Source of the DNA: a virus
Taxonomy: Duplodnaviria > Caudoviricetes
Length of the DNA: 64,000 nucleotides
IMG/VR virus record: IMGVR_UViG_3300005345_000001
Coordinates: 16,507-80,506 of that record
Direction: 5' to 3' (one strand)
Shown: positions 1 to 64,000 of the stretch, piece after piece
Position numbering within the stretch: the first letter of the stretch is position 1
Layout of the letters: the number at the start of each line of letters is the position of its first letter
Program-made: the position numbers and the translations under genes
The notes under the pieces: generated by a model
Database searches by the model: none
What the model was told of the DNA's origin: nothing
The model's input: only the letters and a program-made list of their open reading frames with translations

Positions 1-2
1 AA

Positions 3-713
3 GGTCGCTGCGTCGGTCGCAAAGCTAATGCGGTCGGAGTCTATGAGCAATTGGCAGAATGCGGGCAGGTCTTTGATTTGCAGAATCAGCAGCTCAACTT
101 GGTCGAGCTGTTCGAAAACTTGATCTACCCAATCTGGCGCGCCCGTGGCGACCAGGGTATCCCCAACGATGTTATCGAGATCTTCACCGATTCATTCACT
201 GCCAGCCAGTTCCAGCGCGGTATGATCGAATACTATGACACCCGCTCAGACGGTCTGGCTCGGTTCATGATCGATACCAAGCAGGTTATGAGCGGCAAGA
301 TGGGCCAACTCGGGTTTAACTATGACGAGTATCGGCTCCAATATCCGCAGGTCACTATCCGGATCGTAACCAACAACTTCTTCGACGACTTCGCTACCGC
401 GATGCAGTTGGAAAATGTAGGTTCCGCCGGCCGGTTCCTCTGGATCTTGGACTTTACCTCCATCTATCCGGGGATCATCACTAGCAACTCCAAGAAGCAT
501 ACTACTGGAGACATCGAGAAGTTGGCGGCTATCGACCAGGACTACGCCTGCGTGATGGAGAATCCAACCCAGGAGATTAGCCTTAACTCACTCACATGGA
601 CCGCCGTCGTAGAGTGCACCGCTACCAGTGCGATTGTTGAGAACTTCGACATTACTCGAATTCCCAAGGGTGACGCTGGCCAGAGCCCATATACTGATTT
701 GTATCAAGTCTAG
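3..713 (+). CDS. Probable major capsid protein, C-terminal part (5' truncated by window edge)
   Basis: The frame is open from base 3 (GRCVGRKANAVGVYEQLAECG...) to TAG at 711-713. It is followed by a strong terminator-like hairpin and then connector/tail genes, the usual capsid position. No diagnostic motif was recognised. Confidence 0.5.
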   Translation, partial: GRCVGRKANAVGVYEQLAECGQVFDLQNQQLNLVELFENLIYPIWRARGDQGIPNDVIEIFTDSFTASQFQRGMIEYYDTRSDGLARFMIDTKQVMSGKMGQLGFNYDEYRLQYPQVTIRIVTNNFFDDFATAMQLENVGSAGRFLWILDFTSIYPGIITSNSKKHTTGDIEKLAAIDQDYACVMENPTQEISLNSLTWTAVVECTATSAIVENFDITRIPKGDAGQSPYTDLYQV

Positions 714-739
714 GTTGTCCGTTTGGGTTCATTGGGTTG

Positions 740-777
740 CCCCGGGGTTGTCCTTGCAACCCCGGGGTGATTCTTTT
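740..777 (+). terminator. Rho-independent terminator-like hairpin after the putative capsid gene
   Basis: ccccggggttg (740-750) pairs with caaccccgggg (757-767) around a short loop, followed by tgattctttt. Confidence 0.7.
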
Positions 778-1266
778 ATGGGTCTAGCAATGCGCAAGTT
801 CTATTCCAAAGAGATCCCAGAGTCACCGGTCTATGTAGCGGGCCATCCGCTGGTCTTTGATGTACTTGAAACTGAAGATGCCGCGCTCATAGCCGAATTA
901 GATAAGTGCGTCGCCCGTGGTGTAGGTGGGGTGATGACTATTACCCAGGAACAGTTCGAGGTGGAGGTAAAAAAAAAGAGCAACGGACAATTATCAAACG
1001 GCAGCTTGAGGCCAAAGCAGCAGAGACAAGAGTTGTCAGCAATGCAATTGGCCGGTCTGCGTGCTGTGGAGGGCGCCGGTAAAGTTAGTCAGTTTGCCAG
1101 GCCACAACAGCCCACCGCCAACCCTCACAACCGACACGGCTTACCAGTTAGCGGCAATGCGCCTGGCCCTATCCCGGCGCTGCCAGACCCAATCGAGGTT
1201 CCTACCCCGGAATCTTTCGGGCCCATCTCCAAGCCCCCGACTGCCAAGGCTAAGGATGTCCAATGA
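778..1266 (+). CDS. Hypothetical virion-module protein containing an A9 slippery run
   Basis: ATG at 778 (or 791) just after the terminator. The stop overlaps the next start (ATGA 1263-1266). A9 run at 969-977. Confidence 0.7.
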   Translation: MGLAMRKFYSKEIPESPVYVAGHPLVFDVLETEDAALIAELDKCVARGVGGVMTITQEQFEVEVKKKSNGQLSNGSLRPKQQRQELSAMQLAGLRAVEGAGKVSQFARPQQPTANPHNRHGLPVSGNAPGPIPALPDPIEVPTPESFGPISKPPTAKAKDVQ

Positions 1267-2279
1267 TCGAGTACCAACCTTTCGCGCTCTTCTTGTCCAC
1301 CGTCCAACGGCTGGTGGCTCCCGAAGATTTGGGCGAGGAGTTGACTCCGTTCTTTCGCGATCAAGTCGGTAACGCCCTGGCCGATATCCAGACCCTCATC
1401 CCTTGGTTTAGGAACTTCAACGTCAATGCCTATACCAAGGAAGACGTGGAAGAGTTCTGTTCGGCTAGCATCTTCACCGGGCCGGTGGGTAAAATTACCC
1501 AACTCTTCGCCTATACCCCAGGTCGGGAGTGCAAGAAGTACTACTACAAACGGGTCAGCACCTCTGCCTTGGATTGTTGGCTGGAGCGGCAGCGCTGTGT
1601 CCAATGCACGTTCACCCCGCCGCCGACCCATATTTATGATACTCCCTATTGCAACTACGTCATCTTGGGAGAAGTCGCCTGTAATCCCCCTTATCTCAAT
1701 GGAACCGAGGACACCTGCCGATTCACCAGTCTGGACGACGACAATCGAATATTTGCAGTTGGACCAGATTACCGCGTTTACGCTGCCCCTCGATTCCCCT
1801 GTGGCTACAGCCTGTTCATGCAATGGCAGGGGATTCGGCGCAAATGGGAGAACATTGATCTAGTTCCAGTTGACCAACAACTGCGTGAAGCGGTGGTCAA
1901 TTATGTCGAGCACAAGATTGCCCTCAAGGAGCGCAACTCAGTCTCCATGACCGAGTATTACTCGCTCTATGCGGTCAACCTGCGCATGCTCAAATACCGC
2001 TATCACGACGAGCAAGACACTGAACTGGAGCGGGACTGCACTTCGGCCATCGAGCAGCTGATGTCAGCCTTCGCGCCGGCTTACGGACTGTATGGGGTGG
2101 GGGCCGGTCTGGGGGTTGGCGATTATATCTACAGTATCTCTGGTGGAGGCATCATCCAGGTCTATACGGGCGCGACACCACCAACTACCCCGGATGACCC
2201 CACCCAAGCGGCTGTCTTTTATCCTACGGGCGGAGGCTCCATCCAGCAGTGGGACATTCCAAGTCAGACCTGGGTATGA
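1263..2279 (+). CDS. Putative head-tail connector/adaptor protein
   Basis: 338 aa, coupled by ATGA overlaps at both ends, located between capsid and tail genes. The function is a positional inference. Confidence 0.45.
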   Translation: MIEYQPFALFLSTVQRLVAPEDLGEELTPFFRDQVGNALADIQTLIPWFRNFNVNAYTKEDVEEFCSASIFTGPVGKITQLFAYTPGRECKKYYYKRVSTSALDCWLERQRCVQCTFTPPPTHIYDTPYCNYVILGEVACNPPYLNGTEDTCRFTSLDDDNRIFAVGPDYRVYAAPRFPCGYSLFMQWQGIRRKWENIDLVPVDQQLREAVVNYVEHKIALKERNSVSMTEYYSLYAVNLRMLKYRYHDEQDTELERDCTSAIEQLMSAFAPAYGLYGVGAGLGVGDYIYSISGGGIIQVYTGATPPTTPDDPTQAAVFYPTGGGSIQQWDIPSQTWV

Positions 2280-3787
2280 GAGCGCTGCTGGCCATCCTCT
2301 TCATGTTGCTGGCGATTATGTCGCAGGCCGCCACATTCGTGTCGGACGGTTCGGACACCGATGTGCAGGCCAAGATTGATTCTGCCTCCGATGGGGACAC
2401 TGTCACTATTCCGGTCGGCAACTTTGACTGGGACACCACAGTCACCATTTCTGGCAAAGGCATCCATCTGAAGGGGGTGGATGGTGGCTGGATATCAGGC
2501 TGGAGCCGGTCCAGCGTTCTCATCGACATCGGACTCAAAACTTTCACCACTCAGACTGGGCTCAAGTGGACCGTTGGAGATGAAATTGGTGCCTACTACG
2601 TCGCCAATGGCGCGCCCTTAAGCATGTTCGGCACCGTGGATAGCTATTCAGGTTCTACCTTGGTCATCAATGTCACCATTGCCAATGGCACTACGACGAA
2701 AGCAGCCTGGGTCTTTGTCCATGCTGGCACTAGCTCAGTGACGTTTAACACCGGAACTTCCACTGGCTTAAGCATTACCGAAGACACCACCCACAACGTT
2801 GAGGTAAGCCAGTTACATTTCATCGGTGGAGTGTTCCAGACCAGTGGCGCCATGATTAAGTGGAACAATACTTCCGGTGGAAAACCCATCCTGTGGCATG
2901 ACAACCGCATTACTGGCACTGAGAACGACATAGCGTTGCGGGTGGAAACCAACCGTGGGGTCATCTGGAGCAATTACTGGGACAGCACTTTCTACGGTGG
3001 CGAAGGCGACAACAACGCCGCGCCAGACTGCTCCATGATGCAGCATAAGCCGGCTAGCCTGACGACTTCCTGGACCACAGCCGACACGCTTGGCCAAAAC
3101 GATACCGATGGCACTGGCAACCTCTACATCGAAGACAGCGTGTGGGTGGGGACGTCGCTGCAAAGCTTTGACGTCGATGAGATGGCCCGCACCGTTATCC
3201 GCCATTCCCTGATGGACAATAGCGGTGGGACCAGTCACGGCCGGGATACTGGCACTGGCCTGCGCCACTTCCAGTTCTATAAGAATACCACTTTGTTCGA
3301 TAACCTCGGCGTGGACAGCTACCCACTGGACTACCTGTTCTTCATCCGAGGCGGTACCGGTATCGTCTGTAGCAATTCTATCGAGGACATTACCTCCGGC
3401 CAATGGGGGAACAAGACTGAGATGAAACAGCAGATCCAGGCGTTACGCCGTTCATGCGCAAACGATTGCTGTTGGAACAGTGGCTGGCCACAGCCTCAAC
3501 AGATTGGCCAAAGCCATAATGGCAGTTCGATGTTCAACGACCCGCTCTATTACTGGCAAAACAGTGCCGCCATGGCCATTGCTAATGTCGATTATGCCCC
3601 TGACGGGTGCGGTGGTGGCCCGGCCATGAGCACCTATTGTATCGAAGGCCGAGATTTCACTAATGCCACCAAGACTGGTTGGGCACCCTACACTTACCCA
3701 CACACCCTGCGAGGCGCCCAAGCCCCAGAAGGGCCGGCAGTGCTCGCCCAAAAGGTAAGAGCTTTGAAAATACCACTACGAAGATGA
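2276..3787 (+). CDS. Signal-peptide-bearing right-handed beta-helix (pectate-lyase-like) protein
   Basis: True start is ATG 2276 (MRALLAILFMLLAIMSQA|A). DVQAKIDSASDGDTVTIPVG-type N-terminus typical of beta-helix proteins, and a C-terminal PYTYPH motif. Confidence 0.7.
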   Translation: MRALLAILFMLLAIMSQAATFVSDGSDTDVQAKIDSASDGDTVTIPVGNFDWDTTVTISGKGIHLKGVDGGWISGWSRSSVLIDIGLKTFTTQTGLKWTVGDEIGAYYVANGAPLSMFGTVDSYSGSTLVINVTIANGTTTKAAWVFVHAGTSSVTFNTGTSTGLSITEDTTHNVEVSQLHFIGGVFQTSGAMIKWNNTSGGKPILWHDNRITGTENDIALRVETNRGVIWSNYWDSTFYGGEGDNNAAPDCSMMQHKPASLTTSWTTADTLGQNDTDGTGNLYIEDSVWVGTSLQSFDVDEMARTVIRHSLMDNSGGTSHGRDTGTGLRHFQFYKNTTLFDNLGVDSYPLDYLFFIRGGTGIVCSNSIEDITSGQWGNKTEMKQQIQALRRSCANDCCWNSGWPQPQQIGQSHNGSSMFNDPLYYWQNSAAMAIANVDYAPDGCGGGPAMSTYCIEGRDFTNATKTGWAPYTYPHTLRGAQAPEGPAVLAQKVRALKIPLRR

Positions 3788-6700
3788 GAAGATTACTCGC
3801 AGCTGTTTGTGCGCTACTTTGTTTTGCTAGCGTGCTGTTTGGGGCCAACCCGTCCTATACATCATTCCTTGGAACCAACGGAATCATCATCACGTCCAAT
3901 CCTCCACAGGGCTTTATCATCATCGACGGCAGGGCGTTGACCAATGGCTTTGTGTCAGGTGTCGGAGATCAGGTTTGGACCAATGATGTAGGGGTAATTT
4001 ACACGATTGTTGACCCATCTCGAATTCAGTTCCTGACCAACAGAATTTTTGGCCGACTGATTCGGGCTGATGGGACCAACACTGTCTTTGGGAGCAATGC
4101 GTTGCCCCCTAATGTTGGAGCTGTAAATAGCGTAGCCATAGGTAGTGACGCATTGAGCCGTTCTAGTGGTGGCGAAAATGTGGCCATTGGACATAGAGCT
4201 TTGGCTACTAATTCTAGTGGTCTAAACAACGTGGCGGTTGGGTATAGGGCAATGGAGTTCAACGATATTAGTGAGGACAATGTGGCGTTAGGATATTCCG
4301 CCCTTCGCGAATTCACAACTGGTCATCAGAATACGGCTCTTGGGGCAGCATCAATGGTCCATTTGACCACTTCGTATGATGGTACAGCGGTTGGATATGG
4401 AGCCATGGATAAACTGGAGGGCATTGGAAATACTGCTCTTGGATCTAGGGCCATTAGTGGTGGTCTAGGTGGAGGCAATTACAACTTGGTCGCGGGGAAT
4501 CAGGCGATGTTTAACAGCGACCGATTGGAGGGAAATGTAGCACTTGGAGGATTTGCACTCACTGGCATTGACGACCTGACAAACGTGGTTGCTATCGGAT
4601 ATCAAGCCACGGCCATCTCCGGTGGATTAACCAACGCCGTTGGGATTGGGGCCCTTACTCGCATCACCGCAGACAACCAGATGATGCTTGGGACCAACAT
4701 CACCCGGTATGTGTTCAGGAATGTGGATTATACATTCCCATCGGCCAATGGGGCAGCGGGAACTGCCCTCACCAACAATGGCGCCGGCATCTTGGGTTGG
4801 GGAACCGTGGCTGGTAGCGGTGGCACGGTGGCATTTTCGGACCTGATATGGACCAACGACAATGGCACGCTCAAGCCAGTCGCTTTCCCGACCAACGTGC
4901 TGTTACGGGTGAACGTCCCTGATAACGGAACCGGCACCAATTACTACTTCGACAGTCGGGTTTACCGGACAAATGCAACCAGCAAATTGTTCGCTATCTA
5001 CAACGGCGGCAGCAACGCCGTCACGGTCGGCCCCTATGGCGGGCTGTTTATGGGTCGCGGTAATCCCACCCCATTCCCAGGCGTAGTCCTTTACGGCATA
5101 TACGATACGGCTCTTGGCGAGACCAACCAGCAGGAGATTTTTACCATGAGCCAGAATAGCGCTGTGGGCTACAACGGCGCCGCCGACCTGATCGTCGACA
5201 CCAATTATGGGGCCATAATCCTGTTCGCCAATAAGGAGGGCGGAACCAAGTTTAGCCGGTTTGCCATCCAGGCTGGGGCCGGAATCAACCCACAAGATTT
5301 TAACACCTTCTCGATGCAGGCGCTGGTCGATGGGGCGACCTACTTCCAGGTGGACCCCAACTTCACACTACTTACCCCGACCAATTATTTGTTCAGCAGC
5401 AGCGTTCGTATCACCAACATCCATACCCTGCTGTCGCTCCAAAACAGCAATTTCCCGGTGCTTGAAGTGGACGGTGTGGGCGATCTAAGACTAATCAAGA
5501 AGATCCCTTACCAGTGGCCCAGCGCCCAAGGTGCGGCCGGCACAGCTCTGACCAACAATGGTTCTGGCATTCTGGGATGGGGCGCAGTGGCTTCGGGCGG
5601 CGGTCTTACCTTTGCCGACCTTATCTGGACCAACAACACCGATACCATCTATCCCTACGTCCATAGTAACCGCATCCATTTCGGCACCTCTGCCACCAAT
5701 GGAGCCCGCCTTAATCTTGAGTGGTATGCGCCGCGTCGGTCATTTCGTGTTGGTCAGCTATCCACGGGCATTGGAAGCGATTATTGGGATGTGACAAACC
5801 TTGGCATAGGGTCGGTGTCATTTGGTTCCAACAACCTTGCTGGTGGATATATGAGCGCAGTGTTGAGTGGGTACGGAAACATAATCCCGACCAATTACAT
5901 CTATTCTGTAATCGTTGGAGGTACTGAGAACTTATTTGCTGAATCCAGTGCAAGTGGGCGCAACATAATTGGAGGAGGCAGTAAGAACCAAATGGACCCA
6001 GGCGCAAGCAATTGCGTTATTGTAGGCGGATTTAGGAATAGGATTCTCACTGATGCGTTTATGAGTTCCATGGTTGGTGGAGCGGACAATATTTCTCGCA
6101 TGCGCTATGGCTCTATTGGTGGAGGATCTGGAAACGAGACAAGGGGCATCGGTTCTGTGGTTGGAGGTGGGTTAAACAATATTTCAGGAGAGTCAACGGT
6201 GGATGGTTTAACCACGATTGGTGGTGGTAGCCAAAACAGTATACATGAGGATTATGGAACCATTGGTGGTGGTTTTGGCAATTTCCTTCAAAGTTCTGCG
6301 TTGTATGGAACTATTGGTGGTGGCCGGGGTAATGTGTCCGATGCAATCAGCGGCACCATTGCCGGAGGCTCTCTGAATAACATTGATGGCTTTGCCCAGT
6401 ATGGAGTTATTTCTGGTGGCTACACTAATTTTATTGGCAACCCAGGAGCGGGTGGTTCCCACTTTAGTTTCATCCCTGGTGGTGTTTCCAACAAGATAAG
6501 TGGCGCTATAATGGCCGCAGCCATTGGATCATTTCAGACGAACACCTTAGATAAAACCATCCTGCTTGGCACCACCAACAACAACCGGGTGATGGTCTCC
6601 ACGACCAATCTGAATTTGCTGGAGGACATGACCATCCTGATGACCAATGGCGCTGGAGCCGGGAAGGTGCTCACCTCTGATGCGAACGGCAAGGGAACCT

Positions 6701-9700
6701 GGGGTACTGCCAGTGCGGGCAGCGGAACCTTCACGAACATATTCAGCCCAACTCTCTCTAACGCCACTATCAAGCCGTTGGTGGTGGGGCTTGGAACGGC
6801 GGCTGGCGCGACTAATACCACTGGCGAGATTAGGGGCATTGAGGCCGGTGCAAACATCACGATCACGCCCAATGGCAGCAACTACGTCATCTCGTCCACT
6901 GCCAATTTCGTGTCCTTAAGCACAACCAATGCGACGAGCAAACCGCTGACAAACAGCTATGCGTCAGGCGTCCTGACGATGTTTGGCATTGAACAGGGTA
7001 GTGGCCAAGCTATCACGGTTAACGCTTCCAACATTGTCGTTGGGATCGATTGGGCACAGGTGGCAAGCACCACCAATGTCGTTGGAGTGTCTAATTGGGT
7101 GAATTCCGTGTCCAACTACGTCACGGCAGCTACCAATTCGGCCTCGGTTACCAACTGGATTACACAACGCCAACCCGCCAATGCTGTTCTTTCTAATCTG
7201 GTTGGCACGGTAGCAAAGAACGTCACTAATGTGGTCTCTCTCAGCACGACGAACGCGACAAGTAAGCCGCTCACAAATAGCTATACGTCGGGTGTGCTGA
7301 CGATTTTCGGAATTGAACAGGGCAGCGGTCAGGCCATCACGATGAACGCTTCCAACATCTTAGTCGCGATAGATTGGGCGCAGACGGCAAGCACGACTAA
7401 CGTGGTGGGAGTGTCCAACTGGGTGAACTCGGTTTCCAATTATGTCACGGCTGCCACAAACAGCGCCAGCGTCACCAATTGGATCACCCAACGCCAACCC
7501 GCCAGCCAAACCCTTACCAACCTTTCTGGCACTGGCGCCATTACCAACGTGTTCAGTGCGTCGCTTAGCAACGCTACGATGAAACCGGTGGTGTTCCCGT
7601 CTGCCAACAACTTCGCCACTAATTATACGGGCAGATTCTTTGGGTTGGAGCAGGGAGCTAACGTCACTTTGACCCCAAATGGGAGCAACATCGTTATCGC
7701 TTCGTCTGGTAGCGGAGGGTCTAGCCTTACGACCAATGCGAACCAATTCGGCGCTTCGGTGGAGTTAACCATCAAAGATGCACCGTTGCTGACCAATGCG
7801 ATTCATTATGGTGCTGGATTCTTGGGCTCTTTCACCAACGTCTGGACTGCGCCTCAGTTCCTGGGTACCAATGTGGTATTTGATGGTACCAATTCGTCTT
7901 GGTTCCAATTCAATCCAGCGACTGGACCACAGACCAACTACGTATTCACCAACATCCAAGCTGGCCAGACGATTGTGGTAAAAACATACGTCACCAACGG
8001 GACCACTGTCAGGCTATGGGCCAACACGACTGAAATCCCGGCTAGTTGGTATATCGGCAACAACGGAAGTGCGGCCAACATCAACAGCAATGCGCCCTCA
8101 GTGGTTTATGTCAGCCGAGACTCTCTGGTGCCAGCCACCAACGTCTTGATCTGGACCCGAGACTTCGATGTCACAGCGGGATATGGGTTAATCTATGCCA
8201 CCAATTTCGTAGCAGGCATCGTGACCCAACAACTCCAGCAGATATTCCAACCTGGCAATGCGACACTCACCAATCTTGCTGGAACAGGAGCCGTCACCAA
8301 CCTGTTTAGCCCGACTCTTTCCAACGGGACGATCAAGCCACTGGTGGTCGGTGTCGGAACGGCAGCGGGCGCTACCAACGTGACCGGAGAGATTCGCGGG
8401 CTTGAGGCTGGGGCTAACATAACCATCACTCCAAACGGAAGTAACTATGTCATCGCTTCTACAGGTGGTGGTGGGGTGGCGTTATCAGATTTGGTTTGGA
8501 CCAATCGCGTCGGTGAATTGCTTCCAAACGCTTATCCAACCAACACTATCCTAAGCCCAACCAATGCGGGATTTAGGACTAATTTCTATTTTGGCAGCAC
8601 CGAAACCAGAGCTGGTGGAACCAACAAAGTATTCAGGGTCTATAACGGAACAAACAACGCACTTACCGTAGGTGATGCTGGTATATTCATCGGGTCAGCT
8701 AACGGCACTCCTATCAATGGGCAAGCGATAAATGCCATTTATGACACATCTCTTGGGGATGCGCCAAGCAAGGCAATCAGCCTAACATCTCAAAATAGCG
8801 CCGTTGGATTTAATTCATCGGCAGTCACCAGCGTTAGCACTAATTTTGCTAACACTGTATTGACCGCTGATCGAGATGGCACTGGGTTCATAAATTTCAC
8901 TCAAGTTATTGGACAAGATGCAACTTGGCTTAATTTCGATATGTATGTTCTGGCTCAGGATGCCGGAGGCACCATTATTAGACCATTCCAGTTTGACCCC
9001 GACTTCAGCCTGAGTCCGACAAGTTACCTATTTAATAGCACCATGCGGATTACCAACACGCACACTTTGATGTCGCTTCAGAATAGTAATACCCCGATGT
9101 TTGAGGTTAATGGCATCGGTGACCTGAAACTACTGAAACGCATCCCATACTCATGGCCAAATGCGCAGGGAGCGGCGCAAACGGTGTTAACCAATGATGG
9201 GTCCGGCAATTTAGGTTGGGGCGCCGTATCAGCCAGTGGTGGGTCTGTAACATTTGCGGATATCGTATGGACCAATAAATCTGGAACCCTTTACCCAATC
9301 GCATACCCGACCAATATAATTTTCAATCCAACTAACACTGTATCAGCCGCTGAACTAGCACGAGCAACCAATTTCCTATTTCAGACCAGCACTCGAAGGA
9401 TCGGCGGAACCAATGTGCTGTTTGCGGTCTTTAACGGCGGGGCCAGCGCACTGGTCGTTGGCGATCAAGGAATAATGATTGGCTCGACCAACTATATACC
9501 TGTCCCTCAGGCGGCAATTGATATCGCGTACGATACGGCCTTCGGGGTTGATAGTCCCGAGAAATCAGTCCTACTGACAACCTACAACAGCGTGGTTGGC
9601 TATAGCGGAAATGCCGAGATGCACGTCAGCACAAACTACGGTGATTTTAATGTGACCGCTAATAAGGAAGGCAATGGATTCGTGGAGTATTTCTTCAGAG

Positions 9701-10635
9701 CAGGAGGTGCAGGAACCGCTGTGGATTATAAGAATTTTGATGCCTATGTTCTGGTTCAGGATGAAGGAGCAACCATTATAACGCCTTACCAAATCGATCC
9801 CGATTTCAGTCTGAGTCCTACCGGATACATCTTCGGTAGCACGATGCGCATTACCAATACCCATACGCTGATGAGCTTGCAGAATAGCAATACGCCGATG
9901 TTCGAAGTCAACGGCATTGGCGATCTGAAACTGCTCAAGCGCGTGGCTTATTCCTGGCCCAGTGCTCAGGGAGCCGCCCAAACTGTTCTTACCAATGATG
10001 GGTCGGGCAACCTTGGGTGGGGAGCAGTAGCAGCTAGCGGTGGAGGGCTGGCCACAAACGCCAATCAATTTGGGGCCAATACTACGCTCTCGATCAAGGA
10101 GGGCGTGCTTCTGACAAACATTATGCTCTATCCATCCAACCTGACCAGTCCAGCCTCGATTGCGACTGCCAGCGTTGGAAGTATGACTAACCTGATAGAG
10201 TGGAGACAGACCAATGGCGCATTGGCGCTACTGATCAGCTCCAATGGTCTTTATAACATATCCGTTCCCCTTCTCCACTCCAACGCCGTTGCATTTAGGA
10301 CCAACAATATCGACTTCAAATTGGCTCAGTGGCAGACGTTTAGTAACGCACTCAAAACCAATTTGGTCCTCCAGCTAACCAACTGTAATGATGGCGTCAC
10401 ACATACGTTAAATGCTTTCGGTTCTGGAAGACTTGGGAATGGAACAACCAATGCATGGCAATTGCTTTGCACCGTCGCCTCTGGTAACACCATCTATTGG
10501 CCTCCAGGATCTACCAATGGAAATTTCGATGTGCTGGTTAACAGCAATCAGGTGGTTACGTTCACATTCCAGCAAGTGTTCAACACCAACATATTCGCAT
10601 CCTATCTGGTGCGAGAGGGGATAGGGGCAAACTGA
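3784..10635 (+). CDS. Giant repetitive fibre/adhesin-like protein (2284 aa) with signal peptide
   Basis: Start ATG 3784 (MRRLLAAVCALLCFASVLFG). NVAIG/NVALG repeats (about 4110-4680), IGGG..N repeats (about 5800-6520), and multiple internal module duplications. Very rich in T, N, G and S. Confidence 0.8.
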   Translation: MRRLLAAVCALLCFASVLFGANPSYTSFLGTNGIIITSNPPQGFIIIDGRALTNGFVSGVGDQVWTNDVGVIYTIVDPSRIQFLTNRIFGRLIRADGTNTVFGSNALPPNVGAVNSVAIGSDALSRSSGGENVAIGHRALATNSSGLNNVAVGYRAMEFNDISEDNVALGYSALREFTTGHQNTALGAASMVHLTTSYDGTAVGYGAMDKLEGIGNTALGSRAISGGLGGGNYNLVAGNQAMFNSDRLEGNVALGGFALTGIDDLTNVVAIGYQATAISGGLTNAVGIGALTRITADNQMMLGTNITRYVFRNVDYTFPSANGAAGTALTNNGAGILGWGTVAGSGGTVAFSDLIWTNDNGTLKPVAFPTNVLLRVNVPDNGTGTNYYFDSRVYRTNATSKLFAIYNGGSNAVTVGPYGGLFMGRGNPTPFPGVVLYGIYDTALGETNQQEIFTMSQNSAVGYNGAADLIVDTNYGAIILFANKEGGTKFSRFAIQAGAGINPQDFNTFSMQALVDGATYFQVDPNFTLLTPTNYLFSSSVRITNIHTLLSLQNSNFPVLEVDGVGDLRLIKKIPYQWPSAQGAAGTALTNNGSGILGWGAVASGGGLTFADLIWTNNTDTIYPYVHSNRIHFGTSATNGARLNLEWYAPRRSFRVGQLSTGIGSDYWDVTNLGIGSVSFGSNNLAGGYMSAVLSGYGNIIPTNYIYSVIVGGTENLFAESSASGRNIIGGGSKNQMDPGASNCVIVGGFRNRILTDAFMSSMVGGADNISRMRYGSIGGGSGNETRGIGSVVGGGLNNISGESTVDGLTTIGGGSQNSIHEDYGTIGGGFGNFLQSSALYGTIGGGRGNVSDAISGTIAGGSLNNIDGFAQYGVISGGYTNFIGNPGAGGSHFSFIPGGVSNKISGAIMAAAIGSFQTNTLDKTILLGTTNNNRVMVSTTNLNLLEDMTILMTNGAGAGKVLTSDANGKGTWGTASAGSGTFTNIFSPTLSNATIKPLVVGLGTAAGATNTTGEIRGIEAGANITITPNGSNYVISSTANFVSLSTTNATSKPLTNSYASGVLTMFGIEQGSGQAITVNASNIVVGIDWAQVASTTNVVGVSNWVNSVSNYVTAATNSASVTNWITQRQPANAVLSNLVGTVAKNVTNVVSLSTTNATSKPLTNSYTSGVLTIFGIEQGSGQAITMNASNILVAIDWAQTASTTNVVGVSNWVNSVSNYVTAATNSASVTNWITQRQPASQTLTNLSGTGAITNVFSASLSNATMKPVVFPSANNFATNYTGRFFGLEQGANVTLTPNGSNIVIASSGSGGSSLTTNANQFGASVELTIKDAPLLTNAIHYGAGFLGSFTNVWTAPQFLGTNVVFDGTNSSWFQFNPATGPQTNYVFTNIQAGQTIVVKTYVTNGTTVRLWANTTEIPASWYIGNNGSAANINSNAPSVVYVSRDSLVPATNVLIWTRDFDVTAGYGLIYATNFVAGIVTQQLQQIFQPGNATLTNLAGTGAVTNLFSPTLSNGTIKPLVVGVGTAAGATNVTGEIRGLEAGANITITPNGSNYVIASTGGGGVALSDLVWTNRVGELLPNAYPTNTILSPTNAGFRTNFYFGSTETRAGGTNKVFRVYNGTNNALTVGDAGIFIGSANGTPINGQAINAIYDTSLGDAPSKAISLTSQNSAVGFNSSAVTSVSTNFANTVLTADRDGTGFINFTQVIGQDATWLNFDMYVLAQDAGGTIIRPFQFDPDFSLSPTSYLFNSTMRITNTHTLMSLQNSNTPMFEVNGIGDLKLLKRIPYSWPNAQGAAQTVLTNDGSGNLGWGAVSASGGSVTFADIVWTNKSGTLYPIAYPTNIIFNPTNTVSAAELARATNFLFQTSTRRIGGTNVLFAVFNGGASALVVGDQGIMIGSTNYIPVPQAAIDIAYDTAFGVDSPEKSVLLTTYNSVVGYSGNAEMHVSTNYGDFNVTANKEGNGFVEYFFRAGGAGTAVDYKNFDAYVLVQDEGATIITPYQIDPDFSLSPTGYIFGSTMRITNTHTLMSLQNSNTPMFEVNGIGDLKLLKRVAYSWPSAQGAAQTVLTNDGSGNLGWGAVAASGGGLATNANQFGANTTLSIKEGVLLTNIMLYPSNLTSPASIATASVGSMTNLIEWRQTNGALALLISSNGLYNISVPLLHSNAVAFRTNNIDFKLAQWQTFSNALKTNLVLQLTNCNDGVTHTLNAFGSGRLGNGTTNAWQLLCTVASGNTIYWPPGSTNGNFDVLVNSNQVVTFTFQQVFNTNIFASYLVREGIGAN
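6910..7503 (+). repeat. Two 270-nt in-frame copies (6910-7179 and 7234-7503) of a 90-aa module
   Basis: 84 of 90 residues are identical (VSLSTTNATSKPLTNSY...TNWITQRQPA), period 324 nt. Confidence 0.95.
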
Positions 10636-11348
10636 TGAAGTGGCTATTATTACTCTTAAGTTGTTTGGGCTGTTGCGGCCAACAGGCTACGGTCGGCCTG
10701 TCCGTTCGTGCGCTAGGCTCATCGGCCAACACTGCCAACGATACCAGCGAAGCGACCGGCTCTTATACGCCACAGATCGGCACTGAACTGATCGCCATCG
10801 TCATCAACACGAAAGCTGCCACCCCCGACCAGCCTAACTTGGTTGGCAATGGCTTAACCTGGACGGAGCTTTTCGATACCAATTATCTAACGGATCATCG
10901 GCTCACGATTTGGTATGCCAAGTGCGGGTCGGGAGCCTTTGCCGGTCCATTGACAGCCGATACTGGCGCCACCTCTCAGACCGGCTGGGCCTTGGCTGTG
11001 GTGGAGGTGAGCGGGGCAGTGATCACCGGGGTCAATGGCCTGACCGGATTGCGTCAAAATGTTAACGCAAACGTCTCGGCTGGCACCACCATTACGGCGA
11101 CCTTTGCTGCACTTGGCAAACGGACGCTATGCATTGGGCTAGTGGGCGGTAACCTCAACGGAACGGCGAATACTGCGGAAGCTGGCTGGACAGAGATTGT
11201 TGATGTGGCCTTCAACACCCCAGCCACAGAGCTAACCATCGTATATCAGGCAAAGAATGCCGATACGACCTGTGCGGTTTCCAATGCCGGCGCATTCAGT
11301 GGGTGCATTGTAGGCATCGAGATGGTTCAGGTTGGTAATTTCCCATGA
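10635..11348 (+). CDS. Exported beta-rich hypothetical protein
   Basis: MKWLLLLLSCLGCCG signal-like N-terminus; coupled to both neighbours by overlapping stop/start codons. Confidence 0.7.
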   Translation: MKWLLLLLSCLGCCGQQATVGLSVRALGSSANTANDTSEATGSYTPQIGTELIAIVINTKAATPDQPNLVGNGLTWTELFDTNYLTDHRLTIWYAKCGSGAFAGPLTADTGATSQTGWALAVVEVSGAVITGVNGLTGLRQNVNANVSAGTTITATFAALGKRTLCIGLVGGNLNGTANTAEAGWTEIVDVAFNTPATELTIVYQAKNADTTCAVSNAGAFSGCIVGIEMVQVGNFP

Positions 11349-12160
11349 GAATACTACTGGCATTACTGTTGAGTGTGGTTGCTGCCAAAGCTGATTGGTT
11401 CGGGACTGGTAATCTAAACACCTATTTCTGCGGTCCGAACATGACCAACTCAATGAATGTGCTGAGCAACAGCATCACCATTGCCGTTTGGCTCAGAATT
11501 CGAGATACTGGTACTGGGCTGGAACAAAAGAATGTGTTCTTTTCCAAAGGCCGATTGGACTTCACTGCCAGCTGTAATTATCTGCTGCGCATTTCTGGCA
11601 GCAAATTCGAATTCGATTATACCGACCAAGTTGGTGGGCTGCACACGTATCAGTCCTCTTCGACGATTATCTGGACCAATCGCCTCCGATTCGTTGCACT
11701 TACATTCACCTACGGAACGGCTGGATCATCAATGCAAATGTATTTGGATGGCGCCCCCATCTCAGGATCGTGGACCAGTGGGAACGGAAACAGTAATAGC
11801 CTCCCAAACCAGCACGAATTTAGCCTTTCAGGACCCACGGCGCAGGTGGTTGGAGGTGGGATTTTAATGGGTGAACAAGGCCCGGTCATGGCCTGGCGCA
11901 CAAATCTTAGTAGCACTCAAATTCAGATGCTTTATAAAACACGTGTAGCTGGGTTGCCTTATGTTATCTATCCACAGCATTGCGTGCTAAACATTGATTG
12001 GAGCAATATTCGGTATGGTCAAGACATGGAGTCTAGTCAACGAATTCCGAGTCGTGTCCCTTGGGGTCAGTTCGTGTCTAACGCTATCCCACGATTCGGT
12101 CAAAGCAGCAGCGGCAATCCGCTCGGAAGCCAGTTAATGTCATTTTGGCCAAACGAATAA
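11345..12160 (+). CDS. LamG/concanavalin-A-like lectin-domain protein with signal peptide
   Basis: MRILLALLLSVVAAKA|D signal; ITIAVWLR...FVALTFT...MQMYLDG pattern of LamG jelly-roll domains. Confidence 0.75.
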   Translation: MRILLALLLSVVAAKADWFGTGNLNTYFCGPNMTNSMNVLSNSITIAVWLRIRDTGTGLEQKNVFFSKGRLDFTASCNYLLRISGSKFEFDYTDQVGGLHTYQSSSTIIWTNRLRFVALTFTYGTAGSSMQMYLDGAPISGSWTSGNGNSNSLPNQHEFSLSGPTAQVVGGGILMGEQGPVMAWRTNLSSTQIQMLYKTRVAGLPYVIYPQHCVLNIDWSNIRYGQDMESSQRIPSRVPWGQFVSNAIPRFGQSSSGNPLGSQLMSFWPNE

Positions 12161-12170
12161 CATCATCCAA

Positions 12171-12827
12171 ATGCCATCACCCGTTTCACCCACCCAATTC
12201 TGTGACGCCGTTCCAGCGGCCAACGCCGACCTGTGCGTCAAGATGTCCAAATTCCTGGGCATCCCACAGCTGCTCTGTGATTTGTTCGGCTGGATGCTCA
12301 ATACCGACCGATCCATCAGCCAGACGTTTAAGGAGGAGGTGGCCACCTTTAGCACCCCAACGGGTATGATTGCTTACTCACTTACCCTAAATATGGGGCC
12401 GGGCTGGATCTTGGCCGATGGCAGCGATATCTCCCGCACGACCTACGCCAATCTCTTCGCCGCCATCGGCACCCGCTACGGCGTTGGGGACGGCAGCACC
12501 ACCTTCGGATTACCCGATTTACGTGGCCGCTCTCCAATTGGCGCCGGTCAAGGCACCGGATTATCCAATCGCGACATCAATACCGTCAACGTGGGCGAAG
12601 AGCGCCATACCCAAACGGAGGCCGAATTAGCCACCCATCGCCACGATTACAACACTACCGACAGCCAGCAAATCCTGGTGCAACAGGCAGTGGGAAAGAT
12701 CAACGACATCAACCGAAGCGGGTCGCTTGATTATGCTTTTGCCGATCCAATGGAGACCACGGGTGACAGTGAGCCCTTCAACGTCATTCACCCATGTATT
12801 ATCGCTTATCCGTTTATCAAGATCTAA
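12171..12827 (+). CDS. Phage tail collar domain protein
   Basis: GWILADGSDISRTTYANLFAAIGTRYGVGDGSTTFGLPDLRGRSPIGAG is the canonical tail-collar motif. Confidence 0.92.
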   Translation: MPSPVSPTQFCDAVPAANADLCVKMSKFLGIPQLLCDLFGWMLNTDRSISQTFKEEVATFSTPTGMIAYSLTLNMGPGWILADGSDISRTTYANLFAAIGTRYGVGDGSTTFGLPDLRGRSPIGAGQGTGLSNRDINTVNVGEERHTQTEAELATHRHDYNTTDSQQILVQQAVGKINDINRSGSLDYAFADPMETTGDSEPFNVIHPCIIAYPFIKI

Positions 12828-12838
12828 GATGACCCGCG

Positions 12839-14986
12839 ATGTCAGACTTCAAGACGATCAAGCTAAGACCCATGACGGGCGTGTTCGACACGCTCTCAAG
12901 CGCAGATGAGATTGGCTTTGGTAATTGGCGCGTAGTTAAAAACGCTGTTACCCGCTCCACTCGAAACCGTAATCGGTCTGGTGGCTGGCGTCGCCTGTTC
13001 GCTGACGACGATCCATACAACAACCAGGACCTTCACGACCAGTTAACGACCCGGCTGGGCTACTACGATTCTTTCGAAGAGCACGTCATGGGTGGTGGAG
13101 GCCTGCATGGCTACATCTACGCCTACTTCACTGGAGTCTATCAGGAGCCCACCACCTTCGCCTATCCTCCAGCATCGGGTCCATTTTCTCCGGTTTATGT
13201 CGGGGATTTCCCGGAGATGCTCTATGGCCCGTGCACAATCTTCTACCCATACGTGGGGTATCCTTATCGGTTCATCCAGCGCCCTGATTTGCCCGACAGC
13301 CTGACGACGGGCGCCCCGTTCAACTACCTGGATTCCTACGTGTACACATCCTGCCAGGTGGAGTATCCAGGGGATCTAGTTGCGGGCTACCCATACGGGC
13401 CGCAGACGCCCGTCTATGACCCCCTCTTTGCCTACGACCACGAGTATTGCGGAGATTATCTGTGGAGCCGGCCTGGATGCCGGGAAGCTATCACGATGTT
13501 AACCGAAGTGGTCACCGCCCAGGGCCGCAAACTGGTGGCCGCAACCATGTCCAGAGTTTATGAATTCAATCAATCAGCAGGGAATTGGCGGATATTGGCC
13601 GATGGACTGGGTAATTCCGGATACACGACCGAACAGTGCGGGTGCAACAGCGTTCGAGGAATGGCCGCTACCATTGGAGAATACCTTGTTTTCACCAATA
13701 ACTTCGATCCCCCATTTATCTACCAACTTGGAAGCGATTCTTCTGGCTGCGGGCTTCAGTCACTCCAACCGATCACAGACCTGGCAGTGCTTGGTATTAC
13801 CCGAGCTGGCGGAGTGGTTACCTGGAAGGGATTCGTAATCTTCTTCGACATCACCGAAGCCGGCGTGCGCAGCGGCAGTACGATTATTTGGAGTGATCTG
13901 GAGGATCCCAATTCATTCATCGAAAGTGATACCAGTTTTGCCGGCCGGGCCACCACAGCGGTTGGAGAGACTATCCTGGCTGCCGCGCCCATCGGAAACT
14001 GGCTCATCCTTTACACCGATAAATCAATCATCCGGGTGTCCCTGGTCGGTGGGGAAGACGTGTTTAACTTCGAGGAGATTTATCGGGGTGGCAACGCTCT
14101 GCGCTACAAGTATTCCCTGGTAAACGCTGGCGACGCCCACATTTATATGGGCGAGAGTGACATTTACATGTTCACTCAGTTCGATACCCGGCCGATTAAC
14201 GTGGAGTGGATCACTAGGGCCGCCGGCTTTGTCTATAACGGAATAGCTGAGGACGACGCCACCTATCAACGCATCAACAACGATGCCTGCAATCTGGTCA
14301 CAGGCGGTTGGAACGAGAACACCCGCGAAGCATTCTTCTCTTGGCCAACCGGAGACAACATCTGTCCGGACGTCACGTTACGGCTTAACCTCAAATTCAG
14401 CGCCGCTGACTTCATCGACCACGGCTTCACGGCTTTCTTGACCTTCCACCGGGACCAGCGGCCCACGGTGGGTGAATGGATGGAGACCCTGGGCATCTGT
14501 CCACGTGGAAGCAAGGTGGCCACCGGCATCAAGGACGGGCCCGTGTGCCCAGATCCTAATCGGATAATAGAGCAGCCTGCGGATCCGGATGCGGAGCCCG
14601 AACCCGAGCCAGAGCCAGAGCCAGAAGACTGCGGGACGGATTGTTCCCAGATGCCCGTAACGCTTTACGCCCGGGATCTGATGCCAATGTATCAGGCGGG
14701 GCCGGAAGCGCTCGGTTGCCCAGCCTGGGACGGATCACTGGTGAATGCCGGAAGCCCTCCGTGCCAGTGGTTGAATTGGTGTTCTGGCCCAGTCGGTTTT
14801 GGTGGCATTGGTGTCATACTGTCAGGCGCGCCGGGTAACTGGTGGATCAGCATCTATCGAGGGGCCTCATTCGCTTCGTATCAGCTTACGCCACAGGCCA
14901 ATTGTCCGTATGGCACCTATAATTTGGCGGTTTCAACCTGGATAGACGGGCCTGCGGCTAGCTCAGTAGAAGTGACGATCGTTTGA
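12839..14986 (+). CDS. Tail nozzle/stabilisation protein (P22 gp10/T7 gp12-like), N-terminal part plus a Cys-rich extension
   Basis: 715 aa beta-rich protein with TIIWSDLEDP and ILAAAPIGNWLILYTDKSIIRV segments typical of podovirus nozzle proteins. (EP)n linker at about 14590-14630. Confidence 0.6.
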   Translation: MSDFKTIKLRPMTGVFDTLSSADEIGFGNWRVVKNAVTRSTRNRNRSGGWRRLFADDDPYNNQDLHDQLTTRLGYYDSFEEHVMGGGGLHGYIYAYFTGVYQEPTTFAYPPASGPFSPVYVGDFPEMLYGPCTIFYPYVGYPYRFIQRPDLPDSLTTGAPFNYLDSYVYTSCQVEYPGDLVAGYPYGPQTPVYDPLFAYDHEYCGDYLWSRPGCREAITMLTEVVTAQGRKLVAATMSRVYEFNQSAGNWRILADGLGNSGYTTEQCGCNSVRGMAATIGEYLVFTNNFDPPFIYQLGSDSSGCGLQSLQPITDLAVLGITRAGGVVTWKGFVIFFDITEAGVRSGSTIIWSDLEDPNSFIESDTSFAGRATTAVGETILAAAPIGNWLILYTDKSIIRVSLVGGEDVFNFEEIYRGGNALRYKYSLVNAGDAHIYMGESDIYMFTQFDTRPINVEWITRAAGFVYNGIAEDDATYQRINNDACNLVTGGWNENTREAFFSWPTGDNICPDVTLRLNLKFSAADFIDHGFTAFLTFHRDQRPTVGEWMETLGICPRGSKVATGIKDGPVCPDPNRIIEQPADPDAEPEPEPEPEPEDCGTDCSQMPVTLYARDLMPMYQAGPEALGCPAWDGSLVNAGSPPCQWLNWCSGPVGFGGIGVILSGAPGNWWISIYRGASFASYQLTPQANCPYGTYNLAVSTWIDGPAASSVEVTIV

Positions 14987-14989
14987 GTT

Positions 14990-16321
14990 ATGGCCACCCT
15001 GTTACTGTTCATTCGCAATCCAGAGGAGGACATCAATTTCCCGGTCCATCCCAATTCTCTGTGTGCCATCCTGGCTGGTAAAACCCTGGATTTCTTCTGT
15101 GAGGATTGCGCTGTTCCGGCAACCTTCGTGGCAGCCTCAGCGGTGGACTTTGCGCTCAAGCAGCTGGAGGACGACATCTATTACCGGGAACGCCTCGCAA
15201 CAGCACCGCCAGCCTGTGCTGATGTCCCATTCGCCACCGAGACTGGCCAAGATGAGGGCTTCACTGGCGGCGCGCTAGTGCTGGATCAATGGCTTCCGCT
15301 GTCGGCGGCGCATTGCTCTGGCATAAACTCGATAACCGGTTATCACATAGAGCTAGAAGATATGCCACTTAACCATGCCGTTTACGAACCAGGCCGGGAT
15401 GTCATTTATGGCGTCAGTGGAGGTTACGTTTATAAACTAAACGCCACCACCGGAGAGAAGATTTCGTCCGCCAGGTTCTTTGAGAATCGGTTCTACGATT
15501 CATACATCGCTTACTCCTCAATCACCGACAAGCTTTATGTGACAGCATGGATGAATGATCCTGGCAACGAGCCGGCGGCTATAAACCGTGTTAAATGGAT
15601 GTTCAAGCTCAATCCGGATACGCTGGCCGTTGATGGGACGTTCAATATATTCGCGTCAGGCGTTACAGTGGCGCACGAATACTTCGAATCTGGTCCACGG
15701 GAGATGGTGAGCGTCGCTGGAGATATTTATTTTCTGATGTTTGACAGATCACAGTCAAACAACGCTTGTTATCTAATGCGGTTTGATGTAGCAGGTGAAA
15801 CCTGGGACAACTCGTCTTCCAATAATCGGAACATAGGATTTTCCCAGGGGCTTACGTATGATGCAGACAACAACGTAATTTGGGTATCTACGCAGCAGGG
15901 GGCTACTGCTCATGCCCCGGCTCCAGGAGTTACGCAGAGTGACACCGTTGATATCAGTGGAGTTAGCGACCCAATGGCGAAAGGTATTTGCTATAGGTCT
16001 GGTCATCTTTACTTCACTCTTTGGCAGGGAACTACAATCGAGAGGTATAAAATCCAGAAGGTACGCATCAGCGATGACAATAACACCACTATAGACTTGG
16101 GGGACACGGCGGCCACTCCTCGTAAAATACGGTACTGGTCCATTAACGACCGGATTTATGTGCCCACCTTTAATGCCAACACCGTGGTCATCATCGACCC
16201 AACCACCGACACAGTTGAATCTACAAAGACCGGGTTTGATTCTCCAGTTGATGTCGTTTTCACACCAACCAAAGTCTGGGCTGTTCAACACGGAGCTCAA
16301 GGGCTTAAAGAGGTAATCTAA
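14990..16321 (+). CDS. Beta-propeller (YncE/YVTN-like) virion protein
   Basis: Repeated blades, e.g. DRIYVPTFNANTVVIIDPTTDTV...GFDSPVDVVFTP. Confidence 0.7.
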   Translation: MATLLLFIRNPEEDINFPVHPNSLCAILAGKTLDFFCEDCAVPATFVAASAVDFALKQLEDDIYYRERLATAPPACADVPFATETGQDEGFTGGALVLDQWLPLSAAHCSGINSITGYHIELEDMPLNHAVYEPGRDVIYGVSGGYVYKLNATTGEKISSARFFENRFYDSYIAYSSITDKLYVTAWMNDPGNEPAAINRVKWMFKLNPDTLAVDGTFNIFASGVTVAHEYFESGPREMVSVAGDIYFLMFDRSQSNNACYLMRFDVAGETWDNSSSNNRNIGFSQGLTYDADNNVIWVSTQQGATAHAPAPGVTQSDTVDISGVSDPMAKGICYRSGHLYFTLWQGTTIERYKIQKVRISDDNNTTIDLGDTAATPRKIRYWSINDRIYVPTFNANTVVIIDPTTDTVESTKTGFDSPVDVVFTPTKVWAVQHGAQGLKEVI

Positions 16322-16917
16322 TGGCCTGCACCGTCGTCGAACTCAACTTGGTCGCAGGCGTGGACTACGATCTGGACCTAGCCGCTGGACGAATCCGGTT
16401 CCGGTCCGATGGCCAGCTGGGTGCGCTTATCGATGCGGGTAACTTCTGTGGGCTGGTGGTCAATGCCTGTTGCCAGGACGCAAGCTGTGACCCTTACGGC
16501 CCATACGCCTGTGACCTGACCTGCTACGTCAGGGACGGCTACGACACCGTTATGCAGGAAGGCGCCGAAAACTACCGCACTGACGACGAAAAGATGATCA
16601 AGATGGTGGGCGTTGAAGCTGAGCCACTGCCCTCATCCAGCCCGTTAGACCTTCAGGTCGACGTCGGTTTTGCGCCAACCCCAAACTGTTTCACCTGGAA
16701 GGAAACCCGCGACTTGCCATTCGAATGTCAGACTGCCAAATCAGCTGCTCAGCACATTGCTGACCGCACCAGGCCTGATGGCACGTTTTATTACCCAACC
16801 TGGCGTCGTGGCATTTACCTCTCTACTCGTTTCAGGATTTCTGGCGTCGGTGGCGCCGGCCAGTTCTCGGCCCTAAGCAAGATGATTAAAGGCTGGGGCC
16901 AACAGGATTCACCATAA
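16321..16917 (+). CDS. Putative virion protein resembling a nozzle C-terminal segment
   Basis: TAATG coupling; ends WRRGIYLSTRFRISGVGG, reminiscent of nozzle C-termini (inference). Confidence 0.45.
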   Translation: MACTVVELNLVAGVDYDLDLAAGRIRFRSDGQLGALIDAGNFCGLVVNACCQDASCDPYGPYACDLTCYVRDGYDTVMQEGAENYRTDDEKMIKMVGVEAEPLPSSSPLDLQVDVGFAPTPNCFTWKETRDLPFECQTAKSAAQHIADRTRPDGTFYYPTWRRGIYLSTRFRISGVGGAGQFSALSKMIKGWGQQDSP

Positions 16918-17123
16918 TGGGAGACCCAATAGAATTATCGCGTAGATCGATCAGGCAAGAACTGATCACAGAAGTGCTGTTTGACCGGCTGCCCGAGCCC
17001 CCTGAGGAAATGCTCAGGCTCCCTGGAGTCAGGCGCTGGTTCTCTGCCATGCGCTTAGCCCGGGAGCGGGACATCCAAGCGCTGCACCGGCTCATCCACA
17101 AGATTGAAGGGACCGGAGGATAA
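16917..17123 (+). CDS. Small hypothetical protein
   Basis: 68 aa, TAATG coupling to the upstream gene. Confidence 0.65.
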   Translation: MGDPIELSRRSIRQELITEVLFDRLPEPPEEMLRLPGVRRWFSAMRLARERDIQALHRLIHKIEGTGG

Positions 17124-17166
17124 TGGCCCCTTGCAAATCGAGCGTTAATCTGTAGAACTGCATCTT

Positions 17167-17976
17167 ATGGCTAATGGTGCTGGAGATATTGTAGGCGGTC
17201 TTGGCAGTTCGATCAGTTCCCTATTTGGCTCTCGGGCCGCCCCCAAGGCTTATCTCAATCGATACGCCCTCCCCACCGCCAAGCCGCTTGGTAAATTTGG
17301 AGGGTCACTCCTTGGCGACATTGAGCCACTCTCCCGCGAAGCCGTCAGCGGTTATTTGGCCCAACAGCCCAAGCAACAGGCGTTAGCCGGACAGCAGGAG
17401 AACATCTTAAATACTCTCCTGGCACGCAGACTGAACGCTGACCCAACACAGCTCTTGCGGGATGTGGGCAACACCGCCTTCGGATTCATTGATCCGAATG
17501 TAATTACGCCGCTGGCAAGGTTCGACGTTAACCAGGATATCCTCATGCGACGGGCCCGGGGCCTCAGTCCCGCCGCTAGCGATTCCACAGCGGAACGTTT
17601 GCGCAACGCCCGCATTGCCAGCGGCAGATACTATGACACCGCCCAACAGGCTTATTCGGCCCTCCCTCGTCTTTATGGGGAGGCGTTCGGCCAAGGCTTA
17701 TCCAATGAGGCCGCTGCCGCTGGACTTACTCCACAAATTTCTGCTGCTTATGAAGGGGTGGCTGCTCGGCCCTGGAACGCCATCAATCAACGCATCTCTT
17801 CGGCCACCGGCGCCAGCGACGCCGCCAGTCGCGCCATCCAAGGCGTACTTGCTGCCACCCAAGGCTACAAGCAACCGCAGAACTGGGCGGATCGTTTGGG
17901 TGCGGCCAGTCAGGGCATCGGCCAGGCGTTGGGCGGAGTAGCTGGTTTGGCCGGAGGCGGTGGTGGCGGATTGTGA
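17167..17976 (+). CDS. Putative ejection/pilot protein
   Basis: Gly/Ala/Gln-rich helical protein with glycine-rich termini (GDIVGGLGSSISSLFG; GGVAGLAGGGGGGL), in the typical position after the nozzle. Confidence 0.6.
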   Translation: MANGAGDIVGGLGSSISSLFGSRAAPKAYLNRYALPTAKPLGKFGGSLLGDIEPLSREAVSGYLAQQPKQQALAGQQENILNTLLARRLNADPTQLLRDVGNTAFGFIDPNVITPLARFDVNQDILMRRARGLSPAASDSTAERLRNARIASGRYYDTAQQAYSALPRLYGEAFGQGLSNEAAAAGLTPQISAAYEGVAARPWNAINQRISSATGASDAASRAIQGVLAATQGYKQPQNWADRLGAASQGIGQALGGVAGLAGGGGGGL

Positions 17977-18326
17977 TCCATAGGCACGACAAGTGCATCG
18001 GCATAACGCTCTGGAAATGGGGCCATTTCCAAATCGAATTATGGTGCGTCCCATCTATGGAGACAATCGAGTCACATTGTCATCCATCGATTGACTCTAC
18101 GCTCATCTTCCTGTTTGGAAGAATGTTCGGTCGAATTGGCGAAAGACAGGGCTGGGTGAGCAATGCCGATTGCCTTCGCAGATTCGCTATTCCGGCCGGG
18201 ATAGAGCACTCAGCTACAACTGCTAAATTCACTGCCTTCCTTAACATAGAAAGATGGCGCGCTGGCAGCAATGTCACGAGTGCATCGGTTGATTTTCGGG
18301 TTTCCAAGTCTCGTTGCGACGAATGA
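17973..18326 (+). CDS. Cupin-fold protein
   Basis: GTG start overlapping the upstream TGA; motif 1 ESHCHPSID and motif 2 IPAGIEHSA. Confidence 0.6.
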   Translation: MIHRHDKCIGITLWKWGHFQIELWCVPSMETIESHCHPSIDSTLIFLFGRMFGRIGERQGWVSNADCLRRFAIPAGIEHSATTAKFTAFLNIERWRAGSNVTSASVDFRVSKSRCDE

Positions 18327-18798
18327 ATCCAATAGTCCCTTTCGACACGCCGTATATCATGGCAAGCTCTCGATAACTACGCCTGTTCGCTCTTATGGCA
18401 ATCACTTGTTTCCAGGTAAGTTTAGAGTTGGGACAAAGCTCCCCAGTTTTGCCGTTAAAATGTGTCTTCCATCGACCTTTCGAAATTGCATCCCGGAGAT
18501 TTGAGCTCTGGTTCCCAGTCCACAGATGATCTGGATTCACGCAGTCACCTCTGTCTCCATCTGGACAATTGTGGTGGACCTGATGTCCTTCTGGAATTGG
18601 CCCCACATTGAGGATGTAGCTTATGCGATGAACCCCCATGGTTCCACGGCCGACACCAATGGCCCAATGTCGGTTGTGCTTCCCGCCATCAAAGAGCCAA
18701 CAGCCGTTGGTTTTGGTCACACGCCGCCAGAACTTGGCTGGGATAGTAGTATTAAGCCCTTGAGCAGCGAGGTAGTCGGAAGTAATATTTGGCGGCAT
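18274..18798 (-). CDS. HNH homing endonuclease
   Basis: GCWLFDG...VHRISY...QVHHNCPDGDRGDCVNPDHLWTGNQSSNLRD, plus a C-terminal HTH. Confidence 0.9.
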   Translation of the reverse strand: MPPNITSDYLAAQGLNTTIPAKFWRRVTKTNGCWLFDGGKHNRHWAIGVGRGTMGVHRISYILNVGPIPEGHQVHHNCPDGDRGDCVNPDHLWTGNQSSNLRDAISKGRWKTHFNGKTGELCPNSKLTWKQVIAIRANRRSYRELAMIYGVSKGTIGFIRRNETWKPENQPMHS

Positions 18799-18815
18799 AT
18801 CAAAAGATTCGTTTT

Positions 18816-18854
18816 TGATTTGTTAGCTCCGGTTCCGCTTCAACGGGCCGGAGC
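18816..18854 (-). promoter_or_regulatory. Hairpin (TTGAAG loop on the minus strand) plus ACAAATCA, upstream of an HNH gene
   Basis: gctccgg 18826-18832 pairs with ccggagc 18848-18854; inner ccg/cgg stem; the same design recurs at 20654-20696. Confidence 0.55.
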
Positions 18855-18889
18855 ATCCGTTTTAACCTGTCATCCGGAAGGGTCAAGGA

Positions 18890-20143
18890 ATTAACACCAA
18901 AGTCCACATCCTGGCCAGTTGCCCAAATCCAAAGCTCATCGATTACACAACTCTTGTCTTTAAGACTCTGCGCGTTGGATTTCCCACTGCTGACGTCGTG
19001 GTGTGGATGAATAAATTGGGACAAGTGGAGGAGTCCAAGGTGTCCCAAATCTGCGTGGACAACGACTACGACGCACAGGTCTGTGACTATGCTCACCACG
19101 AATGGATCCAGATGCTGGCCACCACCGAGAAGCAACCATTCTGGATATCTGATACAGATATTTTGTATTACGAAAATATCGAGGAGCTGAAGCCTGATTC
19201 TGCTATAGCCGGCTGGCGCATCCCGGAGTGGAAGGACGAATTCACCCAGTGCATCACGCGGGCGCGTATCCATACCTGCCTGATGCACATCAACCCGTTG
19301 ACGCTAGCCAGCGCAATCGCCAGGTATAAGGAGAGCTTCAATCTAATGGATGACATCAATCCATTGCCGAACCTATTTGCTCCGATCTCTGTCCCATTTG
19401 GTAGACTGACCTATTTCTATGACGTCTGCGGGCTGCTCTATAACGCTGTCGGCGGTGAAGCGTTCTCCGATGAGATCAAAGAGAGGTGGTTCCACTTTAA
19501 CTTTGGGTCCATATCAGACCGCGTATTGCCACTGATCAAAGACGGCGATAAGATGGCAGCCGCCAGGGAGATGGTATTGCTAAACCCGCAGCTTGGACGT
19601 GGTGCCTGGAGGTTGCAGGAGGAATACTATGCCAACCGCCAAGTGATTTACGACGGCAAGAAGATAGAGGACACGATGAGCCAGGAGGATATGGAGCTAG
19701 CCAGGAAGTGGAACGTGGAGCTTTGCTGCGGCAATCAGGAGGCGATGCAGTTTTGCGATCTGTATCACCGATACGTGCATGGGATCGACGATCTCGTAGA
19801 CGAAATGCAGGACGGTCGACCGACGATGAGCAAGGAACAGATCATAGACTTGTTCTTGCAGGCACTGATCCTCTACAACACGCCGTTCTTCGTTACCTAT
19901 CGAAACCTACTGTTCCCGGCAATTATACAGGTGACCAACATGTATCAGGATTCTGTCTCCTGGGAACGGTCGCCGAAAAGTCATTTACGCAAGATAGCCG
20001 ATGTGCTTCGCACTTGCGGTGGCGAAGTCTATTTCATGGTCGCGCTGATTACCGGAGGACCAGAGCACATGAATAGGATGTCGAAATTGATCAGGGAACG
20101 TGATTTTCTCTCCCAGCACGATCAGGATGGAAACCCTCTATGA
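18890..20143 (+). CDS. Fusion of a GT-A-like (DxD) N-domain and an isoprenoid-synthase-like (DDxxD) C-domain
   Basis: SDTDILYY and VHGIDDLVDEMQD motifs. The frame is open upstream of the called GTG (18998) back to 18866; candidate ATT start at 18890. Confidence 0.55.
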   Translation: MNTKVHILASCPNPKLIDYTTLVFKTLRVGFPTADVVVWMNKLGQVEESKVSQICVDNDYDAQVCDYAHHEWIQMLATTEKQPFWISDTDILYYENIEELKPDSAIAGWRIPEWKDEFTQCITRARIHTCLMHINPLTLASAIARYKESFNLMDDINPLPNLFAPISVPFGRLTYFYDVCGLLYNAVGGEAFSDEIKERWFHFNFGSISDRVLPLIKDGDKMAAAREMVLLNPQLGRGAWRLQEEYYANRQVIYDGKKIEDTMSQEDMELARKWNVELCCGNQEAMQFCDLYHRYVHGIDDLVDEMQDGRPTMSKEQIIDLFLQALILYNTPFFVTYRNLLFPAIIQVTNMYQDSVSWERSPKSHLRKIADVLRTCGGEVYFMVALITGGPEHMNRMSKLIRERDFLSQHDQDGNPL

Positions 20144-20641
20144 TTTCCAACGCTTAAAGGTTACGATATGTCCAATCATCTGCCGAGATACCCCAAACAC
20201 CCTAGCCAGTTGCATCTGTGTGATTCCGCCTTCCCCGTAAACCGTCCTGATATTATCGACGTCACCCTGACTGAGCACTGACCACGGGCATCGCCCTTTA
20301 TTGATCATATCCCAGGTGTTCTGTCTGGATGTTCCAAGCCAGAGATGTGATGGGTTGCAGCAGGCGCGATTATCGCACGAATGGCACACACATAATCCAT
20401 CAGGGATTTCTCCATTGTGGATAAGCCAGCTCAAAATGTGAGGCTTCATGGTCTGGAATCCACCGCGTTTAACTATACGACCGTATCCAAATGAATCTTT
20501 ACACCCAGTCCAATTCCAGCAGCCATCGGTCTTTTCTACGTGTTTCCAAAATCTATGTTCGATCGTGGCCGAACAGTGACGCTTAGCCAGAATGGGATTA
20601 GCGTGCATTGGGACAGAGGAAGTGGTAAACTCATGTTGCAT
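20138..20641 (-). CDS. HNH homing endonuclease
   Basis: GCWNWTG...YGRI...HILSW...CVCHSCDNRACCNPSHLWLGTSRQNTWD, plus an HTH. Confidence 0.92.
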   Translation of the reverse strand: MQHEFTTSSVPMHANPILAKRHCSATIEHRFWKHVEKTDGCWNWTGCKDSFGYGRIVKRGGFQTMKPHILSWLIHNGEIPDGLCVCHSCDNRACCNPSHLWLGTSRQNTWDMINKGRCPWSVLSQGDVDNIRTVYGEGGITQMQLARVFGVSRQMIGHIVTFKRWKS

Positions 20642-20653
20642 AAGTCAGTCCTG

Positions 20654-20696
20654 TGATTTGTGCCGCGCCCCTGGATGCTTCAAACATCGCAGGGGC
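20654..20696 (-). promoter_or_regulatory. Hairpin (TTTGAAG loop on the minus strand) plus ACAAATCA, upstream of an HNH gene
   Basis: gcccctg 20667-20673 pairs with caggggc 20690-20696; gatg/catc inner stem. Confidence 0.55.
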
Positions 20697-20769
20697 AATT
20701 AGCTTGTAGTGCAACGGAATCGGCGTAAAAAGTCAATCCTGTGATAAGCCAGCACAACCAAACATAATT

Positions 20770-21957
20770 ATGCCAAGTCCATTCGGGCCGATTCCATATA
20801 GGTCACCAGTGGCACCACCCGCCGATCCATATACGGGGTTAGGCTGGCCCATCCCAATGCCAAGACTCATGGCGCCGGAGTCCACTGGATTCCCGGTCCG
20901 ACTGGGATGGTCTGAGGCGCCACCTCCAGCACCACCCGCGCCATCAGGATATATCGGTAACACATACCTCCCTGATTATAATGATTTGTATCCTACGCCG
21001 ATCCGACAGCCGCATTCAGCTGACTACTATGGGCCTGGCCCGGAAGTTTCTATTCCACCAGAGCCTGCGCTACCACCAGTTGCACCACCGCCTAATGCTG
21101 GAAACATAGGAAACACCTACCTACCTAACTACGACGATGTCATGAACGAAGGCGTGAGAAGCGGTATCGCGACGCCACCTTTAGCTGCCCCCCCTTGGCT
21201 GGATCGAATCGCCGCTATGATGAGTGGAGCCGGTCACGGTCAGCAACTGTCTCCTCCTCCCTCTCGCCGTTACAGCTTGGGCATCCCAAAGACTGACTTC
21301 ATCTATACCAATCCTGTCGCAGCGCAGCAGGCAGCCGCCAGTCTATCGGCACGACTTGGTTACGAGCAGCAGCAGGATCAAGGCTACCGGCAGTACCTGA
21401 TTGCACAGGAGCAGGCCAGGCAGGCAAACGCCAACCAGGCACAACGGCTGGCTGAGAACGAAAAGGATCGGGCCCTGCAACGGGAAGGCTTTGCCAGTTC
21501 CGAACGTAGCGCGGCCAATCGTGCTTACGGCTACAGCGACTTCGACCGCAGACAGGCGGCTAGAGAGAAGGAGTTGGCTGAACAGAAGCTCATCGCTGAC
21601 CGGGCTAACTACAGAAGTGCGGTAGCTCTGGCTAATGCGCTTAATAGTTCGACAGTTCCACCGATCCAAAAGAATAAGACGGCCCTGGCCAATCCAGGCC
21701 TTGTGAACCTAGATCCATCTGGGAGATATGTTCCATCTATGCCCAATCCAGATCTAGCCGCTCCCGGGGTGACGACAATCGGCCAACTGCAAAGCGGCAT
21801 TGCCGCTCGGCAACAGCAGATCCGTGACGCTGCTACTCCTCCGCCAGCATATCCCCAGCTTAATCCAGCTGCGCCTACCCCTGCACCTGCGCCGTCTGTC
21901 CCGTGGTATCAACGATGGTTTGGACATCCAACCGCACCACTCCAGGCTGCCCCATAA
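20770..21957 (+). CDS. Pro/Ala/Gln-rich putative internal virion (ejection) protein
   Basis: Low-complexity N-terminal half with a repeated GNTYLP(D/N)Y motif, a coiled-coil middle, and a position directly before the giant virion protein. Confidence 0.6.
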   Translation: MPSPFGPIPYRSPVAPPADPYTGLGWPIPMPRLMAPESTGFPVRLGWSEAPPPAPPAPSGYIGNTYLPDYNDLYPTPIRQPHSADYYGPGPEVSIPPEPALPPVAPPPNAGNIGNTYLPNYDDVMNEGVRSGIATPPLAAPPWLDRIAAMMSGAGHGQQLSPPPSRRYSLGIPKTDFIYTNPVAAQQAAASLSARLGYEQQQDQGYRQYLIAQEQARQANANQAQRLAENEKDRALQREGFASSERSAANRAYGYSDFDRRQAAREKELAEQKLIADRANYRSAVALANALNSSTVPPIQKNKTALANPGLVNLDPSGRYVPSMPNPDLAAPGVTTIGQLQSGIAARQQQIRDAATPPPAYPQLNPAAPTPAPAPSVPWYQRWFGHPTAPLQAAP

Positions 21958-24900
21958 ATGCCCCGCCTCGTCAATCTGGGTGAGGGCTACGGTGTAGTCG
22001 CTTGGCCTGACGAGGCTAGCGATGAGCAGATCGTTAATGACTACAACGCGCTGGAGTCGGAACGCCTTCGAGCTATCGAGGAAGGCAAGCTCGTCAATGC
22101 CCGTCTGGCCGATATCATGGAGAGCAATCGGCCCACCCTGGGCAAAACTCTCCTGCGCGGTGCACTTGGACTCAGAGAGGGCGCGGCTGGTATCACTAAA
22201 CAGGCTGTTGGTAATCTAGCCAGGAGCCTCGTTGTTCCGGAAGGTGGTTTACAGGTCAGCACCCGCCCAACCAATCCCATGGCTCCAGCTAGGTTGCTGG
22301 AGGAAGCTGGGAAAGGGTTGGCCGCAGAGGGCACAAAACAACTTGAGGAAGCCGAGTATGAAGGAGAGCGATTGGGTGGAGGATTGCCGGGCCAGATAGC
22401 GGGGACCGTCGGAACAATAGCCGGCGCCAGTGCGCCGGCCCTCTTGGCTGCTCCATTGGGCTTACCGGCTGCGGCTATCGCAGGAGGTGTTACCGCCTAT
22501 GGCCCAACTGCTGAGCAATTCAAAGAACGGCTGATGCAGCTTAATCCTAACCTCTCAGAGGAGGAGGCTTACAGGAAGGCAGAAGGACCAGCTGGATTGG
22601 TGGCAGTGGCAACCGGCTTATTGACCAGAGCGTTCGGAGGAACCGAGCGGCTCATCGAACACATCACCCGCACCGGATTAAAGCAGCAAGGCGTTGAGTC
22701 ACTCTTCAAGCAGGTATTCAAGGCCGCTTCATTGGAGGCGCCGGAGGAATTCACCCAACAGCTGGCCCAGGGTTACACCGAGAAAGCTTACATCGATCCA
22801 AACAAGCCGGTTGGCGAGATCTGGAACGAATCCGGGCTAGCCGCACTGGCTGGGTTCGGGTTGGGTGGAGCGACAGCCGGCGGCATCCTCATCTCGGCCA
22901 GGCTCGGTGGAGCCGCCGTGCAACGAATCGAAACAGCTCTCGAACCAGGGCGGCTGCGCCGGCAATCACGCCGCGCATCCGTAGAGAGAATCAAACAAGC
23001 CATAGCAGAAAGAGAGGCTCAAGATGCCCAAGCAGCTCGAACAACAATTGAAGCGCCAAGCCAACAAGCACAAAGGCTGGAGCAAGAAGCGCAAGAACGC
23101 CTACGTGTACGGGGCGCTGAGGAAAACCGGGTGGAAGCCCAGCCGGGAGCGGTAACAGATCCGTGGGACCAGCTGAATCGCCAGTATGGTAAATCGGACA
23201 ATCCGTTAGCATCGGATAGTTTAGTTATCCAAAACGAACAGGGTGTTGTCTCCATACAGGGTCGAAGTATTGATGGGAATCTTGTTGAGGTTGGAAAATT
23301 TACACCGGAAGAAAGCGCTGAATGGATTGCAGCAGATGCGCTACCTAGAGCTGAAAGGCGCGCTGCACAAACCGCTATACGAAATCGAATTGCTCAACGG
23401 ATGCTACAGCCAGCCCAGCCGGGAGCGGTAACGCCTCCGCCGTTGCCGACTCCACCTACTGCGCGCTTCCAGATCGGTGAGCGCGTGGGCATGGACAACG
23501 GAATAACGGGGACAGTCCGTCCTGCGACAAAGTCTGGCTATGGGTTTGCTGTTGGCGACCCGGTTGTATTCGGCGATGGCACTGACGATCAATACCCGCT
23601 CCACGAGATGTGGAAGCCGTTGGCCGATATAAAGCGCGAGATCGCTACTAAGCCGTTCAATCGGTTAGAGGCAGTAGCAGCTGTCCCGAGTTATCCATTC
23701 ATTCCTCCAGCACTTGTTGATCGAGCGCTCGCAACAATGGAGCGGCTGCACAACCGGCTAATCGATCGCGGGATTGACCCAGATACGTCCGCTGCTAACA
23801 GAGAACCAGAGCATCAACTGATGCAGCAGATCACTGGCTCGCTTGAGCGGCTTGGTCGGCAGAACAAATCGGTCCAGAAGAAGTATAAGCGCGCAAATGC
23901 CAAGACAGCAGCCGATGCGTTAGCCCAGGTTAATGAACGGTTGCAGGCGGCCGATGCCTTGCCAGCGCAACCCCCCGCAGGGACGGAGCTGCTCTCGCCG
24001 GCTCAACAGCGCATCCCAATTGAGATCCAGCGTGCCGATGGAACGCGGGTAAAGGGCGAGTTCAACGGTTACTACGATCTACGGTCTATGGGTCGTGGCA
24101 CAGTTCCGTCCGTTGGATGGCTCAACGCGGAGGGCAAGATGACCCATGGCCTGTTGGGCGCAGGGGAGACCATCATCGGAACTGTTCCGACGTTCGAGGA
24201 ATGGATGGCCAGCAAGCAGCAGCAGTCTCCATCCGATCTAAGGCGTCTGGAAGATTCCACCGCTTTTGGTATGGCCGGGCCAGAGTTTGGCACGGTTGAC
24301 TGGCGTGCGTTTACGACGGAACACCCAAATGGAAACATCGTAGACTGGGCTAAACTCAGGGCTGAAGTGGAGTCTGGAAGGCTCAATGGTGGAGAAGCCG
24401 GCAATGCGTTATTGCTGCATTTTCTTAGACGCTCAGATCTGCATCCAGCCGAGATTGCCATTCTTGATGTGACGCCGGCTGATGTTGCCGGCATTAGTGA
24501 AACCGGCACTGGATTCTATGGCAGGCATATATCCTACGAAGTCCTGCCATCGATGATACAAATAGTCGCCCGTGGGTTTCATGGTAACACGATCAGCCAG
24601 GCGGAGTTTGTCAGGACACTTAACCATGAGCTTACCCACAACAACATCACAGCCAAGTGGGAATCGGCATCGATGGATGTCAGACAAGACCTGGCGGATC
24701 TATTCTCATTCATCGTGGATAGGAGTAAGGGCACTGAATTCGAAAACCACAACCTGGTGAAGAATGCCGGGGAATTGCTAGCCGAAGCATTCTCCAACCC
24801 AGCCGTCCAGCGTTGGATGGCATCCTTAGATTATTCGATGCACGTCCGGCGCGACGAGCGGGGACGTCCCCTAATCCCGCCGCCACAGTTCCGCAAGTCA

Positions 24901-27900
24901 GTGTTCCGTCAGTTCTTGGAAATCGTTAAGCGCATTCTGCGCCTCCCGGATTTCCTCACCGACATGTTTGGCAATCGTGTGGAGACGATCACGGCATTGG
25001 ATCAGGCAATTAACCTTGGCAATCAGTTAGAAGGGACGCGCCGTGTCGCGCCAAATACTCCAATCGTAAGTTATTCGCCGGCCACTCCGCCAGCTGCTCC
25101 CACTACTGGGCCTCCGCCAACCCCTCCACCCATCGAGGGCATGCAGGTGGCGGGAGGTGCAGCAGAGGTGGGGAGGATCGCTGAGGAGATTTACGCCAAA
25201 CGCGAGCAAGGCGCCGCCGCTCTGGAGGGCCTGGCTTTCGAACGGCGCCAATATCGGGTGGCTAAAGGAGAGCTCAAGCGCTTAGCCGGTATCGCCACCG
25301 GCCGCTTCATCACGGACGGTATCACCGCCGAGCAGCTGAAGGGTTATCCGGACCCAATGGAGAACGTCGGCATTGAGGAAGGCCAGATCAATGTGGGGCC
25401 GGATTTCGCCACCAAGCTCAATGCCGTCCAGGTGGACTTTAATCCGGCTAATGTCCACGACATGCAGGGGGAGCTGTTCTACGAGAATGCAGCCCATCGA
25501 TTGGTCAAACTGCGGGACCGCATAAATAGTTTGGTCCAAGCGGCCAGTTATTACGAGATACTTAAGGTAGATCCGGATGAGCAGAAGAAACTGGCTGAGC
25601 AGATAGCCAAGCTCCAAGCCAAAGAGGCCATATTCGGTCAAGCCACCTGGAACGGGCAGAGTGTAGCCGAGCGGGCCGCTGAAATTGAGGCGACCAACGC
25701 GCAACGTCAGGACCGATTCGCACAACGCAATGCCCTAGGCCTGGACCCCGTCATCGAATTCTTTGGCGATAACGTTGGTTCCTACCGGAACTTTTCCGAT
25801 AAAGCACAAGCCGGATTGGCCATGGCGCAGGCGATTCAGGCCAATGCCCCACCCGACCAGGTGGCTGCCGCCGCTGCTCAAGTCCAGCAGTGGGTAACCC
25901 TCTCCACTGATGTACAGAATGCCATCCGCAATGGCTTCCCGCTCAACAAGGAACAGAAGGCTTCCATCTTCGCCGCCATAGCCAAAACATTCGAAGACTT
26001 CGATATCCAGCGTAACCGCATGCTGGAGCTTCAGAAGACAGAAGAGCCCAAGATTGCGGCCAGAATCGCTGACCTGCTCCGTAATATTACGGATGCTAAA
26101 ATAGAGTCGGGTTTATCGGAAGTCTTGCTGGCCGATGTCCGCGATACGCTCGAAGGGGAAATTGGGCGGACCGGCACCTTGGACTCCCAAGAGCGGGCGC
26201 AGGAATTAAAGAACCGCCTTTTTGCCATCCGTAGTTTTGCGGAATGGATGGGGCGCAACATCGAGACCAATCGCGCTCTGTTCGACGCGCTGGTCAGCCC
26301 GGTCGGACAGCGAGAATACGCCTTATCCGCCAACCAGAATTACGGCACTGACCCCAAGACAGTGGCCATGATTATCGCGGAGGCTAAGCGCAACCCGGAC
26401 TTCTCCTCTGCCGTCGTCAATCTCATCGAGGCCTCAGACAAGAAGTTGTTGCAGCTTCCGGTCGCCCAGCTTGAGCGCATCCAGGAACTGTTAGCCGAAG
26501 GAGACCCGGACGGGGCCAAAGCGGTGGCAGACAACCTTCAGAAGATGGCTCTGTCCAGGGCTTCAGCTGCCAACACTGCGGTGCGCTCGGCTATGAAGGA
26601 ATTGGATACCCTTCAGATCCAGCAAAAGACCCTGCTAGAGGGTAACGCCATGTTCAATGAAGTGGCAGCTCTCCCTGAGTATACGCAGATCCGTGACATC
26701 GTTAACGCTTCCCCCTACGGCCTGACCGAGCCGATGGTCGAACAGAATAACACGGCCACCACCTTCAAGCCATTCGGAACCAAAGAGACTGCCAATCATC
26801 CAGGCCTGGTGCTGGGTGCGGCCGATGATTTCGTCCTTAAGGGTAAGTGGTTTAAGAAGGTCAATGCATGGCACCGGGCAGCGCAGGATTACGTCGATGA
26901 ATATGACCAAAGGCTCACAGCTCACGTATCGGATCCGAAGGTTAATCCATCGCCTGAAGTGTTGGGCTATGACGCCGCTAAGGTCCGTGGATTGCGAGAT
27001 GCGGTGGAACGCTTCGTCCCCGGCAGCTTCCTGGAAGCCTCGTTGCTTTCGGAGGAGAAGCGCTGGAAGGTGCCGGCCCTGATTCGTCACGCCTCCAAAT
27101 GGTCCTGGTTCCGGCAGCACGACTTTGTCGCCAAGATGGTAGGTGGCATTGCTGGGACTGACCTGCGTGGCCGGCTGGGAGATTTCGTTAACCATTTCCT
27201 GAAAGCTCGCCACGTCATCCAGAAGTATCAGGACATCCCCGACCTGATCAATAAGGCGATGAAGTCCCATCCGGAGGTGCAGCTTAACCTGGCCAACTAC
27301 CGGGTGGTGTTCAACGAGCTGGCTCACTGGGGTCGTCAGTTCGGTTCTCCGGTCCGGGCCGGCTTTGTTCTGCCATTGTCCGGCACCATCGTCACCAAAG
27401 AGGACATGGAACTCCTGCGGCAGGAGGTTGCTTTCGAAGAGGATCTGCGCCGCAACGTCACCGAGACTCGGCCGGTGGAAGGGGTGCGGCTCCAGGTCGG
27501 TAAGCGCACTCTGGTCCGGCCCGGCGCCTATGTGGGCGACCCTGGCAAGGGTCTTCCGCGCCATCTCAATCGTAAGGCTGATTCCTTCATCGCAGACATC
27601 CTCGCCGCCTACGGCACCAACACGGCTGGGTTTGATGTTAACGCTAATCCTCAAGATCCAATCATCGCTTTCTGGAATAAGCGGCTGCCGATGTTAACCC
27701 AGCATGTGCTGGATATTCGTCGGCAGGACCGGCTCATGCGCATCAGTCCGCAGATGCAACAGGCTTATCAGGACCTGGCCAACGAATGGATGGGGACGAC
27801 GGGGAAAGCTCCAGCCCTTACCAGCTTCGAAGAGCTGGTAAATTTCCTAGTCGCCAAGTATCCCCACACCCCTGGCGTTAACACCCGAGACGAGGTGATG

Positions 27901-30663
27901 CGGGGATTAAACTCTGAGCTGCGCCAATATCGGGACGCTGCCAGCTCCATCAATGCCGATCGAGCGGAAGCCTCCCAGAGCCGTCACGGTCGGGTGACCA
28001 TACCTTTCTCTGCCCAGAACGAGTTCACGCGCCCTGCGGCACAGCTGGAGCTTCCCAGCAGCCTCTACGATTATGGTGCCCTGACCCAAGGAGAGCACTT
28101 AGCCATCACCTCCCGGGCCAACCATGAACGGGTCGTGGCCTACGCCACCGCCGTGCAGCGGGCTGTTAACGAGTTACAGAACCGAGTCAATCGGGTCGAG
28201 GCCAAAGAGATTACCGAAGAGCAGGCTGCCCAATCTTACGGGGGCAACTTCAGCGAGTTGAAGGATGTGCTGGGGATCCTGCGCGCCATCCTGGATGACT
28301 TCACCCAGGCCTACAAACTGGGCAATCCCGCTCTGACTCAAAGCGAATGGTATCGCGAGGGCTTTGGTGCAATGACTAGCGCAGTGCTAGCGCTGCCCAC
28401 GGTGGGTATTCGCAACATGACGGGTGGCCAGTTCGAAACGTACCTGATGAGTCGGGCCATGGGCTTGGCTGGCCAGCGCTTAACGATGTGGCGTGCGCTC
28501 AAGAATATGGGTCGCACCGTGACCCGACTTGCTCTGAGCCTAGGTCATAGCGTCGCCAAACAGAGTGATGCGCTGGGAGGGCTGTTGACCGGCAAGGATC
28601 AGGAGACCTTCCAGAAGCTAGTCGAGAACATCGCCTCGATGCTCTTCCAGCCTGACTTCCGCGCCTCCGGGGAGCGCGTCAATCAGCTGGGCTACGATAC
28701 CCGCGACCGGCTTCTTAATCGCCTCTCACGCATCTGGCAGGACACAGCCGAAACAACTACCACAGAAGAGCTTGGGCATCCAGAGAGGACCAAGCGCCGC
28801 AAACTCATACTGGCTGGGCCCAAGGCGATCCGCGCCATCTTCGACAAGATTGGTGTCCAGCAATACGATCAAGCCATCAACGCCTCGCTCCTGACTTATT
28901 CCGACTGGCTGTCCAAGCGGTTGGAGGAAGTGGCGATGAACTACGGATCCGCCAGAGAAGCGGCTGGCCTTACCCAGTTCGACGTCACTGATCCCAAGTG
29001 GCAGCTCCAGCCTCATGAATGGAGCGCTTTCAGGAGCAGCAAACAGAACGAAGATTCGTTGGCCCTGTTCCGAACCTTCCTTGAAGCCTCCGCTAACGCC
29101 GAAGGATTCCAGTTGGAGCGCAACCTGTGGCGTTACTATCAAGAAGCCAAGGCCGGTAATCACCCCAAGATATTCACAGACAATCAGTTCGATGCCGTCA
29201 GCCGCCGATTACTCTCTGAATTCAATGCTTCCACACCTGCCAACCGTGCCAGTGCCGCCGCCGGTAATCGGGTTATTCGCAACTTATTGACACTGCAAGG
29301 GTATACGTCTGATGGGCTTCTAAAACTTGTCAACAGTTTCGGCGCTGTCCGGGATCGCGGAGATCTGGCTCAGACCATGAGCAAGCTCCCTCACCTGGCG
29401 ACCCTGGCGTTGATGGCCGTTCTCATCGGGGCTTTCTCCCTATCCCTGACCGGCCAATGGGAGAAGACGATGCGAGGACGCATGCCCAGCATGGCCACTC
29501 CGCTGGACAAGGATTTCTACAGCAGTGTTGGCCGTTTCCTCAGCAACATCTCCAGCTTAGGCATGGCGCAGTTGTTCTATGTAGGAGACATCCTGTTACA
29601 GCTCAAAGGGGAGGTGGTGGGCAACCGTGGCTTTGATCCATTGGGTCGCGTGTTCCCCGTGTCCATTGTGCAGCGGGCCTGGCGCACGCTGGTAGGGATG
29701 TATAACACCGCTAAGAGCGGCCAGGCTGATGTCGGCCAGGTGTTGGCGCCCATGGCCGATTACGGTCGCAGCGTCATCCCGTATTGGGCTGAGGCGGAGA
29801 GGCTCTTCGGAGCCCAACAGTCACTGACCAAACAGACCGAGCGGCTCTACCGGACTGAGGGCAACTATCAGGAACTCCTGCCTGAAGCCCGCATGGCATC
29901 GGCGGGCCCAAACTATCAGCCCACGACAATCATTCGCCGCGATCTGAGCGATGCCGTCTCTGCGCTCTTCGAGGCTCGGGAAGCTAAGGATTCCGTCAAA
30001 GCTCAAGCCGCCCTTCTGGAAGGCCAGCGGCAGATGAAGAAGCTGGAGGATTTTTACACCGCCAAATACGTGGCGCTGGGTGACGATGAACTCACAGCTC
30101 GGGAGAAAGCGTCGCGGGACGTGTGGAACGATTATCAGAGTCTCAACCCAGTGGTAGCGGGGCTGTTAGGTAAACGGCCCACGCAAGCCCAATACGAACT
30201 GTTGCAGAAGGGTCTCACTGGAGAACGTGGAGCGCTGGCCAAGAGAGGTGTCGAAGCCTGGCAGAATGGCGCCTGGGAATTGTTCGGCCGCGAAGGGGTG
30301 GTCAGCCGTGAGGACGTGGCGCTGGGCCGGGGAGGTGGCCAGGCCAAGGTTGCTCCAATCACTAGCCCCTACCAGATAATCGGTGTGGCCGGGGCCCCTC
30401 GTGACCGGGTGCGCGCCATCCAAATCGGTAACACCGGTTACCTGCGTCCGGCCCGTCCGGCTCGGCCCCTGCGTCCATTGCGCATTGGTGGACGCGCCAC
30501 GTCCCGATCCCGATCTGGCGCCCGCCCGCCTCGGCCCGGTGGGGCCCGACCGGCTGGTGGCCCATCGGTGGTGCGCCCCAAAACCAGGCTGGGCCGGCTC
30601 CGGCGCTTGAACCGACGCATCAAAGGGCGTATGGGTCGCCGCCAGACTTATACGTTCGAATGA
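21958..30663 (+). CDS. Large polyvalent internal virion/ejection protein (2901 aa) with a zincin-like metallopeptidase motif
   Basis: LNHELTHNN (HExxH, about 24625-24639) followed by ELLAEAFSNP; mostly helical; Arg/Pro/Gly-rich C-terminal tail. Confidence 0.75.
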   Translation: MPRLVNLGEGYGVVAWPDEASDEQIVNDYNALESERLRAIEEGKLVNARLADIMESNRPTLGKTLLRGALGLREGAAGITKQAVGNLARSLVVPEGGLQVSTRPTNPMAPARLLEEAGKGLAAEGTKQLEEAEYEGERLGGGLPGQIAGTVGTIAGASAPALLAAPLGLPAAAIAGGVTAYGPTAEQFKERLMQLNPNLSEEEAYRKAEGPAGLVAVATGLLTRAFGGTERLIEHITRTGLKQQGVESLFKQVFKAASLEAPEEFTQQLAQGYTEKAYIDPNKPVGEIWNESGLAALAGFGLGGATAGGILISARLGGAAVQRIETALEPGRLRRQSRRASVERIKQAIAEREAQDAQAARTTIEAPSQQAQRLEQEAQERLRVRGAEENRVEAQPGAVTDPWDQLNRQYGKSDNPLASDSLVIQNEQGVVSIQGRSIDGNLVEVGKFTPEESAEWIAADALPRAERRAAQTAIRNRIAQRMLQPAQPGAVTPPPLPTPPTARFQIGERVGMDNGITGTVRPATKSGYGFAVGDPVVFGDGTDDQYPLHEMWKPLADIKREIATKPFNRLEAVAAVPSYPFIPPALVDRALATMERLHNRLIDRGIDPDTSAANREPEHQLMQQITGSLERLGRQNKSVQKKYKRANAKTAADALAQVNERLQAADALPAQPPAGTELLSPAQQRIPIEIQRADGTRVKGEFNGYYDLRSMGRGTVPSVGWLNAEGKMTHGLLGAGETIIGTVPTFEEWMASKQQQSPSDLRRLEDSTAFGMAGPEFGTVDWRAFTTEHPNGNIVDWAKLRAEVESGRLNGGEAGNALLLHFLRRSDLHPAEIAILDVTPADVAGISETGTGFYGRHISYEVLPSMIQIVARGFHGNTISQAEFVRTLNHELTHNNITAKWESASMDVRQDLADLFSFIVDRSKGTEFENHNLVKNAGELLAEAFSNPAVQRWMASLDYSMHVRRDERGRPLIPPPQFRKSVFRQFLEIVKRILRLPDFLTDMFGNRVETITALDQAINLGNQLEGTRRVAPNTPIVSYSPATPPAAPTTGPPPTPPPIEGMQVAGGAAEVGRIAEEIYAKREQGAAALEGLAFERRQYRVAKGELKRLAGIATGRFITDGITAEQLKGYPDPMENVGIEEGQINVGPDFATKLNAVQVDFNPANVHDMQGELFYENAAHRLVKLRDRINSLVQAASYYEILKVDPDEQKKLAEQIAKLQAKEAIFGQATWNGQSVAERAAEIEATNAQRQDRFAQRNALGLDPVIEFFGDNVGSYRNFSDKAQAGLAMAQAIQANAPPDQVAAAAAQVQQWVTLSTDVQNAIRNGFPLNKEQKASIFAAIAKTFEDFDIQRNRMLELQKTEEPKIAARIADLLRNITDAKIESGLSEVLLADVRDTLEGEIGRTGTLDSQERAQELKNRLFAIRSFAEWMGRNIETNRALFDALVSPVGQREYALSANQNYGTDPKTVAMIIAEAKRNPDFSSAVVNLIEASDKKLLQLPVAQLERIQELLAEGDPDGAKAVADNLQKMALSRASAANTAVRSAMKELDTLQIQQKTLLEGNAMFNEVAALPEYTQIRDIVNASPYGLTEPMVEQNNTATTFKPFGTKETANHPGLVLGAADDFVLKGKWFKKVNAWHRAAQDYVDEYDQRLTAHVSDPKVNPSPEVLGYDAAKVRGLRDAVERFVPGSFLEASLLSEEKRWKVPALIRHASKWSWFRQHDFVAKMVGGIAGTDLRGRLGDFVNHFLKARHVIQKYQDIPDLINKAMKSHPEVQLNLANYRVVFNELAHWGRQFGSPVRAGFVLPLSGTIVTKEDMELLRQEVAFEEDLRRNVTETRPVEGVRLQVGKRTLVRPGAYVGDPGKGLPRHLNRKADSFIADILAAYGTNTAGFDVNANPQDPIIAFWNKRLPMLTQHVLDIRRQDRLMRISPQMQQAYQDLANEWMGTTGKAPALTSFEELVNFLVAKYPHTPGVNTRDEVMRGLNSELRQYRDAASSINADRAEASQSRHGRVTIPFSAQNEFTRPAAQLELPSSLYDYGALTQGEHLAITSRANHERVVAYATAVQRAVNELQNRVNRVEAKEITEEQAAQSYGGNFSELKDVLGILRAILDDFTQAYKLGNPALTQSEWYREGFGAMTSAVLALPTVGIRNMTGGQFETYLMSRAMGLAGQRLTMWRALKNMGRTVTRLALSLGHSVAKQSDALGGLLTGKDQETFQKLVENIASMLFQPDFRASGERVNQLGYDTRDRLLNRLSRIWQDTAETTTTEELGHPERTKRRKLILAGPKAIRAIFDKIGVQQYDQAINASLLTYSDWLSKRLEEVAMNYGSAREAAGLTQFDVTDPKWQLQPHEWSAFRSSKQNEDSLALFRTFLEASANAEGFQLERNLWRYYQEAKAGNHPKIFTDNQFDAVSRRLLSEFNASTPANRASAAAGNRVIRNLLTLQGYTSDGLLKLVNSFGAVRDRGDLAQTMSKLPHLATLALMAVLIGAFSLSLTGQWEKTMRGRMPSMATPLDKDFYSSVGRFLSNISSLGMAQLFYVGDILLQLKGEVVGNRGFDPLGRVFPVSIVQRAWRTLVGMYNTAKSGQADVGQVLAPMADYGRSVIPYWAEAERLFGAQQSLTKQTERLYRTEGNYQELLPEARMASAGPNYQPTTIIRRDLSDAVSALFEAREAKDSVKAQAALLEGQRQMKKLEDFYTAKYVALGDDELTAREKASRDVWNDYQSLNPVVAGLLGKRPTQAQYELLQKGLTGERGALAKRGVEAWQNGAWELFGREGVVSREDVALGRGGGQAKVAPITSPYQIIGVAGAPRDRVRAIQIGNTGYLRPARPARPLRPLRIGGRATSRSRSGARPPRPGGARPAGGPSVVRPKTRLGRLRRLNRRIKGRMGRRQTYTFE
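23136..23432 (+). repeat. 21-bp perfect direct repeat agcccagccgggagcggtaac at 23136-23156 and 23412-23432
   Basis: Read directly from the sequence; spacing 276 nt, in frame, both copies encode AQPGAVT. Confidence 0.9.
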
Positions 30664-31239
30664 TTAGTTGGATCGGGAAAAGTCGCCGTATAGTTCCTTG
30701 GCTTTCGCGGCATAGGCAGCGTGGGCTTCTTCCGGCGTGGCAAATGTCCCGAGAGGTATCTGCTTGCCTCCGTATCCAATCTGGGCGCGGAAGCGGTTCC
30801 GCTTCATTGATACGCCTTTCGGCAATTGGGCATGCTTGCGATGCACGTGGGCTTTCTGGTTGGCCGCATTCTGGACCCGCGTGGCAAGGCGGAGATTAGT
30901 CCATACGTTGTTCAGTCGGTTACAGTCCTTATGATCTACCTCAAACCCGGCCGGGATATCCACGCCCATTAAAACAAACGCCAGCCGATGGGCTCTAAAC
31001 ATTGTAGTCTTTCCGTTTATCACCAACCTGATCTCCAGACATCCGGGAAATCCGCGCTTGCTTGCCGCTTTATGTCCGGCCGGTTTCCCTGCGAATCTAT
31101 ACGTGAAGGTCCGCCATGCACGTTCATTTATGAAATGCGAACGCGGCCTTTCCTTCCAGCAAAACTGTCCCGTTTGAGGATCATAGCTGAGGCATTGGTT
31201 TAGATATTGCGCTGGCGGAAGTGGAGTGGTCTTCTTCAT
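30664..31239 (-). CDS. HNH-AP2 homing endonuclease
   Basis: LSYDPQTGQFCW...AHRLAF...VDHKDCNRLNNVWTNLRLAT...KGV...FRAQI...LGTFATPEEAHAAY. Confidence 0.93.
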   Translation of the reverse strand: MKKTTPLPPAQYLNQCLSYDPQTGQFCWKERPRSHFINERAWRTFTYRFAGKPAGHKAASKRGFPGCLEIRLVINGKTTMFRAHRLAFVLMGVDIPAGFEVDHKDCNRLNNVWTNLRLATRVQNAANQKAHVHRKHAQLPKGVSMKRNRFRAQIGYGGKQIPLGTFATPEEAHAAYAAKAKELYGDFSRSN

Positions 31240-31241
31240 TG

Positions 31242-31982
31242 GTGGCTAATTTAGCGTTCACCATTTCTTCCTACAGATTGACGTCGTTTGTCCAGCTTGG
31301 GTTGGCTCAATTCAGACAATTATCACCCGAAAGCCCGCTGCTTGTGTCAGATGACAGGTCTCATGAGTCTGATGAGATTAAGCGGATATCGGAACAATAC
31401 GGCGCCAATTATAAGTGTTCGCGTGTTCGACGATCTCATTTCGGCGGCGATTTTCAGGGCCTCGTCAATGCGCTGGCTTTCGCAGAGGCGGCTGGCGCGG
31501 ACGTTGGGATTAAAGTTTCCCAGCGGTTCATCTTCCGGCGACCAGAATCTATCGAAGTCATTAAGCGGGCATTCGCTGACCCCAATATCTGCGTGGCTAC
31601 ACCTGGCCAGCCAGCCAAAGGCGGGGCGTTCGCCAAATTCACCACGCTCTCTGATATTGTGGCAATTCGGGTGGGCAGCATAACCCCAGAGGATTTGCTC
31701 CAAATGTACCGGGGCCGGCTGATACGGGAGAAGGTGCCGTGGGCTTCCTTCATCGAGTGCGCCGTCGATGACCTTCATCACAGCAAGTTCCCGGGCAGGA
31801 CGGTGAAGATGCCTGAGCTAACCAATCCGGTCGGAGACCCCATTTATTTACGCCGCTACCAAGCCACCGAACAGCAGTATCGCAACCTGGCCCTGACCCA
31901 TGGCCTGAACGGTATCTATCCCACCAACGAATGGGGCCAGATCGAAGGCCGTCGTTACATGTGCAGGCCGGTGGTAGTTTAA
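31242..31982 (+). CDS. Glycosyltransferase (GT-A/GT2-like)
   Basis: Probable GTG start at 31242 (MANLAFTISSY...LLVSDDRS); GT2-like N-terminal strand and DD motif. Confidence 0.55.
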   Translation: MANLAFTISSYRLTSFVQLGLAQFRQLSPESPLLVSDDRSHESDEIKRISEQYGANYKCSRVRRSHFGGDFQGLVNALAFAEAAGADVGIKVSQRFIFRRPESIEVIKRAFADPNICVATPGQPAKGGAFAKFTTLSDIVAIRVGSITPEDLLQMYRGRLIREKVPWASFIECAVDDLHHSKFPGRTVKMPELTNPVGDPIYLRRYQATEQQYRNLALTHGLNGIYPTNEWGQIEGRRYMCRPVVV

Positions 31983-32350
31983 GGTCGCTTCACCAGGCGC
32001 ACAAAGAACTTCCCCGTCCAAGGCAGCCCTGGACCGCTGGTGTAAACCACCGTGCTAGTGGCATCGGTCCACTGGGTCATGTTGGTGCTCCACTGTGGCA
32101 CCCAGCCCGGCTCGATTGGTGTCGGCCAGTAAGCGGCAAAGACGAGCGGCTCCTGCGGTTGAGCCACTGTGAGCACGGGACCAGAGGCAGCCGTGAATGG
32201 CGTGGCTGATGCCAAACGCTGCGCGACAAATGATTTAGGTGCAATCGCTACAGGCCGGTCGCTGGGTGGCGGCACTGGTAACTTTTTGCGTGGGGTAGTT
32301 TGGCAACCAATAAGGACGAACAGAGCCAGCGGAACAATAAAGGTTTTCAT
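31979..32350 (-). CDS. Small lipoprotein
   Basis: MKTFIVPLALFVLIG|C lipobox; QWSTNMTQW...KFFVR motif. Confidence 0.7.
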   Translation of the reverse strand: MKTFIVPLALFVLIGCQTTPRKKLPVPPPSDRPVAIAPKSFVAQRLASATPFTAASGPVLTVAQPQEPLVFAAYWPTPIEPGWVPQWSTNMTQWTDATSTVVYTSGPGLPWTGKFFVRLVKRP

Positions 32351-32353
32351 AGG

Positions 32354-32908
32354 TCAATTGAAGCGTGCGAACTCACCGAACAGTTCCTTAGCCTTCGCGC
32401 AGTAAGCCGCGTGGGCATCGGCTGAACTGTGGAAGGTCCCAAGCGGTATCCTGACTCCATTAACGCAAATAGAAGATCGGAATGTTTTTCCGTCCGTGTA
32501 TACTCCCTTTGGAAGCGCATGCTTTCGGGCCCGATTGGATACTTTGTTCTGAGCGTTCTGGCTGATTGTTGCCAGACGAAGATTGGACCACTTGTTGTTA
32601 AATGGATTGCCGTCTTTATGGTCCGGAATCATCCCCGACGGAATGATAACGCCCATCAGCATGAATGCTATCCTGGCCGCGTTAATCTCATGCGGCCTAC
32701 CACTTTTAGTTATAGAAATCCTGATGGCATGACGACGGCCTCTACAATAGTGCTGGCTGCCTGCTATCTTTCCAGCTTGTCGGCAGTTGGTTTTAACCCA
32801 GCATGCTATAGTCGGAAAGTGGTGTCGTGGGCGCTCCTTCCAATGGCAGACGCCAGTCTCCGGATCATACGTTAGGCATTCAACAATATACTCAATGGAC
32901 AGACTCAT
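32354..32908 (-). CDS. HNH-AP2 homing endonuclease
   Basis: LTYDPETG...DHKDGNPFNNKWSNLRLAT...KGVY...LGTFHSSADAHAAY; ATGA-coupled to the radical SAM gene. Confidence 0.93.
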   Translation of the reverse strand: MSLSIEYIVECLTYDPETGVCHWKERPRHHFPTIACWVKTNCRQAGKIAGSQHYCRGRRHAIRISITKSGRPHEINAARIAFMLMGVIIPSGMIPDHKDGNPFNNKWSNLRLATISQNAQNKVSNRARKHALPKGVYTDGKTFRSSICVNGVRIPLGTFHSSADAHAAYCAKAKELFGEFARFN

Positions 32909-34107
32909 GTGAAGTTTAAGTGTTGAGGGGGCTGACTATCTGGAATCGGAGTTGGCATGCCATCGATAACATCGCCTATGAAATCCACTTGATCGCTAAA
33001 GACACAATTAGGGCAGATGTCATCTTCAATCACCTGCCGGATGGGCTGAGAATAGAGTTCACCCACTTTATCCCATGCGCATACGGCCCACTGACTTCCG
33101 AATTTGTGGCCAGCAGTTTTGTTGAGCACGACCGAATCACATGGATATACAAGCCCATTGGCGTTTAGGCATGGCCGTGTATAAACCTTGGCGCACTTAT
33201 GTCTCGGCTGACGTGGCGGCTTGAACTGACTGAATACTCTATCCGGGTCAATCCGGTTGGCCATGGCTTGCAGTTGCGCGTGGCGTTTTGGGATGAGCTC
33301 GGGTTGGAGGCAGTTGCAGAGCAGTCTTACATATTCTGGCGCATGGTTCTCAACGTAGGCTGAGATCTGCTCCTCGATCCATGGCAGTCGATCCTCGACC
33401 ATGACGACCTTTCGGTTCTCCATCGGCGTGCGGATGTCCTCAGGCGTCGACACCCAACCATGCTTATGCGAAGGCTCTTCGTAGGAGTCGCTCATGATCC
33501 AGCTGAACCCAAGCGTGGTCTTAGATGGATCGATGGATGGCACGTAGACAGTGCGTTCTGGATGATCAAGGCCAGCCATGGAGATGCGAATCCAAGTGAA
33601 GTAATCCAACACATTGGGATGCGCCGTCTTCCATCCTGTTCGGTATTGCTTGCCGGACGGAAACAGCGGGCCGGTCATATCGTAATGCACTAGCGGCATG
33701 CCATTAGTGATGAGAGCCAGCTCCACTCCTCGGTCGTGGATGCTCTGGGCTAAGCCATTGAAATCAGTCTTGGTTTCTGGGCAGCGATAAAGCAGCGGAT
33801 TTCCTCCGCCGGAGAGCGTCACCGATTTAAGGCCCAGGGGACAAAGCTGGTCCAAAAATCCATTGATGATGCGGATGGGGAGAACATCACCCGGACGCTC
33901 TCCGACAGAACAAAACGAACACTTAGCATTGCAGATATCAGTGGGGGCGATCCAACAACTGATGGGCGTGCCACGCTTATTGCGCAGTTGCTCCATGGCC
34001 TCCTGGTGCCAGAACAACTTCTCGCCAGTGGACGTAAATGACGTCGATAGCGATGGGGTTAGCATTATCCTCCCTGCACCGTCGTGATTGCGGATTGCAA
34101 CAGCCAT
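32905..34107 (-). CDS. Radical SAM protein with a SPASM/twitch-like C-terminus
   Basis: CNAKCSFC (CxxxCxxC), SGGGNPLL, and a C-terminal LNANGLVYPC...CPNC. Confidence 0.92.
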   Translation of the reverse strand: MAVAIRNHDGAGRIMLTPSLSTSFTSTGEKLFWHQEAMEQLRNKRGTPISCWIAPTDICNAKCSFCSVGERPGDVLPIRIINGFLDQLCPLGLKSVTLSGGGNPLLYRCPETKTDFNGLAQSIHDRGVELALITNGMPLVHYDMTGPLFPSGKQYRTGWKTAHPNVLDYFTWIRISMAGLDHPERTVYVPSIDPSKTTLGFSWIMSDSYEEPSHKHGWVSTPEDIRTPMENRKVVMVEDRLPWIEEQISAYVENHAPEYVRLLCNCLQPELIPKRHAQLQAMANRIDPDRVFSQFKPPRQPRHKCAKVYTRPCLNANGLVYPCDSVVLNKTAGHKFGSQWAVCAWDKVGELYSQPIRQVIEDDICPNCVFSDQVDFIGDVIDGMPTPIPDSQPPQHLNFT

Positions 34108-34325
34108 CCCTTGCGCTGATAACGCTCCCTCATGATGGGCGCTGGCGCATTCATGCCCAGTGCGTTGGCACGGTTGAGGAAGTCACGGCGGTTACGGGTG
34201 GAGAAACCCGTGGCGGTGTTAACCATCAGCCCGCGATTGTTTTTACGGTTTAGGCGCAGGGTCTTTAGATCTTGCACGCGCTGGCCCTGGTCGATAGTTC
34301 GGAGACGATATACCACTTCAGCCAT
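34065..34325 (-). CDS. Small basic hypothetical protein
   Basis: ATG 34325 (MAEVVYRLRT...), Arg-rich. Confidence 0.5.
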   Translation of the reverse strand: MAEVVYRLRTIDQGQRVQDLKTLRLNRKNNRGLMVNTATGFSTRNRRDFLNRANALGMNAPAPIMRERYQRKGWLLQSAITTVQGG

Positions 34326-34342
34326 ATCACCCACTCAATCAC

Positions 34343-35038
34343 TTGACGCGGGCCAGGGCAACTCAAATACTGGCCTCCGTGCAAAGCCCATACGATGAGG
34401 AGTATTTCCTGCGTGGCAAACAATCTGGTAAATCCTTGTACGAGAACTATCGCTGGCTCCCAGATTTAACCATACCCATGGCCAGGCGGATGATTGAGCA
34501 TTGTGGCATTGCGATGGATGACACCGTTCTGGATTTTGGCTGTAGCCGTGGGTATCTGGTTAAGGCGATGAGGGAGATTGGCTTCTGTGCCTACGGGCAG
34601 GACATATCCGATTGGGCTATCGCCAATTGCGATCCTGACGTGACTCAATACGTATCGGTCCAACGGCCAGCGATTAAGCCAGACTGGATCATTGCCAAGG
34701 ATGTCCTGGAGCACCTGACATCGGGAGAACTGCTGGCCACGCTGGAGACATTCGGCGCAATGGCCAACAAAGGGATCTTTGTGGTGGTGCCACTATCCAA
34801 TGACGGGAAGCTATATGTCGTGCCAGAATACGAAGAGGACGTAACGCACAAGCAGAGGCTCAGCCTGCTCTTTTGGGTCAGCGTCTTCCACACCGTGCTG
34901 AAAGATATCAGCTGGGAAATTTCTTCACGCTATCGCATCGAGGGCATCAAAGATAATTACGCCCACTTCCCACGCGGCAACGGCTTCATCACCTGTAGGC
35001 GTATCATTTCGCGCACCACAGGATCGTCGAAAACTTAA
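34343..35038 (+). CDS. Class I SAM-dependent methyltransferase
   Basis: VLDFGCSRGYLVKAM...YGQDIS...KDVLEHL; start may be GTG at 34378. Confidence 0.88.
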   Translation: MTRARATQILASVQSPYDEEYFLRGKQSGKSLYENYRWLPDLTIPMARRMIEHCGIAMDDTVLDFGCSRGYLVKAMREIGFCAYGQDISDWAIANCDPDVTQYVSVQRPAIKPDWIIAKDVLEHLTSGELLATLETFGAMANKGIFVVVPLSNDGKLYVVPEYEEDVTHKQRLSLLFWVSVFHTVLKDISWEISSRYRIEGIKDNYAHFPRGNGFITCRRIISRTTGSSKT

Positions 35039-35615
35039 GTCGATTTAACTGAGAGCGCAGCGCATCCACCACCGCCTGCCGGGACCGGTCTTGACCGATT
35101 GCAACCTTGAACCCATCAAGGGTAAAGCCAGCCTTTAGCACAAGGCAGCGCAGGGAATCGAAGGTCAGCAGCTGCTTGTGCTCGCGGTGGAACAGGGCAT
35201 AATCGAAGAACCGCGTGTAATGGGAGTCCTGCCATGCTCCGGAGATGCTCTCACCAAACAGTTCGATAGCTCGCTCTCTGGTATCCTTTTCGTAGACAGA
35301 CAGGAAGTAACTGGCGTCAGGGACTGACACAACCAATAGTCCTCCGGGTTTGAGCACACGCCGGCAATCTTCGAGAACCGTAACCGCATCGAAGCAGTTA
35401 AAGTGCTCGACGACATGCTGGATTAACACCCCATCGAAGATGTCCTGGAACGGCATCGGACCAGCCAATAGCGTGTGCTCAACGTAGTTGTGCTCCTTGT
35501 CCAGGTTGGTTCGCTCAGGCGTCCCAACATCCAGATGCTTACGCAACTCATCCAGGTTGATCCATGTTGCGTCCTGTGGGCGCTGTCCGCCACAGCCTAC
35601 GTTGAGCAGCTTCAT
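35004..35615 (-). CDS. Class I SAM-dependent methyltransferase (type 11-like)
   Basis: KLLNVGCGG...QHVVEHF...RRVLKPGGLLVVSVPD. Confidence 0.9.
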   Translation of the reverse strand: MKLLNVGCGGQRPQDATWINLDELRKHLDVGTPERTNLDKEHNYVEHTLLAGPMPFQDIFDGVLIQHVVEHFNCFDAVTVLEDCRRVLKPGGLLVVSVPDASYFLSVYEKDTRERAIELFGESISGAWQDSHYTRFFDYALFHREHKQLLTFDSLRCLVLKAGFTLDGFKVAIGQDRSRQAVVDALRSQLNRLKFSTILWCAK

Positions 35616-36856
35616 GTTAGCTCGAAGATGTGTGCTAGCAGGTTGGTGTTGATTGGGTATTGGCTAGGCCTAATCCATTGCTCGTAATGGCGCTTGGCAT
35701 TGCCAGAGACGTGTTCGTGCAAGCTCTCATTAACGGTGCCGAAGTCGTGGTCCAAGATGTCCATCTCCTCTGAGAACGTCAGGTAATGTTCTCCGTCTGA
35801 CATCTCCGGGAAATACTTTTGGTCGTTGGTGCGCTCCGGCAAGATGTTCAGCGCTCCGGCAGAGGCGCCCTGCCAGAACCGCTGCGGCATGTAGATGGAG
35901 TGGATCCACTTTAAGTCAGATGTGAAGGCGATGCGGGCCAGCATTTCCTGGTGAGCCTTGTCGGTGATCCAATTGCCGTTTAGGAGCGTCTCCATCTCCT
36001 TCATATCTATGGGGCCGTGCTTCTTGCTGAACTGTTCAGCCATCCAATAGAATGAACGCGGGCAGCGATTGTTCCAGAAGCCAAGGTTTTCCAAGCTCCA
36101 CGTCTTATTGCCAGCATACGCTGGAGAAGTGCATAGGTCGGAAGCGTATTCGATATAGTCCGCTCTATTTCCACCCGCCTTGTAGATCGCCCTACAATAG
36201 TCGCAGAAGCGGAACTGTGGGTTCATGGCGTCAGAGAAATAAAACCCAAGCATCATGCCAGAGTTACAGTCCAACTTGCCAAGCCGCATGAGGAACATGG
36301 CCAGGATGATTCGCCGGGCATGCCCACCACCACGCAAGAGAACCTTCTGGCTACGTTGCGACCATGGCGTCCACGGGATGTCTGGTATTGGCTCCCATGG
36401 AACATAAGGCAGGGACTCTAGCCGGCCAGCCGTCAGCAGAAAGTGATACACCTCCCACTCCTTCTCCGGCAGGAATGGACAAGGCACCGGGCGAATAGTG
36501 AAGTCTGGGTCGACGACGAAGTCGGTGCTGTCGTTATGAATCGGAAGCCCACTGACCATGAATATCCTGTCGATAAGACCGATGCTCGGCGCATAGCGGA
36601 TAGCATTGGAGAAGTAGGAGGAGTCAGTGACATTGAACGTGGCGATGCGACAGCCGTTGTTCTTTAGCTTCAGGATGCGTTCTTCACTCAGATGGTCGGT
36701 TAAGATGACAACCGTAGCATCCTTGGCCTGGTCCAGGTTGGTGCACTCCTCTACCTTGATCGCGTGATCCCTGGCATAGGCCCGCATCGGATCGAAGAAC
36801 ATCCGACTGGCGTATTCGTTGTGGTAAGGCTTTGGATCGTAAACGAGATACGTCAT
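35612..36856 (-). CDS. Glycosyltransferase (GT-B, CgeB/Glyco_trans_1_2-like C-terminus)
   Basis: Start MTYLVYDPK at 36856 (ATGA overlap with the HNH stop); RFWQGASAGALNI...GEHYLTFSEE C-terminal pattern. Confidence 0.6.
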   Translation of the reverse strand: MTYLVYDPKPYHNEYASRMFFDPMRAYARDHAIKVEECTNLDQAKDATVVILTDHLSEERILKLKNNGCRIATFNVTDSSYFSNAIRYAPSIGLIDRIFMVSGLPIHNDSTDFVVDPDFTIRPVPCPFLPEKEWEVYHFLLTAGRLESLPYVPWEPIPDIPWTPWSQRSQKVLLRGGGHARRIILAMFLMRLGKLDCNSGMMLGFYFSDAMNPQFRFCDYCRAIYKAGGNRADYIEYASDLCTSPAYAGNKTWSLENLGFWNNRCPRSFYWMAEQFSKKHGPIDMKEMETLLNGNWITDKAHQEMLARIAFTSDLKWIHSIYMPQRFWQGASAGALNILPERTNDQKYFPEMSDGEHYLTFSEEMDILDHDFGTVNESLHEHVSGNAKRHYEQWIRPSQYPINTNLLAHIFELT

Positions 36857-37329
36857 TTGGTGTTTAACGTGGCGTGGATTCGGGATATATGGCGTAAGAA
36901 CTGATGCATCGTAAGATCGCGTTTCATCCAATTGCAGAGCCGGCAGCATGGCACTACGTTCCGGCGAGTGTAATCCTTGGCATTATCAATCCTATCCAAG
37001 CCAGAGCATGACCACGGCAACGGACCCCCACAATAGTGGCACGGCAGCTTGATCAAATTAGAGAATGTGCGGAAGCCAATGTTCCAAATAAATCCTCGCC
37101 TGGAAGCTAGCCTTATACTCCTAAGCCAGCGTGAACGTGGCTTGGCGTCCGATCGTTTCCTAACAGCTTCGCACTGATCGTGACGACGCTTACGGAACTC
37201 CTGATGATAGCGACGTGCATGTTTTAAGTTGCGTTTCCTCCAGATGCGATGCATCCGTGTTCGGTATGTCCTAAGCTTAACGCGATTCTTCTTCCACCAC
37301 GCTGCGCGAGTTGCGGCATATTGGGCCAT
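36853..37329 (-). CDS. HNH endonuclease
   Basis: CHYCGG...GLDRIDNAKDYTRRNVVPCCRLCNWMK. Confidence 0.9.
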   Translation of the reverse strand: MAQYAATRAAWWKKNRVKLRTYRTRMHRIWRKRNLKHARRYHQEFRKRRHDQCEAVRKRSDAKPRSRWLRSIRLASRRGFIWNIGFRTFSNLIKLPCHYCGGPLPWSCSGLDRIDNAKDYTRRNVVPCCRLCNWMKRDLTMHQFLRHISRIHATLNTK

Positions 37330-37862
37330 TACTTAACTCCTTCCACATTCAATGACATGAGCATCCCGTGTGTCTTATCGAGGTGAGGTAAGAAGGCTTG
37401 ACTGTAGTCATCGAACTCTTTGTGCTCGCTAACCTTCCAGTCCCATAGGCGGACATCCTTTAGGCCGGCTAACTCCATGTGTTCTTTGAGCGTGGGCCAA
37501 TTGAACACGACGAAATGATTATTCTTCGGATGGTTCTGGCCGCCGTAGAGCAAGCCTAGCAGTTCCTTTAGCTCTCCCGTCTCGGCATATCGAGCGCAGA
37601 TGGCGTCGAAGGATGGCACGGCCAGCCGCAATACCCCACCTGGCTTGAGCATGTCTGCCCAGTGATGGATGGTCGCCGTCACCATCCTCCGGTGCACATG
37701 CTCCAGGACGTGGCTGGCGTAGATGAGATCGAAGCTACCCGGGTCCCACGGCAGGCGCGTTAGGTCGCAGTAGAGATCTTGGTGATGAGTATCGAACAAG
37801 TCGATGTTGATGAAGCCGGGCAGATGCACCCGGCCGGCGCCGATATGGAGTTTCCTGGTCAT
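37329..37862 (-). CDS. Class I SAM-dependent methyltransferase (type 11-like)
   Basis: KLHIGAG...FINID...SFDLIYASHVLEH...LKPGGVLRLAVP. Confidence 0.9.
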   Translation of the reverse strand: MTRKLHIGAGRVHLPGFINIDLFDTHHQDLYCDLTRLPWDPGSFDLIYASHVLEHVHRRMVTATIHHWADMLKPGGVLRLAVPSFDAICARYAETGELKELLGLLYGGQNHPKNNHFVVFNWPTLKEHMELAGLKDVRLWDWKVSEHKEFDDYSQAFLPHLDKTHGMLMSLNVEGVK

Positions 37863-38482
37863 CCGATGAGCTTCTTGATCTCGTGGAAGATTTCAATCCT
37901 GCGCTGGATCCCAACCATGGTGAGGTGGGCGCACCAGTCGCCGGGCTGCCAGGGCTCTGGAACCTGCCCAGGACAAACCGCATCGGGCACAGCATTGAAC
38001 ATGCGCCGTGGCCAAATGTTGATGAACAGCCCCTCTGGCTTGTTCTTCACCCACTCTTGCCATGGCCCTTGCTCCTGGAATGGTTTGTCACGCCAGTCTG
38101 GTTCCATCGCTAGTACTTCTTCAAACATTGGGATGCAGTCCTGGTGGGCTACCCAACCGCAAGCGGAGAACTGCCATGGGTCAACGGCATCAGTGCCCCA
38201 ATCCTTGCTAGCCCAGAACCCATGTGCTGGGCTGACTGTCGGCGGCCTCTCTGGATTAGTTATCATCTGGTCGACATCTAGGTAGATGACACGCTCATAG
38301 TCCTTAAGCAGGTACAGCCCCCTGGCCACGCCAGTCCAGTAGATGTTCAGATCTCTCGGTGGATAGTTCCAAATGTGGTAAGCAATGTCATGTATGGCGG
38401 CATAGCCCTTCATCAGCGGCACAGTTAAATCGGCCAGCTGTTGATAGCCACCATCGTAGCCGGTGAAGAGGATTGTTTTCAT
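37859..38482 (-). CDS. Glycosyltransferase (GT34, GMA12/MNN10-like)
   Basis: Start MKTILFT at 38482; VIYLDVDQMITN DxD motif, EQG and FNA...GDWCAH motifs. Confidence 0.75.
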   Translation of the reverse strand: MKTILFTGYDGGYQQLADLTVPLMKGYAAIHDIAYHIWNYPPRDLNIYWTGVARGLYLLKDYERVIYLDVDQMITNPERPPTVSPAHGFWASKDWGTDAVDPWQFSACGWVAHQDCIPMFEEVLAMEPDWRDKPFQEQGPWQEWVKNKPEGLFINIWPRRMFNAVPDAVCPGQVPEPWQPGDWCAHLTMVGIQRRIEIFHEIKKLIG

Positions 38483-39225
38483 GGCGCCTGTCTGGTGAAC
38501 ATTGGTTCGCCTTTGCTCAGCCGTGCGTATTGGCTTTCGTTCCACTCCTTGTGCCCCGGCTGAGTGCGACGGAAATGCAAATGGAAGTGATCGTGAAACG
38601 GTCCACCCATATCATCCTGGGGATGGAACTCCGGGTCCTTGCCAGTGCGCCCATCGATAAGCCGCTCGTGCATCACGACGTTGGTCACGTAGTTAATCTC
38701 GGGCAGATTGCGCACGATGCGTAGTTGATGGTCGCGATTGTCTAACCAGTTCTGCGATGGATGCTTCATCGCAAAATCAAACCAATGCCGGCGCGTGGAG
38801 CGGATGGCCATGACGTGAGGATTGGCAATCAGGTTCTTGACGTGAGCGCCTTGGTTAATCACGTCGTCAGTCTTAATCACGGTTAGCTTCGGCTCCTGGA
38901 ATTTGGGATAGGACTCACTGCCTTCACAACGCATGACGTTGATTAACGGATGAAAGCGTTCATCAGCATCCAGGATGAACGCCCAGCTGCATCCACATTC
39001 ATGGATGAGCCGGGTGCGGATAGCTCCAAAGCCACGATTGATGTCATCAAAGACAATGGTGGTTCCGAACTGTTCACACAGCTCGATGGTCCCGTCAGTA
39101 GACTTGGTCCCGCCTGGCCCGCTGTGGATGATGAAGAGGTTATCGAAATAGCGGGCGCCAGTCTCCAATAGGCCTCGCAGGGCAGGCGCGTCTTGGTACA
39201 CGTTACAGCAAAGGGCGATACTCAT
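38479..39225 (-). CDS. Glycosyltransferase family 2
   Basis: SIALCCNVYQD...STDGTIELCEQFG...WAFILDADER. Confidence 0.88.
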   Translation of the reverse strand: MSIALCCNVYQDAPALRGLLETGARYFDNLFIIHSGPGGTKSTDGTIELCEQFGTTIVFDDINRGFGAIRTRLIHECGCSWAFILDADERFHPLINVMRCEGSESYPKFQEPKLTVIKTDDVINQGAHVKNLIANPHVMAIRSTRRHWFDFAMKHPSQNWLDNRDHQLRIVRNLPEINYVTNVVMHERLIDGRTGKDPEFHPQDDMGGPFHDHFHLHFRRTQPGHKEWNESQYARLSKGEPMFTRQAP

Positions 39226-39725
39226 TAACGAATGAACTCGTGGCGAGTGGTTAAGCTTTTCTTAGGAAATTCTGGATGAGAGCAATCCGGACATGTCCAG
39301 CCGTGTTTTACTGACTTGTTAATCCCTGTTTGTTTCATGTGGAAAACCCCACAACAAGTCAGGCATTGAATATACCAAACATGTTCGTAGCATCGCTTTA
39401 TTCGCATGCCGCGTGGTGACCAGCCTTCACCGACCCACCATGCGGGCTTTGTTTGTCGGCGTTGGCATCTGTGAATTCCATTATCCCTTCGCTCGCAGTA
39501 CCCGATGACAACAACTCCTGAAAATTTCTGGCCGATCCTATTATCAACTCCTGTTGGGGGTTGTTTAGTCAAATCCACCCACGCTCTACTGCTGATAATC
39601 GAGTTCAGTTGGGCCAGTGCAGGTTCGGCCTCTGGACACTTGGCCCACCACGGGGACTTCATTAGCAGCTTGGCGGCTTGATAGTTTGCGGGCTTTCTAA
39701 CGATATCCGACGCAAGAACACTCAT
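39225..39725 (-). CDS. Hypothetical Cys-rich protein (zinc-binding?)
   Basis: CLTCCG and CPDC motifs; coupled to its neighbours. Confidence 0.5.
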   Translation of the reverse strand: MSVLASDIVRKPANYQAAKLLMKSPWWAKCPEAEPALAQLNSIISSRAWVDLTKQPPTGVDNRIGQKFSGVVVIGYCERRDNGIHRCQRRQTKPAWWVGEGWSPRGMRIKRCYEHVWYIQCLTCCGVFHMKQTGINKSVKHGWTCPDCSHPEFPKKSLTTRHEFIR

Positions 39726-40486
39726 AGATCAGGCAATTCCACTTCGTTCTTCCACCAGTGTGTTACCCCCTTGCGGAACACCAAACAGTTGGGACCGGCG
39801 GGCCACACCTCTAGCAGGATGTTCTTCTTTAACCCCTCCGCGATGGCGTGTGGGCAGGATTGGTTACCGACGAATAGGTCAGCCCCGGCGATGACCTTGG
39901 CTGCTTCATAGAGGTTCTCGGTTGGGTGATGAGGCACCTCGCCACACGTTAGGCAGAACACCCGATGCTCCTCTGGGGTGCCGACGAACACAGCTTGGCT
40001 GGCATACTTGCGCCACACCTTGTGCCACGGGAAGGTTGGGTGGTGATAAACATGATGGGATGCCCGCCCTGGTCCCGCCCGTGAGATCACCACTGGCGCC
40101 ACCCGCTTTGGCGTCACCGTTAGCCAGGCCTCATCCATGACGCTATGTGGTAGGCCGTGCGCCTCAGCCATCCAGTGGCTCAGATGTTTCTCCAGGAACG
40201 GGCCAGCCATGTGTGGCTTACGCAGCACGTCATGCATTCTTGCCCTGAAGTCGTTCAGATTATAATGGGCGCGTTCTCGCCTCCATTCGCGCACATCGTT
40301 GATATAGGGTTGGGCTTTGAATAGTAAATCTATCCCGCACCATTTATCCGGTGTGAGCATCACTCGTGTGTAGCTGGCTGCTTCAATCAAATAATCGCCA
40401 CCACCGAAGGCGCGAACGATCGGGAGCGTAAATACGCAATCGCCCAGATCCCCCGCACAGCGAAATGTCAGGATGTCACGAGACAT
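39722..40486 (-). CDS. Glycosyltransferase family 9-like (heptosyltransferase-like)
   Basis: AGDLGDCVFTLP N-terminal motif and LYEAAKVIAGADLFVGNQSCPHAIAE C-terminal motif. Confidence 0.8.
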   Translation of the reverse strand: MSRDILTFRCAGDLGDCVFTLPIVRAFGGGDYLIEAASYTRVMLTPDKWCGIDLLFKAQPYINDVREWRRERAHYNLNDFRARMHDVLRKPHMAGPFLEKHLSHWMAEAHGLPHSVMDEAWLTVTPKRVAPVVISRAGPGRASHHVYHHPTFPWHKVWRKYASQAVFVGTPEEHRVFCLTCGEVPHHPTENLYEAAKVIAGADLFVGNQSCPHAIAEGLKKNILLEVWPAGPNCLVFRKGVTHWWKNEVELPDL

Positions 40487-40949
40487 ATTGTATCTCGTTG
40501 AGCCTGGCTACTATCCTGCTAGTGCTATGGTCTGACACCATTGGGAACAACACGATGTTGGCGCCGACATCCAGCGCTGCTGCCACTTCCGCTTTGTCCA
40601 GCGTCTCCATCGTATACGACCCGCCCTTCACCCAGTAATTGGGCTGCACCAATTTGATGGCGCCATCGACCCGGTCGCTATCGATGATGAACACATGCCG
40701 CACTGCCTGGAAGGCAGCCACAACTCGGCAACGGTCATGCTCGTTGTTAATCGGACGGCTTGGCCCTTTGAGTCGGGCGACCGCCGCATCACTGTTGATG
40801 CCAACGAACACCGCACCCAATGAAGCAGCATGCTCAAAGAGCGCGACGTGGCCCACGTGGATGATATCAAAACAGCCGCTCACCAGCACGACCCATTGAT
40901 AGTCCTGCGCCTTCTCGGCGATGTGCCGGCCGGAGAGCAGCTTGCTCAT
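40476..40949 (-). CDS. RfaE domain II/HldE-type sugar-1-phosphate (heptose) adenylyltransferase
   Basis: SGCFDIIHVGH (HxGH), GINSDAAVARLKGPSRPIN, VKGGSY, HSTSRIV. Confidence 0.9.
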   Translation of the reverse strand: MSKLLSGRHIAEKAQDYQWVVLVSGCFDIIHVGHVALFEHAASLGAVFVGINSDAAVARLKGPSRPINNEHDRCRVVAAFQAVRHVFIIDSDRVDGAIKLVQPNYWVKGGSYTMETLDKAEVAAALDVGANIVLFPMVSDHSTSRIVARLNEIQYVS

Positions 40950-41170
40950 ATCGACTGGACATCCAGTGCTCGTGGCCCCTTTTCGTTATTGGCGGGCGTA
41001 AACGTGACAGCCTGCGATTCGTGCAGGCTCCGATATCCACCATCGGTCCCGGCGATGGCGCTGTAGTGAACGAAGTATTCGTTGTTGTTGTGGTCCAGGA
41101 TGAAGCCAAAGCCCTTCTTGTTGTCGAACCATTTGACAACGCCATACATACGTTCGGCGGGCTGGCCCAT
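40946..41170 (-). CDS. Cold-shock domain protein
   Basis: GVVKWFDNKKGFGFI (RNP1), YFVHYSAI (RNP2), GPRALDV. Confidence 0.95.
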   Translation of the reverse strand: MGQPAERMYGVVKWFDNKKGFGFILDHNNNEYFVHYSAIAGTDGGYRSLHESQAVTFTPANNEKGPRALDVQSI

Positions 41171-41172
41171 GT

Positions 41173-41538
41173 TCAACTGTGATCGCTTTGCCATTTGGGG
41201 CTGGTGGGTTTGTTTGAGCGAACCTTGCTGGGCCCTATGACCCAGCATTCATCGCAGTTCACCGTGACGAAATCTTTGCCGCCTTTCTTCCCCATCAGGA
41301 AATGGTAGCCGTGGGCCCGACCATGGCGGATGTCACCGATGGTGAAGATGAGGCCGTAGTTGATGTTCTCGTTATTGATGATTTGCACCACATCGTTAAT
41401 AGAAGGCTCCTGGCGGAGGGAGGAGGACGGTGGGCTTGGACGCGGGGAGCGCAATCGTCGTGGTGTCGGAGTAGGTGGGCTTTCTGGCGGCATCGGCATC
41501 GCCGTGGGAATAGGATCCGGAAGCATAATCGAATGCAT
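41173..41538 (-). CDS. Hypothetical protein (start uncertain; overlaps the recombinase 3' end)
   Basis: Protein-like from PSINDVVQII onward; the 5' part overlaps the recombinase in another frame. Confidence 0.4.
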   Translation of the reverse strand: MHSIMLPDPIPTAMPMPPESPPTPTPRRLRSPRPSPPSSSLRQEPSINDVVQIINNENINYGLIFTIGDIRHGRAHGYHFLMGKKGGKDFVTVNCDECWVIGPSKVRSNKPTSPKWQSDHS

Positions 41539-42481
41539 TTTGGAGTGTGTCTTGGAGGGAGCGACGGTCCGGTTGTAGGTACATCAAGGCCGTGCGCATA
41601 CTTTTGTGGCCAGTCATCGTGCAGATGAGGCTGTGCTGGCCACCGGAATTAACGAGGTTAGAGATGAAGGTGTTGCGCAGATTCTGGAAGCTGCGTCCTT
41701 TGTGGCGAATTCCGCACTGCTTATAGAGACGGCGGAATTCCAGTTGGACCGTGCCACAATCATTCGCATCTGCCTCAAATAATCCAGGAGCATCCTGGTG
41801 AACGAAGTCAGTGATACCGTCGAAACGTTTGTAGTTGAGATGTTCTACGGCTTTAAGGCGAAGAAGCCAGTCGTGCACATCGGTGCCGGGAATGATTGGG
41901 ATACGACACAATCCATTGGCCCCGTGGTGGGCGAGTTTAATGCGATAATGATCGATGAAGCATGGGCCATTGTTATTGAGATGCACATCGCGCCAACGCA
42001 GGTAAGAGCAATCCCTCAGGCTCATCCCAGTCCGATAACCTAAAATCCACAGCCATAAATGCAGCTGCCAGCGCGGTTTGTTGGCTAAGAATGTTTTGAA
42101 CTGTTCATATTCCTGGTGGGTCCAGAGTGGGTTAATGACGGGCGGCCGTGGCAACAACTTCACCGCCTTGGACATGTCGACGTAAACGTAGTGGCAATCA
42201 TAAAGCCACTTGAGGAAGCTACGCACCTTGGTCGCAACCCGATTGTAACTGTTGCGATTGGGATACTTCTTGTGCAGGTGCTCGATGAACTCGCCCAGCA
42301 CTTTATAGTCCAGCCGCTTGCCATCGGCAAACGGGATGAACTGGCGGGCGGCGTGGTTGTATTGTTCTTTGTGGGACTTGCTAATGATCAGCTTGGCGGT
42401 CATGTAGCGAGCCCACAGATATTTGCAGTCTACCTTCTTGGCGTAGGCTTGAACGACGGGGGCCAGAACTTCAATTGACAT
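41396..42481 (-). CDS. Tyrosine recombinase/integrase family protein with non-canonical catalytic residues
   Basis: SAM-like N-domain, TGMSLRD (Arg I to Ser), RIK, FQNLRNTF (His to Gln), GH, LMY. Confidence 0.85.
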   Translation of the reverse strand: MSIEVLAPVVQAYAKKVDCKYLWARYMTAKLIISKSHKEQYNHAARQFIPFADGKRLDYKVLGEFIEHLHKKYPNRNSYNRVATKVRSFLKWLYDCHYVYVDMSKAVKLLPRPPVINPLWTHQEYEQFKTFLANKPRWQLHLWLWILGYRTGMSLRDCSYLRWRDVHLNNNGPCFIDHYRIKLAHHGANGLCRIPIIPGTDVHDWLLRLKAVEHLNYKRFDGITDFVHQDAPGLFEADANDCGTVQLEFRRLYKQCGIRHKGRSFQNLRNTFISNLVNSGGQHSLICTMTGHKSMRTALMYLQPDRRSLQDTLQNAFDYASGSYSHGDADAARKPTYSDTTTIALPASKPTVLLPPPGAFY

Positions 42482-42827
42482 ACGACCTGGCTATTCTTTT
42501 GATGAGTTTTGCGGTTTGTCCGTTTTTCTTTGACTTGGCCAGATGCCTCATCCGGTCAACGCCACCCCGACCCAACGCGCTTTTGATGAGCGTGCGATAC
42601 TGATGGCGCTCGCTCCACTTCAGGCCGCAAGCTTCCATCCACTGGTCCACGTCATCTGCGTGACCGGCCCACGTGGAGGCTAACGACAACCGGGCAACCT
42701 TGCCCCGGCTCCAGCCGCTCCGCCTGGCCAACTCAACATCGGTAAAGCAGCCGGCACGGTCTTTGCGCTTGGCCATGATCCGGCAGATGTTGGGCGGCAA
42801 ACGATCCAAGTCTTCCAGATGGGTCAT
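42471..42827 (-). CDS. Putative HTH DNA-binding protein
   Basis: TDVELARRSGWSRGKVARL helix-turn-helix-like segment. Confidence 0.55.
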   Translation of the reverse strand: MTHLEDLDRLPPNICRIMAKRKDRAGCFTDVELARRSGWSRGKVARLSLASTWAGHADDVDQWMEACGLKWSERHQYRTLIKSALGRGGVDRMRHLAKSKKNGQTAKLIKRIARSYVN

Positions 42828-42880
42828 TGGCAGCGTCCTAACGTATTGTCTTTTGCAGGCAATGATGTCAAAGGTTTTCC

Positions 42881-44176
42881 ATGGATAACCGTAAAACTAC
42901 GGACGAGCAACTCTTAACCCTCAACACTCTGGGGGACGTGGAACTGTGGTATGCCCAGGGCCAGGACGGTTCCTGGTCGCTGCCTGTTTACGTCCAGTGG
43001 ATGGTCGACAGTTCAACCGGCAAAGATTACGGCTGCATCGATCCAGCCTGTGGCCTTTATTATTCCCAGCTGCTCACGCTGCGGGCGCTGTTCGAAGCGC
43101 ACGAGCTGGCACACAAAGAGGACTGGTGGCTCCTGCCTCGTCGGGGGGCAGAGGCAGTGCTGCGCAAGGCGCCTGGCTGCACCGTCGCTTACTATTACAA
43201 ATGGCCCGACGCTGCCTGTCCGCTCATCCCGCCAAAGCGTCCACGCTTCCAGCATTTCATCCGGGAGGTGCCGGAGTCCAAGACGCCATGGCTCCCCAAA
43301 CAATTCGTGCAGCACGTCGCCAAGACTCATTCCCTGCCCTCTGGGGTGGTGGGCCTGGTCATGGAAGCCATCGCCAAGGAGGCGCCCGAATGGATGGTCA
43401 AGCAGCGCCAACACCTGGACTTGGGCTTCTGTCGGTTGATGGCTCTGCCTTTCCGGGTGAACTGGAAACAGATCGTGGCTTTCAAGTGCGACAAGTTTAA
43501 GCTGGGTGCGATCTTTAAGAAGCCTTCCGCCCAGATGCTGGCGGATTTAGAAACAATTGGCATGCCAAACATTCTTTGCTCGACCCACAACCTAGCCTTG
43601 AAACATGGTGGGCGACTGGACTATTGCTTGGAAGCCATCCCCTCGCCGGCCTTTGAAAAGGCCGTGGCAAAGATCGAAGAGCAGAGGATGGCCACCGGCC
43701 CGTCGACATACATCGCGCTATTCGAAGATGCTGTTGAAAAACTCTATCGGCCTATTGTGTCGGCCCTGGCCTACTGGTGGAGCAAAGCTCGTGCGCCGTT
43801 TGCGGAGATTCGCCAAGGCGGTAGTGCTGGGGTCAATCGCTTATGGCCGGTTGGAGCCAAGCAGGTGGAAGTTCGCGGGATGGATCTGGCTTCATTACCC
43901 GTCTGTGTTGTGGCGACTGATAGCCGTTTCAGTGTCCTGGGAGAAAAGAGTGACCCCGTCCTTATACAAGCGCAGGCTGATGCGGTGCAGAAAATGCGTG
44001 ATCTTTCACCGGCCACTGATGACTTGTGGAAATCCTCTAACTGGCGAGCGCGTCTACGAAAACGGGAAGCCCTCGCCAATGGGGTGCCTATGCTACATGC
44101 CGATGAAAGCGCTGTTCCCGGGGAACCAGTGTTACTTATCCCTGAGAATTCCGGGGGAGGGATGGAGGGACCATGA
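42881..44176 (+). CDS. Hypothetical protein with an HU/IHF-like internal segment
   Basis: KQFVQHVAKTHSLPSGVVGLVMEAIAKEAPEWMVKQRQHLDLGFCRLMALPFR follows the HU helix-helix-beta pattern. Confidence 0.5.
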   Translation: MDNRKTTDEQLLTLNTLGDVELWYAQGQDGSWSLPVYVQWMVDSSTGKDYGCIDPACGLYYSQLLTLRALFEAHELAHKEDWWLLPRRGAEAVLRKAPGCTVAYYYKWPDAACPLIPPKRPRFQHFIREVPESKTPWLPKQFVQHVAKTHSLPSGVVGLVMEAIAKEAPEWMVKQRQHLDLGFCRLMALPFRVNWKQIVAFKCDKFKLGAIFKKPSAQMLADLETIGMPNILCSTHNLALKHGGRLDYCLEAIPSPAFEKAVAKIEEQRMATGPSTYIALFEDAVEKLYRPIVSALAYWWSKARAPFAEIRQGGSAGVNRLWPVGAKQVEVRGMDLASLPVCVVATDSRFSVLGEKSDPVLIQAQADAVQKMRDLSPATDDLWKSSNWRARLRKREALANGVPMLHADESAVPGEPVLLIPENSGGGMEGP

Positions 44177-44706
44177 CATCGGATGATAATGGAAACGGGC
44201 AGGTACCTTTAGCCATCGTTCATCAGCAGGACCATGGACAGGCCATCGCCATCCGGGCCAAGGAACGGGCTGCCGCAGCCATGGTTAAGGCCAAGACTTT
44301 CGAACAGTTCGGGATGAAAGTCATCAGGGTGAAGGCCAAGGCAGAGGCGGCCATTGGCAAATATGCTCAGCAGATGGGCATTAAACAGATGGGCCACGGC
44401 AAGGTGGTGATTGTGGGGGATATCGCTCGGGAAGCTATTGATACGATCACCGACATTATCGAAGAGATGCGGGCCCGGGTGCCGCCGTGTGACCCGGAGA
44501 TCATTTTGGAATTACTACAAACGCAGAGGGATTTCTCGCGGCTCCTTTTGGACACAGGCCAGGCGCATCTTCAGGCCGATCGCAATGCCAATGCAGCCAG
44601 CGATGCGGGCAAGATTGCTATTCCGTTTGCGCAGGGGACCCCGCTAATGGTAGCAATAGGCAAGAGCCCAACTGAAATCACGCAAGAAGTAGAGGATAAA
44701 ACATGA
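44173..44706 (+). CDS. Hypothetical helical protein
   Basis: 177 aa, ATGA-coupled on both sides. Confidence 0.65.
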   Translation: MTSDDNGNGQVPLAIVHQQDHGQAIAIRAKERAAAAMVKAKTFEQFGMKVIRVKAKAEAAIGKYAQQMGIKQMGHGKVVIVGDIAREAIDTITDIIEEMRARVPPCDPEIILELLQTQRDFSRLLLDTGQAHLQADRNANAASDAGKIAIPFAQGTPLMVAIGKSPTEITQEVEDKT

Positions 44707-45026
44707 AACTATTACTGTTGGCGTTACTGGTGCCGGCCTGTTGTTTTGGTCACCTCTTCCAGATAGCATGGGACCCAAGTCCCAGTCCAGGCATCAAACA
44801 TTACATCGTGTTGATTGCTGTGGATGGAGGATCCTCTGGCGCTTATGGAACTACCCCGTCCACATCGTGGGTGGTGGATTTGGAGACTAATTCCTACACG
44901 GTGACCGTGAAGGCAGTGGGAACTAATGGTCAGGAATCGCTGCCATCCAATGCATGGAGGATTCCAAAACCAGCTGGGACGGTGCAGGGGAGCTATGGGG
45001 TGTGGACGACGACGAACGCGCCATGA
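44703..45026 (+). CDS. Exported fibronectin type III domain protein
   Basis: Signal MKLLLLALLVPACCFG; IAWDPSPSPGIKHYIV...YTVTVKAVGTNGQESLPSN. Confidence 0.8.
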   Translation: MKLLLLALLVPACCFGHLFQIAWDPSPSPGIKHYIVLIAVDGGSSGAYGTTPSTSWVVDLETNSYTVTVKAVGTNGQESLPSNAWRIPKPAGTVQGSYGVWTTTNAP

Positions 45027-45086
45027 GCAGAGGAGTGGAAGAATAGTCTTGCCGGTTGTATCACGGCCGGTCACCTTCAGTGCCAG

Positions 45087-45428
45087 ATGAGAGCTTTACT
45101 ATCGGTGGGTTTTGCGCTCGTGGTGGCCAGCGCTGCCGCAGCGCAGTCAGTGTTGGAGATCCGTTGGCTGCCCAATCCGGTCAGTGACAGTAACCAACTC
45201 TATCGGGTGTACGTTTCCACCAATTCCACCACCGTCTTCGGGCTAGCTGGAGGCACCACCGGCACCGTCTTTAGCATTACCAACGTGCCACCCGGTGTAT
45301 ATGGGGCATCCATTACTGCCTCCAATATCTGGGGCGAAACAGCCAAGAGCCCGCCGGTCTATACAGCTGGGCCAGCGATGGTTCCCAGTGTGCCATCAGG
45401 GGTGAGTATCCTCATTAGGATCCAATGA
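45087..45428 (+). CDS. Exported fibronectin type III domain protein
   Basis: Signal MRALLSVGFALVVASAAAA; IRWLPNP...YRVY...YGASITASNIWGE. Confidence 0.75.
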   Translation: MRALLSVGFALVVASAAAAQSVLEIRWLPNPVSDSNQLYRVYVSTNSTTVFGLAGGTTGTVFSITNVPPGVYGASITASNIWGETAKSPPVYTAGPAMVPSVPSGVSILIRIQ

Positions 45429-45886
45429 AGCTCATCAAACAAGACAAGTCGCTCAAAGACATCATCATCAACATTTTTACCAGTTGCCATGGACATGGCC
45501 GGCGCAGGGCGGCTGTGTTTCACTTCAAGTTCGGCCTACCACAAAAGAAAGAAAACATACCTATGCCAACCACTGTAGAGATCACTAACGAACAGAAGGT
45601 CAAAGTGACCCTTGCGCCCGTCACCGATACGGGCAAGCCAGCGAAGCTGGACGGGTCCCCGTCCTGGGCCGTCATCACCGGCAACTCACAGGTCGTGGTA
45701 GCAGACGACGGATTGTCTGCTGACTTGATCAGTTCCGATGATCCGGGTGACACCCAGGTCCTGATTAAAGCCGACGCCAATCTTGGGGAGGGCGTGGAGG
45801 AAATCTCCGATACCATCACCCTGACGGTGATTGGTGCGACGGCTAAGAATCTTGGTGTGACGGTCGGGGCTCCGGAACCAAAATGA
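45425..45886 (+). CDS. Ig-like domain protein
   Basis: All-beta pattern: VKVTLAPVTDTGKPAKLDGSPSW...DGLSADL...ADANLGEGV. Alternative start MPTTV at 45562. Confidence 0.6.
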   Translation: MKLIKQDKSLKDIIINIFTSCHGHGRRRAAVFHFKFGLPQKKENIPMPTTVEITNEQKVKVTLAPVTDTGKPAKLDGSPSWAVITGNSQVVVADDGLSADLISSDDPGDTQVLIKADANLGEGVEEISDTITLTVIGATAKNLGVTVGAPEPK

Positions 45887-45975
45887 TGTGTCCTCACTGC
45901 GGGAGGGAGCTGGCGCAAATTACGCCAACCCTCCTGCGGTGTGATCCCTGCCGCTACTCACACGGCGTGGCCCCT

Positions 45976-46299
45976 TCACACACGCTCGATGAGTATGTCA
46001 GCGCCTTCGTCTCCGGCTGGCACACGGACAACACGGACAGATATCTCAGGGATCCAGCTGACGGAGTCGTCCAACGGCAGTGACAAGGCAATCCAGGATT
46101 GTCGATTGAGCCCCGTCTGCATCCCTTTCTCGCCGGTCAGAAACGTAGAGCGTAACTGTGACTCGAAACTGCGGATGCACTGAGCCATCCACTTTTGCCT
46201 TTCGGGTTTTGTGATGAGCTTTCTGCCCGTCCACTGCTTGCTGTTCTTGAAGGACGGGACGTGACCTAAGCCCCTCACGCTTAGCTTGATAGGCGGCAT
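45976..46299 (-). CDS. RusA-like protein, frame A (N-terminal PSxKN and C-terminal DD segments)
   Basis: GHVPSFKNSK...LDDSVSWIPEISVRVVRVPAGDEGADILIERV. Confidence 0.55.
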   Translation of the reverse strand: MPPIKLSVRGLGHVPSFKNSKQWTGRKLITKPERQKWMAQCIRSFESQLRSTFLTGEKGMQTGLNRQSWIALSLPLDDSVSWIPEISVRVVRVPAGDEGADILIERV

Positions 46300-46324
46300 A
46301 ATCTTTCGCTGTCCAGCGGGCCAT
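46046..46324 (-). CDS. RusA-like protein, frame B (catalytic RxDxD and LDxL segment)
   Basis: MARWTAKDYAAYQAKR...FRVTVTLYVSDRRERDADGAQSTILDCLVTAVG; overlaps frame A for 254 nt. Confidence 0.55.
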   Translation of the reverse strand: MARWTAKDYAAYQAKREGLRSRPVLQEQQAVDGQKAHHKTRKAKVDGSVHPQFRVTVTLYVSDRRERDADGAQSTILDCLVTAVGRLRQLDP

Positions 46325-46350
46325 TGGAACAGTAATATCCACTAAGTCCA

Positions 46351-47001
46351 ATGGCAGTTCCAATCGAAAGAGTGCGGGCGCAATGGCGTGCGGCGAACAG
46401 ACGCTATCGAAAGCGGCATCCAGAACGTGGCCGTGAGCGCAGAAAACAATACAGCAAGGCGTGGAGACTTCGAAATCCAGAGAAGGCCAAAGCGGCTGAC
46501 ATGAGATGGCGACTAGCTAATCCAGATAGGGTTAAGGAATCAGCCCGTATTGCTGGTAAAAAGTGGCGCGCTAATAACTTGGAAAGAGCCAAGGCTATGT
46601 GCGCTAGGTGGCAGCGGTCCAATCGGGAATATGTTAACCGTAAAGAGCGCGAACGATGCGCAGCCGACCCGTCGTATCGGTTGGCGAGATGCCTTCGGTC
46701 TAGGATACGGCGGGTGTTGCGTCTGAGAGCTGCAACCAAACGGGATAATACCGCCGCCCTCACTGGTTGCTCGGTCCAATTCCTTATGGGACACTTGGAG
46801 GCACGATTCCAGCCTGGGATGTCATGGGACAATTACGGCAACGTTTGGGAAGTCGATCATATATTCCCCTGTGCTATGTATGATCTGGCTGTCGACTCTC
46901 AGCAACGAGCCTGCTTCCACTATACCAATCTTCAACCACTGTTCGTTAGTGATAACCGCAGGAAATACACCAAACTACCAAAGGTACCATTGTGTCAATA
47001 A
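46351..47001 (+). CDS. HNH endonuclease
   Basis: Arg-rich repeats, then HLEARFQPGMSWDNYG..WEVDHIFP...FHYTNLQPL...N. Confidence 0.9.
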   Translation: MAVPIERVRAQWRAANRRYRKRHPERGRERRKQYSKAWRLRNPEKAKAADMRWRLANPDRVKESARIAGKKWRANNLERAKAMCARWQRSNREYVNRKERERCAADPSYRLARCLRSRIRRVLRLRAATKRDNTAALTGCSVQFLMGHLEARFQPGMSWDNYGNVWEVDHIFPCAMYDLAVDSQQRACFHYTNLQPLFVSDNRRKYTKLPKVPLCQ

Positions 47002-47161
47002 GCCTCTTATTTTGGGTAATTTACATCCTCACCATAGTGTTCGCTATCATTGGCAACTGGCCACTCAATGCCGCTAATGCAAAGCCAACCGCCATCTCGA
47101 TTGTCATCTTGGTTTTGATTGGGCTATTGGGTTGGGCTCAGTTCGGTGCGGCGATACACCG

Positions 47162-47588
47162 TTAACTCTTCGTATCGTCCGTGTCCCCTTCGAAGAAGTT
47201 GCTCTTGAGTTTATAGAGCGCGTCCTGATCGTTGTTAGAAACGGCTGAGGCGTAGCTTATGGTCTGGCTGCTCGTCTTGGCGAATGACCGGTGGATGTTC
47301 TTGGCATCGGTGCGCAGCACATTGCTTACGCTCATGGTGCCGGCCGCCATACGGCTGGCTGCCGACCAGCCTTCCGTGCCAACGCCGATGTGAACGAAGA
47401 CCCAATCGTCTTCTTTCTCCCGACGTTTAATCTCCTGCTTAACCGTCGCCTCTGTCCACTCCGCGCTGGCATTCTCATAGCCATCGGTGAGTGTTGCGAA
47501 CACGACCTTGCAGCCCTTAGCCTTATTCTGGGTGGATTTGATGGTGCGGCCAACGGCGTCATTTGGTCTTGGTTGGTTTGGTTTTCAT
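47162..47588 (-). pseudogene. Truncated von Willebrand A domain gene (N-terminal half missing, out-of-frame join)
   Basis: ATG at 47588 gives MKTKPTKTK*. The +1 frame continues NDAVGRTI...VFATLTDGYENAS...WVFVHIG, the vWA C-terminal half, with no in-frame ATG. Confidence 0.7.
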
Positions 47589-47935
47589 TTGGTTCTCCGT
47601 AGGATCATTACGATGTTGGTGTTGGCACTGGTCTCAGTCCGTCGCGGCAAGGAGTGGCCCAGCCCGGCCGCACGACCAGCCCGGTCTGGTAGCTGGGCCC
47701 ACTCACAGTGAGATGGGATCCAGTCGACGCCATTGGTCGACACGAACGGTGTCCAGTTCGCATTGGTGGGTTGGGCTGGCCAATTGTAATTGCCGACGAG
47801 CATGGGCACCCCGCCGTTGGTGACAAGGATTGGCACAATTGGAACGTCGGTCGGTGGCACCACGGTCAGATTGCTTGGTGGCAATAGTTGTGCGACGGCG
47901 GAGATGGTAATGAATAATGGGAGTAGCTGTTTCAT
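47585..47935 (-). CDS. Small exported Pro-rich protein
   Basis: MKQLLPLFITISAVAQ signal; VSTNGVDW motif. Confidence 0.6.
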   Translation of the reverse strand: MKQLLPLFITISAVAQLLPPSNLTVVPPTDVPIVPILVTNGGVPMLVGNYNWPAQPTNANWTPFVSTNGVDWIPSHCEWAQLPDRAGRAAGLGHSLPRRTETSANTNIVMILRRTK

Positions 47936-48156
47936 GGTCGTCTGAATCTCAATACCCCAGTGGGTAAGCTGTTGGTTGGTTTATCAAATTTATGCACCTC
48001 ATTCCAAGCCCAGCCTTCCGTGTTGGTCATAATTACAATTCGCCATTCGACACGCTCAAGAGCTCTGATGCGTTTGGCCAAGCCGAGAGTTGATACGGCT
48101 TGCATCAGGAAGAGGGTGCCAAGTAGCAGGATCCCAAACAGGATTGCACGGTTCAT
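47932..48156 (-). CDS. Small membrane protein
   Basis: N-terminal hydrophobic helix; coupled starts and stops. Confidence 0.55.
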   Translation of the reverse strand: MNRAILFGILLLGTLFLMQAVSTLGLAKRIRALERVEWRIVIMTNTEGWAWNEVHKFDKPTNSLPTGVLRFRRP

Positions 48157-48383
48157 AGAGGTTTATTGTGGAGCACACGCAGGAACATTGCGGCGAACAA
48201 CGGAGTAAAGATTAAGCCGGCCACGAATGGCAGCTTCCAGATGTTCAGAGTGAGCCGACCACCACCAATACCATCGGGCTTGCTGACCGGAACATTCCAC
48301 AGGCACGGCCAAAGCGGTGTGCTCAGATAGACCAAGCTACCAACTAGACCAACCGCCAGCAGGATGAGCATGGCCATCTTCAT
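48153..48383 (-). CDS. Small two-TM membrane protein
   Basis: Two hydrophobic helices; coupled. Confidence 0.55.
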   Translation of the reverse strand: MKMAMLILLAVGLVGSLVYLSTPLWPCLWNVPVSKPDGIGGGRLTLNIWKLPFVAGLIFTPLFAAMFLRVLHNKPL

Positions 48384-49189
48384 GGCCTCTCAAACAGGTA
48401 ATCGTTACCAAGGTCGGAGCGGGTCCAGCCCGGGAAGAATTGCGCATACTGTTCCTCATCGATCTCTTTCTCGATAAGCACAAAGCGAGTGCGGTCCAAT
48501 AATCCACGGGCCCCCTTGAGCACTTGCAGGTTGGAGCCGTCCGTATCGATCTTGATCAGGAAAATCCTGTATTCGTTCTTGAACTCGGGGAATGTATCTA
48601 GGCGCACGATGGGCACATCTCGACCCTCCGATCCCAATGCAACCCGATCGGTGACGGTTAGTTTGGCCAAACCATCGTAGTCACCAACTGCGGCCAGGTG
48701 CAGATCGATCTGGTTGTTGGTATACGCCTGGTTCTGAACTCGCTGATTCTCCAGGTAATATTCCAAGCACGGCTCGAAGCAAACGAAGAAGGCCATTTGG
48801 TTATAGCTGGCAATCCACTGTGTGAAGATACCTATGTTAGATCCCACATCGATAACCAAAGGGTAGAACGCATCTCTCAACTCTTCGATCAGGCGCCGAT
48901 GGTAGAGGGCCTGCTCAATGAAGATGTTGCCGTAGATGTAGTAGTGATGCGTGTGGCGCAACACGAAACCTTCTGGTGTGCGCAGTTCTTTGGTGGCGCC
49001 AAAGAAGATACACTTAAGCCGCTCAAACAAGATGGGCCAACAGGCCAACGGATGGCGCAGGATAAATAGGAGACTACCGACAACTATGTGCCCAAAGTTG
49101 GCGCAGATTAGTCGCAGCGTCTCGGGCAGGTTCCGTTTGAACGGACGCTCGTAAACATTTATCGGGTCGTGGTGAACTGTGTTGTGCAT
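48380..49189 (-). CDS. FkbM-family methyltransferase
   Basis: VIDVGSNIGIFT...FEP...AAVGD...VRLD...IKIDTDG...VLKGA. Confidence 0.88.
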   Translation of the reverse strand: MHNTVHHDPINVYERPFKRNLPETLRLICANFGHIVVGSLLFILRHPLACWPILFERLKCIFFGATKELRTPEGFVLRHTHHYYIYGNIFIEQALYHRRLIEELRDAFYPLVIDVGSNIGIFTQWIASYNQMAFFVCFEPCLEYYLENQRVQNQAYTNNQIDLHLAAVGDYDGLAKLTVTDRVALGSEGRDVPIVRLDTFPEFKNEYRIFLIKIDTDGSNLQVLKGARGLLDRTRFVLIEKEIDEEQYAQFFPGWTRSDLGNDYLFERP

Positions 49190-49222
49190 TTATGGCAGGT
49201 GACAAGATAGCCACCACTGTAG

Positions 49223-49612
49223 CTAATCATCAGCAGAACGTGATACCGACGATGGAAGATGCGGCACAGGAATCTCTTCATTGGTGTCGGTATACACCGG
49301 CTGGCTGCGAAATGTTACCTGAAAGTTCCGTTTGCACCGCTTACACGTGTGGACGCCATACTTGGTGCTGTAGATAAGGGCAAACAACTCCTCACGATTA
49401 GCGCAGTTGTGGCAGACAGGTGACTTGAACCTGTTTTCGATCAGGTCAAGCAATGCGATGAGCGCACAGGGCAGGAACAACATGGCCAGGACAGCCCCGT
49501 AGATCGCCATGCCGATGATGCCAACGATGTAGCCATCCCAGTTTTTAGGCCGATTGAAGTAGCGGTCGCCTGGCCCATTGCTCATCAACGGCCATTCAAT
49601 AGCAGTTGTCAT
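49223..49612 (-). CDS. Membrane protein with a zinc ribbon
   Basis: ATG 49612 (MTTAIEW), a TM helix, and CHNC...CKRC. Confidence 0.55.
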   Translation of the reverse strand: MTTAIEWPLMSNGPGDRYFNRPKNWDGYIVGIIGMAIYGAVLAMLFLPCALIALLDLIENRFKSPVCHNCANREELFALIYSTKYGVHTCKRCKRNFQVTFRSQPVYTDTNEEIPVPHLPSSVSRSADD

Positions 49613-49869
49613 GGCTTGGCCAGAGGTTTCGAGCAGCACCCATCGCATCCGTGGACTGTGAGGATCTCTTTGCCTATCCGAATCTTGTGTGCGGCATCGT
49701 CCGGGTCCGGGTGGCCCACTCCGTGTGGGCAGATGCGCTCCATGACGCCAATATCCTGACGCCAGTTTAGCGGCCAGGTTCGCATGTGGTGGTTCGATGG
49801 GTTGTGGACACAACAGAATTGGCCGGCGCATTGCGATTCATCGTGGGTCTTGAGCAACACTGTCCTCAT
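49609..49869 (-). CDS. His/Cys-rich small phage protein
   Basis: CCVHNPSNHHM..W..WR.D...MERICPHGVGHPDPDD, a motif I recognise from small phage proteins. Confidence 0.7.
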   Translation of the reverse strand: MRTVLLKTHDESQCAGQFCCVHNPSNHHMRTWPLNWRQDIGVMERICPHGVGHPDPDDAAHKIRIGKEILTVHGCDGCCSKPLAKP

Positions 49870-50324
49870 GGCTTGGTCAGTTTGTCGGCTTCGGCTTGGA
49901 TGACTCTAATGCAATCGCGGATTGCATTATCTTTTAGTTCGCCGCATTTGGGGGATACCTTGGCGCACAATTCCGCCGCATGGCGCAGGGCGTCGGCCTT
50001 TATCTCATCAACCCATGCTGGCCACTTAGTGCGGTTATAGGGCATGTCTAGCAGCCAATCTTCAGCGATCTTCATATTATTTGCGCACAACACGACTTAT
50101 GGTTCCTTCTTTGTCAGGTCGCTGCCTTCAAGGTCCTTACACTGTTTCTTCGCGCATTGGGCACAAAGCGTGCGGTTGTCTTCAGTTAAGCCAAGCTCGG
50201 TAATATGAAATGTCTTGTAACAGCCTTCACACATACCATCAGTGGCACTGCGGGGCACACCTATGAGCGGGATCTCGTAATCACCCACTCGAACAGTGGC
50301 GTGTCTGGATTTTTTGGTCTTCAT
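49866..50324 (-). CDS. Two small hypothetical genes (49866-50093; 50097-50324, with CxxC...CxxC)
   Basis: Tightly packed ORFs in the minus-strand run. Confidence 0.5.
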
Positions 50325-50340
50325 TTCCTCGCCGGTTCCT

Positions 50341-51099
50341 TCATATTCTTAACGGTTCAGGTTGGCGTTCAATCCGGACCGTGCTGTTGATGACTCGCTT
50401 GGCCTCGACTCCGGGCAGTTTAATCCCGGCATTGAGCATGGTCTTGATGTGGGCCAAGCGCGGTTCAATGTTCACACAGGCTGGGCTGGCTTTGGCTAGG
50501 GCCCAGATGTCGATGATGTTTATCTCCCAATCTTCCCGGACCACCTGGCCTTGGGCTCGGACTGTTTCTAATGGAGCCGCAGCCTGCCGGACTTCTTCGC
50601 CTGCCCGTTCCTGGATGTCATCGATTTCCTCGATGGTCTTGGCTTGGGCCAGCTGTTCTTGCTTGCGCCGTTCGATCTCTGATAGTTCGGTCACACGCAA
50701 AGCTTCAGCAGCACGACGTTGCTGGGCCCGCACAGCTTCATAGTCACTGGCTAGTCGGGCAAGTCGTTCTGCCTCAGCATCAAGAGGTGCATTAAACTCT
50801 TTGGCTGAGCCATCGATGGTCCGGCCGAATTCCAGAATGGGTTGCTTACATTCTTTCCTGGCCCGTTCCGCCTCAGCGCGTACTATCCTGACCTGGATAT
50901 GGGCCGACACACATGCGTCAAGTTCGGTTTGGTTAGTTACCGCAGTAATAATCCCAGCTCTAGCCAGGGCTTTGGCCCGGATGGCTATGGCTGCGGTCGT
51001 CCAGGAAACCTGGTGTCTAGCATCTTCCCGAACGATGAGGGCTTGCCCGTCTAGGCCCTCAATGACTGTGGTGTTGGCCTTGAGTTCATTGATATTCAT
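50341..51099 (-). CDS. Coiled-coil phage protein (recombination-module associated)
   Basis: ERARKECKQPILEFGRTIDG...PL..E..RL coiled-coil pattern, adjacent to an SSB-like gene. Confidence 0.6.
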   Translation of the reverse strand: MNINELKANTTVIEGLDGQALIVREDARHQVSWTTAAIAIRAKALARAGIITAVTNQTELDACVSAHIQVRIVRAEAERARKECKQPILEFGRTIDGSAKEFNAPLDAEAERLARLASDYEAVRAQQRRAAEALRVTELSEIERRKQEQLAQAKTIEEIDDIQERAGEEVRQAAAPLETVRAQGQVVREDWEINIIDIWALAKASPACVNIEPRLAHIKTMLNAGIKLPGVEAKRVINSTVRIERQPEPLRI

Positions 51100-51110
51100 T
51101 GAACATCAAT

Positions 51111-51494
51111 TTAGAACGGCACGTCATCTTCGCCAGGTTCGGCCAACGGTTTTGCTGGGGCGGGTTTGACCTGATTCTTGGGAGCTCTGACCCGGATTCC
51201 GCCGACAATCTTGCCAGCAAAACTGATGTTCGGATCTTCGTAAGCCACTATCTTGTGGCCAGTCCAGTCATCAGTCTCATCGCTGCCGATGATCTTGGCG
51301 ATGAGCTGGCCATTGGTAGAGTTTAACACCATGGGCTTTTCGGTTTCCCGAAAGTGCAGGACCCATTTGTGTTCCGGTTCTGCTCCCTCTTTGGCGATGT
51401 TCTCCTGGGAAACACTTTGGATGGTGACCAGGATTCCTGTTCCACAGTCTTCTTTTTTAAGAAACTTACTTTCCTTCAATTGGCTGATGTTCAT
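51111..51494 (-). CDS. Putative single-stranded DNA-binding/recombination protein
   Basis: Start MNISQLKESKFLKKED at 51494; acidic C-terminal tail GEDDVPF typical of SSBs. Confidence 0.6.
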   Translation of the reverse strand: MNISQLKESKFLKKEDCGTGILVTIQSVSQENIAKEGAEPEHKWVLHFRETEKPMVLNSTNGQLIAKIIGSDETDDWTGHKIVAYEDPNISFAGKIVGGIRVRAPKNQVKPAPAKPLAEPGEDDVPF

Positions 51495-51507
51495 TGGGTT
51501 ATTGGGT

Positions 51508-51924
51508 TTACTTGGGTTTGGGTTGAGAGAGAAAACGTGCGGCCTCCAGGATTGGCATGTTGGCCTCGGTCGGGATGTAGACCACGGTCTTGTCGGTGCC
51601 AGCACCAGCCACATCGATGATCCACAGATAGCGCAGATAAGCCTCGTTGTTCTTCAGGCTCGCGCCGATGATCTCATTGGCTTGGGCAACGCCCTTGGCT
51701 CTGGCCACTTCGGCTTGGGCCAACAGTTCAGCGGACTCCATCCTGGCTTTGGCCTCCGCAACCGCCACTTCCTTGGCCGACTGGGCATGGGCCAACAGAG
51801 CGGCTCCTTCCAATCTCTGACGGTAGACGCTGTAATGCGGACAGCCGACCATGCCCACGGCAGTAAGTATGCCAAGGCCTAACAGCGATACGATGGTCCA
51901 GGCTGTGTAGTTGGGTTCATTCAC
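51508..51924 (-). CDS. Single-TM SPFH/band-7-like coiled-coil membrane protein
   Basis: GTG 51924; a TM helix, then AEAKA..ESA..LAQAEVARAKGVAQANEIIGASL...VVYIPTEANMPILEA. Confidence 0.7.
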   Translation of the reverse strand: MNEPNYTAWTIVSLLGLGILTAVGMVGCPHYSVYRQRLEGAALLAHAQSAKEVAVAEAKARMESAELLAQAEVARAKGVAQANEIIGASLKNNEAYLRYLWIIDVAGAGTDKTVVYIPTEANMPILEAARFLSQPKPK

Positions 51925-52151
51925 AATTTGAAACGTCGTTTGATGACAGGCAGGCCAGCGTCCACGCAATCGCGGATAAGCTGCACGATGGCTTGGGCGT
52001 AGTCTGCATCCACTTTGGTAGCAAGTTCTTTCAACTCGGTGTCGTTGTCTTGATACAACCGGATTGGCCGTGGATGGGCCAGGCGCCTGGGCATGGTCTT
52101 TGTCATGTGGCGTTTCATGGTGATGCCGCGTTGAATCGTCGTCAACCTCAT
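51921..52151 (-). CDS. Putative ribbon-helix-helix DNA-binding protein
   Basis: PRPIRLYQDNDTELKELA...LIRDCV pattern. Confidence 0.5.
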   Translation of the reverse strand: MRLTTIQRGITMKRHMTKTMPRRLAHPRPIRLYQDNDTELKELATKVDADYAQAIVQLIRDCVDAGLPVIKRRFKL

Positions 52152-52152
52152 T

Positions 52153-53550
52153 TCATTCCCATCCCCGTTTTTTTATGAACGCCTCGCACTCCAGCTTGGC
52201 TCTGGTCAGGTCGAAGTAATAGCGGGGCCACCCGTCCTGGCCATCCACCTCTCGATGCAGATCGTTGAATACATCCAGGAAAGCCAGCCAATTGCCTCGG
52301 TCGCAGTAGGCTGGGCGCGGGTTGATGTAGATGCGCCAGTCCTTGCCAGCCGCTTCCCAGAGGCCGAACTCTTCCTCGAACTTCCAGGTCATCGCCAATT
52401 GGACGTGTACTTTGGCTTGGTTTCGTGCGCCATCCAGCCCTTGCCACAGACCAGGCACGGCGCGATGGGCGGACCGGACTGGCCACTCTTGATTGTCTCC
52501 ACGTGCGCGTAGCAGGTGGGCGGCAAGGCTGGCAGGGCCGGCAGCTCAGGGTTGAAGAAGGGGTTGTAGGCCCCGTGATGTTTGGAGTGTTTTCGTCCTT
52601 CGCTCATAGGTTTTGTTAGTCATCATCGTCATCGTCCCAGTCGTTCTTAACTTGTGCCCATATTTTGGACACTAAATTGTCGGTCTTCTCCTTGGCTCGG
52701 CGCGTGCTCTCATCCATTGGCCTGGCTTTGTTGGCCGGCATGGGCCCGCCGAATTCCCATTCCCAGTTGCCTGGCTCTTCGCCACGCCATTCGGTGATGC
52801 CCACTGATGGGGTGCCTGGCGTGATCACGATGCCGCAGTGGTCGCACATGAGCGGCACTTGGTCATGAACGATGGACTGCATCACCATGCCATGGACCGT
52901 GGTCGTATTGGTAGAGTGTACAGGTGGCAGTTTGCTGTGGTCGATGTGCACTTTGCGCAGCTGGAAACCAGCGGCGATGTCTTTCTCGTGCTGGTTATAG
53001 GCACGAGCACAGGCTGGGCAGACTAGTTTGCGAGTTGATCCGTTCATTTTGGCATTGTTTCGATTAGGTGCATGGCGAACAGGGTGGCCTCCCTGTTAGG
53101 TTCATAGATGAATTCCTCTGGCATCTCCTTGGCTTTCACCCATAAATATTTTGGAGGCGGCGGCATCTGCCATTTGAAGCCCGCCGCCTCCACTGCCCTT
53201 GGCAGGTAGTGGACGGACATGTCCACAATCTCTTGGGTGGACATGATACCCACCCAACAATGGATCTCAGGCAACCACCCAAGCTTGTTGGCTAGCACAC
53301 TAGGTGCCTCATTCGGAGTCCACATGAATGAGTAATGGGTGTTTATCTTCCCATCATCCATGTCCTTGGGCACGATGCGCACACTTAGGCTGCCACACTG
53401 AGGAGTGCAGGCAATGCCACGGCTAGCTAGCTCTTGCATGGTGCAGTACATCCAATACATACAGGCCATGCCGCGATTGCGCAGGACTGCGCCAACCCAT
53501 TTTGTCATACGCATATCCACGGCATGGTAAATCTCGTCACGTTGTGTCAT
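52153..53550 (-). CDS. Four small hypothetical genes (52153-52392, 52389-52607, 52616-53047, 53044-53550)
   Basis: Consecutive minus-strand ORFs with ATGA overlaps. Confidence 0.55.
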
Positions 53551-54353
53551 AGCTTCACCCTATAGAACACGCCAGGGCTGGCGGTTAGCTCAGTGTCAGT
53601 CCAGTTAACGGAATGGGTTTGCCAATGGACTAGGTCCTGCGAGATCTCCAACACCCCAGGCGGCGCTAGCACAGTGATGGCCCCATCCTTGAATGTTATC
53701 CTGCTAGGTAGCACGACGGCACGCCAGTAACCGGTGTCTGGCATCTGCCATTCGTCACCTACCGCTACACCATGAAGCATGTTAACCCAGTTAGTGCCAT
53801 CGTCAGAGTAGTCGATGTCGATTGGGCTAGGTGCCTGTGCTGGCTCAGTGTTAGTCCAGGTGCTTGGACCAATGCTAAACTCTGGTATAGCAGTGAAGCC
53901 ATGATCTACATAATCAATGAACGTTCTGTTCATAACTAATGGACCCGGCTGGGCTGCGTTATTGGTTACGATGAACTCATCTAGGTCCATGATTTTATTG
54001 ACCACCTTAAAACCTAGCCAACCTACTACGCCTACTCCAACGCCGACGACGATGACGGCTGGGATGAAGGCCAGGCCCGTGCCTTGCTGTGCTATTTCAC
54101 CGGGCCCATCCCATGGCAGCACCGGCAGAACATAGGTAGGCGGCGCCTCCTGCGCCTGCAATGGAGCCACGGCTAGGCTAGCAGCAATGGCTAGGCAACT
54201 AAACCATTGGATGATCTTAGCTGGTAGGTTTGGACACAGCAGCGTGATGGCCAACACTATGGCGTCAACTATCTGGCTCTCGAATGTCAGAGCCAGTACC
54301 AATACGGGCAGCATCATTAGTGCTACCCATGCGGATTGAGTGAACGTGTTCAT
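53547..54353 (-). CDS. Membrane/exported protein with a Verrucomicrobia-style C-terminal module
   Basis: Several TM segments; LEISQDLVHW...VFYRVKL terminus. Confidence 0.6.
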   Translation of the reverse strand: MNTFTQSAWVALMMLPVLVLALTFESQIVDAIVLAITLLCPNLPAKIIQWFSCLAIAASLAVAPLQAQEAPPTYVLPVLPWDGPGEIAQQGTGLAFIPAVIVVGVGVGVVGWLGFKVVNKIMDLDEFIVTNNAAQPGPLVMNRTFIDYVDHGFTAIPEFSIGPSTWTNTEPAQAPSPIDIDYSDDGTNWVNMLHGVAVGDEWQMPDTGYWRAVVLPSRITFKDGAITVLAPPGVLEISQDLVHWQTHSVNWTDTELTASPGVFYRVKL

Positions 54354-54382
54354 ACATGACTAACCTTTCTGTTGTTTGTTTA

Positions 54383-55267
54383 CTATGCCAATGGAGGATA
54401 GCTGCCGGCTGCGCTTATGGCTTGCTCACTCAAGCCGCGCCCAGCCCTGCTGATATGTTGCCGGATCCAATCGCGTAGCTTTGGGTTGATGTCGGCCAGC
54501 CACCTGACATGGTCGGGGTGACTTGAGGTTTTTTGCGGCTGTGTGTCTTCATCCCAGGCCCTTAGGCAGTAGGCCATCACCCTAATCTTCGTCGCCATAG
54601 TTGTTTCTTGAGCCGTCTTCTGCCAGTTAAGGAACAGACGCACCGGACTGCCTTCACTTGTTTCAAAGTTGAACAGCGAACCAGCAAAGGCCAATGCCTT
54701 TTTGGGTTGGACTGAATGGTAATAGGCCAGCGATCCCACGATGTAGCCTATGTGATCCTTTGTGCCGGTCGCCTTTCTTAACACCTCCTCAATGGAATGG
54801 CCCATGTTCTGGTAAGCCAGGAGGGCTTTGGCTTGGGTGAACGTAAGCCCAGATGGGTTAGCACGGAATGCGATCCTTGCTATGCAACCAAGGCTGCGCG
54901 CAAGTGCCGTGGTGTTCTTCATCCCGCTCATGATCATCATCGTCCCAACAGTTCTTGCCTTTCCGGTATCCAACACCTCCATTATGTCAGGTGACCAGCC
55001 CTTGGACAGGAAGAACTCGGCCGTCACTCCACTGCGCCTGACTGCTTCCAACCTGTGCTGGCCTTGGATTAGGTTGCCATTGGTATCAAAGCAGATGGGG
55101 GCCGGGGCCAGTCGCCATGAACCATTCCTCAGCTCGGTGATATACTTTGCGACTGTGCTGACGGAGATGGGGCGAGGGATGAACGTGCCGGCCAGCACTC
55201 GCTTCCAGTGTTCATCCATTATTTCTCCGGCTTGTTTAGGGGTGATGCTAACGTTTTTCATGTCCAT
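54383..55267 (-). CDS. ParB/DGQHR-like domain protein
   Basis: VAKYITELRNGSW...PICFDTNGNLIQGQHRLEAV. Confidence 0.7.
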   Translation of the reverse strand: MDMKNVSITPKQAGEIMDEHWKRVLAGTFIPRPISVSTVAKYITELRNGSWRLAPAPICFDTNGNLIQGQHRLEAVRRSGVTAEFFLSKGWSPDIMEVLDTGKARTVGTMMIMSGMKNTTALARSLGCIARIAFRANPSGLTFTQAKALLAYQNMGHSIEEVLRKATGTKDHIGYIVGSLAYYHSVQPKKALAFAGSLFNFETSEGSPVRLFLNWQKTAQETTMATKIRVMAYCLRAWDEDTQPQKTSSHPDHVRWLADINPKLRDWIRQHISRAGRGLSEQAISAAGSYPPLA

Positions 55268-55274
55268 AACTTTA

Positions 55275-55739
55275 TTATGATTGCACCACGCGCACTCCGA
55301 TCGTCACTTCCAACATAATCCTCACTTCGGAGGTGGCGCCAGTGACGGCGGGCTGTGATGGGGTTGGGGTTTGGATGCTGGCACCGAGCTTGCGGAATTC
55401 TTCTTCCAGGTTTTCCTCGTGCCTGGTGAGCTCTGGACTTGGGAACTCTGGATGGGTCCGCTTGATTGGCCGCTTGATTATCGTGCGCCGCACTTCGCCC
55501 TTTAGAATCTTGTTGCGCACATACCAACCCAGTCCGGTGATGCCACGTTTGTCGGGACGATCGATTCCCAATGTGGCGAACCATTCCGGGTGATCCCTGA
55601 AGGCCGACTGCCAATCAATGTAGTTGGGGTGGTTGCCTTTGCCTTTGTATTCCCTGACCAATCGTTCAATCAGGGCGTGGTGTTTGGCGAACTTACTGCG
55701 TGGCCCGTAGACGGGCTCTGATGGGCTATCTGCATTCAT
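55275..55739 (-). CDS. Hypothetical protein
   Basis: 154 aa, ATGA-coupled to the upstream gene. Confidence 0.55.
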   Translation of the reverse strand: MNADSPSEPVYGPRSKFAKHHALIERLVREYKGKGNHPNYIDWQSAFRDHPEWFATLGIDRPDKRGITGLGWYVRNKILKGEVRRTIIKRPIKRTHPEFPSPELTRHEENLEEEFRKLGASIQTPTPSQPAVTGATSEVRIMLEVTIGVRVVQS

Positions 55740-56206
55740 TTTATGGTTAGTTTGATGTTGATGGCTAGTGTTGATAAGCGGTAGCCATTTCCGCTTCCGA
55801 ACTGCCCAGTCTCGATGAGGTTGGGATTCAGTCCAAGAGCCTTAAGTCTCTGTCTAAACTTGTAGATGACGTGACAGATCTCACTGTCCATCCGGCCGTT
55901 GCCATTGCCTTCATGTAACCAGCCCTCGATGGCGTCCTTCAATTCCTTAGCCGACATCCAGCCCGTCCCTTCGACCCGTCTGGGGGTGGGTTCACCGGCC
56001 ATGGTCAGAGCATGAGCAGCTAACGTAGCCACCACCATGAACTCAGCCAGCGACACAGCGAAGGGATTGACGCCATTGATTCTGATATACTTATTGATTG
56101 TGCCGGTGCCGCCCACGATCCACAGGCAATCGTTGGTGATGTAGGCTTCGGCTCGCATCTGTTCAACCCAAGTGGGTTCCAGGTGGGGAGGTTGGCAGTA
56201 GTCCAT
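55736..56206 (-). CDS. Winged-helix (OmpR/PhoB-like C-terminal) DNA-binding protein
   Basis: VIYKFRQRLKALG...LIETG...GYRL. Confidence 0.65.
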   Translation of the reverse strand: MDYCQPPHLEPTWVEQMRAEAYITNDCLWIVGGTGTINKYIRINGVNPFAVSLAEFMVVATLAAHALTMAGEPTPRRVEGTGWMSAKELKDAIEGWLHEGNGNGRMDSEICHVIYKFRQRLKALGLNPNLIETGQFGSGNGYRLSTLAINIKLTIK

Positions 56207-56215
56207 AAAACAAGA

Positions 56216-56288
56216 AGACCGCCCGGACGGTTAGGCACGCTGGACAAGGAGGTGAACCTACGTGCCCGGGGATCCATCCGAGCGGTCT
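56216..56288 (-). terminator. Long branched stem-loop plus U-rich tract (terminator/attenuator-like)
   Basis: The 15-bp outer stem closes fully on the minus strand with two G-U pairs; inner ggcacg/cgtgcc stem; followed by ttcttgtttt and the ATG at 56206. Confidence 0.55.
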
Positions 56289-56293
56289 ACAAA

Positions 56294-56533
56294 TTATGAT
56301 TCGGTCAGAATCGTTAACAACTTGAGCACATCATTAAGCTTGTTGGTGATCGTCTTCACCTTTGGCGTCACGTCGCGCCATGGAGTGGAGCTTGCCTGGT
56401 GAGATTCGATAGCAATCTCCAAGAACAGCCGCTGTAAAAGATCTTCAGCGGTGAAGTAGTTGGATATGGACGCTAGGTCCTTCTCTGTGCTGTCACTGGC
56501 CCTGGCATGCGGACAGGTTGGTTCTTTATGCAT
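56294..56533 (-). CDS. Small hypothetical protein
   Basis: 79-aa ORF in the operon. Confidence 0.5.
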   Translation of the reverse strand: MHKEPTCPHARASDSTEKDLASISNYFTAEDLLQRLFLEIAIESHQASSTPWRDVTPKVKTITNKLNDVLKLLTILTES

Positions 56534-56548
56534 TAGGTGTTGGTCTTT

Positions 56549-57310
56549 CTATTGTGGATGGTTGAATACGATGCGGGCTAAATCGTTAGCGTTGTGATAC
56601 AGCTGCCGTGGGCGTGGGCCCCACGAGTCCCATAGTCTCTCCAGTGTGCCCATTGGCACCCAATCATGGGTCAGAGCGAAGTTAGGATTTTTCTTGGTTA
56701 GCGCTGACCATTTAGTAAAGGTGAACCCCTTCCGGCGATAGTAAGCTACGTAGGCTGAACCATTTCCGTATTCGTGGTTGAATCTACTATGGAAGATACT
56801 GTCCCGAATCAGCCTAGCCGCTGTGATTAACAGTGGCCGCTTGCGACCAGTGCCGGTGATGAAGTTGTCAGCGTTCCCTCCACACATACCAAGGTAGCCC
56901 ATCATACAATTTGGGAACGCCGGATAGCACAGCATCTGCCACCAGTCGGTTAAAGGCGCTACCGAAAATGCTGGAGCGACTCGGTCCAACCACCAGTTAC
57001 CCAGACTACAATGCAAGGTAAAGAACGCTGCGATGTATGGGAGTGAGACTCGACTGATGCCCACGTATCTGATCGGATAGACACCAGGCGGGAATTCTAT
57101 GACGCCATAGATGTAGGATGGGACCGGCTGTGTGATCAGCCGCAGTCCATCAGGCAGGATGAGGCCGTTAAGATCAAAGCCAGTGTGCTGAAGCCGGTCC
57201 ACGAATTGATCGATCCTGATCTCATTGGTGTCATTGAGGTAAGCATAGCTGTCACTAAAAGATATCGTAGGTTGACGGCGTGCCGGTCGTTTTGGGTTTG
57301 GTTTTGCCAT
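56549..57310 (-). CDS. Prokaryotic E2 family D-like protein (copy 2)
   Basis: SLPYIAAFF...APLTDWWQMLCYPAFPNCMMGYLGMCGG...SRFNHEY...W..LTKKNPNF. Confidence 0.7.
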   Translation of the reverse strand: MAKPNPKRPARRQPTISFSDSYAYLNDTNEIRIDQFVDRLQHTGFDLNGLILPDGLRLITQPVPSYIYGVIEFPPGVYPIRYVGISRVSLPYIAAFFTLHCSLGNWWLDRVAPAFSVAPLTDWWQMLCYPAFPNCMMGYLGMCGGNADNFITGTGRKRPLLITAARLIRDSIFHSRFNHEYGNGSAYVAYYRRKGFTFTKWSALTKKNPNFALTHDWVPMGTLERLWDSWGPRPRQLYHNANDLARIVFNHPQ

Positions 57311-58076
57311 AGAGAAATACGATCCTTAATAGGTTATTGAAATCGATACCCGTGCCATTCACATCACGATCAATTTCAGCGAGGCGCTGCCCCATCGTCA
57401 TCGGTGGGATAGGTGGGTCGTTCGTGATCCATGGATACTTCAGCACGAACAGCGGATCCTTTAACGACCAGGCCTGCCATCGTTCCAGGTCAGTTATGTC
57501 TGGGTGTTTTCTGTAGTTGGCCATGACTGGTGCGCCGGTGACGCTGTAATTAAAGGCACGTCCGAAGAACGCTGACCTAGCCAAGGAGTATGTCTTGCCT
57601 AATTCTTCGTTGTGAATGAATGGCCCAAGGCACATCCTAACGCCATTCCCAAAGTATTCGCAGTTGGCTAAGGCTGGCACGTAAAGTGGATCTTCCAGCG
57701 ATTCCAAGCGCTGTGTCATGAAATAACATTCTGGCCAACGAGTGGTCACCCACCTCGTCCTGTCCCACGTAGATGTCAGGAGGATCATGATCCAGGGCAT
57801 GGCTAGTGTATAGGTGCCAGCCTTTATGGGAGGATCACCTTTATATGTATTCCAATAGCTGTCCGACATCCGGACGGCGTGCAGTTGAGGTGGTATCTCA
57901 AGGACGCCAACAACCACGTTGCGGCCCACGCTGTGCAATAGGCGCACCCCATCGGGTAAGATGCCTGGAATGTTAGGCCCAGCACAGTGAGCCAGTAACA
58001 TCTGCTCGATGAAATAGTTCGATGAGATGCGCGAGCCTTCGCATGTAGCAACGATGTGATCCAATTCTATCTTCAC
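57255..58076 (-). CDS. Prokaryotic E2 family D-like protein (copy 1)
   Basis: LAMPWIMILL...RLESLEDPLYVPALANC...VRMCLG...FFGRAFNY...W...SLKDPLFVL. Confidence 0.75.
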   Translation of the reverse strand: MKIELDHIVATCEGSRISSNYFIEQMLLAHCAGPNIPGILPDGVRLLHSVGRNVVVGVLEIPPQLHAVRMSDSYWNTYKGDPPIKAGTYTLAMPWIMILLTSTWDRTRWVTTRWPECYFMTQRLESLEDPLYVPALANCEYFGNGVRMCLGPFIHNEELGKTYSLARSAFFGRAFNYSVTGAPVMANYRKHPDITDLERWQAWSLKDPLFVLKYPWITNDPPIPPMTMGQRLAEIDRDVNGTGIDFNNLLRIVFLYGKTKPKTTGTPSTYDIF

Positions 58077-58297
58077 TTGTCCTCCACCTTGGTGATGGTG
58101 TATTCATTGGGTTGTAGATCCATCCAGCCCATCGAGCTAGCCATAGCGGCATGAGACGCATCGTCCTTGTCGAACGTGTGCGGCATGACGACGGTCTTGC
58201 TCCACGTGATAGTCACCAGCTTGGTCGGGTTAGGTTTGGTTTCCATTCTCCTCTTGGGTTTTTTGTGTGGTGTTGGCTTTCGCTTGGCTCGCTTCAT
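58073..58297 (-). CDS. Small basic hypothetical protein
   Basis: GTGA overlap with E2 copy 1. Confidence 0.55.
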   Translation of the reverse strand: MKRAKRKPTPHKKPKRRMETKPNPTKLVTITWSKTVVMPHTFDKDDASHAAMASSMGWMDLQPNEYTITKVEDK

Positions 58298-58473
58298 AGA
58301 ATAACAAGAGAGAGGCCGTGATTACCCGGCTATTGACAATCGCATGACCGATTGCCTGTAAGGGAATGGAGGCGGCTAGCTTCAAGCTGTGTTCATGAGA
58401 CAACTCTTAGCTAGTCACCTGCATTTGTGTGTCCATCCACACCGCTCTCTCTGTCCCGAGGCGGGCGCTGGCC

Positions 58474-59172
58474 TTACTCAGTCCCGCTCCGGAAATCGTC
58501 CCGGTCCCAGTTACCAAGGTAGATGGGCTGGTACCGTTTCTTGGTTAGCTTATCCATCCATTCATCTGGGAATGGTGCCGGCTGGTCATAAGCGTCTACG
58601 ACATGGCCCAGTTCTCCGATCGGAAAGCGCACCCCATCCACCACCGCTTCCACGTGAAACTCCGGCCGCTTGCTATATAACCGGCCAACCACAATGTGCA
58701 GTCCTGGCCGGTGCTTTTCGTCGGCTGTGTCTACGCCGCTGGCAAAGGCCGACATGTCCACGTGACTATGGATATCTCCGAAGTAGCGCCAGCCAGCCCG
58801 TAGCAAGGGCACATCGTAGTCCACGTGCCCCGGACCTACTGTCTGCGTTGGCACAACAAACGTCACCTGTCCTGTTTCATGCACAGCCAGTAGCACAGCT
58901 ACCTCTGTGCCCCAACGCGCCGCCACATGGGTAAAGAAACCCATCACCATCTCGAATAGCGGCTGGCTTATGCGCGGATAACGGATGCGTAGGAACGGGC
59001 GATGCTCTTTCAACTCAGCGTGGAAGTCGTCCGTTGGTACGCATGAGGTGAAGAACTCGTGGTTGCGACAGATGAATAACCCATCGGCTGTCACCATGTA
59101 GAACATGGAGTCAGCCGGCCAGGGCATGTCATCGCCTGTCTTTAGGATTATCGGTGTTGTCAGTTGGTCCAT
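58474..59172 (-). CDS. JAB/MPN+ metallo-isopeptidase (PRTRC protein A-like)
   Basis: GTEVAVLL (catalytic Glu) ...GDIHSHVDMSAFASGVDTADE (HxH...S..D JAMM motif). Confidence 0.9.
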   Translation of the reverse strand: MDQLTTPIILKTGDDMPWPADSMFYMVTADGLFICRNHEFFTSCVPTDDFHAELKEHRPFLRIRYPRISQPLFEMVMGFFTHVAARWGTEVAVLLAVHETGQVTFVVPTQTVGPGHVDYDVPLLRAGWRYFGDIHSHVDMSAFASGVDTADEKHRPGLHIVVGRLYSKRPEFHVEAVVDGVRFPIGELGHVVDAYDQPAPFPDEWMDKLTKKRYQPIYLGNWDRDDFRSGTE

Positions 59173-59434
59173 GGTCTATGTCCAGTTTGGTTATGGTTAG
59201 GTTGGGTAGTTCCCTTAACCTCTCGGTTAAGTCGTCTAACGCCTTGGTAACAGCTTTCAAACAACCCTCCGCGATTAACTCCTCAGTATCATAGACGGGC
59301 TGAGTCCGGTTGATATGCTTGAGGATTTTGAGGTTGCCTTCGACTGGCCCAACCTCGTCCGTGATGGTGATGATGAGGTGGATCATCTCGGTGGTGGTGG
59401 TATAAGTGTTCCGCGTTCTTTGTTTCGTATCCAT
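59129..59434 (-). CDS. Hypothetical protein
   Basis: Lies between the Ubl and JAB genes, overlapping both neighbours. Confidence 0.5.
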   Translation of the reverse strand: MDTKQRTRNTYTTTTEMIHLIITITDEVGPVEGNLKILKHINRTQPVYDTEELIAEGCLKAVTKALDDLTERLRELPNLTITKLDIDHGPTDNTDNPKDRR

Positions 59435-59691
59435 CCTTCCGGAAGCTGCACTTCGCCCCTCTCAACTACGCGCAGCCAAGCTGCTGCCAATGAGAAGGCC
59501 CATCCATTTTCGATGCACAGCTGGGCCGCCTTCGGATTGTTGGGCTTGCTCAGGAACCACTTCTCGCCCAACGCATTCATGCGCCTGCTCTCTGCGACCA
59601 GTAGCCTGACCGGCACACTGTCGGTCGGTAACTCTACTGGCATTTGCGGCGCCGGCTTTTGTTTCTTCTGTTTCTTCTGTTTCTTCTTCAT
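59383..59691 (-). CDS. Hypothetical protein
   Basis: ATGA-coupled to the Ubl stop; KQK repeats at the N-terminus. Confidence 0.6.
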   Translation of the reverse strand: MKKKQKKQKKQKPAPQMPVELPTDSVPVRLLVAESRRMNALGEKWFLSKPNNPKAAQLCIENGWAFSLAAAWLRVVERGEVQLPEGWIRNKERGTLIPPPPR

Positions 59692-59981
59692 CCCTTCTCT
59701 CCTGCTTTGTGGATGAACATCAAGGTTTCACCCGCTCTCACGATGGTGTCAGCCGATACGTTTTGGCCATTGATGATGGCTTCCGATCTCTCATCGATGT
59801 CGAACCGCTGCCCGAACCTGTGCCGGATCTCAGCCACTGTCCGCCCGCCTACGGGCAGCCGTTCGATGTACGGGCCGACCGATATTGTAACAGTGCCGCC
59901 ATCCTGGTTGTCATTGAATATGTTGGGCAACCCGGCGCCGCCCGTCTGTTCCTGTTGTTGGTGTCCCTTCTCCTTTTCCAT
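59688..59981 (-). CDS. Ubiquitin-like (beta-grasp, MoaD/ThiS-like) protein ending in Gly
   Basis: VTISVG...LPVGGRTVAEIR...AIINGQNVSADTIVRAGETLMFIHKAGEKG*. Confidence 0.8.
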   Translation of the reverse strand: MEKEKGHQQQEQTGGAGLPNIFNDNQDGGTVTISVGPYIERLPVGGRTVAEIRHRFGQRFDIDERSEAIINGQNVSADTIVRAGETLMFIHKAGEKG

Positions 59982-60082
59982 GTGTCTCTCTCTCTTTCTT
60001 TGGTTTGTTGTTTACTCCGCTATCGACTGTTGCTTGAGCTCAGCCCGAGCACAGTCGAAGCAAATCTTCGGCGCCTTGGTTT

Positions 60083-61715
60083 TCAACTCCATGTCCGGGT
60101 CATACCACACCGGGTACACTTATCCTTCAGCGCACGGTCCAGGTTGCGCGCTTTAGTAGCTGGCATACACACCCAAGCGTCTGCTTTATCAGCCTGCTCT
60201 TGGGTTGTGCAATCTATGATAGGTTCACCATCGATTGATAGCTGTGCGCTTTCTCCACCTAGATTGATCACTTCAACCTTGTCCCGTTGCTCCCTGTTCA
60301 TGACAGCCACACACACCAAGCACACCACTAACATCTCGGGATGCTCGCGTCTGTACTGCTGCTGCTTTATCCCCATCCAAATCGGTTCATCGCACAAGCT
60401 ACACCGCTCCCGGATGGAGCCAGCTGATGGTGTAACTGTGACACGGCTATCCCTGCTGAAGCAGGGCATGCAGGCTAGGATGTGTATTGGTGTCTCCATT
60501 TTAGTTGCCCTTCCATTCATCGCCAGACGGCGGGTTTACTGCCTTCTCCAATAGTTCCTGGTGGAAATCGTGGATCTTGTTGTGTAGTTTCTCGGTGAAC
60601 CTATAGATTGTGAAGTGATGGATGATGTATCCGATTATTATCCCAGCCATCAAACCGATGGTGCCAAAGACGAACTGATCAAGCACACCGAACGCTAGCG
60701 CAACGAACATCACTGCGTTGCCAGCTGTGAAGTAGAAGCAGAACGGCAGTATCGCTTTGGCAAATACCATTGCTATCTCACGCAAGTTGATGGGTTTCAT
60801 AGCTTTTCCAACCACACTAATAGGTCATCGCCATCGAGCTGGCGCCTGAGCATAAATCCGTGACGTTTTACCACGCCGGCTAGACCGCCAAGCAGATAGG
60901 CGTCGCGGGCAGTAGTGACCCGCAGACAGTTACCCGGCGGCAGCTTGAGAAGTAAACCAGTGAGACCTGTCCGCCCGCGCCGAGACGACGTCGGGACCTT
61001 TTCAATTGAGAATCGTTCACTCATTGGTACTATCCTGCCGGTTGATGATTACGTCGGTCCGATCATTGTGAATGACGGTATGCTCGTCGAGCAGGCCAAG
61101 GCTCTGGATGTAATCGATGGTGTCTTGTGGGGTCTTCATGTAGGCAACCTGCACCTCCATCTTGCCGTCCGGTATTCTATGTGTGACGCATTTGCCTGCC
61201 TTAATTATCTCCGGCTCATCCCCATGCAGGACGATGGTGACAACGGTGTGCCCGTCTTTATGTTCAGCTACGCCTATGATCATGGTTGTTTCCCTTTAAT
61301 CTTGGACAGGAACGACCACGTCACGCATCTCGGTGTAGTATAGTGGTCGTCGCTTTAGCCACAGCTTATACCACACTCGCTTTCGTGGGATGCGGCTGAT
61401 CACGTTTGGATCCCGTAGGAATTCCAGATTGATCATGTCCTCCTGCGTCAGCCCGAAACCGAACAGGGTTTTCAACAGTTCGTGATGGGTCTGGCCAGTG
61501 ATGGGGCATTGAGCTGCCATCCTCTGTCTCCAGGTAGCTTGTTCCTTGGCCCCTATTGGAATCCTAGGACTCAATTGGCCCGGCGTCAGGCCCAACAGGG
61601 CACACACCAACACGCCGCAGTTGCAGCGGCTAGCTTCATGCCAGTTGTAGTGGAATCGACCCTGCTCCAAGGCTGAAGCAGCCGCTCGTAGGGATGTTAT
61701 TAGTTTGGTTTTCAT
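60083..61715 (-). CDS. Five small hypothetical genes (60083-60520 Cys-rich; 60501-60800 two-TM; 60797-61024 small DNA-binding-like; 61017-61283; 61296-61715)
   Basis: Tightly packed minus-strand ORFs. Confidence 0.55.
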
Positions 61716-61863
61716 AGAGATTGAATCTGTCCGGCTGTGGTGAAATGCGCCTCACCACAACTACGCATCAGGGCCACGATTTCCTTGCGCACGGATGATT
61801 TGCCATAGGAGATGCAGATGCGTTTCGGCTGATCGGCGCACAGCACCGGACAGAAAAGGGTTG

Positions 61864-62250
61864 TTAACAGATCTCAAAACTGCCGCCGCATTCCCGTAGG
61901 AACTTAGCAAACTCCAACACGTGCTCTTTGTCTGTGTAGTGCGCCGTCTTGGCCCCCTCAGTTCCCGCTGGCACAAACCGCCCGGTCTGCGCGTCGCAAT
62001 ACATGCCGCAATCAGCGGTGTATTCCTCTGGCCCGTCCGCAACATGCGCCTCAATGGCATCAGCCAGTGCATCGCAGTCGGCCTGATTGTGTAAGCCAGC
62101 TCCGTCGTTCATCGACCATCCGGATAGGTCTAGGTTGAGTGCATACTTCTGGTTCAGGTCGTAGCACAGCACGTGAATCGGGCGCCACGACCATACATTG
62201 GCCCGGAAGTAATTGCCGCTCTTTCCGTATACGTCCATTCCCATAGTCAT
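61864..62250 (-). CDS. Conserved-looking small phage protein
   Basis: MGMDVYG...YFRANVWSWRP...EFAKFLRECGGSFEIC pattern that I recognise from phage early regions. Confidence 0.7.
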   Translation of the reverse strand: MTMGMDVYGKSGNYFRANVWSWRPIHVLCYDLNQKYALNLDLSGWSMNDGAGLHNQADCDALADAIEAHVADGPEEYTADCGMYCDAQTGRFVPAGTEGAKTAHYTDKEHVLEFAKFLRECGGSFEIC

Positions 62251-62342
62251 TCACCTCCTCTCATCAGTGTAACCGAAATAGTAACCGTGCCCCTTACGGT
62301 GGGAATAGGAACCGCTAGCCATGGCCCGCCCGCCGAGCCATG

Positions 62343-63986
62343 CTATACAGGGGCACGGGGAAAGACCGATAACAGTCCAACCCCAAACTCGTAGGCGTCT
62401 TTGAAATTCTTGAACGTGGCGCTGCCACGCAGTGGATTGACGGCATACGCATTGGGAGCTAGCCAATTCGTGTTCAGCTCCCAATCCACCCGCCACCTGT
62501 CGGTTGTTGACGGGGACTGCAACCACTGGCTTAGCACTGGCAGGTCGGTGTCTGGCCCGCCCGTTAGCACCTCATAGGGGAAAGCCAGCGCACCAAGCGT
62601 GGCTTTGATCGCATCGCGTCTGTTCATGCTTCATCCTCTCTTTCGTAAAAGCTACGTGCATTGCCATCCGCCACCGTCTGTTGGCCAAGCTCACGCATCG
62701 ACTCCACCACCGCCTGCTTGATTATGCTGATAAACTTAGTCTCCATCGATGTCACGTGCGGCTCTAGCTGGGCCGGCTCGCAGTACAGTTCAACGGAGAA
62801 ATCCTTACCCTTCCCATCCGGCCTGGGGATTTCTTCTGCCTTAACGATGAGTTTAATCATTGTCCTCCTTCAATACCCTCCAACTTTGGCGATCGTATAC
62901 CAGCCTATCGTTGTACCACATCTTCATCACGCCCAGCGGATGCTCATTTAAGAATTGCAGCACCTCCGCCGTGGACTGGGTCTCAATGACATTGAACCTG
63001 TCGACCCCGCGTCTCCACTCACAGCGCCAGCCCGTCCGCACTGGTACCACTGGCACTGGCTCAGGCACCTTCGCCAGCGCCCCAGGCAGTAATGGCGCCG
63101 CCGCCGTAGCTAGCGCCGTCTTGGTTATGAATGATCTTCGGTTCATTTATTCCTTTCCTGTTATCTCACCCACCATCGTGTGCAATGCCTCGATTAACCG
63201 GCGCCTCAGCCATACCGCTTCTGCTTTGGTGTCGTAGTCCGGGCCTACGTTGAAACTTTGGTTGTCCACCTTCAGCCGCACCTGCCACACGTCAATCGAC
63301 GACCTATCCCCGTCGATAAACTTGATCACGACGTAGCGTGCTTCGCGTTTCATTAGTTCTTCTCTGGGTTAAAGGGCAGCGCGAACATGCGCCGCACCAA
63401 TTCTTTCTCGCGCTCATCAGTCATCTCAGTGTCGAAAAATACTATGCTGGATTGCGGTGAGATGCTGATAAAGATCTCCAGTGTCTTTTGGATCGTCTCC
63501 TCACTGGAGCCACCTTTGCGCATAACATTGATGGCGAATTCGCGTCGCGTCATAACCTATGGCTCGTGCACGATCACACAGCCCTGATCAGCGTAGCGCC
63601 TGCGATCGAACATCGTCCGAAACGTGATGTTGTAGTTATCCCGGTCCGGATGCTTGAACACGACGCACCCTTTGCCCAGCGCATCGGCATACCGCTTCAC
63701 CTCTGCTAGGTCCTTCCAGTCCATCTTAAACGGACTGCCGTGGACTGTTTTCATGCTATTCCCTTTGGTTTGTGGTTTGTGTATTGAGGAGACGGGCCCT
63801 GATCTTACTCAGTGCGCCTGCCTCCACAAAATCTACGCTCTGCCGGCTGATGCCTAGCATCTTGGCTACCGTCAATTGATCACGTACCTCCGTTAACTGG
63901 GCCGCGATAGCCCGTCCCGTCTTAATCTTAGCCATGCGTATCTGTTCACTGCCCGATTCCAAGCGCCGCCGGTATTGTTCGTTCAT
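62343..63986 (-). CDS. Seven small early-type hypothetical genes (62343-62627, 62624-62860, 62853-63146, 63147-63353, 63353-63553, 63557-63754, 63756-63986)
   Basis: Coupled ORFs. Two start MNRR-x(1-2)-IK/FI, which is Tat-signal-like. The last has a sigma70-r4-like HTH (QLEVAKML-type: QLTVAKMLGISRQSV). Confidence 0.55.
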
Positions 63987-64000
63987 TGGAAAAACAAAAG

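Follow-up and report, generated by a model that had tools for sequence, protein, structure and literature searches.

Conserved Sec-Type Signal Peptides on Four Consecutive Genes of a Mobile Cassette in the Virion Operon of a Soil-Type Phage

Within the virion operon of a complete, soil-type phage genome (80.5 kb, 101 ORFs) lie four overlapping plus-strand genes, a 9.9-kb cassette at 2276-12160 of the window (the whole 64,000-nucleotide stretch analysed), and all four products begin with a Sec-type signal peptide that nearly all of their homologues keep. In the textbook view the assembly of tailed phages is wholly cytoplasmic, and we found no published description of signal peptides on tailed-phage fibres. 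We favor, at a probability of about 0.45, a reading in which the cassette proteins target glycans, either free or bound to the envelope, at and after lysis, because of the signals themselves, the fold of gene 1 and its kinship to genes of polysaccharide clusters, and the accessory, mobile character of the cassette.

Cassette Layout and Genomic Context

The sequence-only reading described the four genes as translationally coupled, and their junctions bear this out (Table 1). Start and stop codons overlap as ATGA at 2276, 3784, and 11345 and as TGATG at 10635, and 10 bases separate gene 4 from the next gene (12171), coupling the cassette to virion genes. A sigma-70/terminator scan found no promoter or terminator of the cassette's own, with the caveat that the sigma-70 consensus may not be that of the host. 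The downstream neighbor was correctly labeled a tail-collar protein (PF07484, 67.8 bits). The upstream flanking gene, taken for a connector in the sequence-only reading, had no match in Pfam and PHROG searches, and the ~45 residues at the C-terminus of its product are similar to the end of a small ORF found ahead of the fibre genes in an unrelated phage lineage (lineage 2, below). PHROGs likewise gave no matches for any of the four cassette genes.

Table 1. Positions in the window of the cassette genes, their predicted signal peptides, and neighboring features.
Feature	Coordinates	Strand	Length or residues	Description
Upstream flank	1263..2279	+	338 aa	Conserved virion-operon gene
Gene 1	2276..3787	+	503 aa	Predicted secreted right-handed beta-helix, putative polysaccharide depolymerase
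Gene 1 signal	2276..2329	+	Residues 1-18	Ser-Gln-Ala/Ala site
Gene 2	3784..10635	+	2283 aa	Mosaic fibre
Gene 2 signal	3784..3843	+	Residues 1-20	
Gene 3	10635..11348	+	237 aa	Two jelly-roll beta-sandwiches, predicted secreted
Gene 3 signal	10635..10679	+	About residues 1-15	Conserved Cys-x-Gly/Ala then Gln
Gene 4	11345..12160	+	271 aa	LamG/concanavalin-like protein
Gene 4 signal	11345..11392	+	Residues 1-16	Ala-Lys-Ala/Asp site
Downstream flank	12171..12827	+		Tail-collar-domain protein without signal peptide; PF07484, tail PHROGs
Context gene	12839..14986	+		Nozzle-like virion structural protein without signal peptide; phrog_3287; 85% identical in nearest relative (L007)
Alternative cassette site	31979..32908	-		Small lipoprotein gene (31979-32350) and HNH endonuclease gene (32354-32908)

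Shine-Dalgarno motifs are nearly missing from the genome (13% versus a background of 9.7%), and Gln follows several of the signal peptides; these features are only leads, pointing to Bacteroidota-like or PVC hosts. No prophage came up when 185,579 species genomes were scanned with a capsid alignment, and a profile of gene 4 had no match in 802 genomes (401 Verrucomicrobiota and 401 Bacteroidota).

Signal Peptides of the Four Products

Each N-terminus consists of a Met, one or two Lys/Arg residues, an uncharged hydrophobic stretch 10-15 residues long, and small residues at positions -3 and -1. This canonical n/h/c form fits the Sec-type (signal peptidase I) pattern in all four genes, both on direct reading and by a crude n/h/c rule of our own, which is not a trained predictor. 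The rule flags 11 of the 101 ORFs, one of which is a Rossmann-fold false positive, and at that rate the adjacency of the four flagged cassette genes is unlikely to be due to chance. Longer upstream starts (GTG 2249, TTG 3679) fall within the preceding genes and are not common to the homologues.

The signal is kept in 88 of 104 homologues of gene 1, where a conserved mature start follows the hydrophobic N-terminus, in all eight of gene 2, in about 25 of 27 of gene 3, and in all 12 full-length homologues of gene 4. The sequence-only reading had named homologues without signals as evidence against its view of four consecutive Sec-type genes; since nearly all homologues in the four families keep them, that view stands. 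The signals diverge faster than the mature parts, with conservation in the signal region versus the first 42 mature residues of 0.23 versus 0.58, 0.54 versus 0.72, and 0.47 versus 0.58, yet they preserve their form even between copies that are 92% identical. Conserved mature N-termini follow, and the mature proteins contain conserved cysteines in pairs. Because conserved export signals are present on all four proteins, they probably mature outside the cytoplasm, the compartment in which particles are built. We consider it very probable that the four are really exported, and their N-termini predict that cleavage accompanies export.

Two other signal types were considered and rejected. A Tat signal on the fibre is contradicted by the twin Arg being Lys-Arg in homologues and by the short n-region. 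A lipoprotein (signal peptidase II) signal was considered for gene 3, where the Leu-Leu-Ser-Cys lipobox present here occurs only in some homologues and so is not a feature of the family; the conserved gene 3 site fits signal peptidase I. A family search of the phage genome found no STT3, Wzy_C, DsbA, or signal peptidase S26 genes.

Gene 1 Resembles Secreted Enzymes of Polysaccharide-Synthesis Clusters

The beta-helix label given to gene 1 is supported by an AF2 model (pLDDT 83), which shows a right-handed parallel beta-helix, and by a fold search that ranked phage tailspikes, PL6 lyases, and GH110 highest. The closest of these (phi297 gp61, LKA1 gp49, AP22 gp54, and the Klebsiella K1 lyase) were found at Foldseek E-values of 5e-8 to 1e-5, with low TM-scores (0.2-0.4). 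Virion tailspikes are also right-handed beta-helices acting on surface glycans, but they carry an N-terminal particle-binding domain and lack a signal, and gene 1 is the opposite on both of these points. Neither alignment nor model shows a particle-binding or virion-anchor domain ahead of the helix: in the model, residues 20-22 form a strand and the helix coils begin at residue 42, and the phage protein aligns with stand-alone cellular enzymes from its mature N-terminus.

Homology to gene 1 is full-length (E 1e-135 to 1e-30, 30-49% identity, 90-98% coverage). Cellular relatives occur at 227 genomic loci, the best of them in a Chthoniobacteraceae MAG (39%). All four cellular loci examined are polysaccharide-synthesis clusters, in which the relative adjoins GT2/GT4 transferases, a Polysacc_synt flippase, an Asn-synthase-type amidotransferase, and UDP-glucose dehydrogenase, whereas the phage copy lies between virion genes. 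A tblastn search of 50,697 phage records with gene 1 gave no match, nor did its profile find a sequence match among solved structures. By homology, gene 1 is a member of a secreted cellular beta-helix family that soil bacteria keep in polysaccharide-synthesis clusters.

Genes 2, 3, and 4

Gene 2, the sole long fibre gene of the complete genome, shows the fibre pattern of a conserved N-terminal domain followed by mosaic, exchangeable distal modules. Behind the signal come a conserved ~35-residue domain and adhesin-head-like repeats (about residues 95-350), and a repeat map resolves the distal part into a ~280-aa module present three times, further modules of ~100 aa that are also repeated, and a distinct C-terminal domain. 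Relatives have the signal and mature start in common and differ in their distal parts. Only residues 97-295 align with tail-fibre or structural proteins of cultured phages (32-39% identity), and these repeats are also found in thousands of large cellular proteins. No family was assigned by Pfam (E <= 0.01) or PHROG, and the fibre sequence matched no solved structure. The C-terminus resembles a soluble beta domain, and Pfam shows no YadA-type anchor. Periplasmic N-glycosylation of the fibre was considered and is unsupported, given 46 N-x-S/T sequons versus 42.9 +/- 5.6 in shuffles and a genome lacking STT3.

Gene 3 (27 homologues) has four conserved cysteines and an AF2 model (pLDDT 87.6) that comes closest in structure to TNF/C1q-like lectin domains, at an only middling Z of 7.8; in the ESM Atlas it falls in unnamed clusters only. 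The LamG label of gene 4 rests on PF13385 (32 bits versus a cut-off of 27.6), a family recorded on most of its homologues as well. These 12 homologues (56-71% identity) all lie on contigs of <=81 kb, those of full length share the cleavage context, and the Cys77/Cys213 pair is conserved. A gene 4 profile found no sequence match among solved structures.

Distribution and Mobility of the Cassette

The sequence-only reading placed the four genes in the tail-fibre slot, but the site is not a fixed one. In six related contigs (L001, L004, L005, L006, L007, and L009) the homologue of the upstream flanking gene is followed directly by the tail-collar gene, so that the cassette, like a moron, separates two genes that stand side by side in relatives. 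In a close relative (L095/L096; integrase 77% and giant protein 78% identical to those of the present phage) it lies between a radical-SAM homologue and a homologue of the lipoprotein gene, the spot that the HNH endonuclease gene occupies in the present phage. There it ends an integrase-side sugar/modification operon (radical-SAM/methyltransferase/nucleotidyltransferase) on the same strand as the integrase. A further relative (L092) has a fibre at a third site, and the unrelated lineage 2 (L010/L011) has near-identical copies, with gene 1 92% identical. Together, these comparisons show the 9.9-kb block to be a horizontally mobile insertion.

In L007, the nearest relative, the cassette is missing, and a signal-less 1564-aa fibre module that the present phage lacks is found instead. 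The records holding L002-L005 and L007, which are 17-55% complete, showed no cassette at any other site. In lineage 2, every long fibre-like protein seen has a signal or membrane segment.

Comparison With Known Systems

Signal-bearing phage genes (Sec or lipoprotein) in or beside the tail-fibre region include lambda Lom and Bor, T5 Llp, and phi80/N15 Cor, which particle assembly does not require and which affect the host envelope through receptor blocking or surface change. Each of these is one small protein, often under a promoter of its own, whereas the cassette comprises four coupled genes over 9.9 kb, among them a 2283-aa fibre and a putative enzyme.

A cellular parallel to gene 1 is WceF of Pantoea stewartii, a beta-helix enzyme that resembles tailspikes, carries a signal, is encoded alongside an exopolysaccharide pathway, and trims the cell's own glycan (PMC7949094). 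The cellular relatives of gene 1 share this exopolysaccharide-type context. Unlike gene 1, WceF is bacterial and has a Tat signal, and a profile comparison with solved structures detected no sequence relation between them. The MAT fibres of Bdellovibrio bacteriovorus offer a parallel to gene 2, with a signal peptide, a conserved domain directly after it, and mosaic phage-fibre-like trimers with varied tips (PMC10769870). However, MATs are chromosomal predator genes, many with an S74 chaperone-protease, whereas the cassette fibre lies in a phage virion operon; gene 2 has no sequence match among solved chains. Sec-signal genes of Porphyromonas phages have been read as envelope or surface modifiers (PMC10367356), and the same reading has been given to Sec-signal sortase substrates encoded by huge phages (bioRxiv 10.64898/2026.10.24.761521). 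Tail fibres and a depolymerase-fibre-lectin cassette are mentioned in neither of the two papers, and hosts and anchoring routes differ.

Function of the Cassette Proteins

We hypothesize that the cassette is transcribed along with the late virion genes, that the host Sec system would carry each precursor across the inner membrane, and that host signal peptidase I would remove the signal before the proteins fold in the periplasm with disulfide bonds. The products would then work in the periplasm and after lysis rather than being built into the particle in the cytoplasm. The beta-helix enzyme may cut the host's own exopolysaccharide or capsule, while the fibre and the two beta-sandwich proteins may bind the same surface glycans. 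The matrix would thereby be loosened, and receptors, both on dying cells and on cell debris, destroyed or masked, so that progeny could escape. For gene 1 at least, action as a free or envelope-bound glycan factor fits better than either alternative of the sequence-only reading, appendages added after export or a host-surface adhesin coat. Against the free-factor reading, gene 2 is built like a classic receptor-binding protein and has a repeat domain in common with tail fibres of cultured phages, and it is the only long fibre here, where L007 has its signal-less module instead. The long fibres of lineage 2 all carry a signal or membrane segment, the cassette is coupled to virion genes with no promoter or terminator of its own found, and a free factor of 2283 aa would be costly.

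Most of these features would suit an exported virion appendage, in which the fibre, likely together with both small binding proteins and possibly also the enzyme, forms a host-recognition set that is Sec-exported, cleaved, oxidatively folded in the periplasm, and joined to virions only after export. Docking would occur on finished cytoplasm-built particles once holin lesions or lysis mix the compartments, or later in the lysate. The ~35-residue mature N-terminus, strongly conserved on otherwise different fibres, has the look of a docking domain; in both the present phage and lineage 2 the fibre falls between the head genes and the tail genes, and the lineage-2 record, 78% complete, shows no long fibre without a signal; and the cassette is apparently co-transcribed, and is coupled, with virion genes. 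Because all four partners bear signals, export would bring them together in the same compartment. In vitro, purified spikes or fibres can be added to P22 and T4 particles that lack tails or fibres. A short motif at the C-terminus of the upstream gene product is seen again directly ahead of the lineage-2 fibres, but it is present in cassette-less L007 too. To our knowledge, post-export joining of fibres to a cytoplasm-built particle has been described for no tailed phage, and fibre and particle would stay in separate compartments until lysis. The cassette is also dispensable at the junction in six relatives and lies away from virion genes in a close one, gene 1 lacks an anchor domain, and no tail protein evidently common to both lineages could serve as the dock. 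We find the appendage account of the set as a whole rather unlikely, and equally so that the fibres of the present phage and lineage 2 in particular, after Sec export, trimming, and disulfide folding in the periplasm, join the particle only when lysis mixes the compartments. Far less probable is a lack of export, with the proteins acting from the cytoplasmic side and their hydrophobic N-termini serving as uncleaved tethers in the inner membrane or as helices for assembly or targeting, or persisting as relics from the acquisition of secreted cellular genes. A second lineage-2 fibre type, with about 75 conserved residues ahead of its hydrophobic segment, is signal-anchor-like, but the small -3/-1 residues and fixed mature start of all four families, the retention of signal form despite divergence, the conserved cysteine pairs, the plainly secreted cellular relatives of gene 1, and h-regions too strongly hydrophobic for signal-arrest-release domains all favor export. 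Least probable, and in our view very improbable, is lysogenic conversion by a temperate phage, the host displaying the fibre and lectin-like proteins as an adhesin coat that alters adhesion or blocks superinfection. The genome encodes an integrase, the L095/L096 cassette shares an operon with one, and the MAT fibres and huge-phage sortase substrates provide precedents for surface display. However, members of the cassette family all lie on phage-sized contigs (<=81 kb) and never on chromosome-sized ones, neither genome scan yielded a prophage copy, the present cassette sits inside the late operon with no promoter of its own detected, and Pfam shows no outer-membrane export device (autotransporter, YadA anchor, or T9SS C-terminal domain).

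Implications

The cassette is a conserved, horizontally traded module that brings together an enzyme of depolymerase-like character, a giant mosaic fibre, and two lectin-like proteins, all with export signals that look functional. The present case adds that the module is dispensable, that it moves among at least three genome sites, and that one part appears to come from bacterial exopolysaccharide loci. One possibility is that the host-recognition apparatus of some phages of uncultured soil bacteria is completed outside the cytoplasm; the other is that phages deploy large secreted glycan-targeting kits at lysis. If either is true, the annotation of fibres and "tail" genes in metagenomic phages, and host-range prediction with it, would change.

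Signal peptides and probable export of the cassette proteins

Four consecutive genes had been read, from sequence only, as starting with Sec-type signals, and this was confirmed by direct reading of their N-termini and by a simple rule. Each of the four ORFs begins with Met, Lys or Arg, an uncharged hydrophobic run of 10-15 residues, and small residues at -3/-1, and their start codons overlap the stop codons of the preceding genes. Signals were called with a crude n/h/c rule together with conservation among homologues; by our own simple rule, 11 of 101 genome ORFs have signal-like starts, including one evident false positive, and those of the cassette lie side by side, all four of them.

Signals are kept in homologues of all four families. 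A strongly hydrophobic window falls within the first 40 residues of 88 of 104 gene 1 homologues, followed by a conserved mature start. Among the 12 homologues of gene 4 (56-71% identity), all full-length members retain both the signal and its cleavage context. Nearly all 27 homologues of gene 3 have a signal ending in Cys-x-Gly/Ala with a conserved Gln next; the lipobox of gene 3 is present here and is not conserved among homologues. Eight fibres share a common signal and the next ~35 residues, and are entirely different beyond. Signal regions of three families show weaker conservation than the first 42 mature residues. The conserved cysteines are paired, at 399/445 for gene 1 and 77/213 for gene 4, and gene 3 has four of them. 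Judged by sequence, this conservation pattern is that of working Sec signals on extracytoplasmic proteins. Because signal conservation and paired cysteines both behave in this way, we consider the cassette proteins probably exported (probability about 0.85), and improbable that they are not exported at all. Signal-bearing envelope proteins are encoded by Porphyromonas phages (PMC10367356) and by huge phages (bioRxiv 10.64898/2026.10.24.761521), and our literature search found no published description of signal peptides on tailed-phage fibres.

Coordinates of the cassette, its surroundings and related features (window positions unless a contig is named)
Feature	Location	Strand	Assignment
Gene 1	2276-3787	+	beta-helix protein
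Gene 2	3784-10635	+	fibre
Gene 3	10635-11348	+	jelly-roll protein (predicted)
Gene 4	11345-12160	+	LamG-type protein
C-terminal extension of 1263-2279 product	2142-2276		last ~45 residues
Gene with the same extension, cassette-less relative	L007:7663-8679		
Small ORF just upstream of second-lineage fibres	L010:4486-4755		
Hairpin and T-tail	734-773		terminator-like
Tail-collar-domain protein	12171-12827		PF07484
Virion structural protein (nozzle-like)	12839-14986		phrog_3287
Large terminase			phrog_2
Tyrosine integrase			
HNH endonuclease	18274-18798	-	
HNH endonuclease	20138-20641	-	
HNH endonuclease	30664-31239	-	
HNH endonuclease	32354-32908	-	
Small ORF, signal or lipoprotein-type start	31979-32350	-	
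Small ORF, signal or lipoprotein-type start	45087-45428	+	
Small ORF, signal or lipoprotein-type start	47585-47935	-	
Small ORF, signal or lipoprotein-type start	L105:6548-6913	+	
Signal-less fibre module	L007:14549-20897		
Second fibre type	L011:5241-9953		
Second fibre type	L101:7018-9993		
Second fibre type	L103:6436-9933		
Second-lineage stretch with glycosyltransferase-looking genes (by eye)	G809:26000-43866		locus L107

The phage and its host

The single record of 80,506 bases, of which the window covers 16507-80506, has 110-base direct terminal repeats and is rated complete. The phage is tailed and probably temperate, since terminase, tail-collar, virion structural, four HNH and tyrosine integrase genes are encoded; cultured phages are only very distant kin, and no tRNA genes were found. 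The tabulated hairpin, strong and G+C-rich with an 18-bp stem, lies directly downstream of the putative capsid gene, which ends at 713, and is the sole convincing terminator-like site within the first 18 kb. Shine-Dalgarno cores precede 13% of 76 genes versus 9.7% of random positions in the complete genome, and Gln follows several predicted cleavage sites (gene 3 and the small ORFs at 45087 and 47585). The scarce cores and this Gln point only weakly to a host of Bacteroidota-like or PVC type.

A mobile insertion

In six related IMG/VR contigs nothing separates the homologue of the 1263-2279 gene from the collar gene, and the nozzle-like gene comes next. The nearest relative, L007 (capsid 94%, collar 90%, nozzle about 86% identity), is colinear with the window genome minus the 9.9 kb, and carries further downstream, after its nozzle genes, a signal-less module absent from the window phage (105 aa, a 1564-aa Ser/Ala/Val-rich fibre, and 447 aa). 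In L095/L096, contigs of a close relative (77% identity in the integrase, 78% in the 2901-aa protein), a beta-helix variant, a fibre of 834 aa and the LamG protein make up a cassette lying between a radical-SAM gene and a small lipoprotein gene. This place closes the integrase-side operon, which in the window also encodes methyltransferases and a nucleotidyltransferase. Exactly that spot is taken in the window by the HNH gene at 32354, a hint of homing-type turnover at such places. Fibre pieces lie at a third genome site in contig L092, and no promoter or terminator bracketing the cassette was found in the window. On this comparison of relatives, mostly fragment contigs, the cassette is, by gene order, an insertion that moves. 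The ~45-residue extension of the upstream product is missing from four relatives (279-284 aa), is present in L007, and is similar to the terminal part of a small ORF from a second phage lineage.

That second lineage, unrelated and with a different capsid, has versions of gene 1 (92% identity) and gene 4 (64%), and a run of signal-bearing proteins always follows its head genes; a 78%-complete record of the lineage showed no long fibre lacking a signal. The second fibre type found there has an N-terminus that looks like a signal anchor, because ~75 conserved coiled-coil-like residues precede the hydrophobic segment and Ala/Gln site; in one relative, P0163, a plain signal precedes this mature start. 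The window's small ORF at 45087 resembles FN3-type signal proteins found after the fibres of the second lineage.

Destination of the probably exported proteins

The sequence-only reading had proposed either appendages exported and added to the virion or an adhesin coat on the host surface. The 2283-aa product of gene 2 is a mosaic fibre in which a signal and a conserved N-terminal domain precede adhesin-head-like repeats, a ~280-aa module present three times, shorter repeats and a distinct domain at the C-terminus, and the order of signal, conserved domain and mosaic fibre is that of the Bdellovibrio MAT fibres (PMC10769870). Cultured phages (roseophages, pelagiphages and cyanophages) have the adhesin-head-like repeats in their tail fibres, and thousands of large cellular proteins have them too. 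Gene 2 has 85 Thr-Asn dipeptides (24.7 +/- 4.5 in shuffles), 46 N-x-S/T sequons, no excess over composition (42.9 +/- 5.6), and a single Asp/Glu-x-Asn-x-Ser/Thr site. Gene 3 is modelled as two jelly-roll sandwiches with middling likeness to TNF/C1q-like lectins. That these proteins are exported virion fibres is favoured by the receptor-binding build and conserved N-terminal domain of gene 2, by the lack of any second long fibre in the complete genome, by a distribution complementary to the L007 fibre module, by tight coupling to virion genes, and by a second lineage apparently lacking another fibre; we nevertheless regard it as rather unlikely, and rate a non-virion role above it. A lysogenic adhesin coat is very unlikely, because every cassette family member lies on a phage-sized contig and no prophage was found by a capsid scan of species genomes or by a LamG profile in Verrucomicrobiota and Bacteroidota genomes.

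The non-virion role, which we hold tentatively at somewhat under even odds, draws in part on gene 1. Its predicted right-handed beta-helix (pLDDT 83) best matches phage tailspike depolymerases, PL6 lyases and GH110 enzymes, and by sequence its relatives come from cells, at 227 loci in soil Verrucomicrobiota, Acidobacteriota and other groups. In the four loci examined, the surrounding genes encode GT2/GT4 transferases, a Polysacc_synt flippase, an amidotransferase and a UDP-glucose dehydrogenase. The fold and these relatives mark gene 1 as a putative glycan-acting enzyme. WceF of Pantoea is a tailspike-like, Tat-exported enzyme of an exopolysaccharide pathway (PMC7949094). This cellular kinship and the lack, in the phage protein, of any domain ahead of the helix able to bind the particle both count for a non-virion role, as do the dispensability of the cassette and the fact that a close relative carries it apart from the virion genes. 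Signal-bearing accessory genes are known beside fibre genes (lom, bor, llp and cor), a precedent that we count likewise. The second lineage has, by eye, a run of glycosyltransferase-looking genes with small FN3-like signal proteins; both cassette-bearing lineages would therefore pair exported proteins with sugar-related genes.

Follow-up and report, generated by a model that had tools for sequence, protein, structure and literature searches.

Is a phage locus in which the motifs of a RusA-like resolvase are divided between two overlapping reading frames a broken gene, a gene decoded by frameshifting, or a pair of genes? The question was raised by a sequence-only reading of a locus in the window analysed here (the whole stretch of 64,000 nucleotides, taken from a soil phage record of 80,506 bp which has direct terminal repeats and is 100% complete). 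That reading left the choice between a split enzyme, assembled from two dual-coded polypeptides, and a product recoded by a -1 and then a +1 shift. The comparative evidence favoured the first part of this proposal, in that two polypeptides probably rebuild one RusA-like resolvase, and made the second part less likely.

Layout of the locus and its homologues

Two same-strand ORFs, designated A and B, were recovered with their overlap when the coordinates were re-derived (Table 1), in agreement with the initial description. ORF A starts with MPPIKLSVRGLGHVPSFKNSK and ends with PLDDSVSWIPE...GDEGADILIERV; the motif GHVPSFKNSK lies close to its N-terminus, and PLDDS...EGADILIE closes its sequence. 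ORF B, read from its ATG, begins MARWTAKDY and includes FRVTVTLYVSDRRERDADGAQSTILDCLVTAVG, and its second half contains FRVTVTLYVSDRRERDADG...ILDCLVTA. The codons of B begin 1 base upstream of those of A, i.e. B is in frame -1 to A. The locus is the final gene of a leftward array and converges on a rightward operon.

Table 1. Positions in the window of the two ORFs, their segments and residues, and the neighbouring genes.
Feature	Position (nt)	Strand	Description
ORF A	45976-46299	-	107 aa and stop; own ATG at 46299
ORF B	46046-46324	-	92 aa and stop; ATG of MARWTAKDYAAYQAKR at 46324
ORF B, alternative start	46046-46363	-	in-frame TTG at 46363
Overlap of A and B	46046-46299	-	254 nt, same strand
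B N-terminal peptide MARWTAKDYAAYQAKR	46277-46324	-	selected in frame B; TGG invariant, frame-B third positions most variable
N segment, A residues 1-49	46153-46299	-	selected in frame A; A third position most variable; strand 1, GHVPSFKNSK, long helix ending SFESQL
B leader, B residues 17-52	46169-46276	-	unconstrained; frame-B reading of the A-selected segment
Doubly constrained zone	46153-46170	-	A S44-L49; B F53-T58
Middle segment, B F53-L87	46064-46168	-	selected in frame B; A second position (B third) most variable; strand, SDxRxRDxDG, helix STILDCLVTA
A linker, A residues 50-74	46078-46152	-	unconstrained; frame-A reading of the B-selected segment
C segment, A P75-V107	45979-46077	-	selected in frame A; LDDS, two strands, EGADILIE
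B D68 (candidate metal-binding residue)	46121-46123	-	
B D70 (candidate metal-binding residue)	46115-46117	-	
A D77 and D78	46066-46071	-	
B V45-D46	46187-46192	-	NTG-GAT in frame B, forced by A's invariant W37-M38 (TGG ATG)
216-aa gene	46351-47001	+	HNH-like C-terminus
66-aa ORF	45883-46083	+	N-terminal zinc ribbon

The neighbouring 216-aa gene is divergent from the locus and begins 26 nt from the ATG of B. Its HNH-like C-terminus (EVDHIFP...NLQPL...DNRRK) matched PHROG 1035, “endonuclease VII” (E 1.8e-6), and its N-terminal half contains basic repeats of the type W-R-x-x-N-P-E-(K/R). This gene is opposite in orientation within the leftward array, as is often the case for free-standing homing-type nucleases. 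On the other side, the 66-aa ORF closes the rightward operon; its N-terminal CxxC...CxxC zinc ribbon gave weak Pfam zinc-ribbon matches (E ~0.01), and it runs antisense to the last 108 nt of ORF A, which may correspond to a long convergent overlap or to an over-called 3' end.

Fifty-five database homologues of ORF A were contiguous over 86-100% of its length with 40-67% identity, the one exception being an 82-residue fragment (73%). These 55 homologues had no Pfam domain, and shared the invariant residues S16, K18, N19, D77, D78, S79, G99 and A100. The DNA of 47 loci (IMG/VR viral contigs, metagenomes and one Verrucomicrobiota MAG) provided about 31-35 distinct usable homologues. In every one of these, frame B was also open, starting well before VPSFKN and continuing across the middle, where its consensus was (F/Y)RVTVTLRVSDxRxRDxDGALSTLLDCLVxA; the third frame was full of stops. 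Reciprocal sampling by means of the B motif added 7 further distinct viral loci (IMG/VR), all of them with an open A frame carrying (V/I)P(S/A)FK, DD(S/N/A) and EG(A/C). The two-frame layout was thus present in about 38 distinct homologues from many samples, and is far beyond chance, since it was the same in every homologue examined. In this sequence the DxD motif (B D68 and D70) lies in frame B and the DD motif (A D77 and D78) in frame A, which is the division between frames first noticed.

The family is large. A profile of B, run against a 1.84-billion-protein library (50% identity clusters), retrieved 409 representatives at E <= 1e-3, 332 of them at E <= 1e-10. All the B-type proteins that were read (13/13) showed ...VQEQQ..., the shadow that the PSFKNSK motif of A casts in frame B, and gene callers often chose B over A. 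No contiguous close relative with all the elements in one frame was found among the approximately 38 homologues or in a 5.8-billion-protein set; from the latter, a read-through composite of the two frames retrieved A-type proteins alone, scoring below A itself.

Two homologous loci deserve separate mention. In one homologue (L031:675-1310 and L034:1462-2052), ORF A had no stop after EGADIHI and continued into a Cys-rich zinc-ribbon-like tail (CENCG...CWEC), for a total of about 211 aa, a natural fusion which suggests translation of frame A through its end. The other, a metagenome contig (L043:1426-1824), had a single ORF in which A-type and B-type text replaced one another, a sign of frameshift errors in the assembly; it was excluded from all counts.

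Selection on the two frames

The most variable codon position was scored along A in a codon alignment of 31 homologues. It was A's third position at residues ~1-43 and 75-107, and A's second, that is to say B's third, at residues ~50-74. This shift of the wobble position along the alignment implies purifying selection on frame A, then on frame B, and then on frame A again. A's middle and B's leader varied freely in amino acids and are shadows of the other frame; the impression that A's middle reads like off-frame sequence was accordingly borne out, residues 50-74 being unconstrained and selection acting there in frame B. Both frames were conserved, segment by segment and in alternation, and none of the homologues carried all the motifs in one ORF. 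Where the N and middle segments meet, an 18-nt zone is constrained twice: A's Q48 (CAR) and L49 (TTR, either TTA or TTG in 30 of 31) fix the third positions of B, which are invariant in this zone, and the F/Y-R-V-T-V of B fixes those of A.

Across the N and middle segments, A and B were open in 31/31 homologues, and frame C in 2 (N segment) and 6 (middle) of 31. The best antisense frame was open in 24/31 homologues in the middle and in 0/31 in the N segment. In control trials with long ORFs from the same loci, the +1 frame was open over 27 codons in ~0.4-0.5 of cases and the -1 frame over 68 codons in ~0.06-0.18. Synonymous codons were also resampled with the selected protein held fixed: the mean probability of an open A middle given B's protein was 0.23, and that of an open B leader given A's protein 0.15, the products over the 31 homologues (1e-22 and 1e-28 respectively) assuming an independence which is only approximate. 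Avoidance of synonymous codons that would stop the other frame was also visible at single sites. F17 of A was encoded by TTC in 29/29 homologues, the unused TTT giving TAA in B when followed by AAR; N19 by AAC in 31/31, the unused AAT giving a stop in B before a codon starting with AG, AA or GA; and D77 by GAC in 29/29, the unused GAT giving TGA in B before GA. At D78, where no B stop is possible, both codons were used (GAC 21, GAT 10).

Such a layout might be attributed to a pseudogene with compensating indels, to an assembly error, or to the constraint exerted by an antisense gene, and one homologue, L043, is visibly frameshifted. However, the same layout recurs in the ~38 diverged homologues from many samples, and the DNA of the window was found letter for letter, and free of indels, in independent rhizosphere and soil assemblies. 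The wobble periodicity in the codon alignment can be taken as proof of selection in both sense frames, and an antisense gene was ruled out as the cause of the constraint, no antisense frame being consistently open. An artefact or gene decay is highly improbable and this explanation is already refuted; at the level of comparative sequence, the arrangement is confirmed as a family trait and not a broken gene.

Start codons were present for both ORFs. Nearly all loci had a start for B (ATG in 30/35, otherwise GTG or TTG) at 61-121 nt upstream of VPSFKN, and the N-terminal peptide of B showed frame-B periodicity upstream of A's start. The start which had been noticed in B as natural-looking is here the ATG at the head of a conserved peptide. 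Two flavours of this peptide were distinguished, M-P-R-W-T-x-E-x-L-x-x-Y-E and x-E-L-K-R-x-F-P-x-A-S-x-x-F-I-x-x-N, and neither matched a known family. An ATG for A was located 27-63 nt upstream of VPSFKN in 21/35 loci vs. 2/35 in the control frame; other loci had TTG or GTG at the same place, several of them with in-frame stops just upstream. A's ATG was typically formed, inside the B peptide, from the TAT-G of B's conserved Tyr codon, which was TAT and not TAC in nearly all of the subgroup. A scan for promoters and terminators gave nothing above chance, and none of the sequencing runs recorded as RNA contained the stretch.

The NTG at B V45, seven codons before the B core, was GTG or ATG in ~25/30 homologues. 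A short form of B could be initiated at this codon; being imposed by the codons of A (Table 1), the codon is in itself no evidence of such a start.

Likeness to RusA and predicted structures

Pfam gave no match for A or for B. The Pfam RusA family (PF05866) did not match the read-through composite, in which the A and B frames were joined using three four-letter words, and had no match at E <= 10 in the six frames of the whole phage genome. A alone was equally without match in Pfam, PHROGs and PDB searches. B alone showed a weak match in PHROGs to phrog_34, “RusA-like Holliday junction resolvase” (E 0.0019), the read-through composite matched the same family (E 0.011), and the top PDB match of the B profile was RusA 1q8r (E 0.3, RusA residues 35-85).

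Profiles were then compared by hhalign with a reference alignment of 27 contiguous Verrucomicrobiota RusA genes and E. coli RusA. An A-B-A composite family, built for each homologue from the N-terminal part of A, the core of B and the C-terminal part of A, with junctions chosen by the analyst, aligned with a Prob of 94.6% (P 7.2e-8, score 47.3), compared with 78.9% for B alone (P 1.6e-5, score 34.3) and 1.1% for A alone (P 0.049, score 16.0). The strong stretch of the composite alignment ran from RDxDG via DDS to the last strand, spanning the B-to-A junction, and with a loose setting the alignment was collinear over 103 columns. E. coli RusA has three catalytic acidic residues, D70, D72 and D91. 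RDxDG (in B) and DDS (in A) aligned with RDLDN and DDAQ of RusA; B D68 and A D77/D78 were invariant among the homologues, and the second Asp of DxD was not. No single frame held all the RusA elements in any of the ~38 homologues. These signals are several, weak and concordant, and we conclude from them that the composite has a distantly RusA-like fold and lies outside PF05866 as defined.

The fold order of RusA (E. coli DLP12, PDB 1q8r/2h8c; PF05866) is also that of the composite: a strand, a P-S-x-(K/N) loop, a long helix and a strand, followed by a basic run with D-x-D, a helix, DD and two strands. RusA is likewise ~105-120 residues long and sits in a phage. It is, however, one polypeptide from one frame, whereas here the elements alternate between two overlapping ORFs; in addition, the position of RusA K76 is occupied by Ser or Thr, and B has an extra N-terminal helix.

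Among sampled Verrucomicrobiota genomes (the phylum of the MAG that provided one homologue, L047), PF05866 was found in 48 of 401, in two forms: an E. coli-like form with PPSxNxYY, and a longer one with PPTKTHQxKK...KPDxDN. The likely host phylum therefore has ordinary RusA too.

AlphaFold2 models of A (35 sequences) and B (128 sequences) were complementary in their confident parts. Per ten-residue block, the pLDDT was 84, 83, 89, 90, 86, 55, 45, 55, 80, 87 and 84 for A, and 81, 72, 58, 59, 58, 87, 92, 95, 88 and 65 for B. A fell to 45-55 over residues 51-80; B was at 58-59 over residues 21-50 and at 87-95 over residues 51-80, and a helix was modelled at its residues 6-16 (pLDDT 81). The DNA coding for the confident part of either protein also codes for the unconfident part of the other. 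RusA 1q8r was the top structural match of the A model by Foldseek (E 1.4, weak) and by VIA (Z 4.0, rmsd 3.8, 76 residues aligned, rank 1 of 48,161, also weak), and was the sole top VIA row covering the whole model. In the ESM Atlas all scores for A were under 0.9, and the B model had no structural match in the PDB.

Prediction of an A+B complex gave a median score of 0.45 (runs of 0.43, 0.45 and 0.64), the best control reaching 0.00; contacts agreed between runs at >=75% and the partner pLDDT was >=50. The pass mark was reached by 58/80 solved complexes and by 2/110 mismatched pairs; passes at <=0.60 comprised only 7/80 solved complexes, plus both passing mismatches. The models thus lend weak support to a putative binding of A to B.

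Weak support for a complex, together with the failure of either protein alone to match a family, might indicate that A and B are both made and have separate roles (e.g. DNA binding or regulation for A, with B as a small protein), their likeness to RusA being a relic. We consider this quite unlikely. The best-conserved residues, RDxDG in B and DDS in A, are those which align with catalytic or neighbouring positions of RusA; the well-predicted part of each model lacks its partner strands; and A and B have stayed paired in hundreds of clusters.

Two chains, recoding and known overlapping genes

The preferred explanation was that of an ancestral nuclease domain cut into two polypeptides, the pieces of which are interleaved B-A-B-A in two frames and have long been kept in a large phage family, the active site forming on assembly of both products of one mRNA; we consider this detailed version slightly more probable than not. 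A single mRNA would contain two genes, A and B, which overlap almost completely and are each initiated at a start of their own. Strand 1, helix 1 and the PSFKNSK loop would come from protein A, as would the DDS motif, the two final strands and the free linker that precedes them. Protein B would contribute a short helix at its N-terminus, a leader free of constraint and, for the middle of the fold, a strand, SDxRxRDxDG and helix 2. Neither protein has all the acidic residues of RusA catalysis; assembled, probably as (AB)2, they would form one RusA-like fold with a metal site joining D68 and D70 of B with D77 and D78 of A. While the phage replicates and packages its DNA, the complex may resolve branched molecules or Holliday junctions. 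What the comparison shows is purifying selection in alternating frames, selection for two open frames, a start codon for each ORF and a remote, collinear likeness of the composite to RusA; we infer the translation of both ORFs, the assembly of A with B and the nuclease activity.

The alternative of recoding would yield one fused RusA-like chain. Starting from A, this would take a -1 shift near S44/F45 and a +1 shift near A83/L76; starting from the ATG of B, it would take three shifts. In favour of recoding, the alternation of the conserved segments follows the RusA fold order exactly, it is as an A-B-A composite that the family matches RusA, and junction 1 had T_TTC in 21/31 homologues, where a slip of tRNA-Phe is possible. 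However, a canonical slippery heptamer (X_XXY_YYZ) was found in only 1/31 homologues and was absent from the junction here, as the sequence-only reading had already remarked, and the tetranucleotide at junction 1 varied (TATC, CATC, TATG and others). There were no homopolymers at the junctions of the 31 homologues, RNAalifold predicted 0 pairs over the junction region in the same 31, and there was no Rfam match and no tRNA gene. Quadruplet decoding was considered and ruled out on the lack of a tRNA in the window and of a conserved four-base word at junction 2.

Recoding also leaves several features unexplained: the stop-free middle of A and leader of B, the start codons on both ORFs, and the double constraint on the 18 nt at junction 1. 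These 18 nt encode both the end of the A helix and the start of the B strand, which could not be present together in one fused chain; in such a chain, moreover, helix 1 would run into the following strand with no loop in between. Recoding into one chain is therefore unlikely, and two separate chains are favoured because they account for the open unused stretches, the two starts with the N-terminus of B, and the doubly constrained junction 1.

The collinear alternation implies that the ancestor was one RusA-like gene hit by frameshifting indels. The hosts have RuvC, and loss of the resolvase could have been tolerated in them; compensating indels may have come next, after which a chance-open frame with an upstream start would have allowed fragment complementation, and reversion would then need two simultaneous indels. 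Beside the remoteness of the likeness to RusA, the weak complex prediction and the partial dependence among the homologues, two points count against the split into two chains. The strict collinearity with the RusA fold is what frameshifts in one gene leave, which is also the starting point of recoding, and to arrive at two chains that complement each other takes no fewer than two indels, as well as a frame that happens to be open.

If the split is real, it would be a new way to encode an enzyme, in which each of two frames spells parts of one fold and the fold is put together once they are translated. A recoded product would instead involve a multi-shift event without a known signal, and either outcome would be new. 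Gene callers annotate A alone or B alone, as hypothetical, so that a widespread candidate phage resolvase is invisible to annotation. The locus may also provide a natural test case for frameshift mutations locked in through fragment complementation, and may exemplify in nature two products that must be co-expressed at a fixed stoichiometry; codon-phase analysis could reveal more such genes. No described precedent of a frame-interleaved enzyme was found in the literature, within a search of incomplete coverage. The PRFect paper was considered as a precedent and rejected, its mention of a RusA/RuvC frameshift tracing to a 1991 ruvC paper.

As expected of an overlapping gene pair, each of the two frames has a start codon, stays open in the relatives and shows purifying selection there. 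Three known systems besides RusA resemble the arrangement in part. Programmed frameshifting (dnaX, IS3-family transposases, the phage tail chaperone G/GT) depends on a conserved slippery site and a stimulator, and involves one shift. In it, as would be the case here, one functional product draws on two frames, but it needs no long open off-frames, and its slippery site, stimulator and single shift do not hold for this locus. Rz and Rz1 of phage lambda are same-strand genes that share DNA in different frames and whose products form one functional complex. The sharing of DNA by two same-strand genes in different frames is common to both cases; Rz1, however, is a separate, unrelated protein embedded in Rz with dual constraint throughout, whereas A and B would be complementary pieces of one ancestral domain and the constraint alternates by segment. 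In overprinted viral genes (reviewed in PMC8227390), a novel protein arises on top of an existing one; the long same-strand overlap in a virus is similar, but at this locus the pieces of a single old fold are distributed over both frames and only ~18 nt are doubly constrained.

Follow-up and report, generated by a model that had tools for sequence, protein, structure and literature searches.

A phage early-region module with a ubiquitin-like protein, a JAB peptidase and two E2-like paralogs in a genome without a detectable E1

The window analyzed here, a stretch of 64 kb, is part of a phage genome from soil/rhizosphere that is complete at 80,506 bp (110-bp direct terminal repeat; CheckV completeness 100%), and the same proteins occur on independent contigs of 80,110 and 78,854 bp. 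It contains a module with four core parts: a ubiquitin-like protein (Ubl), a JAB/JAMM peptidase and two E2-like paralogs that we term E2A and E2B. All module genes lie on the minus strand with intact reading frames, and they are surrounded by early-type small genes and not by tail genes. The Ubl, the small ORFs, the JAB and the two E2-like proteins that the initial annotation had listed are all present on this strand. Gene order is kept in L005 and L011, two lineages of related phages, and a profile of the E2-like family matches 1,318 representative clusters (E<=1e-3), which argues against a chance arrangement. The module is genuine and conserved, and it belongs to the early region of this complete phage genome.

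The Ubl (59688..59981) is 97 aa long. Its N-terminus (MEKEK...) is disordered over about 30 residues and leads into a predicted beta-grasp core, and the protein ends in ...HKAGEKG with Gly97 as its last residue before the stop codon. The AF2 model reaches a pLDDT of 88-92 across residues 30-91 with b-b-a-b-b-b topology, and Foldseek returns ubiquitin, SUMO, NEDD8, MoaD, SAMP1 and TtuB at prob 1.00 and TM 0.6-0.7, while a ThiS match (16.8 bits) stays below the cut-off. Model and matches thus predict the beta-grasp protein with a free C-terminal glycine that had been proposed initially. The Ubl is 77-79% identical to its L005/L011 counterparts (dN/dS 0.07-0.09) and 41-54% identical to the Ubls of related E1-bearing cassettes, in which GEKG is invariant. 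The Ubl, P0160 and P0161 all stop exactly at the terminal glycine and leave nothing to cleave; judged from these sequences, the tag is made in its mature form.

The JAB ORF (58474..59172) probably starts at Met23 (59106), where its relatives begin. It matches Prok-JAB above the cut-off (27.4 bits vs 25), and its only NCBIfam match is PRTRC_A, at 45.4 bits below the cut-off of 101.8. The E..HSH..S..D motif was read correctly as intact: E90, H135-S-H137, S145 and D148 are all kept, and E90, H135, H137, S145 and D148 are invariant across 6 cassette JABs. An extra N-terminal domain carries a conserved CRN motif. Identity is 72-74% to L005/L011 (dN/dS 0.13-0.19) and 39-53% to the JABs of E1-bearing cassettes.

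E2A (57255..58076; 273 aa, ...ALANCEYFGNGVRMCLG...) and E2B (56549..57310; 253 aa, ...AFPNCMMGYLGMCGG...) are deeply diverged paralogs (BLASTP E 2e-10, 24% identity). The putative catalytic residues are Cys149 (codon 57630-57632) with Asn138 in E2A and Cys143 (codon 56882-56884) with Asn134 in E2B. N138, C149, N176 and W200 of E2A are invariant in 43 sequences, and the same residues are present in E2B. In the window paralogs the invariant cysteine follows the invariant asparagine by 9-11 residues, a pair found in 43-73 sequences, and its spacing and secondary-structure position in the E2A AF2 model (pLDDT 84.2) fit an E2 active-site loop. VIA-align lists for E2A are dominated by E2/UBC chains, but with Z of only 3.6-4.9; such chains fill about 20 of 50 rows in a blind structural search and about 33 of 50 in a second look. 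Among these weak neighbors are CdnG-E2 (8hsb_B, Z 4.0), BubC (9eav_D) and Cap2 (7to3_A). Foldseek with the E2-like models gave nothing at E<=0.001. E2A and E2B themselves match no Pfam, NCBIfam or PDB sequence entry. Their family is large, mostly viral and distantly related to Pfam Prok-E2_D: some members reach PF14460 or PRTRC_B, and in 25 of the 30 ESM Atlas clusters nearest E2A, 19-30% of the members have PF14460. In 13 loci the family has ThiF and Ubl genes as neighbors, and ThiF, JAB and Ubl genes are found next to relatives of E2A. The view that E2A and E2B are Cys-bearing, UBC-like proteins draws support from their family links, their motif, the gene context and the weak fold match taken together. 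Since no Pfam or NCBIfam model is reached, the label "E2 family D-like" given to them at first describes a distant relationship; the UBC-like part of that claim stands, and membership in Prok-E2_D gives way to a sister family. The E2-likes have dN/dS values of 0.33-0.44 (E2B 0.33, L005 vs L011). E2A is 37% identical to its L005 counterpart, vs 77% for the Ubl, and contains a diverged tract of ~530 nt inside otherwise identical DNA; E2B is 39% identical to P0005/P0006.

Several small genes accompany the core parts. The 102-aa candidate ORF (59383..59691) overlaps the Ubl stop through ATGA and has a Lys/Gln-rich N-terminus; it matches no family, and neither tblastn nor blastp finds a counterpart in L005/L011. 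A small protein of 85 aa (59129..59386) likely starts at Met17 of a 101-aa ORF (59129-59434), because the ATG there overlaps the preceding stop codon as ATGA. It takes the position of an 84-aa gene between Ubl and JAB in relatives, is weakly similar to the L011 and L005 84-aa proteins (E 2e-5 and 8e-4) and shares with them a C-terminal ...(T/P)D(N/T)PKDR(R/G). The 74-aa protein (58073..58297) is 62-64% identical to 59-60-aa proteins of L005/L011; its C-terminal 58 residues are kept in the E1-less lineage only, and no homolog was found in the E1-bearing loci L015-L018. Two flanking genes are of uncertain membership. Directly upstream of the Ubl, a Cys-rich 145-aa protein (60083..60520, minus strand) carries four CxxC motifs at residues 17, 40, 67 and 135. 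It is 64% identical in L005/L011 at the same position, and weak homologs adjoin the ParB-like gene in L017 and L031. It reaches no family at threshold and its Atlas leads are all under 0.9; it is possibly a zinc-ribbon partner of the module. The 294-aa ParB/DGQHR-like protein (54383..55267, minus strand), so named by eye from ...QGQHRLEA..., matches phrog_5931 (E 3e-27, function unknown). Its homologs lie near E2-like genes in three lineages, L005 (59%), L017 (E 2e-73) and L031 (E 7e-38). The sole family support is a DndB match (E 0.049) on the L031 homolog, with none from PDB or NCBIfam.

The initial annotation had found no E1 in the 64 kb, and this extends to the complete genome. ThiF (PF00899) and AAA (PF00004) have no match in the 80,506 bp, and ThiF is not among the matches listed (25 of the 33 matched families) from a Pfam scan of 70 genome proteins. 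An HMM built from the E1s of related cassettes, run with filters off, and tblastn for E1 each gave nothing better than E=1.5 over the whole genome, and cassette-specific E1 and AAA HMMs returned only noise. The lone tblastn match pairs the Ubl domain of the L017 Ubl-AAA fusion with the window Ubl gene. An E1 just outside the window, which would have made this an ordinary complete cassette, is thereby excluded. The full-genome Pfam search proposed at the outset detects Prok-JAB, but neither Prok-E2_D in E2A or E2B nor ThiF. Partial contigs of the sister lineage, L005 (20.8 kb) and G001 (a 44-kb record), also contain no E1.

The module has relatives that do encode an E1. In all 16 related cassettes examined (L016-L018, L021-L030, L033, Vibrio phage D69 and Salmonella phage Arash) an E1 adjoins the JAB or lies in its vicinity, and most of the cassettes have a proteasome-type AAA+ ATPase as well; set against these, the lineage of the window, L005 and L011 is the only one without both. 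Their sources are contigs of phages and of bacterial MAGs, plus two jumbo phages in culture. A full cassette consists of the AAA+ ATPase, a Ubl, one to three E2-likes, a JAB and a compact ThiF-type E1. The window module shares with it homologous Ubl and JAB proteins, the same E2-like family, recurring E2-like paralogs and, in L017, a linked ParB-like gene. In contrast, the window phage has no E1, no AAA+ ATPase and no member of the E1-adjacent "core" E2 clade, its gene order is rearranged, and it has the lineage-specific 74-aa, 85-aa and 102-aa genes and the Cys-rich protein by the Ubl. The core E2s form a supported clade (97/94) with both window paralogs outside, in an unrooted tree that places the window clades on long branches. 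L017 is a genome relative (ParB-like protein and two other shared genes) with the order E2, E2, Ubl-AAA fusion, E2, ThiF, JAB. L026 is a bacterial-context contig (neighbors LRR-Roc GTPase and GNAT) with the order AAA-Ubl-E2-JAB-E1; its JAB is 45% identical to the window JAB, and its Ubl core closely resembles the window Ubl, with ...AGEKG common to both. Rather than a free-standing system, the module appears to be a pared-down form of a widespread cassette. We found no paper on the full cassette or on the E1-less form, and the E1-less form is the new point.

Among described systems, operon type 6d (Iyer, Burroughs & Aravind 2006, PMC1779556), the equivalent of the PRTRC cassette (NCBIfam TIGR03734-03742; Pfam Prok-E2_D, Prok-JAB), likewise devotes one gene each to a small Ubl that terminates in Gly, to a JAB extended by an additional N-terminal domain and to an E2-like protein with a Cys. 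It is also similar in its mobile-element carrier, in a nearby ParB-like gene and in the PRTRC_A match of the JAB. However, all five operon types have an E1 as their constant core (PMC1779556), and the window module has none. Only the JAB matches a PRTRC model, below cut-off (45 vs 101.8 bits), and the E2-likes, Ubl and ParB-like protein match none; a downstream His, reported to be absolutely conserved in the 6d E2 (PMC1779556), does not belong to the invariant residues of the window family, and the carrier is a lytic-type phage genome instead of a plasmid or ICE. Bil, Bub and type II CBASS Cap2/Cap3 likewise combine a Ubl or Ubl-like C-terminus with an E2-fold enzyme and a JAB, but they are host-side defenses that always include an E1 or E1 domain, whereas the window module is phage-borne and E1-less. 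PADLOC models gave no match to any module protein at E<=0.1, and by this test none belongs to a PADLOC-modelled defense family such as CBASS Cap2/Cap3. E2-only ("short") type II CBASS also has an E2-fold enzyme working without an E1 in the operon, but it contains no Ubl or JAB, and its E2 makes the covalent bond by cutting off an extension at the cyclase C-terminus; the window Ubl has no extension. The lambda/T1 proteins TAPI (Ubl) and TAPK (JAB + NlpC/P60) pair a phage Ubl with conserved Gly and a JAB in the absence of an E1. They are encoded by tail-module genes, their Ubl has a C-terminal domain and E2-likes are missing, unlike the early-type region with two E2-likes seen here.

We tentatively favor the reading, quite possible if short of probable, that the module is a reduced derivative of this phage/mobile-element cassette in which the tag is still handled and the E1 would be supplied in trans. 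The E1, the AAA+ ATPase and the core E2 would have been lost from the ancestral cassette. As these three are contiguous in L017, between the Ubl domain and the JAB, one deletion could explain the loss, a scenario that presumes the L017 gene order to be ancestral, gene order differing otherwise. The remaining parts may still attach and remove the tag on proteins of the infected cell: Gly97 would be adenylated by an E1 not encoded by this phage, a cassette-type one from the host or a co-resident element, the charged tag would be transferred to E2A (Cys149) or E2B (Cys143) and from there to targets, and the JAB would take it off again. An E1 in trans appears feasible from the example of L026, a full cassette in bacterial context with similar JAB and Ubl. 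Housekeeping MoeB/ThiF is a less likely source. Housekeeping E1s prefer a GG end (ThiS, MoaD, SAMP, ubiquitin), and borrowing them is doubtful because the tag ends in KG. The module genes are under purifying selection (dN/dS 0.07-0.44 at dS 0.26 to about 2).

The same genes could instead interfere with a homologous host Ubl system, the phage Ubl and E2-likes soaking up host E1 or charged Ubl and the JAB stripping host-attached tags from phage proteins. Anti-phage action is established for bacterial Ubl systems, as with Bil, which tags the central tail fiber (bioRxiv 10.1101/2023.09.04.556158), and contigs of bacterial context contain homologous full cassettes, as L026 does next to an LRR-Roc protein. 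An E1-less module would make sense if it feeds on a host E1, and the fast evolution of E2A with its diverged tract is expected of an arms-race interface. However, a defense role of the bacterial cassettes is an assumption, PADLOC matches no module protein, and related phages carry the whole cassette including the E1, which argues for phage-side tagging in the ancestor; we consider such mimicry unlikely. That the remaining genes are a functionless, decaying relic of E1 loss is very improbable. The missing E1, AAA and core E2 and the faster evolution of the E2 paralogs would fit it, but every reading frame is intact, each gene has a dN/dS well below 1, and three lineages that differ by dS of up to about 2 retain the catalytic residues and the terminal Gly.

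Two further readings concern the E2-likes. They might activate the tag themselves, like the lone E2 of E2-CBASS, a Cys protease-transpeptidase acting on the cyclase C-terminal tail; SmE2 alone links covalently to the CdnG C-terminal region while removing a C-terminal fusion (PMC12948482). The retention of two Cys-bearing paralogs without an E1 and the presence of CdnG-E2 among the E2A neighbors are consistent with this precedent. Yet that route is powered by peptide-bond cleavage after Gly, whereas the window Ubl stops at Gly97, and neither a motif nor a domain for ATP binding was detected among the module proteins, which makes E1-independent ligation improbable. It is similarly hard to credit that the E2-likes are no conjugating enzymes but, for example, Ubl-binding or structural proteins whose fold is UBC-like or unrelated, with Ubl and JAB as the working unit as in lambda-type TAPI/TAPK. 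Iyer et al. 2006 (PMC1779556) argue that Ubl plus JAB is a functional unit without E1/E2 in phage tail-assembly clusters, the structural matches are weak (Z<5) with Foldseek blank, and curated families are unmatched. The invariant Asn and Cys placed as in an E2 active-site loop, the share of E2 chains in both structural searches, the family members reaching PF14460 or PRTRC_B, the 13 loci with ThiF and Ubl genes and the early-type rather than tail surroundings all speak against it.

The phage carries the parts of a ubiquitin-like conjugation module, namely a tag (Ubl), a JAB/JAMM peptidase and two E2-like paralogs, in a complete genome in which neither an E1 nor an AAA+ ATPase was found. The genome is 80,506 bp long, of which the window covers bases 16507-80506; it has a direct terminal repeat of 110 bp, CheckV rates it 100% complete, and independent assemblies of 80,110 and 78,854 bp encode the same proteins. 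The stretch occurs in rhizosphere and soil metagenome runs; no RNA runs are listed among those containing it, which carries no information on expression. The minus strand encodes the whole module, within a region of early type that is rich in small genes. Read along that strand, a Cys-rich protein of 145 aa with four CxxC motifs (60083-60520) is followed by the 97-aa Ubl (59688-59981), a 102-aa ORF whose start is coupled to the Ubl stop by an ATGA overlap (59383-59691), a small ORF with Met17 as its most likely start, giving 85 aa (59129-59434), the JAB peptidase (58474-59172), a 74-aa ORF (58073-58297) and the E2-like proteins E2A (273 aa, 57255-58076) and E2B (253 aa, 56549-57310). Three more conserved ORFs (56294-56533, 55736-56206 and 55275-55739) and a 294-aa protein with a QGQHR motif (54383-55267) come next. 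Every element listed in the initial annotation was recovered at the same coordinates. The 156-aa product of 55736-56206 is the most conserved in the neighbourhood (81% identity to the related phage lineage L005) and has no family match; its C-terminal part appears winged-helix-like (OmpR-like ...GYRL), by eye only. Among the matches listed in a Pfam search of the whole genome (70 proteins) are four HNH endonucleases, a GDP-mannose dehydratase/epimerase set, several methyltransferases, a radical SAM enzyme, a cytidylyltransferase, and YspA/SLOG, DprA-like, cold-shock and integrase-family proteins.

The tag is predicted to have a beta-grasp fold and a flexible C-terminal tail with Gly as its last residue, as had been proposed from its sequence. 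An AlphaFold2 model built with 7 homologs has the topology b-b-a-b-b-b (pLDDT 88-92 at residues 30-91; residues 1-30 are predicted to be disordered), and Foldseek matched it with probability 1.00 (TM 0.6-0.7, rmsd 2-3 Å across 70-77 columns) to ubiquitin, SUMO, NEDD8, MoaD, SAMP1 and TtuB. At the sequence level, Pfam ThiS gives 16.8 bits, under its cut-off of 22.5, and a Ubl profile run against PDB sequences returned noise only. The C-terminal GEKG is invariant in 7 Ubl homologs, including those of E1-bearing cassettes. The window's Ubl (...HKAGEKG-stop) terminates exactly at Gly97; in other cassettes 0 to about 85 residues, or a fused AAA+ ATPase, come after the motif (A/S)G(E/T/V)KG. The peptidase, too, is what the initial annotation took it for. 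With 27.4 bits it exceeds the Pfam Prok-JAB (PF14464) cut-off of 25 (29.2 bits in a six-frame search). The JAMM motif is intact, and its residues E90, H135-S-H137, S145 and D148 do not vary among six cassette JABs. Met23 corresponds to the start position in its relatives. Its sole NCBIfam match is PRTRC_A, with 45.4 bits and thus below the cut-off of 101.8. A related-locus search with a close JAB alignment recovered the sister phage alone.

The identity of the two E2-like proteins needs more careful weighing. They are paralogs of each other (24% identity, E 2e-10), and neither has a match in Pfam, NCBIfam, PHROGs, PADLOC or PDB sequences. A word-index search returned just 2-3 relatives for each, and a related-locus search with E2A alone returned none. 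A profile of seven sequences, run in an exhaustive HMMER search, retrieved 1,318 representative clusters at E<=1e-3, 447 of them at E<=1e-10; the family profile gave nothing against PDB sequences at E<=10. Within the family, P41, P94, N138, C149 and W200 (E2A numbering) are invariant among 73 sequences, and N138, C149, N176 and W200 among 43 sequences that comprise all paralogs of all cassettes. The local motif is ...PALANCEYFGNGVRMCLG... in E2A and ...PAFPNCMMGYLGMCGG... in E2B, an Asn followed 9-11 residues on by a Cys; E2 enzymes have the same Asn/Cys arrangement in their active-site loop, HPN...C. The AF2 model of E2A (pLDDT 84.2, pTM 0.77) shows an N-terminal helix (H19-31), a beta-meander, a hairpin with N138...C149 and, beyond it, helices including H159-172. 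Foldseek against the PDB returned nothing at E<=0.001 for this model. In a blind VIA-align comparison with 48,161 chains, about 20 of 50 rows were UBC, UEV or RWD proteins, among them UbcH10, UBE2E1, BubC, UBC12, Cap2 and the E2 of E2-CBASS, with Z just 3.6-4.7. A second look placed E2s in about 33 of 50 rows, headed by Ubc13 (3hct_B, Z 4.9, rmsd 4.2 Å, 123 of 148 residues aligned). Every Z was below 5, and such scores would not by themselves establish a UBC fold.

The initial annotation had called both proteins E2 family D-like. Direct membership did not hold up, with no match to PF14460 (25-bit cut-off) at E<=1, but a distant sister relationship did. One of the 73 family members matches PF14460 (9e-7), two long fusion proteins do so at about 1e-4, under the cut-off, and one of the 73 matches PRTRC_B (3e-4). 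PF14460 is present in 19-30% of the members of 25 of the 30 nearest ESM Atlas clusters, mostly viral ones. These sequence links to Prok-E2_D are thin but real, and the strongest support for an E2 identity comes from gene context. Taken together, E2A and E2B probably belong to a family that is sister to Prok-E2_D; a UBC fold is likewise probable for them, and the Cys is a putative thioester site. The family also occurs in longer proteins: two jumbo-phage contigs encode proteins of 851-854 aa (L021:7394-9946 and L024:7382-9943) with an N-terminal E2-like domain followed by about 570 residues that have no family match.

E2A contains a variable tract. A locus from another metagenome (L019) is 100% identical to the window in nucleotides on both flanks, all of E2B included, and 61-92% identical over about 530 nt within E2A (57370-57900, residues ~60-235). 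Asn138 and Cys149 are retained. The pattern suggests either an imported allele or a hot spot of variation in the E2 core. A diversity-generating retroelement was ruled out as its source, because every type of substitution and two indels are present.

PHROGs has no family for any of the core module proteins. The 145-aa Cys-rich protein has no family and an ESM Atlas score of 0.86 at most; its homologs have zinc-ribbon or RING-like matches, all sub-threshold, and an E3-like role would be speculation. For the 294-aa protein there is no support in Pfam, NCBIfam or PDB sequences. DndB, at E 0.049 on a homolog, is the only family match, and "ParB/DGQHR-like" describes a resemblance seen by eye. On a 4.8-kb contig (L031:798-3518) an E2-like gene adjoins homologs of the 294-aa ParB-like and Cys-rich proteins, and Ubl and JAB are absent from that contig. 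Linkage of E2-like and ParB-like genes was seen in three lineages and recalls the PRTRC name.

The initial annotation had seen no E1 in 64 kb, and this absence extends to the complete genome. PF00899 gave no candidate anywhere in the genome. An HMM built from cassette E1s and run with filters off reached a best E of 1.5, as did tblastn. Six-frame searches excluded an E1 concealed in the two giant virion proteins. The lineage-specific proteins of 74, 85 and 102 aa are probably too small for an adenylating domain, since compact cassette E1s measure 255-276 aa. An AAA+ ATPase is likewise absent from the complete genome. ThiF was not found in 20.8 kb of L005 or in the 44-kb sister-lineage record G001, both partial genomes. 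We regard the composition of the module and its lack of an E1 as solid, and very likely to stand.

Two related phage lineages, L005/L006 (the same phage as G001) and L011, share the window's gene order, with Cys-rich protein, Ubl, an 84-aa protein, JAB, a small ORF, E2a and E2b, followed downstream by proteins of 80, 155, 170 and 292 aa. Identity of L005 and L011 to the window is 75-79% for Ubl, 70-74% for JAB and 64% for the Cys-rich protein, and just 35-39% for the E2-like proteins. By HMM and phmmer searches, homologous Ubl, JAB and E2-like genes also occur together in L016-L018, L026-L030 and L033. The E2-like genes of L016, L017, L018 and L033 are more distant members of the family, and their contigs carry a complete cassette. 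In L016 a 519-aa AAA+ protein is accompanied by a 107-aa Ubl (...VAGEKG plus 9 residues), an E2-like protein, JAB and ThiF; L018 and L033 encode AAA+, Ubl, two E2-like proteins, JAB and ThiF. Scanning with the JAB brought in further loci: L021-L024, four IMG/VR contigs that encode a Ubl, an E2-like protein, a JAB and an E1; L025, another such contig, in which only E1 and JAB were detected; and five MAG contigs from Verrucomicrobia and Gemmatimonadetes that carry the AAA-Ubl-E2-JAB-E1 set or a portion of it within the contig. In two phages, Vibrio phage D69 (OZ195729.1:173528-175586) and Salmonella phage Arash (OQ632216.1:176281-178559), a JAB gene is followed by a cassette-type E1-like gene; these genes are annotated as "hypothetical protein" or "structural protein". 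The E1 adjoins or lies near JAB in 16 of 16 other cassettes examined. Compared with the full cassette, the window has the Ubl, JAB and E2-like genes and lacks the E1 and the AAA+ ATPase. One MAG contig of 108 kb (L026:6876-11465 and 12099-15578) places an AAA-Ubl-E2-JAB-E1 cassette beside a 1159-aa LRR-Roc GTPase, with a DUF3239 protein and a GNAT as further neighbours, a setting that is bacterial and possibly that of a conflict system. Its JAB is 45% identical to that of the window, and its Ubl ends in ...RAGEKG plus AGLPS.

The E1-less form is probably derived from a full cassette. The 60-kb phage contig L017 is a relative at the genome level (ParB-like protein at E 2e-73 and two further shared genes), and its order is two E2-like genes, a Ubl-AAA+ fusion, a third E2-like gene, ThiF and JAB. 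The fusion protein (L017:6040-8004) carries a Ubl domain, 57% identical to that of the window, N-terminal on a proteasome-type AAA+ ATPase, and its tag would therefore need to be cut out after GEKG. In such an order, one deletion from just past GEKG through the end of ThiF would place Ubl beside JAB, as in the lineage of the window. In an ML tree the E1-adjacent E2s of L015-L018 and 21 database sequences form a supported clade (97/94), and E2A and E2B, which have long branches, fall outside it along with the additional L017 and L018 paralogs. We infer a joint loss of E1, AAA+ and this core E2, with a gene order that differs in other respects and a tree that is unrooted.

The module that is left appears to be under selection. 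All its reading frames are open. Nei-Gojobori dN/dS is 0.07-0.09 for Ubl, 0.13-0.19 for JAB, 0.39-0.44 for E2a and 0.33 for E2b, in comparisons at dS 0.26 to about 2, of which the largest are saturated. All three lineages have preserved the JAMM motif, the terminal Gly, and the Asn and Cys in each paralog. Conservation of the isopeptidase suggests that there are conjugates to cleave, and conservation of the free Gly and the Cys residues argues for loading.

Among described systems, operon type 6d, the PRTRC type, comes closest; it is located on mobile elements and combines a small Ubl that has Gly at its C-terminus, a JAB carrying an additional N-terminal domain, and E1-like and Cys-bearing E2-like proteins (PMC1779556). 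JAB and E1 were constant in all five operon types of Iyer, Burroughs and Aravind 2006 (PMC1779556), a rule that the window's module, with a JAB and no E1, breaks. It also differs from PRTRC (TIGR03734-03742) in that its JAB stays under the PRTRC_A equivalog cut-off and ThiF is absent from the complete genome; the PRTRC_B, PRTRC_C and PRTRC ParB models gave no NCBIfam match at E<=1 for E2A, E2B, Ubl or the 294-aa protein. The module lies outside CBASS Cap2/Cap3 and the other families modelled in PADLOC: eight module proteins matched no family of PADLOC-DB 2.0.0 (2023), which covers established as well as candidate anti-phage defence systems, at E<=0.1, Cap2/Cap3 models included. Lambda TAPI/TAPK resembles it as a phage Ubl and JAB without an E1 but has no E2-like proteins and is located in the tail module. 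Our literature search, largely outside subscription journals, covered phage-encoded Ubl/E1/E2/JAB cassettes, Prok-E2_D and the PRTRC mechanism, and found no description of these and no paper on the full cassette or its E1-less form. The novelty lies in a derivative that lacks both E1 and AAA+, within a complete genome of 80 kb.

How could the tag be activated? We know of no way in which a mature Ubl could be ligated without an input of energy. The simplest option left would be an E1 supplied in trans, and homologous full cassettes in a bacterial context, such as that of L026, would be a possible source. MoeB or ThiF is less probable as the donor, given that housekeeping Ubls end in GG and the window's in KG. 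Among bacterial E2s, ligation without an E1 is documented only for E2-CBASS, where it proceeds by cleavage of a C-terminal extension (PMC12948482). The window's Ubl has no such extension, and we rank this route low. Of the available readings we favour dependence on an E1 supplied in trans, whether the phage tags proteins for itself or interferes with a host system, and as a whole we give this explanation slightly less than an even chance. The bolder proposal, that the phage performs or subverts Ubl tagging with no E1 of its own, either through a ready-made tag charged by a host E1 together with its two fast-evolving E2-like proteins or through novel activation chemistry in the latter, we consider rather doubtful. 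If the host-E1 version were true, the phage would parasitise or jam a host Ubl system; if the novel chemistry were true, an extension-free Ubl would be activated by a route so far undescribed. The initial annotation had suggested a tag, writer and eraser that borrow a host E1 or one encoded elsewhere, and act in marking, stripping or as a decoy; its observation stands, and its interpretation is supported in part.

Bacterial ubiquitin-like conjugation has been studied as host defence, in CBASS type II, Bil and Bub. Phage-borne Ubl cassettes are undescribed as far as we searched. The phage studied here represents a naturally occurring "E1 knock-out" of one such cassette, in which selection still maintains tag, peptidase and both of the Cys-bearing E2-like genes. 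Its components are small and readily expressed, and the cultured jumbo phages D69 and Arash, with JAB-E1 pairs of the same family, are possible experimental models and sources of a cognate-type E1 for reconstitution. Selection on a module that lacks an E1 leaves three explanations that can be tested against one another: a host E1 activates the tag in trans, the module interferes with a Ubl system of the host, or activation follows a new route that needs no E1. Each, if true, would reveal how phages use, or fight against, ubiquitin-style tagging.
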